Shown: positions 1-64,000 of the stretch, piece by piece | How positions within the stretch are numbered: position 1 is the stretch's first letter | How the letters are laid out: each line of letters starts with the position of its first letter | Source: Macrostomum lignano | Taxonomy: Eukaryota | Assembly (NCBI GenBank): GCA_002269645.1 | Contig: NIVC01000986.1 | Coordinates: forward strand, 310,001 to 374,000 | Length of the DNA stretch: 64,000 nt | Direction: 5' to 3' | Program-made: the position numbers and the translations under genes | Notes under the pieces: generated by a model | Told to the model about the DNA's origin: nothing | The model's input: only the letters and a program-made list of their open reading frames with translations | Databases searched by the model: none

Positions 1-14
1 AGAAGCTACTTAAA

Positions 15-1285
15 TTGGATGATGATGGTCCAGTTGGCTACCTATTTGAGGTTGATTTGGAATATCCAGATGTAATCCACACGCAGACACAAGATTTGCC
101 ATTTGCCCCCGAGAAGGCCGCGCCTAAGCTCGAAGAGTTTCCGCCATTCATGAAACGTCTTTGGGGCGAATTGAACACTCGCAACGAGCCGTACAAAGGC
201 TGTGTGAAACTTTTACTCACATGTCATGATAAGGAATCCTACGTCGTACATTTCCGAATTTTGAAGTTCTACTTGCGTCACGGTATGCGACTAAAAAAGG
301 TCCGAAGAGCTATTCGATTTTGTCAAGCTGCAATTTTCCAAGCCTACATTGACAGAAACAGCAAAAAGCGCTCAGTGGCTACAACGGAATTCGAAAAAGA
401 CTATTACAAACTGAAGAATAACTCCCTGTTCGGCAAAACGATGGAAAACGTACGGAAGAGGCTCAGTGTTCGAATTTCTAACAACGAGGAGCAGTCCGAA
501 ATCTATTCATCGCGTCCGAATCTTAAGGACTTTACGATTGTGACTCAAGACTTAGTAGTTTTTCAATTTTTCAAGACATCAGTCACTCTTGACCGCCCAA
601 TCTACGTTGGTCAATGTGTTTTAGATGACTCTAAGCTGGCGATGTACCGATTGTACTATGGAAAGCTAAAGCCAACATTTGAGAATCCTGCTCTCCAACA
701 AGGAGTTTCCCTATGCGGTGGGGACACCGATTCCTTCTTTCTGTGCTTTAAAAACATCGATGTTCAGAGTGCTGTTCTACCAGAACTCATTCGCCAGCGA
801 TTGCTAGATACCTCAAACTTCCCGGCCGACCATCAATTCCGATCCGATGATCTAAAAGCCAAGTTAGGCTGCATAAAGGACGAATCTGCAGGCAACCCCA
901 TCGTGAATGGATCCTTTTGAGACCAAAACTATACTCGATGAAGGCCGAGTCTGGAGGGAAGAAGGCAGCCAAAGGTGTTCAGAAGAGTGTGCTGCGGGCA
1001 GAAATCACACACGATGACTACATGCAGGCGTTTGCCAGTTTGAAGGAGCTTCGCGTCTTGACACGCAGAATCGCTAGCCGACGACACAGAGTAGTCACTT
1101 TAGAGCAACAGAAGCGTGCCCTGACTGTATGGGAGGACAAGCGTGCGTGGACTTCCCCAAACCAAAGTCTTCCGTATGGGCACTTTGCTCTAAGAGACCC
1201 CTGCCGCCACAGCTGCCGCCGTTACAATCGAGAAGCACCTCAACTAGCTGCTGATCAGGCTCCCAAGCAAATGAGGATGCAATAA
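15..1285 (+). CDS. polB: Protein-primed family B DNA polymerase, C-terminal part, with one frameshift at about 905
   Basis: YLFEVDLEYP, YKLKNNSLFGKT (motif B), GGDTDSF (motif C), then RPKLYS and KAAKGV in the next frame. Adding one G at gtg(g)aatgg restores IVEWILLRPKLYS. Confidence 0.93.
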
Positions 1286-1629
1286 CATACATTTGACTAG
1301 TGCGTACTTTTGAATTGAGCATTTGCTCAGCTTTGCATTTTGGTTTTTGGAACGCAATGTACATGTTGTCCGCATAAATGCTATAGTACTTTTCTTTAAT
1401 GTGCAACTGCTTTTTCAAAACTTGCTTAACTTTTATGAGTGTTAGTATTTTCATTTTCTTTCTTTTCCTATGTTATTTTAATATTAGTATCAATTTTCGC
1501 TGTGTTGCAGTTTGCTGACAATTTTTTAGCATATTTTCTAACCAAAAAATAAAACTAGTAAACAAGGCATATTAACGTTTTTTTCTGCTAGTTCTTGTCG
1601 GAAGATTGAAGACGGATAATTATTGTGCT

Positions 1630-2214
1630 TTATTTTAGTTGCATAAGTGTGTTAACAGAGCGAAACAGGGAAGAACTGTCGGATTTTAGCATACGCAGAG
1701 ATTTCGCCCCACTTAGAATATAAGAAGCATTATGAAAAAGCAAGCATTTACAATACTTAAGTTGACAAACTAAAGCTGAAAATGTTTCTGGTTCATACTG
1801 GGCTTTGGGCAAAACTTTAACAAGTTCAGTAAGCGGTAGCGCATTTTGGAGCTTAAAACGTCCATGAGCAGTAATAGTTTTAATTCGAACACAAATTGTT
1901 TGATGAGGCAGCAGTTGATCCGGCACTCTCCGATGCAGCATAGCCACGAAGCGACGGGCAGCCCTTTTGGCGTCTGCGTGGGTCTTGGCGCCACAGATGC
2001 TCAGCTGTCCAGTAGGGTAGAGTAGCAGAGTCACTCTGGGACTCCGCATCCGCTTGATGAGCACCCGGGGCCAGACGGGCCGGTAGATCACATGAGCCAT
2101 GCTGAGAGCCAGTTCCCGTAGAGGCAGCTGGGCGCCCCTGCCACCATCCAGTCTCAGATCCACTCCGCCAACCAGATTGGTCACTCTTAGGGCTGTAGCT
2201 GCAGGTGGACTCAT
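1630..2214 (-). CDS. Divergent TATA-binding-protein (TBP)-like protein
   Basis: Two TBP-like repeats: LRVTNLVGGVDL...IYRP...RMRSPRVTLLLYPTGQLSICGAKT...AARRF and YEPETFSAL...CLLFHNASYILSGAKS. First in-frame ATG at 2214. Confidence 0.82.
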   Translation of the reverse strand: MSPPAATALRVTNLVGGVDLRLDGGRGAQLPLRELALSMAHVIYRPVWPRVLIKRMRSPRVTLLLYPTGQLSICGAKTHADAKRAARRFVAMLHRRVPDQLLPHQTICVRIKTITAHGRFKLQNALPLTELVKVLPKAQYEPETFSALVCQLKYCKCLLFHNASYILSGAKSLRMLKSDSSSLFRSVNTLMQLK

Positions 2215-2731
2215 TTCGATCCTTGACTTCTTCACCAAATCTTCTGCCAACTTCACTGCCCCTGTGCCACGGACACTGCTCGCTTCTTAAGTTGATGCAG
2301 AACTTTGGCTTAAGCCAACTGTAGTGCAGCAATGAATTTCTCACTGCACAGCCAGTATCTGAATCTTCAATCGAGGGTGCTCCCAAATCTTCTAGGTTAT
2401 AAACCTGTCTACCAAGCAGCTCAGTCAGGAAAATAGACTTCCTTTCCCCATTTGTCCAGATCGGACCACTGGCAATCCCCAGAATGTCTTCCGCCAGTTC
2501 CATGTACGGACGGGTTCCATCACTCCACTTAAACTGGTGCAGACTCTTTGATAGCTGTCTGTAGCAAACTCGCATGTCAGGTGAGACTCTCTCCCATGGA
2601 TACGGAGGTGCGTACACATGGTGAGCAATTCGGTAGCTTCCCGCTCTGACTTGAACAACTGCCAACTCTTTCACAACAAATTTTTTGCTTGTGCTGTTGC
2701 ACGGGAATCCTTGGAAGTCAATGTAGTTCAT
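1880..2731 (-). CDS. Maverick accessory protein, possibly DEDD/DnaQ-like nuclease fold; only the N-terminal ~140 aa looks genuine
   Basis: YIDFQGF...FVVKELAV...APPYPW...HQFKWSDGTRPY...VYNLEDLGAPS resembles a recurring Maverick ORF family. The C-terminal half overlaps the TBP-like gene and looks like read-through. Confidence 0.5.
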   Translation of the reverse strand: MNYIDFQGFPCNSTSKKFVVKELAVVQVRAGSYRIAHHVYAPPYPWERVSPDMRVCYRQLSKSLHQFKWSDGTRPYMELAEDILGIASGPIWTNGERKSIFLTELLGRQVYNLEDLGAPSIEDSDTGCAVRNSLLHYSWLKPKFCINLRSEQCPWHRGSEVGRRFGEEVKDRNESTCSYSPKSDQSGWRSGSETGWWQGRPAASTGTGSQHGSCDLPARLAPGAHQADAESQSDSATLPYWTAEHLWRQDPRRRQKGCPSLRGYAASESAGSTAASSNNLCSN

Positions 2732-2759
2732 GATGCAGCTTTCCCTCGAAATTTCGGAG

Positions 2760-3452
2760 TCAGTCCACCTTCTTATATACTTTTCTGGCAGGCAGTTTCA
2801 GCCAGGCTGTGTTGCTGCCGTACCCCTTGACTAGACTCTCCTGTTCTTTCTCCAGTTCACTCCCTCTGCTGGTTGCCATTTTCTTTTTAACTGATTTACC
2901 AACAGCGGAAAGCGGAACATTAAGCTTTTTCTGCTGCAGCAAATCGATGAACTCGTTCCAGCCAACTGGTTCACGCTCACATGGCGAATCCCTCACTGCG
3001 TGCTGAATCAAGTCCAGTATGTTTGAGGAAGGGATTGACGTGCCTGCGATTTCCACCTCTCCGTTTTCACAAACTCGAATCAGCTCTGGATTGGTGGACA
3101 CGATCGTCCATAGACTGCGAGCCCTGGTTTTGAATTTTTGTGGCACCGACTTGCTGATCTTCTCTTCCCAGGTGCTCATCTGTGGTGTCTCTGTTTTCAT
3201 CAACTTGGCTTCAGCATTGCGTGCTCCTTCTTTTCCAGCGTGCTTGCGCTTGGCCAGCAAACTTTGCATTGCACTTTGATACATGGCGGTTTTCACATCT
3301 TCTGGACAATCTTCGGCATACAAGATATCATCGCATTTCTTCTGAGCCTGCTTCAAGTTAGCGTCAGTGCTATTCTCATTCGGCTTCAAATTCTGCATCA
3401 ACATCTCATACTCTGCTTTAGGAATCAGAACCATTTCTGAAAATTTGTTCAT
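2760..3452 (-). CDS. Conserved Polinton protein (PZ-like)
   Basis: NGEVEIAGTSIPSSNILDLIQHAVR...PVGWNEF...LNVPLSAVG matches the PZ pattern; typical position near the ATPase. Confidence 0.72.
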   Translation of the reverse strand: MNKFSEMVLIPKAEYEMLMQNLKPNENSTDANLKQAQKKCDDILYAEDCPEDVKTAMYQSAMQSLLAKRKHAGKEGARNAEAKLMKTETPQMSTWEEKISKSVPQKFKTRARSLWTIVSTNPELIRVCENGEVEIAGTSIPSSNILDLIQHAVRDSPCEREPVGWNEFIDLLQQKKLNVPLSAVGKSVKKKMATSRGSELEKEQESLVKGYGSNTAWLKLPARKVYKKVD

Positions 3453-3696
3453 TTTGCTTCTTCTTCTTTACCAGCTTAAGCAGAATCGGGAGTATTTTAA
3501 TGAAGCCAGCCTTCAACAAGTCTGTCTTTCTTCTTTTGTGAGTAATCTTTCGAATTATCTCTTTTGACTTTGCAAGAACAGCTTTTTCATCGAGCAAAAA
3601 CGATATATTGTTTTGTAAGAGATTATGGCAGGCCTCGACAAGAAAATAACGCACTTCTTTTGGACAATTTTTTATCAACAGCCGCTTGAAGCGCAC
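3418..3696 (-). CDS. Small basic conserved Polinton protein (core-protein-like)
   Basis: LVEACHNLLQNNI...KAGFIKILPILL resembles the small ORF usually found just upstream of PZ. Confidence 0.6.
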   Translation of the reverse strand: MRFKRLLIKNCPKEVRYFLVEACHNLLQNNISFLLDEKAVLAKSKEIIRKITHKRRKTDLLKAGFIKILPILLKLVKKKKQNEQIFRNGSDS

Positions 3697-3798
3697 GGTA
3701 TATTTAGGTGACGCGACACCGCAAAAATACTTGCATGTGAATCAAGCACTTCCATAGCGATGAAAACAATAGCTGATGAACAAACAAGCTTCACTTTC

Positions 3799-4479
3799 TT
3801 AAGCAAATACAAGATGGGGTCGCTGGTTGGGTAGAATTCTGGCCCGCACTCGCAGCTCATCGGGAGTTGATGGGTGAAAGTCTAGGAACAGGTAGGCTCT
3901 CCTGCCCTGCGCGGTCACGTGCTTGAACACTGACAGCAGAAAGCCGGGCTTCTCTGTAAAGCACTGCCTGCCCAGTGCTGCAATCTGCAGCTGGTCTCTG
4001 GGGTTTTTCAAGATAGCTAAGTACATTACATTCAAGCTCATTGTTCGCGACTCTTTTCCCTTAAAAAATATATTCTGAGTCAGCATCACCAAGAAGCACG
4101 GCAAGTGATGTGCGATTCCTGTGAAAAAATTTCGCATTGAAGCAGAGTTTGAAGTTTCCTCTATTAAGTCATCGAAAACAACCAGGTCATTGGGCCTAAG
4201 TGCTGCCTCGATGTTGGTGGGAAATCCCTGGCGCAGCTGCACACCTAGGCTGCTCAGTTCTGCATGGCCTGCCTGTGAGATCCCATAGTACCACAGAACT
4301 CTGCCAGGCTTCACATCAAACATGACGTCTCTGTACTGGATCAGGTGTTTGATGAAGGTTGTTTTTCCTGCATTGGTGGGCCCGCAGACAATCATGCAGC
4401 TTCCCTGCCTGAGGCGGATATCGTGGCAAACTCGCTTTTCTGCCCTGTCTAATGCATAAATATTAGAAATCACGCACAT
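3799..4479 (-). CDS. A32/FtsK-HerA family DNA packaging ATPase
   Basis: Walker A GPTNAGKTT, Walker B LVVFDD, then LTQNIF and KNPRD. Confidence 0.95.
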   Translation of the reverse strand: MCVISNIYALDRAEKRVCHDIRLRQGSCMIVCGPTNAGKTTFIKHLIQYRDVMFDVKPGRVLWYYGISQAGHAELSSLGVQLRQGFPTNIEAALRPNDLVVFDDLIEETSNSASMRNFFTGIAHHLPCFLVMLTQNIFFKGKESRTMSLNVMYLAILKNPRDQLQIAALGRQCFTEKPGFLLSVFKHVTAQGRRAYLFLDFHPSTPDELRVRARILPNQRPHLVFA

Positions 4480-4979
4480 CTTTTTCTTAAGTTGGCTTCA
4501 AACCTCTGTAAGATTCTATCATTTAAATGATTTTTTTCATTAGCATGCAAATGCTTCAAAATCCCCTCAAATGACCGATTGAACAGAAACTTTTGATAAG
4601 CAAAATAGATGCAAAACATTCCGCATTTATTAGAGTTAGCACATTGAAATCTGTTTATATTGCTTCGGAGCCAAAAGCCAGTTGTTTTAATCTCTCGAAA
4701 CAAATTATAAACCACAGATAAAATTTCAGGTTCCCAGCCGAGGGAGTTGAACAGCTCAATGCAATTTCCTTGTCCAACATAGCACACCACCCAATGACCA
4801 AATGAACCATTGTGCTGTAGTAGAACAAAAACAAACTTATTTTCAAAGGAAATTGATCGATATTTTCTTTTTAGACTCAAAGGCAAAACATTTTTATAGC
4901 GTGAATGTAAAGTAATGATGAGAAATTTTCGGCAAGACAAAAATTTTCTGGCGAGATTAAGTAGTTGAATTGCGTCCAT
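4470..4979 (-). CDS. Adenain-like cysteine maturation protease
   Basis: GHWV, FNSLG, FQC...KCGMFC catalytic pattern. Confidence 0.92.
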   Translation of the reverse strand: MDAIQLLNLARKFLSCRKFLIITLHSRYKNVLPLSLKRKYRSISFENKFVFVLLQHNGSFGHWVVCYVGQGNCIELFNSLGWEPEILSVVYNLFREIKTTGFWLRSNINRFQCANSNKCGMFCIYFAYQKFLFNRSFEGILKHLHANEKNHLNDRILQRFEANLRKRCA

Positions 4980-4984
4980 GCCAA

Positions 4985-6262
4985 TTAAGAGGAATAGTCC
5001 AGCAAAAGCTCCCGGTGCTTGGTGACCTCAATCAGCGAGTCATACAGGCACAGAGCGATCAGGGACACCGCTTCGTCCAGAGCCTGTCGAAAGCGAATCT
5101 CCAGCCGCAGGTTGCCCTCCTTCTGTCCGTACCACAGAGCCGCTCTCTCTGGTGTGAGATCGAATGCAAACACCGTGTTGTTGTTGGAGAAGAGCTGGTA
5201 GGGGATCCACGGGACCGAATTGCTTGCAGATTGACAGCTTTTCAGGTAGTGCAAGTATTCTCTTACAAAGGAATTGTTTTCAGGTGTGAAGGCGCCGTGG
5301 CACACGGTTTCCCCACCTTTCTTTAGAGCCAACCGGCTGAGGTTGAAGCTCTGGAACTGGAACGGACTCGCGTGATGATGACCGTTGAATGCTCGGTGGC
5401 TCACGAAGGCCAGCATGATGAACTTCGGCAATTTTCCATGAGTGAATCCTTCAATGTTTTTAGATTGAATGCCCTGGGGTAGGATGAAGTTCTGCATTTC
5501 AGTTCGCTCGATGGGATACAGTGCATTTTGGTTTGTCAGCCCCTGCTCGTGAGCCAGGCTGATGTGGGGCACCACTTTGACTCGGCGAAGATGAAGAATG
5601 CTGTGAGAGATTTCCATGCGATAAGCCGCGTTGTTTGCATTCGGGGTTCTGATGGCAAAGGCCCCATCGCTGGGGACCAGTTTGATGTGCAAGTGCAGAT
5701 TGTTTAGCAGAAACACTGGGCACTGGAAAACGTCGCTGAAGAGCGGCCCCGCATACTCCATCCATCGGGATTCCCTGTGGCTCTCCGTGTGCTCTTCAGC
5801 TGCAGAGTCCGGCTCCAGGAAGCCAGCTGGGTAAAGTTTTAGTTGCTGGGCATCAGATGAGCTCATTAGTGCTTTGAAGTACGCATGGTAGGGATAGAGT
5901 TGGTCTCCACCAGACACCACTCGCTGGTTAATGCTCACAATTACATCTGAGAAGGCTGTAGACAGAACAAAGTTTTCTGGGTGCACGTCACTGTCTCTGC
6001 GATCGGTGATGATGCCATCTCCATCTCGAACATCCTCCCTCAGCAAACCCCCATCCAGTCTCACAAGGCGGCAGCGAATATAAAGAAAAGAATTAAGCAG
6101 ATCTGTGTATTCATCGGCAGATTGGTGGCAGTCAAATTCAATGGGGGAGTTTGCAGTAATGGAATTAACTGGGTGAATATCAACATAAGTAGCTTTTTCA
6201 ATGCAGGTTTGTAGAACGGGCGTCTTAAATAAATCAAGTCTGGGATTGAATCCGTAAGCCAT
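4985..6262 (-). CDS. Double jelly-roll major capsid protein (PY)
   Basis: LDLFKTPVLQTCIEKATYVDIHPV, SPIEF, YPYHAY, LPKFIMLAFV, FAFDLTP, GNLRLEIRF. Confidence 0.93.
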   Translation of the reverse strand: MAYGFNPRLDLFKTPVLQTCIEKATYVDIHPVNSITANSPIEFDCHQSADEYTDLLNSFLYIRCRLVRLDGGLLREDVRDGDGIITDRRDSDVHPENFVLSTAFSDVIVSINQRVVSGGDQLYPYHAYFKALMSSSDAQQLKLYPAGFLEPDSAAEEHTESHRESRWMEYAGPLFSDVFQCPVFLLNNLHLHIKLVPSDGAFAIRTPNANNAAYRMEISHSILHLRRVKVVPHISLAHEQGLTNQNALYPIERTEMQNFILPQGIQSKNIEGFTHGKLPKFIMLAFVSHRAFNGHHHASPFQFQSFNLSRLALKKGGETVCHGAFTPENNSFVREYLHYLKSCQSASNSVPWIPYQLFSNNNTVFAFDLTPERAALWYGQKEGNLRLEIRFRQALDEAVSLIALCLYDSLIEVTKHRELLLDYSS

Positions 6263-6264
6263 GT

Positions 6265-6654
6265 CTATGACAGAGAGTCGAGCACGCGTTTCACAGTTTT
6301 CTTGCTGACTTTTTGCTTTCGCTTTCCTCCGCCTGCTCTATTCTTCTTTGCTTTCGTCTTCCTATTCTTAAGCTTTTTCCTACTAGCCTTGCTCGGCTTT
6401 CTTCCATTGCACCTCTTATTGGTGCGATCGCCACCAGTTGCCTTTCGGGTGCGCTTCTTCTTCTTCAATCGTTTCGGACTTGCTTCAGCATTTCTTTTGC
6501 GCCTGACATTGCTAAGCGTTGAGGATAATGATGTAGCCGCTGGAGGAGGCTGGTATGTCATGATCCCCGGAAAGCTCCCACAGCCATAGAGTGCAGGCTT
6601 TTCGTGTGCTGTCCTCACCCCCGAATATTGCTGGATTAGCTGCTGGTAGTTCAT
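6265..6654 (-). CDS. Lys/Arg-rich basic core protein (PW-like)
   Basis: Very K/R-rich C-terminus; lies between minor and major capsid genes; ATG at 6654 overlaps the minor-capsid TGA (ATGA). Confidence 0.65.
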   Translation of the reverse strand: MNYQQLIQQYSGVRTAHEKPALYGCGSFPGIMTYQPPPAATSLSSTLSNVRRKRNAEASPKRLKKKKRTRKATGGDRTNKRCNGRKPSKASRKKLKNRKTKAKKNRAGGGKRKQKVSKKTVKRVLDSLS

Positions 6655-7469
6655 TGAATGCGTTTCTCCCGAATCTGAACTGTGAGCAGAACAGAGCTGT
6701 GAGTCTGGGCAATCAGTGGGCAACCATAGATGTCCCGCAGCTGAACTCGAATGCTGTGAAGAAGACTGATTCGTTGAATCGGGAAGAATATTGTTTTCTT
6801 AAATATTTTTGTTTGATAGTTGCCCCATTCAATGCCAGCTTTCATTCCAACTGTTCTCAACAAGGAGCCCCAGTTGCAATTAGTTGACTCAACGACACTG
6901 CAGTGTACATTGATTAAGCTGGTGCGCGGACAGCCAATGCAATGCTCGGACACGCGGCTCCCTGGATGGATTTTCACAGCCTGGTTTCCAAATCCCAGCC
7001 AATGCAGAATTTTGCTGGATGGGAGAAACAGCTCTGCTCTCGTCGTGTTGTTGTGCACCACAGTTCGTGAGTTGCGGATTTCGAACTTCATACCGAATTC
7101 CCTGTTGCCACTACGCCCCATCAGGCCGGACTCATCAGCCTCCATCTCAGACTCCCTGTCACTCATCGCATCAAAGAACAGCGAATCAGAGTTGGCCAGC
7201 AGCTCATTCAGGCGCTCCACCAGCTCCTCCACTCTAGCAAAGCGTCCGGGTTGAAGAACCAGGGCCTCATGCTCTCTTCCATCTGAGACAGTGAAGCAGT
7301 AAGGCTCGTCAACATTGAACCATGCAGCAGGCAGATGGATTTCAGCCAGACCTGCCTCATAGTCCACATTTCGATCCAAGTAAATAGGTGAAGGCAGGTA
7401 AAAATTAAAGTCACTAGGAGTACCTTCAGCATGCTCACTGTTAATCAAAATAGTTCGCATTATAATCAT
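6651..7469 (-). CDS. Minor capsid (penton-like, PX) protein
   Basis: PSDFNFYLPSPIYL...YEAGLAEIHLP...WFNV...PGRF...INVHCSVVES...SIRVQLRD. Confidence 0.88.
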   Translation of the reverse strand: MIIMRTILINSEHAEGTPSDFNFYLPSPIYLDRNVDYEAGLAEIHLPAAWFNVDEPYCFTVSDGREHEALVLQPGRFARVEELVERLNELLANSDSLFFDAMSDRESEMEADESGLMGRSGNREFGMKFEIRNSRTVVHNNTTRAELFLPSSKILHWLGFGNQAVKIHPGSRVSEHCIGCPRTSLINVHCSVVESTNCNWGSLLRTVGMKAGIEWGNYQTKIFKKTIFFPIQRISLLHSIRVQLRDIYGCPLIAQTHSSVLLTVQIREKRIQ

Positions 7470-7497
7470 AAACTACATGATGAGGGATGTGTCAAAG

Positions 7498-8207
7498 CTA
7501 AACCTTTCTTAAGTCTTTTTCATCCACCCAGCCAGTCGAATCGTAGCCGGCCCACTTCACCAGATAGCGAATTTTTCCCTTCCGCTTCTCCGTTTTCAGG
7601 ATCTTCTCAATCACATACAGCCGCTGTGAGTCCGGGACAGCCTGCAGCTCGTGGTCATGGAAGAGTCCTCGAATCTCTTCCCCCCGCATGTCTTTAATCT
7701 TGTACATGTAGGGATAATGTTTTGGGGCTCTGCTCACCACGGTGTACACTTCCTCACTCCAGCTCGCTTTGTATCCCTTTTTGAATAGCCGTGGAGCATT
7801 GGAAATTCTCACTGACTGGTTTTCAGCGAACTTAGGCTTCCTTAATTCTTCTAGAGTCTCGGCTGCTTTTCCGTCGTACAGGTTCATCCACACTTCAGAT
7901 TCATTCTCTTTGCAGACACTAGTGGGTGCCATTTTGATGCTTCTGTGATAGGTATTGTTGTAAGATTTTACCAGCTTAGGCAGCACATCAAGCCAGTGCA
8001 GTGTGCTCTTGTAGGTGAAGTAGCGCCACATTCTACTTTTCAGAGTCCGATTCCATCGCTCAATGACAGCCGCCTTCTGCTCGCTGTTAGTTGGGAAAGC
8101 CAGAATCCCTCTGTCAATGCAGTATTGACGGAAAGTGGAGTTGATAAATTCCTTCCCCTGATCTGTGCGAACTGTGCGTGGCTGGCGCTTTGAACTTCTC
8201 AGTATGC
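7498..8207 (-). pseudogene. int: Maverick A retroviral-like integrase, 3' part with chromodomain (interrupted)
   Basis: RTDQGKEF, AVIERWNRTLK, YHRSIKM and chromodomain YLVKWAGY. The frame continues up to the LTR edge at 8208. Confidence 0.93.
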
Positions 8208-8730
8208 TGTGACGATATCTGGTCCGAGTTCGCGTGCTGACGGGCTGCTATTAAAGTAGTGAGTAAACACACAGTTAGTGGTGACGATAACTGACGGCGC
8301 CGATAATTCGATTACGGATTATGTATATTTGCAGGTTACACATGTAGTGGTTATTGCTGATGCTAACTGGTAACGAACAATTGCAGTGTCAATGGAATGG
8401 CTTCGAAGATGACCTTAGTGGGTAACACTACTAAATTGAGAGCGATCTTGAACTACTGTTTTTTTAGTGTTTACTAAAATCAATCAGCGTTTACTAAAAT
8501 CAAATTACTGGCGATAGGAACAGCAGCCGCACACCACGCTCAGTCTTCTCCGAAGCCACAGAATTAAAAATGTTAAATATAACTATTTAATGCAGTAAAA
8601 CAAAGCATTGCTTACTATTTTCAATAAACATAAAAGTGAAACCAATTGATATAAATAAAGTACATATTAAATACTTTTTAGTAGATATTAATCGACGAAC
8701 TGGGAGAATAAAAGAACCACCAACGTCACA
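8208..8730 (-). repeat. 3' LTR
   Basis: Identical to 16288-16810 except one base (gaattaaaaa vs gaattcaaaa). Confidence 0.97.
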
Positions 8731-8744
8731 CTCGCCTCTCTCCC
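8731..8744 (-). promoter_or_regulatory. Polypurine tract
   Basis: GGGAGAGAGGCGAG on the minus strand directly abutting the 3' LTR. Confidence 0.85.
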
Positions 8745-9130
8745 AAAAAAAACAAAAAACGAAGCGCTTTCTACTTCAAGTAGTGATTTCGAACATTGTT
8801 TTTCAAAATGAATTTGGTACGATTGGGCCGCGTTGCAAAAATCGAATTTTTTGAACAATTGAAGATAATTTCGCAAAGTAGAACGATGGAGTAAAATTGA
8901 ACATTCCAACGAAACAGCAACAAGGATTGATTGATTTTTAAACGCATGCGCAGCTAGCATTTGGATAGAGGAGTAAAATGTGATATTCGCGCGAACAAGG
9001 AAGCCTAATAACGAATAAGTAGTAACAACTGAATATTGATAATTATGACAAAATTTACTGACAGCATCGACGGGACCCGTGCTGCAGATGCCTCAGACTC
9101 GAACACCGCGCCAAGAACTTGCACTGCGCG

Positions 9131-9313
9131 GCCAGCAGTTGATGAAGCGGCCGGCTGCCGCCAGCAGATGATGAAGCGGCCGACTGCCGCCAGCAGATGA
9201 TGAAGCGGCCGGATGCCGCCAGCAGATGATGAAGCGGCCGACTGCCGCCAGCAGTTGATGAAGCGGCCGACTGCCGCCAGCAGATGATGAAGCGGCCGAC
9301 TGCCGCCAGCAGA
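9131..9313. repeat. 29-bp GC-rich tandem repeat (6 units plus a partial) in the Gypsy 3' UTR
   Basis: Unit GCCAGCAG(A/T)TGATGAAGCGGCCG(A/G)(C/A)TGCC starting at 9131, 9160, 9189, 9218, 9247 and 9276. Confidence 0.93.
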
Positions 9314-9549
9314 AACCCGCACCAGACAACGGAACAACAGATAACCAGCCACACAGAGGAGCGCACAGCACGGCACCAGGCACCACACAACACAGCCAAA
9401 CATAACCACGGCAACCCACCACAACGGCCAGCAACACAGAAAAAAACAAAGAGCAACCACACCGGGAGGGCACCGCCCCAAAGCAACAGAAGCCACCCCG
9501 GAGGAGCACATCACAGGCAGCAGACTACACCCCCCCGAAAGGGCAGGGA

Positions 9550-12500
9550 CTACCCCGACCCAGTGCTTCCCTTCCTGGAGCACCGATCGATAAAAGCCGC
9601 CAAGAACCTTGCCGGCCTGCGCACAACTCGACCAGACCTGGTGGTGATAGGCGGCCTCGCAGCAACGGATTGAGACGTCTGAGAACTGACGCTCTCAGTA
9701 ACTGTAGTGGCAGGAGAATTGTCTGATTGTGGCTCCAGCTTGAGGTCACCAAGTTCCTCGCTTGGCAACTGATCTGACTCTGGCCGCGAGTGGCTCGAAT
9801 CGGTCCTCGAGACCTGCTGCTTGACCTCCTCAGTGTCTTGACCTAGCTCTCGTCGACTTTCACCACCGACTGTCACCGCTACCGACCCTGAAACCCTACT
9901 AGCGGTCGTTCCAGACGTGGCCCCTTGAGCACTGTGGGCAGGAGGCTCTTCCGATGCCGGGTTCCGCCTGCTACTAGCAGGAATCGAACTTCCCTCCTCC
10001 GACTCCTCCCAGTCTCGATCTAGAGAACGCCTCTGAACGCAGACTGTGGAGACGGACCTGTCAGTCGAGGGCTGCTGAGCCGGATTTGAAGATCGAGTCT
10101 CTCCCGGTGCGGATGCCTGTCCGAATTTGTCGATCAAATCGACGTACGCGGGCTTTCTCACACACCTTTTTAGCCTGTCGATGTTGTAAACATTGTGCCT
10201 TGGGTTCGGCATCCCGGTGTCTGACTCTGGGACAAGTCGGTAGTTTCTGTCAGAGATCTTTTCAATGATCTTGTACGGCCCCAACCACACCGCCGTGTCC
10301 AGACCCTTGTGGTCCGGGTTCAAGACCCATACAAGCTCACCTTCCTTGAATACCGAATGGTGGGTGCCCCGATCGTAGTAGCGCTTCTGGCGCTGTTGGG
10401 CTTTACCGCGAATCTGTCTGGCCAAGGTCGAGACGGACACAAGCTCGTGATATAGTTTATGGGCGAACCTGTTAGGCTGAAACTGGTCCTGCGCTGGAGA
10501 CCCATATATTAGGTCTAGAGGGAATACGAGCTCGCGCCCTAGGAATAGGCGCGCTGGCGTAAAGCCGGTGGACTCAGCTTCCGACGCTCTGACTGACATG
10601 CCAACGAGGCGGGCTGCCAGTGGCCAATTGCACTCCCTGTCCTGACACACGGCGCGGATCTGGCTCTTTATTGTCTGAATCGCCCTTTCAACCTTGCCGT
10701 TGGCTTGGGGACGGCGAGCTACGATCCGAACTTTTCCGATTTCAAGGAGGCTAGTCAGCTCCTCCAATACATGATTGATGAAAGCTGTGCCATTGTCGGA
10801 CACAATTGCTTCCATCGCCCCGTACCTGACGACCCATTCGGTCAAGATTGTTTGAGCGGTGGTTTCGGCAGTTGTATCTGGTACCGGAATTATTTCGACC
10901 CAGCTGGTGAAGCGGTCAATAAGAACCAGCAGGTACCTGTTGCCATCTTGTTCTGAGAATGGGCCTGCATGGTCCACGTGCACCACTTGGCCTGGATAGC
11001 CAGCAAGGGTGGGCTGCATCGGCTCCTTATTTTTCTTCTTGTTTTTCTTAGTTCGAGCACAAGTCTCACATTCAGAGATTATTCCTGTGACATGGGTTGT
11101 TAACGCAGTGATTTTGAAACGGTTCTTTAGTGCTTTCGTGGTTTTTGTTACCCCACTGTGATTCAGAGCTTGGTGATAATTCAAGACGACTTCATCGACG
11201 TTCGCCGTCTCGGGAACGACTAAGACAGAGCGAGAAGGCCTACCCTTTTTGGACGGTTTCTGGAGGTATAACAGGCCCTCATTTAGAGTGAGTCTCTCAA
11301 AATTTGAATACAATATTCGGACCTCACGACTGCACGACTGAAGCTCTTCGCTACTTGGCTTTCGCTCATTCTTCACAGCTTCTACTAGCCTCATGATGTC
11401 AATTGAGGACTCCTGAGCTTGCCTAGCCCAGTTTTCTTCTTGCTGATCTGACCACTCTTCATCAGACTCGGAGTTGCTTCCAGCCTCTGATCTAATAGGG
11501 TGCCCCACTGCTCGGATTGCCGGCGTTTCAGCAGGCGTTGGCAGTTCAGTTTCCGTTTGCTTTTGATCAGTATTCCCAGAGAGCGCTTCCAGCTGCTGTG
11601 GGGTCTGAGCCTCAGCCTCCTTGTGGTCGGGCGTCAAATCGCAGTTCTCATTGCTCTCCGTCTGGATAGCAACAGTGCGTGTCTGAATCTTTTTCCCTCT
11701 GGCCGCCCGTACGACTACAGACGCACTTTTGGCGTTTCCAATGAATTTTTCCTTAAACTCCGGTATGTGGCTGCATGTTGGGCAGTCGTAATGATCCGCC
11801 CGGAACTTTGGGTTCCGGCTTAGAAAATCGGCATTTGAATGTTCTTGTCCAGCCCTGTGTTTGACCTCAAAGTCGTATTCCCCCAGGCGCTCAAGAGGTG
11901 TTTGATCGATTTTGAAATCATAGGCTTCGATCGTGGCCAACCATTGGGCCAGCATGCCTGTGGCATGTCTCTTGGCGTGCAACCACTTCAACGCTGCCGC
12001 GTCAGTGCGCACGATGAAGGGATGATCAAGCAAATAGACTCTGAAGTTCTCGAGCATGATCACCACGCCCAAGAGCTCTCTCATCGTGGCACAATAATTT
12101 CGCTGCGCGGCGGTAAATTTTTTTGAAGCGTAGCTGATCACATTTTCCTGACCATCAGCACCTTGTTGCGACAAGACAGCGCCAACCCCCTCGAGGGAGC
12201 TGTCGCAGTCCAAGATAAATGACCCGGCATTCGGTGAAAAGTCCGGGTAGGCTAGGACCGGAGGTGAGCAGAGGCTTGACTTCAGCTCAGTGAATGCTTT
12301 TTGGTGCTTTTCTTGCCAGGCAAACTTCTCCGCCCCCCTTGCCAGGCTGTACAGCGGTGCGGCTATCACTGAGAACCTGGGAACAAATTTTCTGTAATAA
12401 TTACAGAAGCCTAAGAACGACAAGAGCTGCTTCTGATTACTCGGAGTTGGCCAATCGCGAACGGCATCGGTTTTCTCTGGGTCAGCTTCTATGCCTTGTC

Positions 12501-13625
12501 CGGATACCACGAACCCGAGGAACCGCACTTTGTCCTTAAACAGTTCACACTTACTAGGTTTGATTTTTAAATTTGCTTTTTGCAACCTCCACAGCACTAG
12601 CGCTAAATTAACAATCATCTGATCATTATCCCTTGCTTTCACAATGACGTCATCCAAGTAAATCAAGCTGACCTTAAGCAGCAGGGGTTGGAAGACCCGG
12701 TGCATCAACCGCGCAAAAGTTGCCGGGGCGGTCTTGATGCCGAACGGGACGACCTTCCACCTGAAGGTGCCTTGTGGGCAAGAAAAAGCAGTGAGGTCCC
12801 TGTCTTGCTCACGGATCCCGACTTGCCAGTAGGCGGATGTTAGGTCAAGACTGGAAAAGACCTGTGCCCCCGACAAGCTGTCAAACGACTCGTCAACCAG
12901 TGGTAGCGGGAAGCTACAAGGTTTGATCACTTTATTGGTCTGTCGATAATCAACGCAAAGCCTTTGACTCCCATCTTTTTTCCGCACCAACACGATTGGG
13001 GACGACCACTCGGAGTCACATTCTTCTATTACGCCACAATCCAGCAACTTGGAGATGTGCTTGTCCAGGAACTCCTTCTGTGCCGGTGTGGTCCTCCGAG
13101 AGGGCTGAAATACCGGTCGACAGGTCTGGTCTTTTAGCTCAATTGACATCTCTGTCAGCGACGTCTTTCCTAGATCGGTGTCGGACTTTGAAATTTGATT
13201 ATGGAAGAAATTTAGCAACTTTATAGTTGTTGTCAGTTGTTGGGTTGTCAGATTTGATTTTCCCAGGCGAAACTCCCCTTTGAGCCACTCTGCAGTAGCT
13301 TTATCCGGGTAAGGCAATTTTTCTAACTGTTTTCCCAACCTTTCAGCGTTATTGATCGAAAAATCACGCTCATGTAGCCGAGTGTGAGTGACAACCTCAT
13401 CAGCGCCTACATCCTGAAAAGAGGCCACTTCTTGCCCCCTTTTTATTGATATTGTCTGATCTTCACTGTTAAGCAAACGGACCAGGACATGGCGGCCTGT
13501 ACTAACACTGTCTAGGGACCTGGCCACCAGACATTCCCCATCTCCACGGAAAAGGCGCGGTCCAAGGACTCCTTGAGCCCCTGGGACCGCTTCAGCGACA
13601 CGACTTGGGACAATAGCTTCCGATC
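9550..13625 (-). CDS. pol: Gypsy Pol: spacer, RT, RNase H, integrase, S/T-rich tail
   Basis: SSPIVLVRKKDG, DLTSAYWQ, YLDD, LDCDSS, HQALNHSG...CETC, VHVDHAG...DNG...E, C-terminal TRSGRVVRRPAR. The frame is open upstream to PRSEAIVP near 13625. Confidence 0.95.
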
Positions 13626-15518
13626 GGGGGCCATTTCTAGGTCACACGCTGATGTCACCCGCCTGACGCGGTAGAGACTACTGTCACCCTCAATGATCGG
13701 AATGGCCTCTCCATCCACTGTAGCTTTACCATCGGCAATTAAGAGGTTGACCCTGAAGCTCTTGAGAAAGTCGAGACCGAGCAAGACATCAGACAGTCTT
13801 GTTTCCATGACTAAAAAGACTTGTGTCCTGGTCAGCTTTCCCAATGAAACCTCGCAACGCAAAGTGCCTAAGATTTCAGTTGACGTACCATTGAAAGCGG
13901 TAGCTGCGCGTCGCTGTGTGGACGGCTTGAAGACGTTGTTAATGGGATCAGCCTCGACTAGCTGATCCTTTACTCGGACTCCCATGACACTAGCGTTGGC
14001 ACCAGAGTCTAGGCAGGCAATGATTCGACTCTCACCGACATCCAGTTGCACGAAATAACTCGAATCGGTCTGGAACTCCGTGTCTTGCGCAGCGGACTGC
14101 TCACAATTCGGGGGCGAAGCCAACTCGCAGACGTCTAAGGCCCGATCACTAGGTTTTGCACTGTCGGCCACCCGACGAAACCTGACCCGGAGACCAACAA
14201 TTTGATGGGGTGCCGCTCTGCCCCGAAGCTCTTGATCAAGCTGCGAGACATGCACAAAAAGATTGTCTCCCATCAGCGCTGACCGAATGAACCCATGTGA
14301 CTGAAACCACTGGGTGATGACCCCGGTCTCCACTAGTTCAGCTCTTTGCTTCCCTGGCTCTCTTCCAGAGCGACCCCTGTGATTTAGCGGTGGTGGATGA
14401 GGGCAATCTGCGACCAGATGATCTGTTAACCCGCATCGATAGCATGCTCTAGGCGGTCGGCTGCTAAACTGAGCTCCCTTGCCATATGCCAATTGATGGG
14501 GCGGCGATGATTGTGTAACTCGAGTCTGCTTTGGATTGCCTACCCCGCTAACCACTGGCACTTCATTTTGAGACGCCCTGACTGATGTTTGGTTAGACTG
14601 CTCCACCAGTAGTTTTTCCAGTTCTTTAACCCTTGCTTCAAGCTCCGCAGTCTTGTCTGAACCCACAGAACGGACTTTAGCCAGCGCCGACTGCCCAGGG
14701 TTCAAGAGCTGTCGGACACCTGTAATCTCCCTGGCCTTCTTGGCCAGGTCAACAGAGGATAGCGAAGGATCTTCCCGACTGGCCAGCAGCAGCTTTTCGG
14801 CCAAGCTTCTATCTAGCAGCCCATGGCAGAACCGGGCCCGCACCAGTGGCTCAGACTCTTTGAGAGACAAGTTAGCAGCATGTGAAAGTCTTATTAGTCG
14901 ATCAAAGTATTCTTGGACATCTTCAGCATCATGTTGCTGAGCACTTGCTAGTTCCAGATAACTTTTGTCCTTCTCCGAAACATCCGTGTAGCGCAGGTCC
15001 AATGCTTTTAGTGCGACCTCAGCATCTTGCTTATGCAACTGGTTGTGAAAGCAATACTCCTGGCATTCAGGCGATAAAAGGGACAGCAAAATGGCTGACT
15101 GCTGCTCCTTGGGAATTTTGTGCGCCTCCACGTAAGTGCGAAATTGCGTTTGCCACAAGTCGAATCTCATTTTCGGCATGTAGGGTTGTGGGGGTCGGAG
15201 GCGGACATTACCACTGCCCTCAGACGCTCTTGGTGAGGTCGATGGTGCCGTTGGATTTGATGCACGATTTAAGCTATTGGCCAATACCTGGGAGAAGCTT
15301 TCTAAGAAATTCTGCATAGTAGCGGGGAGCAACGCTGCTTCAGCCGAACCAACAGCAGCTGATGCTCCATTTTCAGATTCATGAGCATTAGCTCCACCAG
15401 CAGCTGATGCTCCATTTTCAGATTCTTGAGCATTTGCTCCACCAGCATCATTATTAACAGAGCCACCATCTTCAAGACCAGCCACATTGGCTACCACTCC
15501 ATCCTCGTTATTAGACAT
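13512..15518 (-). CDS. gag: Gypsy Gag with CCHC knuckle, cold-shock domain and aspartic protease
   Basis: CYRCGLTDHLVADC (14403-14444), CSD-like TGVITQWFQSHGFI...LFVHVSQL (about 14121-14330), protease LDSGA (about 14000). One extra C in the G5 run at 13626-13630 would fuse it to pol. Confidence 0.92.
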   Translation of the reverse strand: MSNNEDGVVANVAGLEDGGSVNNDAGGANAQESENGASAAGGANAHESENGASAAVGSAEAALLPATMQNFLESFSQVLANSLNRASNPTAPSTSPRASEGSGNVRLRPPQPYMPKMRFDLWQTQFRTYVEAHKIPKEQQSAILLSLLSPECQEYCFHNQLHKQDAEVALKALDLRYTDVSEKDKSYLELASAQQHDAEDVQEYFDRLIRLSHAANLSLKESEPLVRARFCHGLLDRSLAEKLLLASREDPSLSSVDLAKKAREITGVRQLLNPGQSALAKVRSVGSDKTAELEARVKELEKLLVEQSNQTSVRASQNEVPVVSGVGNPKQTRVTQSSPPHQLAYGKGAQFSSRPPRACYRCGLTDHLVADCPHPPPLNHRGRSGREPGKQRAELVETGVITQWFQSHGFIRSALMGDNLFVHVSQLDQELRGRAAPHQIVGLRVRFRRVADSAKPSDRALDVCELASPPNCEQSAAQDTEFQTDSSYFVQLDVGESRIIACLDSGANASVMGVRVKDQLVEADPINNVFKPSTQRRAATAFNGTSTEILGTLRCEVSLGKLTRTQVFLVMETRLSDVLLGLDFLKSFRVNLLIADGKATVDGEAIPIIEGDSSLYRVRRVTSACDLEMAPDRKLLSQVVSLKRSQGLKESLDRAFSVEMGNVWWPGP

Positions 15519-16264
15519 TCCAGAGCCTAATCACCTCGCCAAGCCGAGTTTTTTGCACCAGCAATGATCGGGACGACCAACCGAACAGGTGCAAGCAGGA
15601 AAAGAAGCAAAGGGGAAAGCAACCCAGACAGCAGTTGGCGGGATCTAATCTAACCCTGACACAGACACAAACGCTATCTAAACCCGTCAACCTGGGACTA
15701 CCTCCTATTTTTAAACAGGCAAACAGACTCACCACACGCACACAGATTGGCTGACCGCTGGTGTGTAGTCGCAGTTGTCCGGCCAGTTAGACGTAACCAG
15801 CAGTTCGTTCCAAGCTGTTGCTAACACGCAGAAGCAGCTCTGTTGACGCGCCAAGGGTCAATTGGGACTGGTGTAGGCCGAGGCTGGCAGCTGTGGCCAA
15901 TTACTGTTGAGCTAGGCAGAGTGCAGGCCGCGTAGATTAATTGTCCTTGGGGTGGGTTGGCTGCGCTTGCACTGGATCCACTCGCGTTAAAGGACAGTGT
16001 AGGCTGACTAAGATTGCACTGATTCCGTTGGGCACAATTATTTGCGGCGCTCGGAGTAGCCAATTAGCCACAGAATGCGATAAGCAATGTACAGCTTGGT
16101 TGGTCTTGTGTTGCAATTGTACACGCTGGCTGGCTGGCTAGGGTTATGACTCACGATAAGAATTTTATGACAATTCCAATATTCACTTCTTGGCTGCCGC
16201 CTGGATAGCCCGGGCTTGTTGTTGACTTGTTTGGTGTTCAAACCGAACGGTAAGTAGCAGCCCG

Positions 16265-16281
16265 TCTCGGTGGGACCTCCA
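16265..16281 (-). promoter_or_regulatory. Primer-binding site complementary to the 3' end of tRNA-Gln
   Basis: Plus strand TCTCGGTGGGACCTCCA matches my recollection of the metazoan tRNA-Gln 3' end plus CCA; 6 nt from the LTR. Confidence 0.82.
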
Positions 16282-16287
16282 AAATTA

Positions 16288-16810
16288 TGTGACGATATCT
16301 GGTCCGAGTTCGCGTGCTGACGGGCTGCTATTAAAGTAGTGAGTAAACACACAGTTAGTGGTGACGATAACTGACGGCGCCGATAATTCGATTACGGATT
16401 ATGTATATTTGCAGGTTACACATGTAGTGGTTATTGCTGATGCTAACTGGTAACGAACAATTGCAGTGTCAATGGAATGGCTTCGAAGATGACCTTAGTG
16501 GGTAACACTACTAAATTGAGAGCGATCTTGAACTACTGTTTTTTTAGTGTTTACTAAAATCAATCAGCGTTTACTAAAATCAAATTACTGGCGATAGGAA
16601 CAGCAGCCGCACACCACGCTCAGTCTTCTCCGAAGCCACAGAATTCAAAATGTTAAATATAACTATTTAATGCAGTAAAACAAAGCATTGCTTACTATTT
16701 TCAATAAACATAAAAGTGAAACCAATTGATATAAATAAAGTACATATTAAATACTTTTTAGTAGATATTAATCGACGAACTGGGAGAATAAAAGAACCAC
16801 CAACGTCACA
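16288..16810 (-). repeat. 5' LTR
   Basis: 523 bp, TG...CA ends, followed on the minus strand by the PBS. Confidence 0.97.
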
Positions 16811-17178
16811 ATGCTCTCGAAAGCTGACTTCACTTCTGTAGCAGTTTTATTTTTCAGTGCCTTGGCCCAAGCACACTTTGACAGTACGTCAATACATGTA
16901 AGAATATATTTGTAGCCTTTATTATACTTTGCGAATGGAATCATTTCTACCAAGTCAAGTTCCCACTGATCATCGATAGCCCGCACTATGATTGGGGCCC
17001 TTGGATATCGCCTTCTAGCTGGCTTGTGTAGGGTGTGCACTGGCTGCTCACTGAGCCACTGATCTATGCACTTAGTGGATATGCGATCTCCTCTTCTCCT
17101 AACTTCATTCAACAGTTTGGAAGCACTAGAAAAACTAGCCGGCTGTTGTGGGTCAAAGTAAATTTTTTCTATCCTCAA
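16811..17178 (-). pseudogene. int: Maverick A integrase, 5' part
   Basis: YFDPQQPASFSS...TLHKPARR...DQWELDL...LTCIDVLSK. Removing 8208-16814 restores the in-frame AFESILRSSKRQP. No in-frame ATG found upstream of the TTG at 17178. Confidence 0.92.
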
Positions 17179-17541
17179 ATGAAAAAGAACCAGATGTACA
17201 CAGGTATGTTTTTCTTAAGAACAACGATTGGCGTTTTAAAAGACAGGTTTTATTCCAATATTAAACTCATACAGCGTACACTCATTATATTTTTTTTTAA
17301 TTAGGGACTGCGAACAGTTGGTGACCTTAAAAAGAAGATTGCAGGAAATAGTAACACTGAGTAGTGCAAATAAGTATAAATTGCATGCATTTAAGTATAA
17401 ACTTGGTTTGTTAACACCTGAATAAATAAGACTAAACGGTTACGACAATTGTCAAAACTTAACTTAGCTGAATAAAATTAGACAAAGGCAAACCAAACTG
17501 AATTATCCTTTGAGTCTCATCAGTCTCATCCAACCTCCAGC

Positions 17542-18273
17542 TCAGTCTTCAAAACGCAGCTTAGACACCTTCATTGTCTCCTGCCTGCGCAGAGGATACG
17601 GCAGTTTCCGCTTTCGATTGTTCTCCACCTCAGCGGCATGAGCCCGGAATCGGTACCACACCGGATCCTGCTGTAGGTCCGTGTCCTCCGCCGGGATGTT
17701 CCCAGTCGATGTGCCGGCTCTGGCCAAAGGTGTGGAAGTCACAGCCTCGATGTCGGTTGTCAGCTCCGATGGTGAGCCGACCTCCTCCTCGCCTTCAGCA
17801 GCCTCAGTCTTGACCGGCAGTATGAGGGTGGCGTCTTCGTCCTCATCTTCGGATGAGCTCAGCTCGTACTTCGCCCCCGCACCTTGGTAGGGCTCTGATA
17901 GCTGCTGGTCTATCCAGTCCGAAGTCTGCCACAGCTTCTGCCAGAGCCTCGGAGACAGCGGCACGGTGTTGCGCTTCATAAATTCATCACAGCAGTCCTC
18001 AGGCAGCCGCTTCAGCCAGATGAGGCCATCCTTGACTTGAACAAATTTGTCGAAGCCCAGCTTGATGACCTTGAGCTCGTTGTTCAGAGCCGACTTCACC
18101 AGGGAGCGCTTTAACTCCTTTAGCTTCGTCCACTGCTGCACATTCAAGTTGAAACCAGGAACACCAGGCTTGAGGCTTGCTGTGCTGCCATGTCGGTAAA
18201 ACTTCCTGATCGCGATGTATTTCTGGCCTTCGAATTCTTGCACCTGCACTCTGTAACCTTCACTAATATCCAT
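17542..18273 (-). CDS. Protein with two PC4/Sub1-like ssDNA-binding domains and an acidic tail
   Basis: YRVQVQEFEGQKYIAIRKFY...KPGVPGFNLNVQQWTKLKE, then a degenerate copy FVQVKDGLIWLKR...VPLSPRLWQKL. Confidence 0.8.
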   Translation of the reverse strand: MDISEGYRVQVQEFEGQKYIAIRKFYRHGSTASLKPGVPGFNLNVQQWTKLKELKRSLVKSALNNELKVIKLGFDKFVQVKDGLIWLKRLPEDCCDEFMKRNTVPLSPRLWQKLWQTSDWIDQQLSEPYQGAGAKYELSSSEDEDEDATLILPVKTEAAEGEEEVGSPSELTTDIEAVTSTPLARAGTSTGNIPAEDTDLQQDPVWYRFRAHAAEVENNRKRKLPYPLRRQETMKVSKLRFED

Positions 18274-18511
18274 AGTTCACACAAAATCACTTCGAAAACT
18301 TGTGAAATCGAATTCAAGAAAAAAATAGATTTACCGTTGAATTTAAAAAACGGGGGCTTATATACCCTCAAAGCGGAGTGGGGTGGGTGTCAGAATGAGC
18401 ACCCACCCCTTTTTTGCTTATTCGGCATCAAGCAGCGGCTGCTCGTCGGCATCAGCCACACAACCCGTTACAAAGTTTATTGCTCATTTATTAACAATGC
18501 CAGTGCGCCTT

Positions 18512-18760
18512 GAGCCCACCTCTCTGTCCCTGCACATTAAAGTGCGGCAGAGTTGAACAACTGTTTTTTTTTAGAGCTCACCTCTCTGTCCCTGCACAGT
18601 GAAAGTGTGGCAGAGTTGAACAACTGTTTTTTAGAGCTCACCTCTCTGTCCCTGCACAGTGAAAGTGCGGCAGAGTTGAACAACTGTTTTTTAGAGCTCA
18701 CCTCTCTGTCCCTGCACAGTGAAAGTGCGGCAGAGTTGAACAACTGTTTTAGAGCTCACC
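18512..18760. repeat. About 60-bp tandem repeat (4 units) in the Maverick A terminal region
   Basis: Units GAGCTCACCTCTCTGTCCCTGCACAGTGAAAGTGCGGCAGAGTTGAACAACTGTTTTTTA at 18512, 18574, 18634, 18694; partial at 18752. Confidence 0.93.
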
Positions 18761-19266
18761 AACCTCACCTCCACTTCAAACCCCACCCTTTCCACTCAAG
18801 CCCCCGCACCCGTTACAAAGTTTATTGCCCATTTATTAAAATTGCTAGAGGCAGACATTCAAGAAGACCAGAGCCTCTCTCTTATCTATTTCACTCCGCA
18901 CTGACAAATAGTGCGGCAGAGTTGCATAGGCATGCTATAGGATAAGCACAGTGGGGGACGCCGAGGAGTTGCGTAGACCAGGCACAAAATTGAGGTGGAA
19001 GTTTCCACGCCACGCCTACCTTGTTTTAATTTGTTTACTCTGCTATTCCAAAAACCTTCCAATTCTTTGCTTTGCTACCTGCCCCTCCCAGTGCGGCAGA
19101 GTTGCATAAGCGTTTCACCAACCGCGCCGCCCAGCCAATCACACCCACCCCACGCCCTTATTTCCATTGGCTATCTCAGCTGGCTCTTTTACGCCCTCCT
19201 ATCCTTTTACATTACCGCCTATCTCCGCAGTGCAAGTGCGGCAGAGTTGCATAAACTCATACTACT

Positions 19267-19895
19267 GTCTTGCCATAACTGACAGAGAGCACAACCCCCT
19301 TCGGGTGGCGTTGAAAGGCTGAGACGGAGATCGGTGAAGCGGACTGCTGACTGGGCAGGAGACTGGAGCGCCGAAACATCCCCCACCAAGCAATAAACGT
19401 CACAAGCCAGCAGACTCTGTCAAGCGAACTGCTCGAGTTAAGCCGGTTTTTCACAGACAGCAGCATCGCAGGCGAAATCGGCAGCTTCCGTCTTGGTCGC
19501 TGGCCCATCCTCCGTTTAGCGCCGCGAACGAGCAGTGAGACCAGGTGGTGTTTTGTTAGGTCCTCAGCACCACATGCTTTGAACCAGCTGGACAGTGCAC
19601 TGACATGGACACGCAGACTGTTGAACGATCTCAGGCGGCATTCGACTAGGTGAGCCAGGTAGTTGAGTAGCACCGACCGGTCGGATCGAGCCGGGTTGGT
19701 CCCGTTCTCGTTGCAGAAGCTGTGCCAGGACCGGACGGCCGATGAGATCGCCCTGCGTGACTGCGGTGCGTATGCTGCGGCGAGGAGGCTGGAGGCGGCG
19801 GCGCCGAGGGTCGGCGTTGCAAGGAGGCGGCCTGTGAAAATAAAAAACGGGAGGCAAAAACAGAAAACGCGTGATTCGAAAACTCCACAGGACAA
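19267..19895 (-). pseudogene. DIRS tyrosine recombinase, N-terminal and first catalytic part, cut by Maverick A
   Basis: AYAPQSRRAISSAVRSWHSFC...LRVHVSAL...RKLPIS...WWGMFRRSSL...SYGKT, then the reading frame enters the AGTAGT terminus and stops. Confidence 0.85.
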
Positions 19896-20341
19896 ACTGG
19901 TACAGACCCGTAAACACGGAAAATAAAATTCAGCAACTCATGACGCGAGTGCAGGCGGGACCCTGCATCAGCAAACAGCTGATAGGCACCAGGAACGTGA
20001 AAGACCTCAAATTCAACGTCAAAACGCAAACAGAGCAACGCCACAGACTGCAGCAACCACATCAGACGCGAGTCCTTGGAGACACCTCGCTTTATAATCC
20101 AACACGCCGTCTCATTGTCGCAGTACACAGCAAGCCGACAACCAGCCAAGGATTGGCCCCATCTCAAAACAGCCAGCAATATAACCACAGCCTCCTTGTA
20201 ATTGATGCAGTAATTCTGAAAAACACCATTTGCGTCGATCTGCCAGTCAATAAAGCACCAATCACGAATCCCATCACCATCACGGAGCACCGCCGCGGCG
20301 CCTGAAGACGACGAGTCAGTCTCTATGGCAACACAAGCCAT
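19646..20341 (-). pseudogene. DIRS-type RNase H domain
   Basis: ETDSSSSG, INYKEAVVI, VYCDNETA, HVPGAYQLFADAGSR. Confidence 0.88.
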
Positions 20342-20343
20342 TC

Positions 20344-22310
20344 AAATTGATATGAATCCTTCAGTCTTATTTTACCTTCACTGGAACTATCCTGTTTAAT
20401 ATCAACACACTTAAACTTCTCCTTGTTCTCTGCGATGCAATCAAGGTGTATGTCTGGAATCATGCCGATTTTTTCAACTATAGAAAAATAACAAAAATAT
20501 GACAAATCTGACAAAATATCGTTAGATCCTGAATGTTCGATTTTAGCTTTAGATTACAGGTGTTATGCGCTGCACCTCTTAATTTCCCAGTAAAGTGGCA
20601 GTGGTCTCTAACGGTCGGCTTTTTAATATCAGTGCAAGTTAACTGTTTCCTGCAGATGTGGCAATGAGTTGCTGATAGGAAATTGCTTTCATCCTCCTCA
20701 GTCATCATTATTGGAACAGGTTGAAGGGTGCTAATCACTTTTTGCAACTCTAACATTCTGGCAATAAACTGCTCCACACACTGCTCTCCAAAGAAATAAT
20801 TATACTCAACAAGTCCTTTTGTATTAATAAAGGCATATGCTACTGAATTGGGGATATGTTTTTGAGTTTCCGGCACGATTGAGCATTCGAAATCAGCATA
20901 TACAACAAATGGGAGCTTCTCCATCTTGTGATAGTTCTTAAACCGGATATACTTCTCTTCAGCTGAAGGAAGAGAGCAGTTGGTAGGGTGATCCTCACAT
21001 GATAATTCATGCTCTGCTAGTTTTTCAAAGCGCTCAGGTCCACTGTAATGCTTAAGGCACAAGCGGCAGATGGCAACAGCCTCGTGATGATTATTCAACT
21101 GATTGTGAATGAGTCTTGAAAGATCTTTAATCCAAACATAGTGAGCCTCCTCTAGTAAATTACCAATCACTAGAAGATCCAATTCAGTCCGCCTTTTCCC
21201 CTCAGGATCTAAAACGTCTTTGCTACATCTGACCGGTTGAACTTTCTCAGTTTTTTCACTCCACTCAAAGACTGTGATTCTAATTTTGTTATTAAACACT
21301 TCTTCTAGCTTTGGGATCTGAGAGATCGCCAAGCCTCCTTTGTCAAACCTGATTCCCTTCTTTTCGCATTCGATGAGATAGTAGTTGAAATAATTTTGAT
21401 AATTTGAGGTTCTTTCGGGGTGGTGAGGGACACTATCATGAAGAAGTGCAGAAAGAACTGCCCATAGAGCACAGCAATTGTCTTTATTTTTAACATTTAT
21501 GCAAGCTTTTTTGCCGGCTAGCTTTTGTGGGAGCTCTATATAAGAGGAGGCTTTAAGTGGGTCATATTTCATAACCATGACAGTTGCTCTTTGAATCCCT
21601 CCCACAACCCATCCGAAACCTCTGAATGTAAACGCTTCAATTTTCTTAGTGACATCTTGAAGGAAAGGATCCAGTGTGTCTGTAGGGGTGAATGGCTTTG
21701 CCTTTGTTGTCATGTAATACTAGAGATGCTCAGTGGGTTTTGCAGGCATATAAAACGCAATCTTGAATGATATCTGTAGTTTAAAAGTCTTGCGTGTTTT
21801 GAGTGTGTGATCAACAACTGATTGGATGCTGTCTTTATAGTCGTAGATGTTTGCGGTGGTGCCGTTGGTGTCGTTAATTTGGTTGGTGCCGTTGGTGTTG
21901 TCAATTGGGATTGTGTACTCTATGTAATGTTCTGTAAACTTCCTCTGTGCAAAATTAATCTCTTCAATGGCAAGCTCCGACTCTTTTAAATGGATTAATT
22001 GCTCTAATTTCTCTTGTTCCTGCTTACTTTGTGGGTACTTTGCTTTTTCGCCAGTGAGAGTTTCGTATTTGTTAACTAAGTTGCGACTCCTCTCTTGGTG
22101 TTCCTTTGCAGGACTTTTTATAGGCGCATACTGGTTGGATTCTAATTGATTGATGATTTCCAACTGTTTTTCATAGCTTCCCAGGTGACCAGGGTCGGTG
22201 TTAAACGTTTGTTTACATGCTTCTCTTAGTAAATTACTTTTGTCTTGAAATGAGACGCCTTTTGAAAAATATTTGTTGACTAAATCTTTTGCTGGATTAG
22301 CTTTTGGCAT
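20344..22310 (-). pseudogene. polB: pPolB, N-terminal half (premature TAG at 21720, frameshift at about 20500, 3' half deleted)
   Basis: SSYIELP..L..KKACINVKN, HYVWIKDLSRL, VYADFE (Exo I), CHIC...VRDHCHFTGKLRGAAHNTCNL, IRLKDSYQF. ORFs 21720-22310 and 20478-21713 are in frame across one stop. Confidence 0.9.
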
Positions 22311-22436
22311 TTTTTACTCTAAAATAAAAAACATTTTTGAGGGTGACCTCACAATGATAGAAAAGTTGAACTGTTTCTACATCCTATAAGTAGCGTTAGG
22401 ATTATGAAGCTGGATAAAGTGGGGTTTTAAACCTCA

Positions 22437-22895
22437 TCACATCCGCATTATTGTAAACCCAGCATTGTGCAGTGTCATGATGGCTTTGACAATGTCAGAC
22501 TTGCTTACAGAATTTTCATGCTCACAATCATCACGATCGGGGCAGCCCTCAGGGCAGCCCTCTCCTGCCTTAATTGTTTTACCTTTGTCTCTTGCAATCT
22601 TTTGCAATTCAAGCTGGTGGGCTCTATCATTCCCAGCTTTAACAGCAGTTGCTACACCTCCAGCTACACCACCTGCGGCACTTACAGCGCCTGCAATGAT
22701 CGGAATAAGAGCTGCTAATGGTAGGATTCCTCCTGACTTTTCATCTGTGATGCTGTGTCTTTGCTCATTGCACTGAACTATTTGCTGTGTGGGATCGATT
22801 TTTACTTTGACACCTTTAATTGATATAAGACCTGGTTTCTTTGATTCAATGATTTTATTGAGTTTATTGATGGTTCTGGTTTCGGTCTTTGTCAT
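22437..22895 (-). CDS. Adenovirus pX-like hydrophobic/amphipathic virion precursor
   Basis: SGG-ILPLAALIPIIAGAVSAAGGVAGG resembles adenoviral pX GGFLPALIPIIAAAIGA. Confidence 0.68.
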   Translation of the reverse strand: MTKTETRTINKLNKIIESKKPGLISIKGVKVKIDPTQQIVQCNEQRHSITDEKSGGILPLAALIPIIAGAVSAAGGVAGGVATAVKAGNDRAHQLELQKIARDKGKTIKAGEGCPEGCPDRDDCEHENSVSKSDIVKAIMTLHNAGFTIMRM

Positions 22896-22919
22896 TTTTT
22901 ATTTTAATATTTGAATTAA

Positions 22920-23936
22920 TTTCTGTGTCAGCTGGTATCACTAGGAGTTCAGCTCTAGTGAATCACCGTGTGGGGGATTTAGGGTTAAAGGCTTGAGATA
23001 AAAGGTAATAGTCTCCGGAGTCCGAGGTAAAATGTCTGTCTATTTTATGTACATCAAGGCTGAAGTATGGATCTGTAGCTCTTATTTTGATGTCTTTCTC
23101 TAGCTCTCCAGGTAGATATAAAAAGCGTAGAAGCTCAGAGTTTGTCAGTATGTATGGTGATTCAACTCCTGGAAGCTTAGGGTAGTTTGAGGTGTGTTTT
23201 GGGTCGTGCGTGTTGTGTGTGTTGTCTGTTCTATGAGATGCCTTAAGTTCGACAGTGTCTTGTTTAATTGCATAGGACGGTTTCAATCCAGTCATGCGTG
23301 TGACTTCATTGTTCAGTTGCTCTATAACAGTGGGGAGTCTTTCTGTTTACTTGGTATAGTATTGGCCACTTTTTAGTTTCAGCTCTTCAGCTGTCTGCTC
23401 AGTGAATAGCCTCTTGGCTAGAGTTAGATTGAATCTTTCCACAAAAGCCTGGTCCTGTGGAGCTCAGTTCTTCCGTAGCGAATCTCTGTATTTTTCTTTT
23501 CCATAAGGGATTTGACTGCCCCATAGAATTCTTTACCCGGGTCGGTCATAAAGATTTGGGGGTATGTGAGCGGAGAGTTTTTATAAATATCTTGGAGGGC
23601 GGCTGCAACTGCTTCTGACTTCTTCGTCTTAAGCTGTCTCGCTTCCTTATATCTGGAGGCAACGTCTGTAATTGTGAGAGCAAACTTGTAGCCCGAGTCA
23701 TTGGGGAGAAACAGAAGATCTGCTTGGTGCGCCTCATTAGATTTATAAATACTGAAATGGGGCCTTTCAAATTTTACTGGTGGGAAATAGACTTGAAAGA
23801 CAGCCTGCTTAGAGAGCCACTTTTCTACTGTAGCTTTTGCTTCCTTACTTAGTTCTGTGAGTTTGGTGACTGCATTTTTTCCTACAAAGAATCCTTTGTC
23901 GCTGTAGTTGAGTTTTTTAAGTTTCTGATCTGTCAT
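22920..23936 (-). pseudogene. int: Maverick B integrase with two frameshifts and a premature stop
   Basis: HQADLLFLP, MTDPGKEF, then in shifted frames QAFVERFN, LNNEVTRMTG, LYLPGELE...RATDP, and FTRAELLVIP after the TGA at 22963. Confidence 0.88.
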
Positions 23937-24421
23937 TTTTGTTGTGCAATCGCGCCCTTTCTCGCCCTCCTGGCCCCGCCCCAACCCTCCAGTCTGCCCC
24001 ACCCCTCCAATCAATAATCAACACGCGTACGCCGATCACGCCACCCCGCCCCACCTCCCCTGCTGTACCGTACATTTGTTCTTAAGGTATATTCATGTAC
24101 GCGTAGGACCAATGAAAAATATATAGTCGCTGTCTGGAGGGCAGACTCCTCCCTTGCGCGCGTTGGTCCGCCTCCGTTGGCTATTGACTAAAACGACTCG
24201 TCGATCTACCATAAAAAGTGCACGGCGAACTGCATCGGCTACGGTGTGTAAGTTCGTGTTCGCGAGTTACTGTCCTTTTTCTGCTTCTTCCTAGGGCGCG
24301 GGACGGGAGCTCTGACTGGGGACCTGGGGGTCGCAGCTTCCCGACAGGTTAAAGCTGTAGGCGTTGCTCCGGAGGACGGGGCTCACAACGTTTTTTTTAA
24401 AATAAAATTTAAAATAAAATA

Positions 24422-24776
24422 ATGCAACGCTCTGGTGGTAAGTTAGATTCACATGGACTGATAGAAAAGCTTCCTCATCCAAACAAAGGCTGGACACTTC
24501 CCGGCTATAAATATTGTGGCCTTTGAATCTACTTGAAATACAGTTTGATAAAAACAATAATCCAAATCCTGGCATGAGCCATGAACGAGCTAGACTCTGT
24601 CTGCATGTGGCACGACGTTAAGTATAGGGATTTTCCAGAGGAGAAGAATCGCTGGGACAAATAAATGCTTAGGAGACTAGACAATATAGGAGCTTCAAGC
24701 GGATTTCGCGAGTCTATTGCTAGGAAATTAGTCAAGGCGGTTATTTTTGGTAAGACAAAACTGGGGTTGGGAATCA
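24422..24776 (+). pseudogene. Parvovirus-type phospholipase A2 (PLA2-like), intron-less, frameshifted
   Basis: GGKLDSHGLIEKLP...TLPGYKYCG, NELDSVCMWHDVKY, KLGLGI; several indels and a TAA. Confidence 0.78.
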
Positions 24777-26269
24777 GCGCTGAGGGTGGGTGCACAGGGA
24801 GAGAGGGCTGGTGCATGGGGTGCTCGGGAGCAGGGTTTATTTTGTGCGCTCCAAACGAGGAACTAGGAAGACTGCTGAAAGAGCTGGGGGTAGAGAGGGG
24901 CGCTTGAGTCGGGAAGGGTTTATCTATTATTCTCAGCCCTAGCCAAACGCAACAGCTGTATTTTGAAAAGGGGTGGGGTAACTGCTATTTGCTGAGGGAG
25001 CGCAGCCCTGTTCCACACGTGCATTCCTTTCCGCTTTGACAACTGGAGGGAAGGAAGCGGGTGGAGGGAATCGATCGCTCGGAAGCTAGTTAAAGCAAGC
25101 AAAAAATTCAGCTCATTTTGCTCGCTCACGTTTTTCGTCACGCACGATACTGCACCGTTGTGGCTGCTGATTTCATTATGTTGTAAGTTTATTCATTTTT
25201 TACTTACTGAAATTCTATCCTGTGTTAACAATTGAAAAATCTCTTATTTTAATTAAACCTTTGTTTTTAGTTCACAAAAACTTACGTTCTACTCGACCGA
25301 CCTAGAAAATCTCCACGGTCGCCTTGTTGAAGGATTAGATGCCGACGAACAGGCATCAGAGCGAATTCAAGAAGTTCTCCACAATTTCTTCAATGAAAAA
25401 GTTGAGAACCAGCGAATTCGTTCAAGAGCGGCCGAGGAGACCCAGGTTTGCAACTATGCCATGAGAACCGAAATGATGTTTGACGAACTTCGCCGATCAT
25501 TTGTTGCTGATGAAGATACACTTCTTAGTTATCAACAAATGAGGAACTTTGTTGCCCAATTCCAAATGGATTCGGTCGATTCTTATCGTACGCACCATAC
25601 GGAGTAACGGAGCAACAGGTGGATGGAAAGTCTGTTGCCGCGGCTTTCTGTATGGGGCTTATATATAAGAAGGCAAAATCCAGACGGCGGGCATCAAATC
25701 GAAGGGTTGCGGAAACTTTTGGTGTGAACGAACATGAGGTGCAGAAGAAGCCCAAAATTCTTGAACTTCTGACGTCGCTGCCTCGGTTGCAACACTGTAA
25801 AGTCAAAGTTTCCTTCTTGTTGGATAAAGCTACTCTCATTTTAAGTGAGTACCGCTACCAACGCGACGCAAATATTTGGACTGACCCAACAGTTCCGCAA
25901 GCCAATCAAATGCCAGAAGGTGCTCATGGTAACGTTGTTATCCCTGGAGCGGCAAATGTGGCAGCAGCTGGTGGAACCGAGGATATTCAGGAGGGTTAAA
26001 GACACAATACGCTCTCATTTACCCAGTAAGTATAAATCTAAATTAACCCTGGAAGAACTTTGCCCTATACAATTTGCTGTACACGAAATGAGCGGGAGGA
26101 AAATCAATATTCTTCGGATCCAGAAGAATATTGATTTTAGATTTTGCGAGGATCTGCTCGTATACCCAGAAGTATAAATCTATATCAACCCTGGAAGAAC
26201 TCTGGCCTAGCTGGACTGGAAAAATGAAAAAGAAATAAAAAGAAATTTCTTTACTGGCTGTGGCTTTAC

Positions 26270-26407
26270 TTTTCTGATTCTGTCGGGGATAATATGGATG
26301 GATTTAATGGGATTATGGAGGACGTTTTGTGAGCGAGTGCGACCCCCCTTTTTTTCTGATTCTGTCAGGGATAATATGGATGGATTTAATGGGATTATGG
26401 AGGACGT
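26270..26407. repeat. 56-bp direct duplication
   Basis: TTTTCTGATTCTGTC(G/A)GGGATAATATGGATGGATTTAATGGGATTATGGAGGACGT at 26270-26325 and 26352-26407. Confidence 0.9.
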
Positions 26408-26522
26408 GAAAAATTTTGTCCCAAAAGCCCCCTCATGCCTTCTACTTAAGAAAGTGAGAACGCAAACTCAAAGGCCCCAGAGAAAAACACGTATATCCAT
26501 GTAGTTCTGAGAAATGGCTGGC

Positions 26523-26784
26523 GACTGCTTGATACTGTTTTGCAGTATGCCAGGGTTCGTACAACCCTCTTATTAACGCTGGGCTAGTGCTCAGCGTTAA
26601 GATTTTAGCAGAGACCTCGTCAACTGGTAGTTGCAGATTAAGCATTCGATTCGGGATCGAGAACAGAGAACTCCCAAATGGCTTAGTACATCCCCTAATA
26701 CGGGGCTAGCAACACCACATCGCACAGCGATCTATTAACAGTCCTTGTAGTCACCACAGTATAACAGGTTTATTTTCCTGTTAT
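26523..26784. other. Unidentified multi-hairpin region, candidate structured RNA
   Basis: Eight consecutive stem-loops read directly from the sequence plus a long-range GACTG/CAGTC match. Confidence 0.45.
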
Positions 26785-27079
26785 CTTCTGCTCACATGAC
26801 AGAAAGCTTTTCAAACACACTGGCCTCTAAAGACCCTAGCTATTATGACTGTGAGGCTTACATCTTAGAATTCGCAGTACCGAATATTATTCGAAGCAGT
26901 GTATTTTATAGTAAACGAGAACGCACAGGCAAAATGCAACGCAATGCACAGTTTGAGTGGGGTGACTTAGCGCTTACACAGTTTCTCTCCGTATCGTTGT
27001 TAAGCAACAATAACACCCCCCTCAATGCATTTGCTGAGAGTGCTTTGAATTACGCGACAGGCTGCTGATTTGGCCCTGT

Positions 27080-27274
27080 AACTAAAATTACTGCTATTGA
27101 GGATAAATTTTACATTTTGACCGAAATGAAGCGGGGATAAGCGGAGCGAATTGAGCGTAGTGAAGACGAGCGATAATGTAGTGAAAAAAAGTAAAATTTA
27201 TTCTTAATAGCAGTAATTTTAGTTTGTTTCTGAAAACGTTGTTTGCTGGCAATTTTGTATGGTATATTACTACT
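27080..27274. repeat. Maverick-type right terminal hairpin unit, partial copy
   Basis: Ends GTATATTACTACT; shares the GAGCG-rich core and TTTGCTGGCAATTTTGTA with the Maverick C TIRs. Confidence 0.82.
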
Positions 27275-27490
27275 GACAGAATCTCCAATGAAACTTACAG
27301 AATCTCCAATGACACTGACAGAATCTCCAATGACACTGACAGAATCTCCAATGACACTGACAGAATCTCCAATGACACTGACAGAATCTCCAATGACACT
27401 GACAGAATCTCCAATGACACTGACAGAATCTCCAATGACACTGAGAGATTCTCCAATGACACTGAGAGATTCTCCAATGACACTGACAGA
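27272..27490. repeat. 21-bp minisatellite (10 units plus 9 bp)
   Basis: Unit ACTGACAGAATCTCCAATGAC; produces spurious LTESPMT and DTDRISN ORFs. Confidence 0.95.
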
Positions 27491-27750
27491 AGTAATATAT
27501 CATACAAAATTGCGAGCAAACAACCGCAAACCAGTAGAGCGAAATTTCAGAAACGAATGTAGAGTTACTGCTATTGAGGATAAATTTTACATTTTGACCG
27601 AAATGAAGCGAGGATGAGCGGAGCGAATTGAGCGTAGTGAAGACGAGCGATAATGTAGTGAAAAATGTAAAATTTATCCTCAATAGCAGTAATTTTAGTT
27701 TGTTTCTGAAAACATTGTTTGCTGGCAATTTTGTATGGTATATTACTACT
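27491..27750. mobile_element. 260-bp palindromic mini-Maverick or isolated terminal unit
   Basis: Starts AGTAATATATCATACAAAATTGCGAGCAAAC, ends GTTTGCTGGCAATTTTGTATGGTATATTACTACT; internal perfect 31-bp inverted repeat (27565-27595 and 27662-27692). No matching TSD. Confidence 0.65.
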
Positions 27751-29035
27751 CCCCACCTCATTTTCGATTTCTAAATCCGCCTCTGCCTACAAACGCTTGA
27801 AGAATGGATTCCCTGACGCCATGAATAGGCCTCCGGAGACGCTGCTCAGCATCGAGAGTGAGTTTCAACCCATGGCTAACTTTCGCTGCACAAAAAAACC
27901 CATCATGGGCTACAAAGGCGATGAAAAAACTTGGGAGCCAGATTTAACCCGAATCATCTTAAAGATTGCCCAGCAGATACCAGACGTAAGAGGTCCGAAC
28001 GCCTATAAATACAAGTGGTCCGGAACGGACCCGGAGCCAACAATTTCTCCTCGGGAAAAGAGGTCCGAAGAGGAAGACACAGTCGGACTTCCTGGACCAA
28101 GACTCGGTCGATTGTTGCGGTAAGCCTTCCTTATTTGCGCCGTTGTTGTTAGAGACGTCTCGCTTAAGTCCAGTGTGACTTGAGTTTAGTTTGAGTCTGT
28201 TGAGACTCTTGAGTCTGTTTAGACTCCACTGGTTGCAGTCTCCAGAAGGACTGCCCCTGATAGATCTTAGAAGACTATCAGTGGTTTCCGGAGCTATTCC
28301 TAGAGTGCAAAGAGGCACTGCTAGAAGAAGGAGGCTTAATTAAGACTGCAGTTAGGCGCAGGGTACCCATTGTAATTGGAAGCTTCCCATTGGTCCGAAC
28401 GACAGATTCCGGCCGGAACTACTTCTACAGAAGAAAACAAAGGAACTCGGACCTGATCTACATCTGAAGACGTATAGAAGTCTACGAGATCTATTGAGAG
28501 ATCTACAGTTGAGAACTACACAAGAGAGATCAACGCAAGGAAGAGAACAACTCAATCGGGATTAAAGGTAATTAAATACCTTCTGTTGACTTACTGGGTT
28601 GCCTAGCTACAGAGCTAGAAGTAACTGTTCCTTGATTACAGTTGAGGACTGGTAATAAGAAACACATCAAAATATGAATCATATTGCGACTTATGATGAA
28701 AGAGAAATCATGTTACTATTAATATACCGAAAACTTGCTGATAAATACAAATCAAAATCCGAGCTGAAATCTCAGACTCAGAGCAGCCTCAAAACATCTC
28801 GAGCTTTGCTAGAGCAGCAGAGCGAGGCTATATCTCTGAGGGAGATAAATACCAATTGGTAAGCCTTTGTTCAAGTCTTCGTTGTTTGATTATTGAGAGC
28901 TTTGCTATTGCCGGCCGCTACTAATCAGTTGAGTTACTGAGTCTATTGAGTTTGAGGCCTTCCGTTTCCTAAGGGATTGGATAGGATCTGCGGACCGATT
29001 CCGATACCCTTAGAGGATTATTGATTGATTGATTT

Positions 29036-30855
29036 TGTTACCCTAGAGTAACCGATAGGAACACACGACTCCGATTCCGTTATTTCTAGAAGACGCCCTT
29101 TCTGGAGGACTTCGATATTGTTATAGAGTTGATTTTGTGTTAGGGCGCATCTTGATATTGATTTCCGCACTCGAGGAAGACTGCGACGTCGACGGATTAA
29201 ATTGTTACGCTCTCACTTTCGGCCGATTCTAGAACCCAAGAAGACTACTCCAGAGGAAGTCGCTTGAAGAAACAAGCTCGGAGAACCTGCCCAACAAAGA
29301 AGAGGAGCCCGAAACAGTAAGTGACCACTGAATTTTGTTCCCAGGTTTACCGTCTGGAAGTGGAAGTTTTTGGGTGACTGATCACCACCCGATAAAACTC
29401 TTCATACCAAAGACCCACGTGCCAGTATGGGCATAGGGTGTGCTTCCCATGCAAGGACACGGGCCTTATAAAAAAGTAACCACTTTGCAGGGACCCGTTA
29501 ATAAGCTGCAGCCTCTGCGGAGACGACTCGCAGGTGAAGCTGTGCAGCTCCCGACACTGAAGTTGCTTCACCTGCCTGCAGAGGCTCGCACGACGGAGCA
29601 TCCACCACTGCCCCACCTGCTTGGAGCCACTGGAACAAGCGACGGCCGATCTAAACCGACTGATGCTGGAACAGCCGGAACTGTGCCTCAAGAAATTGGA
29701 GGACCTGACGGTGCAAGAGATAGCCTCCAACGTGCAAGACTGGCCGGCGCTTTCAGAAACCAAAATTTCACAAACCCGAAATTTCATATTTTCAAAAATC
29801 CACGCGACCTATTGCATAATACCGAAATTTCACAACCCCGAGATCTCATTTGACATCTACCAGTCTGCACGAGGCGCGGCGACAGCTCCTGGCCGTCGGA
29901 CGACGGTGCACCCTGGCCGACCATCAAATGACACCGGAGGAGGTGTACTACCACCTCTTAGAGGCAACGAAAGATACAAGCTTCATGCCTCTGCAACACC
30001 TAACAGTGTTAACGACAAGCGTGCAACGACTGTTCCAGCGGTTTTTTTAATGAAAATCTTTATTTATCCATTTTAACACTAAAAGCTGACTGCATAAAAA
30101 TACACTTGTTATATGAACCTTATTATACTACTCACTACATTACCTTCTGACAAATTGTTTAAATTTGTAATTGAGAAATTACCTCTTGTAAAAAGGAAGA
30201 TATTGCAGAGAATCTCCAAAATACAGTACAAGCAGACTACTAGCAGTAGTAAGATAAAAATGCGCAAAACCCAAAAATTTAAATTCCGCGTGGTCACACT
30301 CTATTTTACTAACATCACGAAAACAGTGAATGGCTATTTCGCAACATTTAATTTTTGAACTACCAAATATGGTAAATGATATCCAAACTTTATTTATTCG
30401 CTAAAATCCTATTCAACTTTCAAAGGGTCCAATTCCTATTTCGTGAACTCTGAAGAGTTGATTCGGGAGGTGATCAGTCTCCCGAAAACTCCCACTTCCA
30501 GACACCTAAGCCTGGGAACAAAATAAAGTGATCACTTACTGTCGCGGGCTCCTCTTCTGTGTCGTGCAGGTTCTCCGAGCTCGTTTCTTCAATTCTTCTT
30601 CTTCTTCTCCGGAGGAATCTTCTTGGAGACTCGAATCGGCCGAATGAGAGCGTGACGATCAAATCAGGCGACGTCGCAGTATTTCTTGAATGCAAATCAA
30701 TATAGGCCCTAAGCTCAGTAATCAATATCAATGATTCGCCCTTATAATAAAATCATCTTTCTGTAATAATCACGAGGACCTCCAAGAGGGGCGTCTTCTT
30801 CTAGATCTAACGGAATCGGAGTCGTGTGCTCCTATCGGTTAATCAAGGATAACCA
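29036..30855. repeat. Diverged inverted duplication (about 29036-29405 vs about 30460-30855)
   Basis: Shared blocks AACCGATAGGA(A/G)CACACGACTCCGATTCCGTTA and GCTCGGAGAACCTGC...GTAAGTG...TTTTGTTCCCAG...CTGGAAGTGG in opposite orientation. Confidence 0.82.
29420..29700 (+). pseudogene. RING-finger-like pseudogene
   Basis: One frame reads CQYGHRVCFPC...*PLCR...CSLC...KLCSSRH*SCFTC...CPTC and continues into ORF 29621-30076; contains stop codons. Confidence 0.5.
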
Positions 30856-31421
30856 AAATGTGAAGGGTGACCAAGGGTGAAAAAACGGAACTTTTTACTA
30901 TAGACTACAGTGTATTTGTCCTCTGTGTAATTAAATAGGATTTGGCTAACACTACGCTCGTATCATCACTCCTGCTAATAATACACTGAAAATTCATTGT
31001 TATACGATCGTATGGCCTAGCAATGATATATTCTTGTGCAATCAGGGTGCATGATGGTATACATAACACGACTCGCGCCTAAGGCGCTCATCCCGACTGC
31101 AGATGAGTCATTGGCTAGTGTTTCCCCATAACGAGCGTAGGCTGCCTTTGGTCTAGAATTTTATAATGAAGTCATCAGGCCATGGAAAGATACCATAGAC
31201 GGTAGACGAAACGCATTAATATTTATTTTCGCTTCAAACCTACACGAATACTGGAAGCAAACGCATAAGGAGGAAATAAGACTCTTTGTTGGCTTCCCTA
31301 CCACATCAATAGAGTTATCGGTTGCACTGACACAACAACCTCTTGCAGACTGAGTATTGCTCGGTGCTAATTGATAAATTGAAATAAAAAATAATTTGTC
31401 TCTAGCTCCCCCTCCCCCCTC

Positions 31422-31455
<34 letters not shown>

Positions 31456-31472
31456 CACTACTACTACTACTA

Positions 31473-31562
<90 letters not shown>

Positions 31563-31682
31563 TTACTACTACTAGTACTACTACTACTACTACTACTACC
31601 ACTACTACTACTACTACTACTACCACTACTACTATTACTACTACTACTACTACTAGTACTACTACTACTACTACTAGTACTA

Positions 31683-31722
<40 letters not shown>

Positions 31723-31741
31723 CACTACTACTACTACTACT

Positions 31742-31821
<80 letters not shown>

Positions 31822-31840
31822 AACTACTACTACTACTACT

Positions 31841-31902
<62 letters not shown>

Positions 31903-31939
31903 TACTACTACTACTACCACTACTACTACTACTGCTACT
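31422..31939. repeat. (CTA)n/(TAG)n microsatellite
   Basis: About 520 bp of CTA units with occasional CCA, TTA and GTA variants. Confidence 0.98.
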
Positions 31940-32346
31940 TATGATAACGGCTAGTTGGATATAGATGTTATAGGCATAGCACAATAACTACTGTAGTTAC
32001 TAGTAGTACTGGTAGTACTGGTAATACTTAGACAAGCCACCTAGCATAGTTATTATACGCGCTACGTAATTAACCTAAATAATTTTATAGAATATGTCTG
32101 TCTAGTATCAAGCTAATACGATTGGCATATTTTTGATTGACAAATGGCAATATAGCTAGCTAAATAATAACAAAAACATTTTTGTTACGACTCGAAACTG
32201 ACTCGCTCGAAAGCGAGCCAAAGTCAAGCAATCATTGAACAGATAAAAGTAGCTTTGGATGCGAGACTTACCTTAATGCCTTTTTGCTGAAATAAAATTT
32301 AGACTTACTGGATGCGTATCGTGATAGGCCGGAAAATGTGGACGTT

Positions 32347-32664
32347 AGTATTTACGGTACAAAATTGCCAGCAAACCGTTCTCATAATTCAAAGAGATTT
32401 AACCCTTTATCAGTGTGAAATGACTTGTTTTCCCTTCATTATCGCTCGTCTTCACTTCGCTCAACTCGCTTCGCTCATCCTCGCTTCATTTCGGTCAATC
32501 TCCCCATTTCACACTTACAACGATTAATTCTCATTGAATTCTGAGAATACTCCTCTTAGTTTGCTGGCAATTTTGTATCGCACCCAATTCTTCTAACACT
32601 TCCAACACTCTATAACCCGCTGCCGCGCCGCAGGCACGAAGGGTCTTTTTCTGTTACTAAAAAT
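32347..32664. repeat. Left TIR of Maverick C
   Basis: Reverse complement of 59946-60263; lacks one terminal AGT. Confidence 0.95.
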
Positions 32665-32674
32665 AGAACAAAAA

Positions 32675-33091
32675 ATGACACACGTTACACATATGCAAAA
32701 TCTGAATGAATTGCAGGTAGGAGACCCAGTTCCAGTTGAATACCGAGGTGAGGGTCTTTTTGATGTGGTTGGAACAGCAGCAAATTTTGTTAAAGACAAT
32801 ATGGGTCTTATAGGGCAAGCAGGCTCCGCAGCAGGTTCTATAACAAACGCTGTAAAGGGCGGAATCGAAGCAGCGAGGGCAGTAGAAGAACTAAAGAAAT
32901 TGAGAGAATTTAACGACACCCTCTCACAAATAAAAGCAATAAAAGATTTGAAACTAGCGCAGGAAGCAACCCAAGCCGCACAACCAACAGAAACCCCCAC
33001 AAAAAGCACACCAATAAGTAATAAAGATATTCAGGATTTTAATAAAATGTTAACCACAATTAAAGGTGGAAAAGGATTAAAGAAATTTTAA
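32675..33091 (+). CDS. Putative virion core or precursor protein
   Basis: RGEG-LFD and terminal KGGKGL motifs resemble maturation-protease sites. Confidence 0.55.
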   Translation: MTHVTHMQNLNELQVGDPVPVEYRGEGLFDVVGTAANFVKDNMGLIGQAGSAAGSITNAVKGGIEAARAVEELKKLREFNDTLSQIKAIKDLKLAQEATQAAQPTETPTKSTPISNKDIQDFNKMLTTIKGGKGLKKF

Positions 33092-33101
33092 CAATATAAA
33101 A

Positions 33102-34091
33102 ATGGATGCAATTAATGACAATCGGCTATATTTTATAGGAGAAATTGTAGACAGTCTAGATTTGGATGACAACAAACAAAGCCATACAATGTTAAAAAGA
33201 TTGGATCGTTTAGGTAAAAAACTTGACAACGATATTGATACATTTAAACTTGCTGCAAAATATGCACAAGAAGGAAGACCAATATCCTTTAAGAATCGCG
33301 GTAGAAATTATAGGTTGACAGACTCCGATGTAAAATTTTTATTGGAGACTCACACTAAAAAGGACGGCGGCTTGCTACCTATTTTACCAATTCTTTTAGG
33401 TCTCGGAGCAGCTGGAGCAGCCGGTTTAGCAGGCAAAAGAATTCATGATAACCGAAAACAGTTAGCAGAATTAAAAGCAAAACAAGGGGGCATACTTCCA
33501 CTTGCAACTTTGTTACCAATAATTTTTGCAGGAATAGGAGCAGCTGGTGGAATAGCAGGCGGCGCAGCTGGAATCACAAAAGCAGTAAACGATAAAAAAG
33601 CTGCGGATGAAAAAGCTAAACGAGATGCTGAATTTCAAAGACAGCAAATAACACAGGATGCTCAATTCAAACAGAAACTCATTGACACCATTAATAGTAG
33701 TTCAGCAACAGCAGAGCAAAAAAGAAATGCAGAAGCTAGGTTAGCAGCAGGAAAAGGTTTAATACTAAAAGGAACAAATCATGGTGACGGTTTAATACTA
33801 AAAGGAACAACCCAAGGAAGCGGAGTTGTCGCAGATAAACTACACGAGTTTGGCCAAACTTTAGAAAAAACGGGTGAGAAAGCTAAAGGATTTTTTGACA
33901 ATATTGGAGCTAATTTTAGGCCAGCAGTTCAGAAGATTTTTAATAAATTGGGTAAAGATTTTAACATCATTGAAAAACATGACGGAAGCGGATTATATCT
34001 TGAAATGAGACCCAAAGCCGGATCTGGAATTTTCTTAAATGCAAATGTTATGGGTCGTGGACTACTGTTACCTAAAGCGGAACTCGAATAA
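33102..34091 (+). CDS. Virion precursor with two pX-like hydrophobic segments and repeated GxG-L motifs
   Basis: DGGLLPILPILLGLGAAG, QGGILPLATLLPIIFAGIGAAGG, GKGLIL, GDGLIL, GSGLYL, GSGIFL, GRGLLL. Confidence 0.7.
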   Translation: MDAINDNRLYFIGEIVDSLDLDDNKQSHTMLKRLDRLGKKLDNDIDTFKLAAKYAQEGRPISFKNRGRNYRLTDSDVKFLLETHTKKDGGLLPILPILLGLGAAGAAGLAGKRIHDNRKQLAELKAKQGGILPLATLLPIIFAGIGAAGGIAGGAAGITKAVNDKKAADEKAKRDAEFQRQQITQDAQFKQKLIDTINSSSATAEQKRNAEARLAAGKGLILKGTNHGDGLILKGTTQGSGVVADKLHEFGQTLEKTGEKAKGFFDNIGANFRPAVQKIFNKLGKDFNIIEKHDGSGLYLEMRPKAGSGIFLNANVMGRGLLLPKAELE

Positions 34092-34174
34092 GCTCCTGTG
34101 GGGAGGGTCAGGACGACTAAAACCTAAAATTAAAAACCAATAATTCAAATATTATATAAATTTTATTCTATAAA

Positions 34175-37100
34175 ATGGAACAAAGAATGACCCCAGATCA
34201 GATTCGACAACTTCTTGCAAATGAGCGCCAACAGTTCAATCGATTAAAAAGACAGATTGAACAAATTGAACAGCGCCAAAGACAACAACGCCGCCAAAGA
34301 GCAAGAGAAAGACAGAGAGAAAGGCAGAGAGAAAGAGAAAGACAAGAACAGGAAATAAACGCATTAGCAAATAATATAAGGGCAGAATATGAAATGAAGC
34401 GTTTAATAGAAAAGGCTGAATATGAAAAAAGAATAGCAGAATTAGAAAAAAACCAAAAGAAACAAATACGTCGGAAAGCGCAGAATAAATCGGATGAAAA
34501 ATCATTAAAAGAGTTTATTAGGGTTTATCGATTTGAACCAATGCAGAATGTCCTAGATTTTATTGAAACCCAGCTTTCAAACGGATATAGTGTTGAAATT
34601 ACTAATGCGAGGGTACAATATTTTTATAATAAAACCGGAGATGATCGCGAAGAGATTAATCAATATTTAGCAACATTTTATAATATAAGCCAGTTTCAAG
34701 CTTGGTTTAAGCATTTGGTAGAAAACTATGACATGAATTTAAGTGTGTTTTCTGGAAGACTTAAAATGACACCAAACGAAATCACACTTAAACACGAAAG
34801 GTCAAAGCAGGGTATGGGCACAAATGTCATGTGTGAAATTAAATTGCAGAGTATAAAGATGAGTACTGCTACATACCCAGTGATGGAAATTGTTTCTACA
34901 AGTGTGTTCAGTTTATTTATGGTGATAAAGCTCCATCCAAAGACGAATATGGTGCTTGGTTGTACGACTCAAAAACCCAAAGAGGTTTAATGACAAATTC
35001 AAGAATTGGAAAATTCAATGAATATTTTAATCTTAACATAGGGCTTTATAATCCCAATAATCGTGGAATTGAACCAAAGTCTCAAAGAGGGATTCACCAC
35101 GACTGGTTATTAATAAATTATTATCACACAGCCGATTACCACATTGGTCATTATTGTCTTATATCAAATAAACAACGAGGAATCGCCCTCGAACGGATAA
35201 AAGACAATTATAAAGTAGTATTTAAAAACCCAACGCCCGAAAATGTTAAAGAGCTAAAAATGTTCAACACATCCACAAATCCCAATAAATCAAATGTATA
35301 CATATTTGATTTTGAAACATATTTAAATTATAATCAACAAGCATGTCCGTATGCAGTTGGTCTTTTAAACTATAACGACTTTTGTAATAATTGCAACGAA
35401 ACCCCAGAGACAATAAAGAAACTAACTAAGATCTTGATATCAGATCGCGGTTGTGATTTTCAAACAGAGGGGGCTAAAATGGACTGCGTTAGAAAAATGT
35501 TTAAATACCTTGGTACAGTTATGTCAAAAAAGATTGTTTTGATCGCACACAACTCATCCCGTTTTGATTCATACATACCACTATTTTGCAACATAAAACC
35601 AATTAAAATTCTTAAAACCCCTAGAGGAATATTATCAATCACTCTTGTAAACGATTATATGTCAAAAGAGGTTAGAGCGTTTATAAACAAAGATAAGAAG
35701 AAGAATCACAAGGATTCGAAACAAACCATTACGATGCTTTGTTCATATCAACACGCCTCAATGAGTTTAAAAAAGTTTTGCTCATCAATGACAATTAGAG
35801 AGGATTTGCGCAAGACCTCAATGGTTCACGACATTACCGAACACGACTACCTAGAGCGCATGGATGAATGGTATGAATATTTACAATTTGATCTTATTTC
35901 TTTATGTGCCTGTATTCATAAGTATAATGAAATAGCATATGAAATTGGAGGAATGACAATGTTTGATACTCTTACATGTTCAAGTTTAACATTAAAATGT
36001 TGGTTTAAAGATTTTGTTAGAGTTGAAGACAAAATGAAACAATACCTAAAGACAAAAGAAAAAAGTAATTACATTAAAAAAGTTGAAGAAATAATATCTC
36101 CGTTAAAAATCGAAGATTATTTTGACTTAAGCAAACTTGAAAAAATGAAATACCAAACACTATTAAGAAAATAATTTTCGGTTCACTCTCCCAGAGGAAA
36201 AGGCACCGCTGAAGCAACGGCGGACAAACGGTTACAAATGTCCGGCGCGAAACCGTTGGAACAACGGTGGCAATACAACGGTTATACAACGCTATACCAA
36301 CGCCAAACCAACGCCTGTGAGGCCAATTGTGGTGAACTTTTAAATGTACTTTCTAGCTTATACCCGCAGCCTTTTTAAATACAGTGAATTTTTTACAGAT
36401 ATAACAGCATGGCTTCATATTTTAGTTGAATAATGTATCATAATCTTTATCGCAAATATCTTCTGAAATTTTACTATTGCAAACCATGCAATTCTCTTAG
36501 CTAGAGACCAATTTTTGTCTCAATTTCCAATAGAAAAAATTTAGCTGCTGAAAAAATTGTATAAAAATATGACGAGTACATTCAATAAAGATCATGCAAG
36601 TTTTTTAAATAAGTTGTCAGGTGGTTTTTATTGAAGTTTTATGGAAGCATTTTAATTTATTATTTAATAAAGTTATTAGTAAAATGGTATATACACTGTA
36701 AAAAGCAAAATTCGTAGTTTGATTGAAATTTAACGGCTATACTACGTTAATAAGTGCATATAACAGTGACATGATATGCTTAATTGCTGTCGCTGTCATT
36801 GTCGCTGCTGCAGCTGCTTAAAAACGCGACGGTACCACCACCATGTTGACTTGACTCCCGACTTTGCCGGCTTGTGGCAAGAGATCGCTTTTTTGTCTTT
36901 TCCAGCCTTCAGAGCTGTGACCACGGCATTCTCCACCTCGCTCTCCTCTGGCTGGAGCTCGCTGATTGATCTGATCGACTCTGAATATTTTAAATAAGCT
37001 TTATATTAAAATACAACTCCTGCACTGATGGCTTGGCAGCGGTTTACATAACAGCAAACAGCTTACTTTCAATGATAGGAAAAAAGGTGACAAGGCCAAC

Positions 37101-40100
37101 TGCCTATCAGAAAGAGTGGAGCCCAATAGTCTCTGCAGTCCTTGGCCATTGTAGTTGACTAGGGCCAGCATTTTGGTGGACAAAATTTTATGCACCATCC
37201 AGCGTGCAGTACCCATGTAGATAACTTGCATAGGCGAAGATGTGGCTTCTGTAGAAATAAATGAAGGCATAGCGACAAGCATATAGAGCATTCCTAGATG
37301 GTGAGAATCAGCATGGAAAACAAATCAGAGTAATCACACCTAGAAATTGTATGCATTTCATTCTTAAGGACTTTCTGCCTAGTCAGAAGCAATTATACAC
37401 AATCTACACAATTATACATAATTATACACAAAATTGTACACTTGCAAATGGGAAATAAAAATTCAGAGTTTACAAAAAACTCACCAGATCATTGACCAAT
37501 TCCAGATTATTCGCATAGCAAATATAAACCTCCCAGGAGTCAAGAGGCAATTTAGAATCCAAAGCTTATCAACTCATCAACGTTACTTAAGATATATCTT
37601 CTATATCACTTAGTATCAAAAGGGATAGAAATGTCCCCAGTTAAGTCCTTGATGACTTTGCAATTAAAGTTTCTTTTAGACATCTGAAATAAGAATAAAT
37701 GAAGTTAAAGGTAACTTAAGCAAGATCAAGAAGATAATCATATTTAAATTATTTAACATATAGAGAAAATACATATAAATATATATATTGATTCTCTATA
37801 AGCTCTATAAGCTAGTTTTAGTCCAAGTGAATGCTTTATTGAAGGCATATAAGATGTATTTATATATTTATTATTTCTTAAAATGACAAACAAATTATTA
37901 TTAGGAAAAACAAATAAATTAAAAATATTTTAAACTTAGACTAATAATAGCAATTAAATATAAATTTAAGAACCTTCAAACAAAATTTCAATATCAAAAG
38001 CAGAAATTAATAGTATAAGAGAAAATATTTAAAATGGATTTTTAACCTTAGATATATGATATTAAAATAAATTTGGCCAATATAAAGACCTATAAAATAA
38101 TAAAACAAAAATTTTTATATTTACAATATATATTAAGATATGCCTACTTAAACTTTGACTAAATTTAACTATTTTATGATATGTAAGCTTTGAGCCCAAC
38201 TACTAAAGCTTTACTTACTTTATATTAAAATAAACCAAAATATAAGATGTACTTCTTAGAAAATATTATTTATATAAATGACTTTATAAGTATTCTAGTT
38301 CCAGGGGTGGTGGAGCCTAATATTTTAGGGGGAGGGGCACCAGGCCAGGGCAAAGGGGGCACAAGTACCTTTATAACTGCTAACCATGGGCAGCAGGAGC
38401 TTGCGGCACCGGAGGCATGTGCCTTTCTAAAAAATAAGTCTACACAATTATTTTTAATGCTTTTTTATTTTAGACCCAATTAGCAATTACAAAGGTACCT
38501 GTGCCCCCTTGACCTTTGCCTGGTGCCCCTCTAAAATATTAGGCTCCACTGTCCCTGCTGCTAACTAAAGGCCTAAAATTAGAAAAAGCATTAAAAATTA
38601 TTGCATGGACTTATTTTCTAAGCCCCCCATGTTGCAAGCTTTTGCTGTCTGTCTTTGACAAAAATAGAAACCTATATAGCTATAATTATAAATAGACAAT
38701 GTCAATGACAATATAATTGCCTATAGACAATATTGTATTGAATAAATATATTAAAACTTAAAAGCTTTTCTAGGCTTATATACAGATACAATAGGCCTAT
38801 AGTATAATTATTAAAATATCTTAGCTTAGGTGCCAATATGTATACTTAGAAACATTAAAAACAAAAAAGAAACCACTCAAGCCTAGGCTACACTAAGTCA
38901 CTAATGATATTTTTCTTCAATTATTCTAAAATATCAATAATATAAAAATAGATCAAAATAGCTTTAATCTATCCAATCTTTGCACATTGCTCTTCCTACT
39001 TCATTCTTGAGCTTAAGTCTGCCATGGTATAGGCCCTAGCTAAGTTGTTATTTGCAAAGATTAAGGAAGGATCCTATGATGGCACCTTTTTAATTTTAAT
39101 GTTGTTAATATACTTAATGAATAAATAGGCATAGGCCTAGGCCCCTCTTAAACAAGGTCTCTATGTATGACAAAGTGTACCAGAAGTTTAAACTATAGGC
39201 CTGGCAAGTATAGGCCCAAAAATAAATGGGGTGAGTAATAATGCCAAGACAAACAATGCTTTCTCTATTATTTTTGAGGGCTTTGCTTGATGCCTTGACT
39301 TATAGTCACAGGGTCTCAGAGGTTCCTTCCTTGTGGTCACCCCCACATGAGAAAAAACACCCCTGTTGATAAGAAATGATTGTTGAAAGGAATGTCCTAA
39401 ATTTGCGCATAGATAATATGTTGAGATCGCCAAGATCGAATTAATTAGGTCAGTTGCACTATACTGTACAACAGGGCGAACAGGGGTATGGGAACAAACT
39501 AATTATGCCTTAAAGAGCTAGAAAAAATAGCGACAGCACAAAATTGTAAAAATGCCATTGATAGAATTTGTTTTGCTATAATAAGACACGTGCACTAGAT
39601 GGAGACAAACATGCAGTTGACGCAGTCTGTCGGTTAATGATGATAATTAACGGCTGGCACAGTTTTGAATAAACTGTTCAAAGCAATACAGGACATCACC
39701 ACATAAAACAAATTCTAAATGCTTTGGGAAAAATAAATAAATTTTTTTTGTAAATATTTATTATTAAACAAGTAAAAAACATGAAATATATTTTATTTTA
39801 CTTCTTTAACATCATTTTATCTGCGTCAATAGATCGCCGTTGCTTTACAGTTGGAAAAACAACTCGAATTCAACGTTGTGCAATCACAACGCTTTTACAA
39901 CGGTTATTAATTTGTGCAGTGTATTGCATGTATGCATAAAGTAATTGCATTATTTTAACCTTATTCGCTTTTCAGTGTGCACGGCAAGCATATTTTCACC
40001 CAACGGTTTTCCAACCAGCTTCCGTTGGAACACCGTTGGATCAACGTACCCTTTTCCACTGGGCTCATACCAACCCTTATATAAGAAGGTTTATGAGGGA

Positions 40101-41457
40101 CGCAGTCAAAGGAGGCAGAGTATTTGCACTAATAAATAAATACGAAAGCGACTGTTTTCAAACAATTGTAGACGTTGTAAAATACCATTTAAAAATACCA
40201 ACAAGCGACCCATGCGAGGTTATATCAACTCATCTCAAAAGCGATATGGAAGAAAAAAAGAAAATCGCAATTAAACTAAAAAACCAATTGGGTACCGTAT
40301 CAGATTGTTTAATGAATTTTGATGGAGTCTCGTTGTATCCATCTGCCATGTCTGATAAGGATAGCGAATATCCAAGAGCAGAAACAGCCAGAGTGTTTGA
40401 TATAAGCGAGGAAAAGGATTTTTTGACACAATTTAATTCACAAACCTTTCGACCAAAAACAGCGGTTTTAAAGATTATGTATGAGAATCCCACTAGCGTT
40501 TTTCTTCAACATCTCCCATCGAAAGACAAAGAGAAAGTTTATAATCCGGAAACAAAAGCAAACGAAACAAAAACATTAAATAGGTTTAGAAATGGAAAGG
40601 TAATCGGCACTTTATGTTCCGTAGACATACAAGAAATTGTAAGAATGGGTGGAAAAATATTAAAGATATATAGTGGAATTGTATATGAAAAAAATTACGA
40701 TTTCTCTCCGTTTCAGAATTATATTACAAACCTTTTTGAAATGAGAAAAGTATTTAAAAAAGAAAATAACGAGGCAGGTTCTGAAGTAGTAAAAACATTG
40801 TTAAATTCCTTATATGGTAAAACGGTTCAAAGAGACATTACTTTCACAACGCATCTCTGGAATTTGAATACATTAAAAACAGAATACGATGACACAATCA
40901 AGTCATATGAGAAAATATGTGACGATTTATTTTATGTTGAAAAAAAGAAAGACACACAAGAATATGTAGATGACGACGATAGTCCTACAACAGGCCTTTG
41001 TCCGGCACAATTAGGCATATTTATCTTAGCTCATTCAAGAAGGATCATGAATAATTTTATCACCTCTATAGACGGTTCAAAGACTCCAGAAATTTATTAC
41101 GGTGATACGGATTCATTATATATACATAAAAAACATTGGGATACATTAAATAAAAACGGATATGTCGGAAATAATTTAAGTCAAGGAAAAAACTATTATG
41201 GAGAGGGTGGAATTATATTCGGATATTTTATTGCTCCTAAAATTAAATATTGTCTTTTATTGAAAGACGATTTTATTATGGAAGAGAAAAAAACATTTAA
41301 AGGATGTGCAAAGGATAAGATTAATTTTGCATCGTTTAAAACTTTATATGATGGACAGTCAATAAAAGTAAATAATAATGCTCCGTGGAAACGATCGTTT
41401 GAAGGTGGTATTGTAGCGTACTTTAATAACTTTCCCGAAATTTCTTCAGATTTCTAA
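34175..41457 (+). pseudogene. polB: pPolB of Maverick C (frameshift at about 34841, TAA at 36172, split by a transposon at 36190-40063)
   Basis: CYIPSDGNCF, YIFDFET, AHNSSRFDSY, VKGGRV, FDGVSLYPSAM, KTLLNSLYGK, YYGDTDSLY. Removing the insertion gives K*FSVHSHTNPYIRRF in frame. Confidence 0.93.
36190..40063. mobile_element. Non-autonomous CMC/EnSpm-type DNA transposon
   Basis: TIRs CCCAG(A/T)GGAAAAGG, 2-bp TSD CT (36188-36189 and 40064-40065), subterminal CAACGG/CCGTTG repeats, no transposase. Possible short exons on the minus strand at about 36800-37210. Confidence 0.9.
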
Positions 41458-42013
41458 AAGTCAAAAACTATTTCCAGAAACTTCTTTGAGTTAGCAGCTA
41501 ATCTATAACATACGCATATAAATAGTAAATAATTAATTATCACTTAAGTATTAATGTTCTAATTATATTTACGTAATGTATATAATTAAAGGGTTATTTC
41601 GCTTTGTTAAAATTAGCTAAATCTTTCTAGAAATTTCCGGAAGGCAATAACAAGGCTATAAATACACGGCGGCAGCAGTGAAACAAATCACTCTCTCGCT
41701 TTCCCCTTGTTTTCTCTTTGATCTAAGTTCCGTTGGTAAATAACTAAATGAACCACCGCCTTGCTCTTATTCAATAATCAATTAAAGAAAATTCTACAGT
41801 ATAACAATTCCTCAAAGCGGATCAACCATATCAAAAACGTATACGTCTTCGATAAACACATTTAAAAGAGAAAAACCAGATAAAAACGGAGTTATGAAAC
41901 CATTCTTTAAAAACTATTTTGATGACAAACCACAACACGAACATTCAATTGAATATTATAACAGCTTACTATATGACGTAGACTATAATTGTTTTGAGTT
42001 CGATATTGATGAA

Positions 42014-42376
42014 CTAGCACTTATCGATTAAAGCTCGCGACCCTACGGGGCGATAAAAAACCAAAGCATGTAATTGTTTAAGCATAATATCCATTTCAAT
42101 TTCGTATTTTATTGAGCACCAATTGTCCTCACAGTCGGCAGGGTAACTTAAACATTCTTTTACTTTTTTCCTAAGTACTTTTATTCTCCTAACAAGACGA
42201 TCGATTTCAATTTCAATTACTGTTTCAGCATAAGCAATTGCGCTTTTGATAAAACGCTTTCTTTTATCCAACTCGTATCGGATAGGAAACATATCATCCC
42301 CATAATCACTATAATATAATATATTAATATCATTCATTTCGCGCTCTTTTGTAACTAGGATCTTTAGTGTCTCCAT
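42014..42376 (-). CDS. Hypothetical protein
   Basis: ATG-started ORF in the gene-dense accessory block; no recognised motif. Confidence 0.55.
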   Translation of the reverse strand: METLKILVTKEREMNDINILYYSDYGDDMFPIRYELDKRKRFIKSAIAYAETVIEIEIDRLVRRIKVLRKKVKECLSYPADCEDNWCSIKYEIEMDIMLKQLHALVFYRPVGSRALIDKC

Positions 42377-42397
42377 TTTCTTATAAAAAATTTAAAC

Positions 42398-42727
42398 TTA
42401 TTCAGAGTCTTCCTCCCAAACGGAAGCTAACCTTACAGTCCTGTCACACTTTTTATTTTTTGTTTGTTTTAGTTTAAATTGCAACCCACTCTCCCGACTG
42501 TATTTCATAACAAACGTTTTAGGTTTATTAATAACTAAAACTGGAAAATTTTTAACATCATCCCCGCTTAGACATAGGACAGTATGCCCATCTAATTGTA
42601 AAAATATCGATTGAATTCCAATAAATTTAACCTGTCGCAAACATATAATATTATATTCTTTATTCTCCAACATATTGGGCGCGAGAAAATTAATCACATT
42701 AGAATCGGTTTTGAACCAGCGCTCCAT
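42398..42727 (-). CDS. Hypothetical protein
   Basis: ATG at 42727 preceded by the A-rich leader seen for other genes in this element. Confidence 0.5.
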   Translation of the reverse strand: MERWFKTDSNVINFLAPNMLENKEYNIICLRQVKFIGIQSIFLQLDGHTVLCLSGDDVKNFPVLVINKPKTFVMKYSRESGLQFKLKQTKNKKCDRTVRLASVWEEDSE

Positions 42728-42752
42728 TTTTAATCTAAAAAAATAACAAAAA

Positions 42753-43265
42753 ATGAAAGACATTTACGAATGTAATAAATGTAATGTGGTCATGCATAGA
42801 GGCCAAACAGCAAATGGAGATATATATCACATGTGTTATTCATGTTCTAAAATATATCAATTTGAAAAAACAAAAAAGATTGAAAACTCATATTACTATT
42901 TTAAAAACACAATTTTAAGAAATCTTACAAGGGACATTTCCCATCCAATTTTAATCCCCGGAAATAATGTTTATTTATATAACAACTTTTTCCATTTAAA
43001 TAAAGGAAAGGGATTAAGTTCGAAAGACTCTGAAAGGATTTTAATTTTAGTTGGATATTATTTCAATTTTCTTATACGAGAGAATACAAAGTTTATAAGG
43101 ATAGGCAACATACCTAACGAAAGGTTATTGAAAAAGTCATTGGAATTTTTATGTATTGATAAAAAATTTAAACCTAGGATTATAAGAGAGTTACCACTTT
43201 GGGAAGAATATATAACATATGCATTAAATAAATTAAACAACCTGAAGTTCTACAGTACTTCCTGA
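42753..43265 (+). CDS. Hypothetical protein with N-terminal zinc ribbon
   Basis: CNKC...CYSC. Confidence 0.55.
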   Translation: MKDIYECNKCNVVMHRGQTANGDIYHMCYSCSKIYQFEKTKKIENSYYYFKNTILRNLTRDISHPILIPGNNVYLYNNFFHLNKGKGLSSKDSERILILVGYYFNFLIRENTKFIRIGNIPNERLLKKSLEFLCIDKKFKPRIIRELPLWEEYITYALNKLNNLKFYSTS

Positions 43266-43739
43266 CCGCGGGCTTTGTACTCCCATACTCATAATTTCCG
43301 GTTTGTATTCAATAGTTTCTATAGGCGGAGCTTTGGGTTTGTCTAAACGTAATTCTTTCAACTCCATATCGGTAAAAGTTTCAACATCCAAAATCCTATT
43401 TCTATCTTTTAAATATTTTTCATATAATTCAACCGCCGTTGATAACTCATGAATCGTTATCTCTCCATCATCCAATATTTTTTGCACATATAAATATAAC
43501 TGGTTTTTATATTGTTTAGCAATGTCTCTTAACGATTTATATTTTTCCTTTCGTTTTTTAAGATATAATTTGATTGCCAAAAGTATTGATAAGTTTCTGA
43601 TTAATTCAAAACCTGATGTTGAACCAATTGAAATACTTAAAAATTGAGATAAATTAAGAGTTGGAACAGACTGTAAAATACCCAAAACGATTACACATAA
43701 CATCGATAAGCTTCCACAACCAATATTGAAAAAATCCAT
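43233..43739 (-). CDS. Hypothetical membrane protein
   Basis: Two N-terminal hydrophobic segments, then a charged domain. Confidence 0.55.
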   Translation of the reverse strand: MDFFNIGCGSLSMLCVIVLGILQSVPTLNLSQFLSISIGSTSGFELIRNLSILLAIKLYLKKRKEKYKSLRDIAKQYKNQLYLYVQKILDDGEITIHELSTAVELYEKYLKDRNRILDVETFTDMELKELRLDKPKAPPIETIEYKPEIMSMGVQSPRSGSTVELQVV

Positions 43740-43859
43740 ATTTCTGATATGGTTTGAAACCCTTCTTACTTTTTTAGTATATAAATCATAATCATAGTTA
43801 ATGCGATCAACATGTGACCCTTACGTTGGTTAAAATGGTCACGTTCCCTTTTATCTGCT

Positions 43860-44186
43860 TCAGACACCGACATTTTCGTCTATTTTTAATAGCACCAAAA
43901 TGAATTCCCCGCGCTCTTTGGGGATTTTTCCTGAGCTCAATAGGTATTGTATCGGACTTATTCTTTCTTTTTTCTCCCATTTAAATCCAATCTTCCAAAA
44001 CTCTTGAAGTATAATATGATTTTTTAATAATTTAATTAATTTTTGAAGCTTCTTATTATCCTGAACATTCACATTGCTAAATAAAAATTTGGTATGAGAT
44101 TTGAATGTTTTTATAATCGGTTCTTGTTTAGGAATTGGAATAATAACATTATTTTGCCGCATCGATGGAGTTCTACTAAAAGCCAT
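43860..44186 (-). CDS. Hypothetical basic protein
   Basis: ATG-started ORF co-directional with the structural operon. Confidence 0.5.
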   Translation of the reverse strand: MAFSRTPSMRQNNVIIPIPKQEPIIKTFKSHTKFLFSNVNVQDNKKLQKLIKLLKNHIILQEFWKIGFKWEKKERISPIQYLLSSGKIPKERGEFILVLLKIDENVGV

Positions 44187-44202
44187 TTTATATATAAATA
44201 TT

Positions 44203-46073
44203 TTATATTGCTACAGGAGGTTTTTCTAAATAAGCGGTAGAGGGAAAAACATAACCAAACGATGTGCTACCACAAACGGCTGCGCCACGAATAAAATGTG
44301 CAGCATCCGATCCTCCAGTTCGAGCACCAAAACCCATAAGAGTTCCACTTTTATCCAAAGTTCCCCAAGTGCCACTATCATATGTGAAAACGTTCTGCCC
44401 AATGAGGGTATAAGAATCTGCTGAAACATTGTATAAACTTAATTGATACCAAACCCTTTGATTAAGAATATTGATTTCAAACAGATGCCAATCACCATTA
44501 TCAATGTTGGCGTAGGCTACTGTTTGATCCGCGTCATTAAGAACATCTTTACGAACCGTAGATCTGTCTGATTTTTTATTACTCCAAACAACTCCAAACC
44601 TATCATGCCACTCACTAGCAAACACTATCAATCCAGCGTCTGTTGCTAAATCAGTCCCATTTTCCAATGTTGGTCGTTCGTGACAATATGCATAAAACCA
44701 AACGGCATCTGCACCACTTCCTGTAGCATTAGCAACTCGGAAAAAGAAAGACGCAGATATATTTTGAAAATGTGTGAAATTGAATTGTAAAGCACCACTT
44801 ACACCTGAGGTTTCACGAGTAATTCTAGCACCATTTTGATAATCAATATAAGAAGCGTCGCCAATTAAAGACCCAACTAGATATATATCTCCGGCGGTTG
44901 TTGGATTTTGATATCCACTCCAGTTACAAATTACTGGCTCGAATAATGCGGCATCAATGGCGGGAATATTATCCAATTTGTTTTTATCGCCGGCAGACAT
45001 TCTACCATTTGAAGTTGGTGTTGCTACCTGATCTACGTACGCTCGCGGGGTTGCAGAAAGTATTTGATCGGCCAATTAAGATCTTGAATTTCAACTCGGT
45101 GTTCAAATAATTGTATTAGGCGAACTTCGATAGGTTGCGTAACTGTCCCACCAGTTGGGAACAAAACGCTATAATTTCCAAAAATTAACCGTTAAATTAG
45201 TTAACGCAAATGAAGTTGCTTGAATTGGTGATCCCGACGTTCGTAATACCGTCCATGCATCGGTAGCAACATTTTTTGCGCGCACCGACCACCCTGAGGG
45301 TATTTCAATTGTTGCGCTGCCTGTAATTCTTAATTCATTTATTCTTCGATTATAACCTAAAAATTCAAATTGAATTTCCATATTGGTTGTGGTTCCGGTA
45401 TTTGGTGACCATTGTGTCGCAAGGCTTCCATCTCCAACTCGAAAAGCATCGTTGGTATTTTCGGATGCTGTAAGAACAACATCAGGATTTGAAGTATTTG
45501 ATGTAAGCGGCGTGGCAAAAATATCGGCGTCAGTTACATTAGCTCGAGCGTTGACTTGGCCGAGATTTACCGAGTCTGTGTCCTCTGTTCCAAATAATAA
45601 ATTTGTTAATTTAAAATTATTCATATTAATATTGCCAGTACGACTACCAACCTGATTATCGACATAGTTCTTATCAACTACCGAGTTATTCGTTGTAATT
45701 GCAACATTTATAATTCGATTGTTATCCATATCTAAGGTTCCGGTTGCGGTGGTTTGAACATAGCGTGAATCAGAATCAGTTCGAGAATAAGAATCAGTTA
45801 TATCTCTTTTTAAATTTAACCCAGTGTCAACTTCTGTTCTCGTATATGAATCACTAATATCTCTTTTAAGATTTAATGAAGTGTCGATTTCGGTTTTGGT
45901 ATAGGAATCTGCAACATTTCTTTTTAAATTTAGTTTAGTATCAATTTCAGTTTTTTATAACCTTCATCTTCATTAATATATCGGTTATCTCCGAATGTAA
46001 CACTTATTCCGCCAGTTGTACCACCACCAGTACTTGTTGTTCCATTCCATGAGAGTGTTCCAGAAAATATCAT
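44203..46073 (-). CDS. Fibre/spike-like adhesin of about 620 aa (three apparent frameshifts): 19-aa stalk repeats, discoidin (F5/8C)-like and L-type lectin domains
   Basis: ATG at 46073; YTKTEIDTxLNLKRxxxDS repeats; GNINMNNFKLTNL...DSVNLGQV; ASE..NDAFRVGDG..TQW; ATPTSNGRMSAGDKNKLDNI; GSGADAVWF...GFGARTGG. Frameshifts at about 45955, 45180 and 45075. Confidence 0.75.
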
Positions 46074-46083
46074 TTTTTACTGC

Positions 46084-46497
46084 CTATTTTATAGAGTCTA
46101 AAATCGCCTTAAAGTCTTCGGGTCTTTCCTTAGATTTGTTAATTTTATATAAAAAATATAACGCCGCCTGTCCGCAATAACTTTTGTCAAATGTTAGAAA
46201 CTGTTCGTGATGATCTCCACATAATCGGTTTTTAGTATGATTAAATTTGTCTTTTATTTCCTGTAACGGAGGAAGGGCATATGAATCAAAAAAATAAACA
46301 AGTTTGGGTTTTGAATAAACTGCTGACCAATGAACGCCATAACATGAACATCCATATTTTGGTAAGTCTTTGATCTCATCTCGCATAACACATCTTAATG
46401 GTTTTATCTTTAGTTGTCGCGCCCAATTTGTCAATTCAATATTGCTTGTTGTGTCAGTTCCATATCTTTGTTTGAAATCGCCCCAAGTTATTACCAT
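46084..46497 (-). CDS. Adenain-like cysteine protease, possibly with an internal deletion
   Basis: GVHWSA, YFFDSY, EQF...SYCGQ. The usual I/VNLD segment before HW appears missing. Confidence 0.85.
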   Translation of the reverse strand: MVITWGDFKQRYGTDTTSNIELTNWARQLKIKPLRCVMRDEIKDLPKYGCSCYGVHWSAVYSKPKLVYFFDSYALPPLQEIKDKFNHTKNRLCGDHHEQFLTFDKSYCGQAALYFLYKINKSKERPEDFKAILDSIK

Positions 46498-46682
46498 TTT
46501 ATGTTGCTGAAAAACTCTTGGTTTTGGTTAGTTTCGTAGGTGTGGGTTTTAACAACTCCTTTCGGATTTTTTCTGCTTGAAGTTGTTTCAATTTTGTTAG
46601 TTCGATTTCATAATTATCCTTTGCATTTTGAACTTTATCTGATAGTTTTTTTATACCATTATTATTACCCATTTTTACTATA

Positions 46683-47468
46683 TTAAACCTGTTTTATACG
46701 TAAAATTACCGTTATTGACTGTCCGCCAAAACTTATTAACCTATCGCTTTCGTCTACGATCCTAATATAAATTGATAGAACACTATATTGATTTAAAGGA
46801 TAATATATTGGGGTTTGGGTTGCAACAATCATTTTCTCTCCAATTGGAACAGCAAGAAAGGGAATTGAATAAATGATGCCACGTTGAACCAAAACTCCGT
46901 TATCATCTGTTATATAACCGCCGTTTGATATGTCGGTTGTTATATTAATTGTATTGACTCCACCCTCAATGTTTCCCACTGTATCGCCGGTGCTTGATGT
47001 GGTAACTATTCGGGAATTAAATCCTAGTATGGTTCTGAGTGAATTTGCTATTGTGAAATCAACCTGATATCCAGATCCTAGTGATAGCGTGAATCTTCCC
47101 GATGGTAAATCAACCCCTATAACAATCGCGCCCGCTACCCAATCACCATTAGCTGTTAATTCTCCTTCTATATAAGCATTCAAATCGGTATAGCTATAAG
47201 CCCCTGGATTAACGCTAAATGTTGTCCAATTGGCTCCTGAATCTTTAGAATATCTAAATTGATTATTTGTTGCATTAATTAATTGAGGCATGTTAAAAAC
47301 TGAAAATAGTATCAAACCTATTTGATAACTTAGGCTTTGATCGAGTTGTAACGGATCGCGCAATTGAATCCGTTGCTCGCTGCTTGTCATTATAAACTGT
47401 AAGGTTGTACTAAATTTTGAATTAGTTCGATCTACCAATTGTTTTATAGTGTCTAAATTTGTTGCCAT
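46683..47468 (-). CDS. Minor capsid protein
   Basis: INATNNQFRYSKDSGANW...GAYSYTDLN...INITTDIS...IYSIP...IRIVDESDRLISF. Confidence 0.85.
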   Translation of the reverse strand: MATNLDTIKQLVDRTNSKFSTTLQFIMTSSEQRIQLRDPLQLDQSLSYQIGLILFSVFNMPQLINATNNQFRYSKDSGANWTTFSVNPGAYSYTDLNAYIEGELTANGDWVAGAIVIGVDLPSGRFTLSLGSGYQVDFTIANSLRTILGFNSRIVTTSSTGDTVGNIEGGVNTINITTDISNGGYITDDNGVLVQRGIIYSIPFLAVPIGEKMIVATQTPIYYPLNQYSVLSIYIRIVDESDRLISFGGQSITVILRIKQV

Positions 47469-47512
47469 TTTTATAGTGGGAATTGTGCTTTAATCAGCCC
47501 ATGGGCTGCAGA

Positions 47513-48285
47513 CTAAGACTGATCCTCGTCCTCGTTATCTTCATTTATCAGATTTTTAAAGATTCGATTTTTCCTTTCAAGTCTTGGGTTGATATATATG
47601 TGTTTGTATTGACTATCATCCCAAATTTTTTTACTCATACTTTTAAATGGTTTTGTATCCAACCCAGGATTAAATATAGCGTGTATATTTTGTAGATCGT
47701 AGTTATCCAAATCAAACATTACACAACAACTTGCATTCTTTTTTATAATCGGTTCTAATTCTCTAAAGGACTGTGTTAGATAAACAGCTCCAATTCCATC
47801 ACCTCTGCCACTAACAAAATTTCCTTTTGCAATTCTTGATCGCCATCGTTAATACAATCGTCAAAAATATTTAGTGTTTTATCATGTTTTGGAATTTGAT
47901 CGTAGGATAATCGGGTTGATACTCTAACATTTGGGGCTCGGTTGTTAGTGATAGTGTTTTCTGGATCTTCTGCCGTTGTTTTACATAAATCCTCAATGTC
48001 TGATAGAGTAAATCGCGGTTCGTCAACATCCTCATATTTCTCATAAGCCCTTAACATTCTAAACAAGATATCTTTTTTTAATTTGTTTTTTAATCCATGT
48101 TTAAGAAATTCATAATATTTTATTCTAGGTTTGTTAGTATATATTAATAAATTATTATAGTCTAACATTCCGTCGGTTGTTAACAGGTCATAAACAAAGT
48201 GTGTTTTTCCTTTACCTGACCCTTCAATTACTAAACAAAGAAAAGGATCGTTTGGAAATATAATATTGTGTTTTGCTTTTACCAT
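47513..48285 (-). pseudogene. Packaging ATPase (frameshift at about 47820; Walker A reads IEGSGKGKT)
   Basis: Walker B LNIFDD; the shifted frame gives FVSGRG...VYLTQSF...KKNASCCVMF and joins ORF 47513-47719. Confidence 0.88.
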
Positions 48286-48304
48286 TTTTAAGGAAATAAT
48301 TTAT

Positions 48305-49786
48305 CTAATTTTTATCTAAGGGCACATCCCAAACGATAGTGCCGTCTGCTTTAGCAATTGACATATATTCCTCTAGAAACAATACGTGGGCGTCTATTGC
48401 CTGATTGCTGGTTTTATTAATCTCTAACATATAATTAAGTCCAACATTGGATACGTTTTCTTTCTGTGCCATTAGATCATAAACAACCACTGGGTGAATG
48501 TTTAGAAACTCTGTGGTTGTGTACTGAGGGACAGCATACGCTTCATTTTTGACATAATCCTGATAATATTTTATAAAATCATTGACATCATTATTTGCTA
48601 TGTTTAGATTAAGGGGGTCTTTAACCGGATAATATTTGTCATCAACCTGCAGGCGGATATTCTGAACATTAAACTCGTTAATAGCCGAAACCGCGTTGTC
48701 GGTTGCGGTGGCTGCTTGTGCTGCTATGTCACCCAATTGAAGCCAATATAAATCCCCATTTGCTCTTTTACTCCTTCTGTTTGTTATCTTAAACCAAACA
48801 AAAATATATCTCACCCGACGTTTTGATGTAATTATCTGCCACTGGAACGAATCCTGGTTATTATTAATGGTTCGCATAAAGTGTCGACGATTCAAATAAA
48901 ATATTTCTTGATCAACCATTAACTGATTATCGACATGTTTTAAAAGCGGCGCCGTTAGCTCGAGTTTTGGCACGACTAATTGAATTGATGCTATGCGAAC
49001 TGCTATATCGGTTGAAATCGAGGTTCCATAAAGTATCCTAGGCTGATATCCACCAGAAATTTGCAACTGTATCCCAAATTTTAATCCTTTCCATACCCGA
49101 TTTGGTGAGAAGAACCCAAATAGTGGGAAGATTGAAAAGTCCTGCTCATATGCGGTTGCTGTGGTTAAAACCGCGACTGGGAATTTATTCTGACGATCTA
49201 TAAAACCTGTATTAATATATTTTGTGTTAGTCATGGTGGTTACAACTGGAACTATATTGGTATTAAGATAAGCAATAAGAGCTGCGGTATCTGCGCCAGC
49301 TGCATTTTGTACGTTAGGGAAAACTACTGCTTGACCATTACCCTTATCAGGCATCCATCCAACACTATCACCAACTTGTTTTGATAAATAAGTATAATTT
49401 AAATGTTTCAAAACTCCATTAATCTCTGCTGGGTTTGATGCTGTCTCAACCTCGGCTCCATTAACTGTTAGTTGGGCTTGGGAAAAACATTTATAAAACC
49501 AATCATTTTCTATAATAATACCAGAACGATCTGCGATATCGCCGGCTGCAAGAGCGGTTCCATCATTTCTGGTATACAACCATCTAACGCGGAAAAATGC
49601 GTTTTTCATATCCAAAACGCTGTCGGCCGCGCCAATGTCAAAAGTTACCGTTCCGGTAGTAAAGTTATTTGAATTATCGCTTGTTGTTAGAGTATAATTT
49701 AAATCTCTTGCCCTGACCTCATTAATATACTGACGATGCTTTTTGAAATGAAATTTATCGCTCCATATGGTTTTTGTTTCAGCCAT
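48305..49786 (-). CDS. Major capsid protein
   Basis: 493 aa; FSQAQLTVNGAEVE, LVVPKLEL, FQWQI...RYIFVWF, RLQVDDKYYP, VVYDL; located next to the ATPase and minor capsid. Confidence 0.88.
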   Translation of the reverse strand: MAETKTIWSDKFHFKKHRQYINEVRARDLNYTLTTSDNSNNFTTGTVTFDIGAADSVLDMKNAFFRVRWLYTRNDGTALAAGDIADRSGIIIENDWFYKCFSQAQLTVNGAEVETASNPAEINGVLKHLNYTYLSKQVGDSVGWMPDKGNGQAVVFPNVQNAAGADTAALIAYLNTNIVPVVTTMTNTKYINTGFIDRQNKFPVAVLTTATAYEQDFSIFPLFGFFSPNRVWKGLKFGIQLQISGGYQPRILYGTSISTDIAVRIASIQLVVPKLELTAPLLKHVDNQLMVDQEIFYLNRRHFMRTINNNQDSFQWQIITSKRRVRYIFVWFKITNRRSKRANGDLYWLQLGDIAAQAATATDNAVSAINEFNVQNIRLQVDDKYYPVKDPLNLNIANNDVNDFIKYYQDYVKNEAYAVPQYTTTEFLNIHPVVVYDLMAQKENVSNVGLNYMLEINKTSNQAIDAHVLFLEEYMSIAKADGTIVWDVPLDKN

Positions 49787-49820
49787 TTTTTTAAGTTAAA
49801 AAAGTTTTTTATGTTAAAAA

Positions 49821-50444
49821 ATGAGTCAATTTATGGATGTTGATGGAGAGTTAGCGATTTATAAAGAGAAGCAAAGATATTCTGATTTTGTTAGAAACTT
49901 ACAAAAAAGAAAGTTAGGAATACAATTAGCTGGCGAAAAATTTGCTGCTCCTTTTGTTAATCCTATAATGGGGAAAATTAGTGAACTAGAAAAAACAGAT
50001 AAAGACCTTCTTGAAAAAATTGCTAAGAATACGGAGCCAAAAGAGGATGAAATTTTGGATGAGCCGCCTGCTTATGATGTTGATCAAGCGCTATTGAGAG
50101 TTGCAGAGATTAGACGTGCAGAGCGGGGTGGAGTTGATGAATATCCGAGAGCTGCACCACAAAGTATTGCTGTGGTGGATTTAGGTAATGATAATTATCG
50201 AATTGGTGGATTTGATAAAAATCGGAATGAGCTATATAGAGAATTGGGTGGAGCATATAATATTATTATGAACCCTAGGGTAAGATTTAACCCTGAATTA
50301 TATACTAGGGATGAATTAGTAAGTGCTAAAAATTTTTATGATGAATTAGGAGTAAGAGCTGCTAAAAATACCAGCTTGTATAAAAGGATTGTTGATTCTA
50401 TAAATAACAAACCGGCTGTTGGTGAAGGATTTAAAACTCCGTGA
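49821..50444 (+). CDS. Hypothetical conserved Maverick protein
   Basis: Intact 207-aa ORF divergent from the MCP; C-terminal GEGF motif. Confidence 0.6.
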   Translation: MSQFMDVDGELAIYKEKQRYSDFVRNLQKRKLGIQLAGEKFAAPFVNPIMGKISELEKTDKDLLEKIAKNTEPKEDEILDEPPAYDVDQALLRVAEIRRAERGGVDEYPRAAPQSIAVVDLGNDNYRIGGFDKNRNELYRELGGAYNIIMNPRVRFNPELYTRDELVSAKNFYDELGVRAAKNTSLYKRIVDSINNKPAVGEGFKTP

Positions 50445-50512
50445 AAACTTGTTTTAGCTGCTGCGAAAGCTGCTGGACATACGGGAATTTAGTTAAATTT
50501 ATTTTTTATAAA

Positions 50513-51085
50513 ATGGAAACTAAAAAGATTTGTACTAAGTGTAAAGAAGAAAAACCAATGACTAAAGAGTTTTTTTGTTGGAGAAATGATTCAAAAAAAA
50601 TTAGAAATGATTGTCGATTGTGTCATAATACTTCGTCTACGATGTGGATGAAAAACAATAAAGATAAATGGAAAGAATATAGAAAAAATAAATATCACAC
50701 TGATGAAAATTACAAAAATATTACTTTAATTAGAAATAGAATAAATAGGTCATTATCAACTTTTAATGACAAGGACTATATCTCATATCTTGGTTGTACA
50801 AAAGAATTCTTTTTTGATTGGCTAAATTTTACAAGAAATTATTATGTGTCAAAAGATTATGATGGTGCTTTACATATTGATCATTTAATTCCAGCTTCTT
50901 CATTTAGTTACAAAGACGAACATCAGATGAAAAAGTCTGAACATTGGACAAATAAAAGATACTTAACTAGTGTAGATAATTACTATAAAAAAGTTAAACA
51001 ACCAACCATCGAAGAGTTTGCAAAACAATTAGTGTTAACTTGTATTTTTAAGGCTATTAAAAATGAGCAATCAATTAGTATTTGA
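50513..51085 (+). CDS. HNH-type (viral homing-like) endonuclease with N-terminal zinc ribbon
   Basis: CTKC...CRLC, YLGC, HIDHLIP...HWTN...DN. ATG at 50513; the end overlaps the PLA2 start. Confidence 0.82.
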   Translation: METKKICTKCKEEKPMTKEFFCWRNDSKKIRNDCRLCHNTSSTMWMKNNKDKWKEYRKNKYHTDENYKNITLIRNRINRSLSTFNDKDYISYLGCTKEFFFDWLNFTRNYYVSKDYDGALHIDHLIPASSFSYKDEHQMKKSEHWTNKRYLTSVDNYYKKVKQPTIEEFAKQLVLTCIFKAIKNEQSISI

Positions 51086-54000
51086 AGGAGGATTGTTGGA
51101 TGTTCAAAAAGGATTAACAAGCTTACCACCAATCTTTACTACTGGGAAGCATACAAATGAACTACATATTCCAGGCTATTCATTTACAGGTTAACCCGTG
51201 GCCTGAGTGGTAGAAGCAAAGCTACTGCTAGTCACTATTTGTGGCGACATCTTCAAATTGCGTGAAACCCGTCATACAGCTTCAAGTACCACTTCAACTG
51301 AGAAATCTTTTGAAGGCCCTACTCTCCTTGCATGGATAAATCATGGATGAAGCATCCATGATGCCATGTATGGATCATACCTGAACATGTATGGAGCCAT
51401 ACCTGATCATACATGGTTCCACGTAAACTTCATCCATGGTTACTTTCCATCCATGTACATTGATGTATGATTTTAAATATAATTTTCCTTACTACACTAC
51501 TGTTAGTAGAACGCAATGTTTGCGTAGGTTCATTTTAAAGCTGAAATTTTCTAAACAAATTCGGCAGCATCTTTAGTGCTGCTGAGAAATATGTTTCCAT
51601 TCCCTTATAAATCACTTTCAAAACAAAAAAGTATCAGAACAAATACTTATGCAATTAAATGTAGAAGTAATTGAAAACTCGTATGATGACCATTTCGAGA
51701 CTTATATTATTAATGATAATTAGGCATAATTCATTTCAAAGTACTGTAAGAAAAAATAAGACAGCTCAGTCTCAGAGAGCTTTAAAATACAGAATGGACA
51801 GAATTTGACGCATTTCAAGGTACTGTAAGAAAAAATAAGACAGCTCAGAGAGCTTTAAAATACAGAATAGACAGAATTTGACGCATTTCAAGGTACTGTA
51901 AGAAAAAATAAAACAGCTCAGAGAGCTTTAAAATACAGAATAGACAGAATTTGACGCATTTCAAGGTACTGTAAGAAAAAATAAAACAGCTCAGAGAGCT
52001 TTAAAATACAGAATAGACAGAATTTGACGCATTTCAAGGTACTGTAAGAAAAAATAAAACAGCTCAGAGAGCTTTAAAATACAGAATAGACAGAATTTGA
52101 CGCATTTCAAGGTACTGTAAGAAAAATAAAACAGCTCAGAGAGCTTTAAGATACAGAATAGACAGAATTTGACGCATTTCAAGGTACTGTAAGAAAAAAT
52201 AAAACAGCTCAGAGAGCTTTAAGATACAGAATAGACAGAATTTGACGCATTTCAAGGTACTGTAAGAAAAAATAAAACAGTAAATTTTACTGAACAGTCA
52301 ATAAATAGAATTAGCCGAATTCGGTACGCATTAAGGGCAAGGGCCGACTAATCCTTTACGAAACGAAGTTAATGCTGCATTAGTCAATTATTTGCGCACA
52401 GAAACTTGGAGATTTTGAATATGGAGAGATCGGACAAAGAGAGGTAACGGTGGGAGTCTGAGAGGGAGGAAGTTGGGCATCTGGAAAGTTATTCTGATTC
52501 CCTGATGGTTTTATCTTGGTCATGGAGCATAATTTTATTTTCTGCCAGACTTTGCAGCATTAATAATAAAATAATCGGATCTAAGGTACGGACACATACT
52601 CGTACCTTTTTAATCATGTTCAAACTCTTTGAACAATGGCACAGCGCAATAACAGTCTTTGCTGAACGATTCTACTGGAACAGCGATGCAGGGTCGATCG
52701 ACCTCTGAAAAATTAACTATACGTTCGCGTCTGGCCGATCTGGGCGCATTAGACAGGGATATCAATACAAAATTGAATGTCGAAGACTTTTTGAACATGG
52801 ATTCCAGCAATGCTTTCCAATTAAGTAAATCGATGGGGAAAGTTGCTGCTGGTACTCGTAAAACAAAATCAAACAGCGAACCAATGGGATCCAAAATTTG
52901 CACTCGAATAGTATTAGGCTCGAGGAACTCTGCAATAGTGCAGATTTCGCCGGACTTCAATTGGCAAAGATGGTTAGAATTTTTCGACGCACAAGCTGAG
53001 CTTGTCGAGAAAAAATGTCCATTAAAATAAGCAAGTGAGTTTCGAAGAATACCATGTGGCCTGGATGGCTCTAAAGATATAGAGTTAACTGCATCCACTA
53101 CAATAGAGTCCTTAACACAAGAAAAGTAGTGATGTAGCAACTTTTGAAACAAAAACTTGCGAACAAGCTGTGGGCCAAATGACACAGTTCCGCATAAGAA
53201 CTTTTTGAACATGCCAATGGAGCTCTCAAATGCGAACATAGAATAATTAAATACAGGTCCGTACAATTCGTACTGTTCAGCCATATGCAAAAGCAGGTGG
53301 AAATTAAGGCGGAGTACTTTCGGTCCGAATATTTGCTGAGCATTGGAGATAAAAGCTTTGCATAGCTTTTCGATATCAGTCTTATTTGATTGGGGGCTAT
53401 ACAACATGTGATAAATAAGAACTAAATTAGTTAACAGCAGTTTCAATGGAAAATGCGAAATTCTCTGCAAAAACGTAGGAAGAAGAAAGTATAGCGCAAA
53501 GTTTTTAAAATGCTTTGCTTTCCAATCTGAAAAGCCTTTAAAATTTGTGTTGATTGTGATGCTAGAAGGAGTTATAGATTGACGAATACAATTAGATATG
53601 AAATCCATGCAATTAGCTGAGCAAAAATACAACTCGCGCCTGTTTGCAGGTAATGACAGCTCTTCTAGTAGATACTTGGTGTGGCCTTCGAAAAAGCAGT
53701 GTAAACTGTCAATAGGATTGCAGCTGGGAAACGGAACATAGTCTAACAAGCAACTGCGCATCTTTACGCCAAAAACAGGCCGATTTCGAATTTGTGCGAG
53801 CCGACAGTGTTCAAGATGGGAAGATGGGTTTCTCAAAGGAAACAAGTAGCCTTCACCATAGCGGAAGATCCAGTTTTTACCTTTCTCGGATACTTTAAAG
53901 CTCTCACCTGGGTGCAAGCACCTAGGACAGCTAAACGCACCATTGTACTGGTGAATGCAGAAGAGCTTAGCAAGAGCGGGCAAGTCACAAACAAAGAGTG

Positions 54001-57000
54001 TGTAATGGACATGAACGGTGTATTCCGAGAATATAAACTGTTTTGGCAAATTGTTCATAATTTCAGACAGAAAAGACTGGAAATGCGGGACTGCCTTCGA
54101 TGAAACAAGAGCAATTAGAATTAAATTTGCAAAGCGTTGACGGATGTAAACAGGAAGGTTTAGAAGTTGAGCCTGAAATGGCCAAAAGCTACTCTGAACA
54201 GATTCAAAAAAATTGGCGCCATCAGCTGAGATTAGAAGATGCAAGTGAAGCGACTTGCCAGAAGATAGGCTTAAGCCTTGTTCTTTAACTATTTTGGAAT
54301 TCAAAACGTCTGTGTTTTTATCCTTTTGCAATTCTTGCTCATACTGCAGAATAGTTGAAGTGTGGCTGCTTAAGATAGTCCGCAGCTGTGGAACAATATT
54401 GAGCTGTGTCACAGCAACCTTTGACTTTGGGGAATGAACCTGACACTGGCTTTTGCATTCTGGGCAAAAGCCAAATTCAGACACGTCACTATCATCAAGA
54501 GGGCAAGTATCTTGAATCAATGATTTGAGCAACTTGACGCTATTTGGAAGAGCTAGAGAATCTCTACTAAAAATAGAAAGTAGCTTCAGGAGTCTATCAA
54601 GAGCAGCCTCTGAAACTCCGGAAGTAATTGCCCACTGAAAAATCAGAGCCGCCTGCACACTGGGATCTGAGATGGAAGCCAAATTCGCTAAGCTATCTGA
54701 ACTCTCCTCAAGCACAGGCACAGCATTGTTTTCACCAATAAAAGTTTCCACAGCGTCAGGACAGCTGTGCGAGTGCGTTACACCGGCTTCGCTTGAAATT
54801 GAACTCCTATTACTTGTAGAAAAACTATTTGAGGGAGAAGAAATCGCCTGACAAGAGTAGGCTGAGTAATTAGTAGAAAGAGAGTGCTCAGATTCTGATT
54901 TACTAGACATAAAAATAGCAATTCAAATATTCAAAAGTTACTAGAATTTTTTCCGCAATTCACGGTCCCATTCGCCTTGAGCGGGAAATGGAATCCCCTG
55001 ACTCGGGTCCAGAAGCAGCAGTTGAAGTTCGCTTTCTCGCCCGTGTCTCCTCCCTGGCCAGCTGATTGAGATGGTCTCGTACAGACTTCCAGATTTCGTG
55101 GAAGTCGTAGCCAGATGTTCGATAGCACAATTGAAGCAAACCTGAAAATTCACGAGTATAGTAAAATATTTTTACAATAGACATTGTGTACTGTGTTTAT
55201 AGTAGAAATAGGCTAAATTTAAAAGGAAGTTGATTTATGATGCTAATCATTAAATAGGTCAATGGGATGTATTGAACTTTAGAACTATTTTTCCTCAATT
55301 TCTTTTATCTCAGACCTAAATGTGTTTTTTTAGAAAATATCCCAAGTATTGGATTCAGATCATTTAGCATTAATTAGCCTAAATTGCTTTATAATAAAAA
55401 AATTGCACAAAACTGTGAAAAAATTATATATATATATTTACGTTGAAACTCTGTCACATGCTCAGATGGAGCAGGCCTTCGGGAACTGCGAGCACCACAG
55501 GATGAATCGATTATATGCTCAAGCAAGTAGCCTTCGCCAAATCGCAGCTTGATATACCTTCGGAGGAACACCTTAGGATCGTTGCAAAGAATTGAAGACA
55601 GCTCAGCTAGGGAACCATCAATGCACCTAAATTCCTAAAAAATGTTATTATATAGTAGAACTTTTATACTACAGACGTGATGCTGCTGATGCTAAGAAAA
55701 AACTGACATACCTCATTTTGGTATTCTTTAATTGTTAGCATTCCACCAAAGTTGTCATCCTTTTTTAAAAGTCGGCATATCCTTGCAGCAAGACGCTTCT
55801 CAAGAGAAAGCAACTCGGATTGAATGAACAGTTTTAGATCTAGAGTAAGATATATGCTCATATATAAAAATATGGTGATTTTGATTTTTAATAATGTGAT
55901 TGTATCATATTAAAAAAATAAAATTATACCTTTCATTGTTGCATCCGATTCACTGTTTACTATCTGTACCCCTCGGAGGGGTTGCACTTCTTGAATTGCA
56001 CCTAGTGATAAAAAAGGCTTATTGCTACAAAAATATTGACTCATTTGGTATTTGGTTTTCAATTAGGTGTAATAGAATATACAAACTTGATTCCAAGAGG
56101 CCTGTGGCACGAGCTTGCTCATTTTCAACCAAAGATGCCTCTCTCTCAAATGCAGAAATGGCTTTTTCTAAAAAATAATAATTAATCAAATAATACAACA
56201 AAAAAAACAAATTGCAAACAATTAATAGTTCATATATATTGCAGTTTTACCCATTGATTGAGTAGCTGGTATCGCCAAATTTGGTTCGCCACTTTCACTA
56301 TCCACTTCATAAAGCTCGTCAAGTAGTCCATGCTGATGACAACTAGAACTTGAAGCAACCTGCTTTGAACTAGATGACCTTATTGTCCTTACATTTGCAA
56401 TGCCAGCTTGGGGATCTTTCATTGCAAAAAGCTCAATAGCTTGGCTAATCAATGAATCAGTATTTTCAGCCTCACTAACCAAGTTGGAAAGTTGGTTCAT
56501 AGTTGAAGCCATTTGCCTTTCACTACCTTTTGCCACAAGTGTAGCAGAAAATAGTTTGCCATACATGCGTAAAAAGACTTTAGTCCCCTAAAATATAATT
56601 TAATAAAGTAATATTACATTTGTAGTTGGAATAATTTGTTTTAGAAACCATGTACTCAATAACAAAATATTATGCATATAAATCCAACTTAAAATCTTAC
56701 TTGTGCAAGTTCCAACTTTTCATCATTAGTTATTGTACTTGGCCAATAGGGAGACCCAAATGCAATGGTCACATATTGCTCATCATGGCCAACATTGTGA
56801 AGAATAAAGCAGAAAAACAATGCTGAATTGTCATTTCCAAATTTAGAAGTACTTTTTGTCTGCTTTCGAAGAGGCCTAGAATTAGATGCACTTAATCCAA
56901 TATCATCCATAACAATTTGTTCTGAAAAAGTTTCACAAGGAGATAAGGTTTGAAGAATCAATCAAGAGGCCAATGACAAACCAATTAGAATTGTATATAA

Positions 57001-59377
57001 AAAAAATTTAATGTAGGGACCCTAGGCCCCTATGATTTTAAATAAAAATTATAATATAAGGCCTAGGCCCTATATATAGGCCTATAATTATAAAGTTGTG
57101 CCATTGTGGATTTTCTGATACAAAGTAGACAATATTAGGCCTAATTGGGCCTAGTCTAGTCTAGTTTTGATTATAGACTGTATATTAGATACAAAGGACA
57201 TGAAAGGTCTCGAAATTAAGTACCAACCAATTACCATAATATACTATTATTTTTTATTATTTTGAAACTGTCAGCCTACCATGTGATTTTTATCATTAGG
57301 CTATGGCCTAGGTCTAGGATGCCACTTTAGACTAGGCCTTTGGCTTTGGTTAGGCCAACCTATCATTATAAAAATGCAGCAAAATATCATTCAAAAATAT
57401 ACATCTAACCCCTATAGGTTATCTTTGCATCCCAAATATAATATATAATAGGGTTTCTATTTTCTAATATATCTACAAATACAATTTTCACTGAAGGAGT
57501 GAAGATCAAAATTAGCATGTCAAAAAACCTTACAAGCCACCGAATTTTAAAACTAGCTACCAAAAGTGGAACTGGAAGTATATAGCTAAGAAAAAACATA
57601 AACATAAACATAGCACATAGTGACACATAATGAAATGATGACAACATGCAAGAGTGACAGAGTCCTCTTAGAAAGGAAAAATAGGCCTAGTAATTTATGT
57701 TTATGGGAAGTTAAGTCCGTAATTAACTAAACCGAAACAAAATGGCCAACAAAATTGCTGGTAATATATTCAAAGCAATTTGTAGGTGAAGATTTTAACA
57801 AATTTATTAAACTATTTTTTGTATTTACAATTTCGCTTTTATTAAATATATTTAAAACTTTATTAGATATACATAAAATAGCCTGAAATTTTTTATAAGC
57901 TTAGTTATTTATTTTCCCGTATGAACTCCCTGACATGGATGATTTTACCATGGAAAGTTTTAAAAATCCATGCATGAAAATACCATGAACATGCATGATT
58001 TATCAATGGATCATGGATCATAGATGATTTATCCATGATAAGAGAGTAGGGGGAACAGAGGTAACTCCTCTTCCCAAAGGTAACAAGCTTGAAGACACGG
58101 TGGCAATGCGCAGCCAAGCTCCTAAGTATTTAATATAAGGAGAAGGTTCAGAGAGCAGACGGAGGTGGGCGGTAATCATCGCCGCTTAAGGTGTGCTCCA
58201 GCCTATTTTGAAAGATTTAGGGCAAACTGCCGGGACTCGGCTGGATTTGAGATTAAATCCTGATAATACTCCAAAAGCTGATTCGATTCCCATAAATGGT
58301 ATTGATTGGTTAGCATATTATCATGACTTAGCATACAGAGATGCTGACAAGAACTCACCCGAGGAAGCATTAAGATTAAAACATGAAGCCGATAGAAAAA
58401 TGATTCAAGGATTAGATGATTTACAAGGATTATCGGTAAGCCAAAGATTAACTCGGTGGATGGTTAAAAGGATTCTGCAGTCTGAAGTTAAATTTGGTTT
58501 AGGAATTAATTATAACCGACATGGAAATAATTGTGTTGAATGTTTGCTGTTAAGTGGTAGTGGGTTAAGTTCTGATGAGGCAAAGGTTCTTCACAAAGAA
58601 TACCGAAAACCTAAATTTTATAGAAAAATCATGAACTTCAAAAAGAATGAAATTTGGTATGCTGATTTAATGTCAATGCCAAACGAAAATGGATATAAAT
58701 ATATCTTAACCATACTGGATGGTTTTACTCGATACGCGTGGGCTGTTCCTTTAAAATCCAAAAAAGGAGAAGAAGTTGCTGCTGCTTTTAGAAGCCTTGG
58801 AGAAAAAAGTAAAAGATTGTGTGTTGATGAAGGAAAAGAATTTTACAATCCTCATATGTATAAATTGTATCATTTTGAAAAAGGACAAGAAAGGAAAAAG
58901 GACGCGAATGGGGAGTATATTAATAAAATTCATTCTATTTATGGCGAAAGCAAAAACGCACTGATTGAAAGATTTAATCGAACTTTAGGTAAGAAATTAT
59001 GGTTTCAGTTTAGTCTTAATGGTAACCAAAAGTGGGTAAAAATATTGCCAGACGTCGTGAAAGATTATAATAACTCATATCATTCAGCTATAAAGATGAC
59101 TCCTCAACAAGCTTATAACAATCCTGAAAAAGTTAAAGTTACCTTCGGGGACTTTGAAAAAAATAAAAAGAAACCTTTTAAGGTTGGTGATTCCGTTTAT
59201 ATATATAAATGGAAAGATAAGTTTGAAAAGGGAAGAAAAGGATATTGGAAGATAAGTGAGAAATTTACTATCAGTAAGGTTTTAAATACAAATCCTACAA
59301 CCTATATCATTGCTGATAAGGATGGTGAAGAAATATTGGGTTCTTTTTATGAGAATCAGATAATGTCTGCGAACTAA
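51063..59377 (+). CDS. int: PLA2-integrase fusion; exon 1 51063-51191, exon 2 58230-59377 (one base apparently missing at 58230-58231)
   Basis: Exon 1 ends ELHIPGYSFTG; exon 2 reads (P)GTRLDLRL...YYHDLAY...ADRKM...KFGLGI, then WYADL, VDEGKEF, IERFNRTL. Spliced product about 425 aa. Confidence 0.88.
51732..52279. repeat. 73-bp tandem array (7 units plus a partial)
   Basis: CATTTCAAGGTACTGTAAGAAAAAATAAAACAGCTC... at 51732, 51811, 51884, 51957, 52030, 52103, 52175 and 52248. Confidence 0.95.
52610..54910 (-). CDS. CMC/EnSpm-family transposase, 766 aa, intact
   Basis: ISADG...SFWP...NLP...R, VCDLPA, NGAFSCPRC, IDSLHCFFEG, WKAKHF, NFHLLLH...YGP...SMFAFES. Confidence 0.92.
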   Translation of the reverse strand: MSSKSESEHSLSTNYSAYSCQAISSPSNSFSTSNRSSISSEAGVTHSHSCPDAVETFIGENNAVPVLEESSDSLANLASISDPSVQAALIFQWAITSGVSEAALDRLLKLLSIFSRDSLALPNSVKLLKSLIQDTCPLDDSDVSEFGFCPECKSQCQVHSPKSKVAVTQLNIVPQLRTILSSHTSTILQYEQELQKDKNTDVLNSKIVKEQGLSLSSGKSLHLHLLISADGANFFESVQSSFWPFQAQLLNLPVYIRQRFANLILIALVSSKAVPHFQSFLSEIMNNLPKQFIFSEYTVHVHYTLFVCDLPALAKLFCIHQYNGAFSCPRCLHPGESFKVSEKGKNWIFRYGEGYLFPLRNPSSHLEHCRLAQIRNRPVFGVKMRSCLLDYVPFPSCNPIDSLHCFFEGHTKYLLEELSLPANRRELYFCSANCMDFISNCIRQSITPSSITINTNFKGFSDWKAKHFKNFALYFLLPTFLQRISHFPLKLLLTNLVLIYHMLYSPQSNKTDIEKLCKAFISNAQQIFGPKVLRLNFHLLLHMAEQYELYGPVFNYSMFAFESSIGMFKKFLCGTVSFGPQLVRKFLFQKLLHHYFSCVKDSIVVDAVNSISLEPSRPHGILRNSLAYFNGHFFSTSSACASKNSNHLCQLKSGEICTIAEFLEPNTIRVQILDPIGSLFDFVLRVPAATFPIDLLNWKALLESMFKKSSTFNFVLISLSNAPRSARRERIVNFSEVDRPCIAVPVESFSKDCYCAVPLFKEFEHD
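54960..56580 (-). CDS. Multi-exon accessory gene of the EnSpm element, BEN-like C-terminus (boundaries approximate)
   Basis: Short GT-AG introns, e.g. 35 nt at 55635-55669, join ITSV to EFRCIDGSL...FLRRYIKLRF...; last exon EIWKSVRDHLNQLAREE. Confidence 0.42.
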
Positions 59378-59643
59378 GTTCGAACAGTTACTTAAGGCAA
59401 CATGGTAGTAAATTTTTTATAACAAACAAAAACAATATTATTACTATTATTGTTACTAATATTATTATTGACATTTGTTCAACAGTAATTAGACTTAAAT
59501 TTTCATTAAGTTCATTAATCGGCACATTTCCGATGTAGGAGTAGTTTACCTTCATTTTTTTAAATATTTTTTTAAATATTTAAATATTTTTAAAAATTTT
59601 TCAAAATAAATGTAGTTTCTGTTATAGAATAATAGTTCATTTT

Positions 59644-59862
59644 TTACATACTCTCCGAATCACTAGTTTCATAAGAACTATTTGTTGAGTTGGAATCATC
59701 TGAACGAACCTCCCAATCGTCTGAATTTAAATAATCTCCAAGTTGAAATATTAACTCGCCCTCTTGTTCTAAATCATACAACCCATCCAACTCTAACGGA
59801 TAAAGTTTTAGTTCGTGCTTATCGTCATATTTTAAATAAACTTCATCAATTATTCGATTCAA
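59644..59862 (-). CDS. Small acidic hypothetical protein
   Basis: 72-aa ORF next to the right TIR. Confidence 0.35.
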   Translation of the reverse strand: MNRIIDEVYLKYDDKHELKLYPLELDGLYDLEQEGELIFQLGDYLNSDDWEVRSDDSNSTNSSYETSDSESM

Positions 59863-59945
59863 AATATGCTGTTTTATTATCTCTGAATTTTTAGCAACAG
59901 TCTCAAAAGTATCACAAACTAACAGAAAAGGTGTAAACTCGGTTC

Positions 59946-60266
59946 ATTTTTAGTAACAGAAAAAGACCCTTTGCGCCTGCGGCGCGGCAGCGGGTTATAG
60001 AGTGTTGGAAGTGTTAGAAGAATTGGGTGCGGTACAAAATTGCCAGCAAACTAAGAGGAGTATTCTCAGAATTCAATGAGAATTAATCGTTGTAAGTGTG
60101 AAATGGGGAGATTGACCGAAATGAAGCGAGGATGAGCGAAGCGAGTTGAGCGAAGTGAAGACGAGCGATAATGAAGGGAAAACAAGTCATTTCACACTGA
60201 TAAAGGGTTAAATCTCTTTGAATTATGAGAACGGTTTGCTGGCAATTTTGTACCGTAAATACTACT
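59946..60266. repeat. Right TIR of Maverick C
   Basis: Ends AAATACTACT, followed by the TSD. Confidence 0.95.
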
Positions 60267-60777
60267 GACGTTCAAGCAAGCTCAGAACTTTCCAGTGGGC
60301 AAGAAAGCGTTGAAAAACAGAACTCTTGGAAAGACGTGGCTAGAAAGAAATACTTCTGCTTATTTGCGATTCTCCGCGCCTTAGCTGCTGTTCTGCATTG
60401 ACAAAAAAGGCTGAGGTTGGCGCTAATGATTGAGCAGAGCTCACAAAGCGTGCGCGCACAAGCTGCAGCCCGCGCTGGATGAAGAGGCGGGGAGGGGCTG
60501 TGACTGGCGAGCTGGAGCTGGACGCAGAGCATTTGATTCTTAGGCAGGTAGAGTGAAGGAGTCTCAGAAACAAATCTTGCTCAGACCCCCATTTCCAGAC
60601 AGTTACAGCTGCAGGCTGACTGCAGGTTTTAAGTTTACACCAGGCTCGGCAAAATCCGGCCCGCAGAGCCTCTGCGCCCGGCCTTGGGGTCCTTGTAAAC
60701 TTTACAATAGCAACCCGGCCCGCTCAGGGTTTGTGTCTCTTCTCAGTTCCCTTCTCTATAATCTCCTCTCCCTTCTC

Positions 60778-60895
<118 letters not shown>

Positions 60896-60962
60896 TTCAT
60901 CTTTCCTCCCCCCTCGTCTCCTCTCTTCTCCTTTATTCCCTCGCCTCTGCTTTCTCCTATTT

Positions 60963-62700
60963 CTCCTGTTTGACGGCAGTTACTTTCTGCAGGTGAAAGG
61001 CACTGCCATTGGGAAGTCGTTCGCGCCCAGCTACAGCAACATCTACATGGGCTACTGGGAGCAGAGAGGCCTGGAGACCAGCCCGCAGAAGCCCAGCCTG
61101 TGGCTCCGCTACATCGACGACGTCTTTGGAGTGTGGCGTGGCACAGAGGCGGAGCTGGTCCAGTTCCATGAACACCTGGACGCCCTCGACCCCAACATCC
61201 GACTTCAACTGAGCTACAGCAGCACAGAGGTGAACTTCCTAGACACCACCGTCTTCTGGGACCGCGAAGGCGACAGCAAAAGCCTGGCAACCAGGGTATA
61301 TTTCAAGCCCATCGACAGCCGAGTCCTCATCCACCGCGGCTCCTTCCATCCTAAGCGAACTTTCCGGGGCGTGGTAAAGTCCCAGCTCCTCAGGTACGCC
61401 CGGCGGTGCTCCCGGATGGCCGACTTCGACGCAGCGTGCACCGGGCTGATGTCGAATCTGGTGCAGCACCAAGGCTACAGCCGGCGCTTCCTCCGCACCA
61501 TCAAGTACGACGTGCTGACGGAGCTCGGCTTCTACCCAACCAGACGGTGGGAGTTCGGCTTCCTGCCGTGCAACTCGGCCCGACTCTGCAAGTGCTGCCA
61601 GGCGCACGCCAGGTTCACCTCCGTCTGCCCCGGATCAGCAGCCACGACAGTCCAGCTCATCATCAGTCAGCGGATCGACTGCAACGCCACGAACGCCGTC
61701 ATGCCGTGTTCTGCCGCCGGTGCGACCACACGGTCTACGTCAGCGAGACCGCCAACAGCATCCGTGGTCGCATGCTGGCGCACATCGGTGACATCCGGCA
61801 CACCCGTGACACTCCGGTAGCGCGCCACTTCACCAGCGGTGGCCACAGTCTGACGGACTTCGCCTTCACCGGCATCTGGACACGCGATGGCACAGGACCC
61901 AGAGCTGACGAGCGGCGTCAGCGCCAGGAGGCCAAGTTTATCGAGGTCCTGAGGACTCATGTTCCACACGGCGCCAACGAACTTGCCGGCATACTGCACA
62001 AACCGGCCATCCCGCTGATCCTGCCCCACTGTGCGACCTCCGACGCCCTGGCTGCCAAAGTGAAGGACAGGGTGATACGCCACTGCGAGACCCCGGTGCT
62101 GCCCGCCTACACCAAGGGAGAAGCCTCCGGACTCTGCTCTCTCATAGTCGGCTCGATCCTGCCAACTAGGCCCCTTTTGACGCCTGTACAAAGGCTCTTT
62201 TACTGCTATTTTTCCCCTCTGTGATTTTTTCATTGACTTTATTTTGATTTATTCAGATTATTTATTCTCTGCTTTTTATTCATTTTTCTGACACTGTGTA
62301 CGGTGCACCTGCATTTTTTGCTCTGAGCATTTAATAATAATTTTTATTTACCTTATCTATTTATTTTGCCATTTATTTTTACAATTTTTATTCTACACTT
62401 AAAGGTCGTCTAGGCCCACTTGTACAGTTTTAGCCACCCCCGCTTTTCTCATAGTCTCGGACTTGTTTTTATGTACTGACTATGCGTACTGTTTTAAGTG
62501 CTTGAGCACATCAATTTATCGATCGTCTCTCCCTGGCGATATCGCCTTTATATATTGATGGCAATTCGCGCCAAATAAACTTCACTCGCTTACAGCCCTG
62601 ACGAAGAAATTTAATTTCGAAATATCGGCTACTCAATTTAAATTGACTTTTTTCAGTCCTTTCTGACTTTCTACCGTGTCAGTGCCCGAGATTGGAGGCG
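60963..62700 (+). mobile_element. 5'-truncated Penelope-like element: RT C-terminus plus GIY-YIG endonuclease (frameshifts at about 61700 and 62118)
   Basis: YFLQVKGTAIGKSFAPSYSNIYM, WLRYIDD, VNFLD, VYFKP, SFHP; CNATNAV(Y)AVFC..C...YVSET...R...H...VARHF...E...ANE. Confidence 0.92.
62594..62630 (+). ncRNA. Minimal type I hammerhead ribozyme (PLE-associated)
   Basis: AGCC-CUGACGA-A-GAAAU(UUA)AUUUC-GAAA-UAUC-GGCU: stem I AGCC/GGCU, palindromic stem III AUAU; predicted cleavage after C62626. Confidence 0.85.
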
Positions 62701-62705
62701 CCCTC

Positions 62706-63034
62706 CTCTCTCTCTCTCCCTCTCTCTCTCTCTCCATCTCTCACCCTCTCTCTCTCTCACCCTCTCTCTGCCTCTCTCTCTCCCTCTCTCTGCCTCTCTC
62801 TCTCCCTCTCTCTGCCTCTCTCTCCCTCTCTCTCTCCCTCTCTCTCCCTCTCTCTCTCCCTCTCTCTGCCTCTCTCTCTCCCTCTCTCTCCCTCTCTCTC
62901 ACCCTCTCTCTGCCTCTCTCTCTCCCTCTCTCTGCCTCTCTCTCTCCCTCTCTCTGCCTCTCTCTCCCTCTCTCTGCCTCTCTCTCCCTCTCTCTCTCCC
63001 TCTCTCTCCCTCTCTCTCTCTCCCTCTCTCTCCC

Positions 63035-63065
<31 letters not shown>

Positions 63066-63262
63066 CCCTCTCTCTCCCTCTCTCTCTCCCTCTCTCTGCC
63101 TCTCTCTCTCCCTCTCTCTCCCTCTCTCTCTCTCTCTCCCTCTCTCTCCCTCTCTCTTTCCCTCTCTCTGCCTCTCTCTCTCCCTCTCTCTCCCTCTCTC
63201 TCTCCCTCTCTCTCCCTCTCTCTCTCCCTCTCTCTGCCTCTCTCTCTCCCTCTCTCTCCCTC

Positions 63263-63356
<94 letters not shown>
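62706..63356. repeat. Degenerate (CT)n/(CTCC)n simple repeat
   Basis: About 650 bp of pyrimidine tract. Confidence 0.97.
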
Positions 63357-63360
<4 letters not shown>

Positions 63361-64000
63361 ATTATATCTTTCCTCTCCCCTCGTCTCCTCTCTTCTCCTT
63401 TATTCCCTCGCCTCTGCTTTCTCCTATTTCTCTTTTAGACGTGATGCAGCCAAGTTTATTATTTCTTCACCTCAGCGTTCGAACGAGATTCTGTCGTGAA
63501 TCCTGACACTGAAATCCCGCCTGTTCGGGATAAGTCATCACAGTGGATTTCGTAATTAAAAGTGGCTAAAAATCTACTATTGACAAGAAATAGCTCCGTA
63601 GCCTGTGGCAGGGAAAAAATATTTTCTACATCACAAGCTTATTCGTCTTGTCCGACAACGCTCGAATATCGGTGTTTCAAAACGTCTGTCAACGCTGGCT
63701 CATAGCTCAAAGACACGCTCAGAGGGCTTAAATAAGGTGAGCTTATTCAGCTTTAAAATGAGACCAAGTCTGTAAAAACCGGTTTAGCCAAGCCGAAGCT
63801 GGAATAAATTTACGAGTAGTAAAATACGACACAGAAACTCTCCTATCTAAACTGTAGTCAGCCTGAAGTTGTCTGAAAACTCCTGGTTCTCCTTGGTCAA
63901 GAAAGATGTTCAACTTATATGAGACTTGTAATTCACTTAGCCTTGCTTATTCTCTTATTCTCTTATTCTCTATTATTATGCATTCATCTTAAATTCTGAA

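Follow-up and report, generated by a model that had tools for sequence, protein, structure and literature searches.

The window, a 64,000-nt stretch of the Macrostomum lignano contig NIVC01000986.1, carries a Polinton/Maverick element, here assigned to family 1. Matches to pPolB and rve integrase were detected within the element by Pfam search. Its capsid, ATPase and protease ORFs had no library match and were named from gene order and cross-family tblastn. An ORF flanking the element had a weak rhodopsin-family 7TM match (E 5e-5, below gathering), in keeping with an animal host. The features are as follows.

32346..60264, no strand assigned: Polinton/Maverick family 1, with 319-nt terminal inverted repeats (32346-32664 and 59946-60264), arms 99% complementary
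49821..50444, + strand: 207-aa ORF of unknown function, the fixed upstream neighbour of the nuclease slot; no Pfam match
50513..51085, + strand: predicted HNH (beta-beta-alpha-metal) endonuclease gene, free-standing, with an N-terminal CxxC..CxxC module, D123-H124, N147 and N156
51063..51191, + strand: PLA2-integrase exon 1, ending at the first Gly of a G-P-G motif; intron-less copies read through in one frame
51192..51316, + strand: group I intron (type A), 5' part, with P1 including a U.G pair, P2, P2.1, the P3/P4 5' strands and the start of the P5 extension
51317..58051, - strand: EnSpm/CACTA-like transposon within the intron, with terminal inverted repeats, a 2-nt GG target duplication, DUF1258, DUF4218 and Transposase_21
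58054..58229, + strand: group I intron, 3' part, with P4/P6, P7, P8 and P9; terminal G at 58229 in the window copy
58230..59377, + strand: exon 2, encoding the remainder of a parvovirus-like PLA2 domain and the rve integrase to which it is fused

The HNH gene and its product

A preliminary description had reported an intact HNH gene that ends at 51085, overlaps the PLA2 start and lies 106 nt from the 5' splice site. All three points were confirmed. The gene is an uninterrupted ORF of 190 aa (50513-51085, + strand) with four cysteines (C7/C10/C34/C37), H121-I-D123-H124, N147 and D155-N156. The PLA2-integrase ATG at 51063 gives a 23-nt overlap, and GGT, the final codon of exon 1, ends at 51191, 106 nt past the HNH stop. 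The window Polinton is defective, with a reading frame broken at the exon-2 start (~58230) and a pPolB in pieces, but its HNH ORF is intact. Exon 2 matched PF00665 (E 7.7e-8) and, weakly, PF08398 (E 0.057). Use of another splice site was considered for the frame break and rejected, as 99 of 105 type A copies are in-frame.

The HNH protein matched PHROG 1035 'endonuclease VII' (E 8.6e-10, residues 3-162) and had 4464 representative relatives at E<=0.001. No match was found in Pfam, and a word-index search returned one homolog. The top Atlas clusters were unnamed viral proteins, the nearest named one being PF01844 at 0.89, which is a lead only. Across 86 aligned sequences, H124 and N147 were invariant, and C34, C37, D123 and N156 were conserved at >=90%. 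The catalytic pattern is present, with a metal-binding Asp before the catalytic His, a structural Asn, and a second metal-binding Asn on the helix. The AlphaFold model (pLDDT 94) has a beta-beta-alpha core, with strands at 120-124 and 148-152 and a helix at 153-159. The top Foldseek matches of the model were Cas9 HNH domains, and these were weak (best E 0.046). VIA returned Hpy99I (Z 6.2, rmsd 1.8 over residues 1-43) and further weak matches to Cap5 (Z 5.2), IscB (4.5), Cas9 HNH (4.1) and PacI (3.8). Judged from its sequence, the ORF product is a real member of a nuclease family.

Membership in the DHHRN family (Endo VII / F-CphI) was rejected. The protein reads HIDHLIP, with neither DHDH nor the following Arg, and its cysteine pairs are confined to residues 7-37, with no CX2-4C/CX2C site around the active site (motif as given in the cited passages of PMC6083498). 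The PHROG label is therefore not to be taken as membership.

The group I intron and the nuclease slot of family 1

The window intron (51192-58229) is split by the EnSpm/CACTA-like element (~6.7 kb), whose transposase ORF lies at 52610-54910 (766 aa). This element was not seen at this intron position in other family-1 copies, in which the halves are contiguous and the intron measures about 300-330 nt without an ORF. The intron had been described as free of internal ORFs. This holds for the short family-1 introns but neither for the window intron, with its transposase ORF, nor for a sister Polinton family, in which the intron contains a nuclease ORF.

Against RF00028 (gathering 50), uninterrupted family-1 introns scored 61.3 (L012) and 60.9 bits (L006), and a sister-family intron (L209) 88.9 bits. 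Nothing was returned for an intron-less locus (L029) or for a type B intron copy (L140). Rfam was silent at gathering level over the window because the intron is split by the transposon; the 3' half alone reached 21 bits. An alignment fold recovered P1, P2, P4, P6, P7 and P9, and P2 and P9 show compensatory changes. In this fold, P1 is a CAGGU/GCCUG helix that places U.G at the 5' splice site; in type B introns both sides of the helix are changed (CGGGU/GCCCG). By score and fold, the family-1 intron appears to be a real group I intron.

The terminal intron nucleotide was G in 25/99 and A in 74/99 in-register type A copies. It is G in the window copy and in 20/20 readable sister-family copies. 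P2.1 of the family-1 intron is a minimal loop exactly where relatives hold ORFs. No P2.1 remnant was found flanking the free-standing nuclease genes, and the 835 nt inserted into one type B intron (copy L179) held no nuclease ORF. Contigs of 4 of 23 listed sequencing runs (4 studies; RNA origin guessed) covered the HNH gene, the intron and the exons without an exon1-exon2 joint, which is no evidence either way because contigs drop rare variants and may be derived from DNA.

Family-1 copies were gathered in the genome (G000, 764 Mb) with four independent queries: the HNH region, exon 2, the alternative slot gene and the PLA2 protein. The counts are minimum values in which some haplotype duplicates are probably included, and 150 of 761 candidates were scored with the PLA2 query. 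Among the 138 places, HNH was combined with intron A in 78 (the window counted in) and with intron B in 15. A PD-(D/E)xK nuclease was combined with intron A in 30 and with intron B in 7. Three places had HNH without an intron, three had an unreadable junction (all PD-(D/E)xK), and two had an unreadable slot. Three additional copies with HNH and intron A were met outside this census.

The intron is nearly fixed, being present at 132/135 readable junctions. The slot, from the upstream gene stop to the PLA2 start, held HNH in 96 places and an unrelated Eco47II-like PD-(D/E)xK nuclease in 40, an allele swap between two unrelated nucleases. An empty slot was never seen among readable family-1 copies, and the census contained no family-1 relatives lacking both nuclease and intron. 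A junction pattern search led to the same three intron-less copies, which belong to two lineages. HNH was found in all three, with a full ORF in two; the splice position reads GGC in one, as in sister-family intron-less alleles, and GGT in the other two. The nuclease of 37 intron-bearing copies was PD-(D/E)xK in place of HNH. HNH is thus neither required for nor limited to intron-bearing family-1 copies. The preliminary description had held that equal presence of HNH in intron-less relatives would speak against a link with the intron, and in part this is what was observed.

Linkage was assessed in 80 non-redundant copies drawn from 114 with all segments. Slot nuclease and intron type were independent (Fisher p=0.51; 80 copies); for slot nuclease and intron presence p was 1.0, with too few intron-less copies for a test. 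Among 48 copies with HNH and intron A, the slot was the least linked segment (rho 0.17-0.39; descriptive, as pairs are not independent). Its rho with the intron, 0.26, was lower than that of the upstream gene, 0.42. The three intron-less copies with HNH, the 37 intron-bearing copies with the other nuclease, the Fisher result and the weak linkage do not support an exclusive unit of HNH and intron.

The most variable 10-codon window of the PLA2-integrase gene (234-237 codons) coincided with the insertion site (pi 0.274, permutation p 0.002 for all intron types; 0.229, p 0.045 for type A only). As support for homing this peak is suggestive only, because the upstream gene has a mid-gene diversity peak of the same height (0.248). 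The amino-acid diversity maximum of the PLA2-integrase lay away from the junction.

A full HNH ORF was retained in 69 of 96 copies, 68 of them with the DH..N..DN spacing, which is about equal to the retention of a stop-free exon 2 (101/131). The pN/pS ratio was 0.40 for the HNH nuclease domain, 0.67 for its N-terminal module and 0.10 for the PLA2-integrase. HNH is under purifying selection, which is weaker than that on the PLA2-integrase. N-terminal modules of HNH have been swapped among family-1 alleles.

Intron-encoded relatives of both nucleases

The sister Polinton family of the same genome, which was met via loose ends in sequencing-run contigs, has a PLA2-integrase 54-61% identical to that of family 1, encoded by the first gene past the terminal repeat. 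It differs from family 1 in gene order, and exon 1 has ~70% DNA identity. A related intron, with a core about 70% identical to the family-1 intron, was present at the same PLA2 codon in 24 copies (13 plus 11 of 14 fetched places), with a PD-(D/E)xK gene inside. The ORF sits in the P2.1 loop and reads through into the intron core. These intron-encoded proteins are 63-69% identical to the free-standing PD-(D/E)xK proteins of family 1. Pfam RE_Eco47II (PF09553) was matched by 10/10 aligned members (best E 4e-7; L064 below gathering), and motif and Pfam are the basis of the family assignment. Intron read-through tails were present in 6/9 database homologs. In the tree, the family-1 free-standing proteins formed one clade among intron-tailed clades; midpoint rooting favours exit of the gene from the intron over entry.

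The sister family is polymorphic for the intron, and the exon end goes with it: ACT GGC in 16/16 intron-less copies and GCA GGT in 22/22 readable intron-bearing copies. Such covariation is expected under co-conversion or under selection for P1 pairing. An upstream nuclease was found in none of the 16 intron-less sister-family copies examined (20 listed), and tblastn of both nucleases against 24 sister-family stretches (none a whole element) gave no match.

The HNH lineage also lives inside this group I intron family. Its fifth-best relative, P0006 (E 1.8e-21, 38% identity, cluster of 7), has a C-terminal tail that is the translated core of this intron (tblastn E 1.5e-9 for the 5' part of the window intron, E 1e-15 for the intact intron of L012). 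A recognisable intron tail occurred in 2 of 151 representative HNH proteins (P0006 and P0021), and none was found in the closest homologs P0002 and P0003. On a metagenome contig (L357), a PLA2 gene is interrupted at the same G|PGT site by a related group I intron, which scores 101 bits against RF00028. The exon there ends YTG, exon 2 starts PGTRLD, and the intron guide sequence is identical to that of the family-1 intron. This intron holds an HNH-family ORF (E 2e-13, 26% identity over 191 aa, one in-frame stop).

A giant-virus-type MCP gene (L353) holds a member of the same HNH family in a group I intron that is missing from three related contigs. In the HNH tree, the proteins of L357 and L353 belong to a clade more distant than P0006. 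An MCP gene (L353) and an RNA polymerase gene (L356) of giant-virus type have introns with a related core and the same P5 extension. No IMG/VR loci were found with P0006, alignment A5 or the PLA2 domain. Loose DNA patterns gave mostly chance matches, none with HNH or PLA2; a tighter pattern returned four giant-virus-type MCP loci, and one metagenome scan returned two contigs.

Interpretation and comparison with known systems

With a probability of roughly 0.6, we read HNH as a homing endonuclease that targets PLA2 junctions lacking the intron, is shielded by the intron, and is one of two interchangeable free-standing partners. The intact motif, the position, the interchangeable slot and the intron-encoded relatives carry this reading. 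When Polinton copies share a nucleus, HNH would nick or cut PLA2-integrase alleles that lack the intron, at the G|PG junction or close to it, and the intron, by interrupting the cut site, would protect the element that carries it. Repair templated by an intron-bearing copy would spread the intron, and conversion running ~106 nt of exon 1 would spread the nuclease too. Given that almost all family-1 copies already have the intron, activity today would consist mostly of slot-allele turnover and attack on remaining intron-less alleles, those of the sister family included. Since HNH is kept in intron-less copies, self-protection there would need a differing target sequence, that is, a resistant junction.

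The preliminary description had proposed that HNH and intron are mobilised together. Its homing endonuclease reading gains from the intron-encoded HNH relatives and from an alternative slot nuclease that is intron-encoded at the same site; an exclusive pairing of the two is not supported by the census and linkage results. As in collaborative homing, a free-standing nuclease gene adjoins a gene with an ORF-less intron; joint inheritance of nuclease and intron was not observed in family 1. Because two unrelated nucleases share one slot and two intron types share one site, we infer a partnership that is based on the site, collaborative-homing-like, and not a fixed pair.

HNH could instead be a selfish competitor for the slot with its target in a flanking sequence, such as the variable middle part of the upstream gene; the intron would then be a bystander, once spread by a since-lost intron-encoded nuclease. 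The low linkage of the slot, the diversity peak in the upstream gene and the presence of HNH in intron-less copies agree with such a course, as does the minimal P2.1 loop, which is expected after ORF loss, and HEG turnover of this kind was proposed for phage loci (Barth et al., PMC10055350). We nevertheless consider it rather unlikely, because introns at this PLA2 position hold relatives of both slot occupants, an indication that the junction is the target they share.

Retention of HNH as an interference weapon has a lower probability still. The carrier would benefit from cleavage of rival Polintons that lack the intron, or of a large DNA virus infecting the same cell, with little gene conversion, and a slot that is never empty, together with purifying selection despite a near-fixed intron, would be in keeping with this. 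Interference was proposed for giant-virus intron nucleases (PMC5871332) and demonstrated for a phage (PMC11620839). The covariation of exon ends with the intron and the strong mosaicism of segments, however, call for recombination repair. Interference and homing at the junction are compatible with each other.

A domesticated accessory role in genome processing, packaging or host DNA degradation, without a link to the intron, seems very improbable. Every readable family-1 copy has a nuclease gene in the slot, and for an HNH located beside the packaging ATPase of one PLV a role in packaging has been suggested (PMC12220804). Yet HNH is replaceable by an unrelated fold, its N-terminal modules are swapped among alleles, its relatives are intron-encoded, and neither nuclease had a match in the sister-family stretches searched.

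Homing at the junction, if correct, belongs to a wider picture that we put forward tentatively, at somewhat less than even odds. One PLA2-integrase codon in one genome would host a homing ecosystem composed of a giant-virus-related group I intron, two alternating free-standing nucleases, and the intron-encoded state of one of these in a co-resident family. It would represent collaborative homing of a eukaryotic virus in an animal nucleus. Both ends of the transition between free-standing and intron-encoded nuclease would be seen together, and splicing of most family-1 introns would use a terminal A in place of G. To our knowledge, group I introns are essentially unknown from animal nuclear genomes. 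HNH probably helps the intron to spread, and the locus may show how introns gain or lose mobility genes. It offers two small, putatively site-specific nucleases whose alleles form natural series, along with one ribozyme in which omega-A and omega-G variants occur naturally.

Collaborative homing is known from phages (PMC6083498, PMC10055350, PMC2988022). It is a proposed origin route of mobile group I introns, for which intermediate and end states are usually found in different organisms. Here, intermediate and end states of an intron/nuclease partnership reside in one genome with >130 copies, so that direction and mechanism are testable with short natural DNA fragments. In the cited passages of PLV papers, collaborative homing serves merely as an analogy for helicase or replicase genes (PMC11296320; 10.64898/2026.10.13.758929). 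An HNH inserted in pPolB was reported (PMC10748475), and the consulted parts of adintovirus and coral polintovirus papers held no relevant intron passage. No report of the PLA2 intron or its nucleases was found in open-access main texts; tables S11-S12 of PMC12220804 could bear on novelty.

Protist PLVs resemble the present system: near the MCP gene they have short group I introns (309-376 bp) that lack an ORF, and HNH and GIY-YIG genes occur in PLVs. In the cited passages of that work (PMC12220804), the introns are confined to protists, with no nuclease-intron link and an unannotated host gene. Bodo saltans virus and other giant viruses have HNH/GIY-YIG group I introns (PMC5871332). The resemblance lies in the related core and P5 extension of the giant-virus-type L353 and L356 introns, and in the HNH family member within the one MCP intron described above. 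Here, in contrast, the host gene is a Polinton PLA2-integrase and the family-1 nuclease is free-standing.

The psbA intron and F-CphI of cyanophage S-PM2 (PMC6083498, PMC2988022) are alike in having a free-standing beta-beta-alpha-metal nuclease gene adjoining a gene with an ORF-less group I intron. Family 1 differs in consisting of integrated eukaryotic Polintons with two alternating nucleases and two intron types at one site. Its HNH also differs from F-CphI in having neither the DHDH/R motif nor cysteine pairs around the active site (PMC6083498), and its cleavage is predicted only. The terminase intron of ICP1 with its T5orf172 HEG (PMC10055350) shares a nuclease beside, not inside, the intron, and nuclease turnover at one locus. 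In the present system, by contrast, a single host genome has the PD-(D/E)xK family both inside and outside the intron, with the insertion site being the same in the two states.

PLA2-integrase fusion and the sister-family intron

The rve integrase is fused in frame to the PLA2 domain in both Polinton families of this genome (51063-59377 in the window), and its expression should therefore depend on splicing. The intron-less copies have open frames of 431-488 aa spanning the PLA2-integrase. In the second, sister family, an Eco47II-like PD-(D/E)xK nuclease is encoded inside the PLA2-integrase intron (L205-L225, L228, L229, L231), and intron presence is polymorphic. This makes the sister-family intron a candidate for an actively homing intron, and its nuclease a candidate for a new family of PD-(D/E)xK homing endonucleases.

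Insertions around the nuclease slot and in the window copy

Two intron-less copies of family 1 (L202, L203) had an additional 167-aa ORF upstream of the HNH gene. The C-terminus of this ORF matches the C-terminus of the upstream gene, and the HNH allele of both copies is divergent. Palindromic insertions of ~30 nt with related motifs were recurrent (e.g. L019, L040, L059, L089, L209), and they were located at the HNH/PLA2 overlap, upstream of the nuclease slot and in intron loops.

The intron of the window copy is split by a transposon. Subterminal repeats are present in this element, and positions 51732-52285 hold a 73-nt tandem array:
51317-58051, EnSpm/CACTA-like transposon, inserted in the P5 extension of the intron

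The window pPolB (34990-41457) is in pieces ~4 kb apart. Inverted repeats within this split region, at 38302-38620, suggest another insertion.

Type B introns and introns in giant-virus-type genes

Type B introns were found in 23 copies, including L024/L044, L037, L065 and L140, at the same 5' site as the group I introns of type A. Both types have P2 and the P5 extension in common, but the catalytic core of type B differs, and a search with the L140 copy gave no match to RF00028. The type B guide matches the Pro-Gly codons 6 nt downstream; in the copies shown, these codons and two extra bases are present at the putative intron 3' end. The type B intron of L179 carries an 835-nt insertion with short inverted ends, in which no nuclease ORF was found.

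The locus L353 has several group I introns in a giant-virus-type MCP gene, one with an HNH ORF and another with a GIY-YIG-like ORF. These introns are largely missing from three related contigs (L352, L354, L355). Two related introns were found in an RNA polymerase gene fragment (L356).

Terminal base of type A introns

The last intron base before the Pro codon is A, not G, in 74 of the 99 in-register type A copies of family 1. A terminal G is found in the copy of the window and in each of the 20 sister-family copies that could be read. Examples of the intron 3' end are:
L006 (family-1 copy), 2579-2581, intron 3' end
Window, 58227-58229, intron 3' end

The P7 guanosine-binding pair is unaltered in the A-ending introns. 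A terminal A has a precedent in one Coxiella intron.

Follow-up and report, generated by a model that had tools for sequence, protein, structure and literature searches.

Group I introns in a PLA2-integrase gene of Macrostomum lignano Polintons and a predicted Eco47II-family homing nuclease

Polinton-like viruses of Rhodomonas lacustris, Paulinella micropora and Desmodesmus armatus are already known to contain group I introns (RF00028; PMC12220804). Like the intron described here, these measure ~300-380 nt and interrupt a protein gene of an element that is integrated. In the accessible portion of that report, the protist gene lies upstream of the capsid gene and encodes 50 aa, no nuclease is assigned, and the cases are called restricted to a few protist groups, whereas the Macrostomum lignano introns lie in an animal, in a PLA2-integrase gene, and are accompanied by a candidate nuclease (PMC12220804). 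Bodo saltans virus offers a second parallel, with nuclease-bearing 'parental' and ORF-less 'offspring' introns in the essential viral genes polr2a and polr2b, and with proposed trans-homing and competition between related viruses (PMC5871332, accessible sections). However, it is a protist giant virus that is not integrated, its nucleases are of the HNH and GIY-YIG families, and its offspring introns occupy other sites, while three intron types share one site in M. lignano (PMC5871332, same sections). Phage collaborative homing likewise features a free-standing nuclease beside an ORF-less intron and an intron-captured state, both of which occur in M. lignano, where either capture or escape may have come first; unlike in phages, the setting is a eukaryotic virus and the nuclease belongs to a restriction-enzyme family (PMC3984707, in part).

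Nuclear rDNA introns of subgroup IC1, such as Tetrahymena L1925, share with the present introns P2, P2.1, P5abc, the 5' U.G pair, the P7 G-C pair and a nuclear location, but in the available text they are confined to rRNA genes of microbial eukaryotes and associated with His-Cys nucleases (PMC3679873). The M. lignano introns instead interrupt a protein gene, and their predicted nuclease is of the PD-(D/E)xK type. Animals are said to lack nuclear group I introns apart from basal lineages and five sharks (PMC10964413, available portion). Relative to these systems, the host kingdom and the compartment of the group I intron are new, and the accompanying nuclease is unusual. Structurally intact copies, dozens to hundreds of them, lie in an animal protein gene; they break the rRNA-only rule of reviews and offer a way to test whether mRNA in animal cells can be spliced by a group I ribozyme. 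Our literature search, with most subscription papers and bioRxiv supplements outside its coverage, found none describing group I introns in Polintons of animals. A preprint reportedly deals with group II-like introns of animal Polintons that circularise, and it could mention group I introns. The accessible parts of PMC10748475, PMC11296320, PMC7761336, PMC6545197 and 10.64898/2026.10.13.758929 contain nothing on group I introns in animal Polintons.

The DNA analysed, hereafter the window, is a 64,000-nucleotide stretch of one M. lignano contig. Its intron had been recognized correctly in a preliminary description, which lacked the nuclease, two further intron types and the published introns of protist Polinton-like viruses. 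Taken as a whole, the evidence is, in our judgement, fairly likely to be best explained by a mobile group I intron that is present in the window as a disabled copy and whose family includes a GGNCC-cutting homing nuclease and ORF-less types riding in trans.

The carrier Polinton and the window copy

The assembly around the window comprises 764 Mb. It has 86 matches to Wnt genes and 20 to neurophysin-family genes; neurophysins are bilaterian, and the presence of both gene families shows that the host of the intron copies is an animal, probably a bilaterian. Between two and four matches with almost the same score were obtained for Wnt exons; the assembly is therefore redundant in part, and any copy count given below may be too high.

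The intron-bearing element of the window (Table 1) has terminal inverted repeats of 319 nt (32346-32664/59946-60264, 99%) and is flanked by a 6-bp target duplication. Pfam recognizes a type B, protein-primed polymerase (DNA_pol_B_2), an adenovirus-like core protein (Adeno_PX) and an integrase (rve). Long terminal repeats, a 6-bp duplication, a protein-primed polymerase and a retroviral-type integrase are the defining features of Polintons and adintoviruses, and all four are present. Candidate ORFs for capsid proteins, packaging ATPase and protease, at 46084-49786, had no Pfam match. The window also holds nested inserts, a gypsy element and a second Polinton.

Intron copies are spread over more than 100 contigs, and some share their contig with Wnt genes (C506, C67 and C393) or a neurophysin-family gene (C2760), which places them in chromosomes. 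The earlier assignment of the intron to a Polinton protein gene in an animal nuclear genome is thus upheld by terminal repeats, Pfam genes and shared animal-gene contigs. That the elements are instead DNA of a contaminating protist or a free virus is extremely improbable: the nearest relatives of the introns are environmental contigs, as this explanation would predict, but the terminal repeats and 6-bp duplication lie within host-like DNA, the copies are numerous and dispersed, and the shared contigs already largely refute it.

Table 1. Coordinates of the intron-bearing Polinton and its features in the window
Feature	Position	Strand	Evidence and remarks
Polinton (family 1) with intron	32347..60266	.	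Terminal repeats, target duplication, polymerase/core/integrase genes
Endonuclease VII/HNH-like gene, free-standing	50513..51085	+	Slot just upstream of host gene; phrog_1035, E 8.6e-10
Exon 1, PLA2-integrase fusion gene	51063..51191	+	43 codons, ends on Gly codon; intron-less ORF in L043
Group I intron type A, 5' half	51192..51316	+	P1 guide 51201-51205, P2, P2.1, P3/P4 5' strands, P5, P5a, P5b; natural copy L002 and pair counts
EnSpm/CMC-type DNA transposon	51317..58051	-	Between P5b and P5c; 39-nt arms, DUF1258 match
Group I intron type A, 3' half	58054..58229	+	P5c, P4-P6, P7 58151-58157/58194-58199, P3 3' strand, P8, P9.0, P9, last base G
Exon 2	58230..59377	+	Remaining PLA2 domain and rve integrase; out of frame with exon 1 here

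The window intron is split by an EnSpm/CMC transposon whose arms are 82% complementary and which is bounded by a 2-bp duplication (51315-51316/58052-58053). It contains a transposase-like ORF (52610-54910) and a 73-bp tandem array (51732-52353); its Pfam match is to DUF1258 (1.2e-14), with DUF4218 and Transposase_21 below cut-off. Removal of the transposon leaves 125 + 176 = 301 nt, as previously described, and the 5' half is identical to that of the uninterrupted natural copy L002 (125/125). No part of the whole window reaches an Rfam gathering score because the transposon splits the intron; the 3' half alone gives 20.8 bits with RF00028 (E 0.003).

The helices first read from this single copy are all present at the coordinates given. 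P1 pairs exon positions 51187-51191 with the guide through a U.G pair, P3 (51248-51254/58161-58167) and P4 are present, P9 carries its GAAA loop, and P7 (58153-58157/58194-58198) is extended by a further pair, G58151-C58199, with A58152 bulged. The CUCCU/AGGAG helix called P6 exists, but is properly P6a, P6 itself consisting of two pairs. The final G (G58229) is correct for the window, yet a majority of distinct sister copies end in A, as detailed below.

The claim that the reading frame resumes after 58229 does not hold, since exon 2 read in the frame of exon 1 stops after six codons. Close to the junction, window exon 2 lacks one base that most sisters have; the same shortfall occurs in L014 and L073, so an assembly error is possible. 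The window copy is disabled twice, by the transposon and by the frame offset at the start of exon 2, and cannot work.

The interrupted gene does contain the PLA2 domain originally named, but it is a PLA2-integrase fusion, with PF08398 and PF00665 in one intron-less ORF of 423 aa. Six homologues were found from other sources, five of them with both domains. Two natural intron-less copies, L032 and L043, demonstrate that the insertion falls exactly where the Gly codon of the calcium loop meets the Pro codon, and a genome search recovered copies without the transposon as well as copies without the intron. The intron is present at 43 of the 45 distinct family-1 places inspected, and exact intron-less motifs of family 1 number only three in the whole genome, with two different sequences; of 498 exon-2 candidates 150 were scored, and 134 of these matched this family. 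A second Polinton family has 19 empty sites, which belong to a single variant and carry C at the position where the splice site requires U. Cognate intron-less alleles thus exist in both families.

Fold, terminal base and predicted splicing of the type A intron

Group I identity, first proposed from the window alone, is corroborated by natural sister copies. An RF00028 scan covered 20 sister loci, 15 of them with the window's intron type (type A); eight of these 15 exceeded the gathering score (53.6-65.7 bits), and the other seven were not reported at E<=0.01. None of three loci with a second type (type B) and neither of two intron-less loci passed the gathering score. Uninterrupted natural type A copies measure 299-333 nt. 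Their P2, P2.1, P5abc extension and GAAA-capped P5b give them an IC1-like architecture.

Across 27 distinct type A copies, 1960 of 1971 cells (99%) of 73 named pairs are paired, a count that leaves out P8 and one terminal pair each of P2.1 and P6a. When partners were slid by one or two columns, pairing fell to 38-48% (38-47% for type A alone); the type A copies are closely related and one of them was the source of the structure, which makes this control generous and the pair counts not independent events. Two-sided changes occur at six of the 73 pairs within type A (0-1 in the slid control) and at 23 of 73 when a third type (type C) and the metagenome contig L092 are added, for 40 sequences (2-8 in the control). 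The better evidence for the fold comes from these more distant relatives, which raise the number of pairs with two-sided change. Core helices are fully paired in type A (P3 189/189, P4 162/162, P7 162/162), and the P1 U.G pair at the 5' splice site is present in 27/27 type A, 13/13 type C and 4/4 type B copies. Core pairs of type A vary only slightly less than unpaired positions (0.028 vs 0.045). Folded as a single sequence, a natural copy was no better than its shuffles (z -1.35).

The word 'canonical', previously applied to this intron, is an overstatement for type A. Its P7 is GAGCA/UGCUC and its J8/7 is changed relative to type C and L092, with the G-C pair of the guanosine site kept in 27/27 copies, and the last base is A in 16 and G in 11 of the 27. 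P9.0 fixes the register at this 3' end. A terminal A has a precedent in ND5-717, a mitochondrial group I intron of Stichodactyla haddoni that is spliced precisely; in the sections of that report available, the A is a fixed ending, while among type A copies A and G endings coexist and P7 is remodelled (PMC8146996).

Self-splicing of type A, B and C introns is predicted and seems quite probable to us; the case for a splicing function rests on conserved structure, an open exon 1 and an integrase encoded downstream. When four contig sets (X1, X2, X5, X16) were compared with the A-ending copy L018, none of the pieces listed joined exon to exon, and contigs cross both L018 splice sites unspliced. 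None of the sets is on record as RNA, a DNA-like set was equally jointless, and contigs drop rare forms, which makes this a weak test.

An alternative is that the type A ribozyme is a decayed passenger that no longer splices, the integrase being made from an internal start or borrowed. The missing terminal G, the departures of P7 and J8/7, the lack of a spliced joint in the contig sets and an in-frame ATG at 58400, upstream of the integrase core, all fit such decay. Yet the P7 changes are two-sided and spare the G-C pair, P9.0 holds, and A-ending copies break on average 0.5 of the 73 pairs against 0.27 in G-ending ones, so that they are not clearly more decayed. Moreover, the ending has switched at least three times on supported branches, only between A and G, and exon 1 is an open PLA2 frame in 7/7 copies read. 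On this balance we judge decay unlikely and retain predicted splicing as the working interpretation. A single origin of the A ending was also considered and found no support (8 changes vs a shuffled mean of 8.7); recombination blurs such trees.

Three intron types and an Eco47II-family nuclease

The 45 distinct family-1 places comprise 35 with type A, eight with type B and two without an intron; at three of the type A places, the window included, only one intron end lies inside the locus. Type B, with 23 full-length matches among 40 scored, reaches 31.4 bits with RF00028, under the gathering threshold. It uses the same 5' site as type A, and its guide has changed together with the exon. Identity to type A is 95% in P2/P2.1 and 85% in P5abc, but only 48% in the core; its 3' splice site has three in-frame candidates, none of which restores Gly-Pro. 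Type C resides in the second Polinton family, is 836-895 nt long and accounts for the genome's 28 top RF00028 matches (72.7-91 bits), with canonical P7 and a terminal G in all parsed copies (13/13 in the terminal-base count). Shared peripheral modules combined with different cores suggest that the introns have recombined with one another, exchanging peripheral modules and cores.

Types A (in the window) and B have no ORF, whereas type C carries one that sits in the P2.1 loop, runs into the core and is full-length in 15 of 27 parsed loci. It matches RE_Eco47II (PF09553) above cut-off. A structural model (pLDDT 91) has EcoO109I as its best fold (Z 9.6, rmsd 3.9, 162 aligned; next Z 7.6), and the catalytic residues E49/D65/E76/K78 are invariant in 16/16 aligned sequences. 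The product, of ~160 residues without an extra DNA-binding part, is accordingly a predicted PD-(D/E)xK nuclease of the Eco47II restriction-enzyme family. It resembles these enzymes and EcoO109I in family, fold and catalytic residues; unlike Eco47II systems, it is encoded in a Polinton without a methylase, by a gene inside or beside a group I intron.

Seventeen close homologues (46-63% identity) were found, several of which read on into a similar ribozyme frame. In the contig L092 a PLA2-integrase gene is interrupted at the same codon by the same intron with its nuclease (80.6 bits); the unit is therefore shared beyond the M. lignano genome. Within family 1, a free-standing Eco47II-like nuclease, 62-69% identical and below the PF09553 cut-off (E 8e-5), lies directly upstream of ORF-less introns at eight of the 45 places; it is present in neither intron-less family-1 copy, nor beside the window copy. 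Empty site, ORF-less intron, free nuclease and captured nuclease, together with A and G endings, form a natural series for the way mobile introns come into being.

At 36 of the 45 places, the window among them, the upstream slot is filled by an endonuclease VII/HNH-like gene, and this prevalence is the reason to ask whether types A and B owe their mobility to that gene instead of the Eco47II-like one. We hold this to be very unlikely, since the endonuclease VII/HNH-like gene adjoins the unoccupied site in both intron-less copies inspected, while the Eco47II-like gene is the one found inside introns, both in M. lignano and in L092.

Distant nuclease homologues, near 30% identity, are intron-free (0/19 with an intron), and a C5-methylase motif lies near them in 73/90 loci against 0/31 and 0/78 in controls, with Pfam confirmation for two loci. 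Both observations point to a restriction enzyme as the ancestor of the intron nuclease. No C5-methylase motif was found in the window Polinton or in 78 loci of its own kind, and Pfam found none among 19 window proteins.

A wide profile search for the nuclease returned 320 proteins at E<=0.001; among 20 loci with nuclease homologues that were scanned, a group I intron was found only in L092. PHROG gave no match for the intron nuclease or the PLA2 exon. Viral contigs scanned with a single nuclease or PLA2 protein yielded nothing, and alignment-based scans yielded 10 nuclease loci and two PLA2 loci, both of the latter intron-less. The type A P7 motif occurs in three viral contigs and the 5'-end pattern in 28, and of these 31 contigs 20 were scanned; introns were found only in L178, a giant-virus polymerase-like gene with group I introns, and no type A copy beyond the M. 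lignano genome was present among these 20.

GGNCC depletion and a proposed homing mechanism

Any Gly codon followed by a Pro codon contains GGNCC, and this site is split by the intron. EcoO109I cuts an extended form of GGNCC. Eco47II-family enzymes cut GGNCC itself, according to the accessible part of PMC10305163. The 17.4-kb Polinton body contains no GGNCC against 20.1 expected, the lowest of 256 patterns, and 44 family-1 loci, which are related copies, have seven against 146. The depletion holds for all four middle bases. In the intron-less L032 and L043, the only GGNCC within 3.3 kb is the insertion point itself. The second Polinton of the window is not depleted (28 vs 34 expected), and neither are the nested inserts and the gypsy element. 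Given its family and this signature, the predicted nuclease probably cuts GGNCC.

The mechanism we propose would begin with transcription of the element, after which the intron RNA would excise itself by the guanosine pathway and the PLA2-integrase would still be made; A-ending copies would splice too. The nuclease would cut GGNCC, and every other site in the Polinton would have been purged, leaving the one in the calcium loop, which would not be removable by silent change because Gly-Pro codons always spell GGNCC. In so purged a genome, a five-base cutter would become a single-site homing nuclease. It could cut Polintons of the same genome that lack the intron, and the intron would spread when such breaks are repaired from a copy that has it, with the ORF-less types A and B riding along in trans by collaborative homing. 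The intron may thereby stand in for a methylase as protection of the remaining site.

Several observations run against this mechanism, among them the shortage of GGNCC in unrelated viral DNA and in the copy L205, given below. A five-base cutter should damage host DNA unless it is contained, possibly by expression only during lytic replication; the 19 intron-less family-2 copies persist; and a different nuclease occupies the upstream slot at most family-1 places.

In ordinary homing, by comparison, the nuclease would have evolved a long site at the insertion point, and GGNCC loss would be a by-product of near-cognate cutting or a legacy of ancestors exposed to restriction systems. A long site would spare the host genome, and other PD-(D/E)xK homing enzymes have evolved one. 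GGNCC depletion is also common in viral DNA: it is the most depleted palindrome in 31 unrelated viral loci (0.47), and it is low in the intron-less family-2 copy L205 (2 vs 10.5 expected), which has no nuclease within 5 kb. Against this stand the totality of the depletion across all middle bases, the small size of the protein, which has no extra DNA-binding part, and the undepleted second Polinton. We therefore consider a long site rather unlikely, and prefer homing by a five-base cutter at the one unpurged site.

A more comprehensive proposal would be that M. lignano chromosomes house an active self-splicing intron family, that a methylase-free restriction enzyme homes at a single unpurged site, that the intron gives immunity at this site, which Gly-Pro makes unavoidable, that modules have been exchanged, and that one remodelled guanosine pocket accepts A or G; to this combination we give about an even chance. 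Competition among Polintons of the same genome is what the GGNCC signature points to, and such competition would indicate that they are active as replicating viruses. The signature also suggests how a restriction enzyme could become a homing nuclease by a direct route. Homing by a five-base restriction enzyme that lacks a methylase, through target purging, had no precedent in the literature searched.

Related patterns point both ways. The absence of Gly-Pro from 4629 Polinton residues (0 vs 8 expected) favours purging. Against it, Pro-Gly is also low (2 vs 8 expected), as is CCNGG in the Polinton sequence (6 vs 19.9 expected), and in 79 metagenome loci with distant nuclease homologues GGNCC falls outside the five lowest patterns.

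Group I introns of types B and C and in a giant-virus gene

The type B intron occupies the same insertion site as type A, the group I intron of the main Polinton's PLA2-integrase fusion gene, and has a catalytic core unlike that of type A set within type A peripheral helices. A long pairing with exon 2 is predicted for this intron (fold z -3.6). In the genome search, 15 of the 23 full matches to type B were identical across the query length. In type C, the Eco47II-like ORF continues into the ribozyme core. The giant-virus intron carries a P1 of five pairs, identical to that of types A and C, and lies in a gene that, judged by a motif, resembles the second RNA polymerase subunit.

Location of introns, inserts and neighboring elements
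Feature	Location	Remarks
Type B intron	L028:1167-1500	also L029, L039, L041, L047-L050
Type C intron with Eco47II-like ORF	L055:1014-1893	also L051-L078; second Polinton family
Group I intron	L178:1511-1813	giant-virus gene
GC-rich hairpin-like insert	L018:1188-1253	near start codon; frame kept
GC-rich hairpin-like insert	L006	near PLA2 start codon; frame kept
GC-rich hairpin-like inserts	L023; type C introns	in P5 loops
Foreign-looking block, 3.7 kb	window 36200-39940	splits polymerase gene of main Polinton
Tandem array, 73-bp unit, ~8 copies	window 51732-52353	inside EnSpm element
Second Polinton	window 150-8031 + 17542-23936	unrelated to main Polinton
Gypsy element	window ~9500-15500	interrupts second Polinton
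Retroelement-like ORFs	window 60762-62224	flanked by microsatellites, just past main Polinton end

Hairpin-like inserts, and composition of the main Polinton

Short hairpin-like inserts rich in GC are found repeatedly close to the PLA2 start codon and within intron loops, and possibly represent a tiny mobile element. The foreign-looking block contains four GGNCC sites, in contrast to the body of the main Polinton. Across 32347-60266, CCNGG was the pattern with the second-strongest depletion (6 observed versus 19.9 expected).

Neighboring elements and the neurophysin family

The second Polinton encodes a polymerase, a TBP-like protein, a protease, PC4, endonuclease VII, Adeno_PX and an integrase. 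By eye, the retroelement-like ORFs appear reverse-transcriptase-like and GIY-YIG-like; a Pfam scan of one of them returned no match. The host genome assembly holds 17 strong neurophysin-family matches, several grouped on one contig, a number that may reflect either gene expansion or assembly redundancy.
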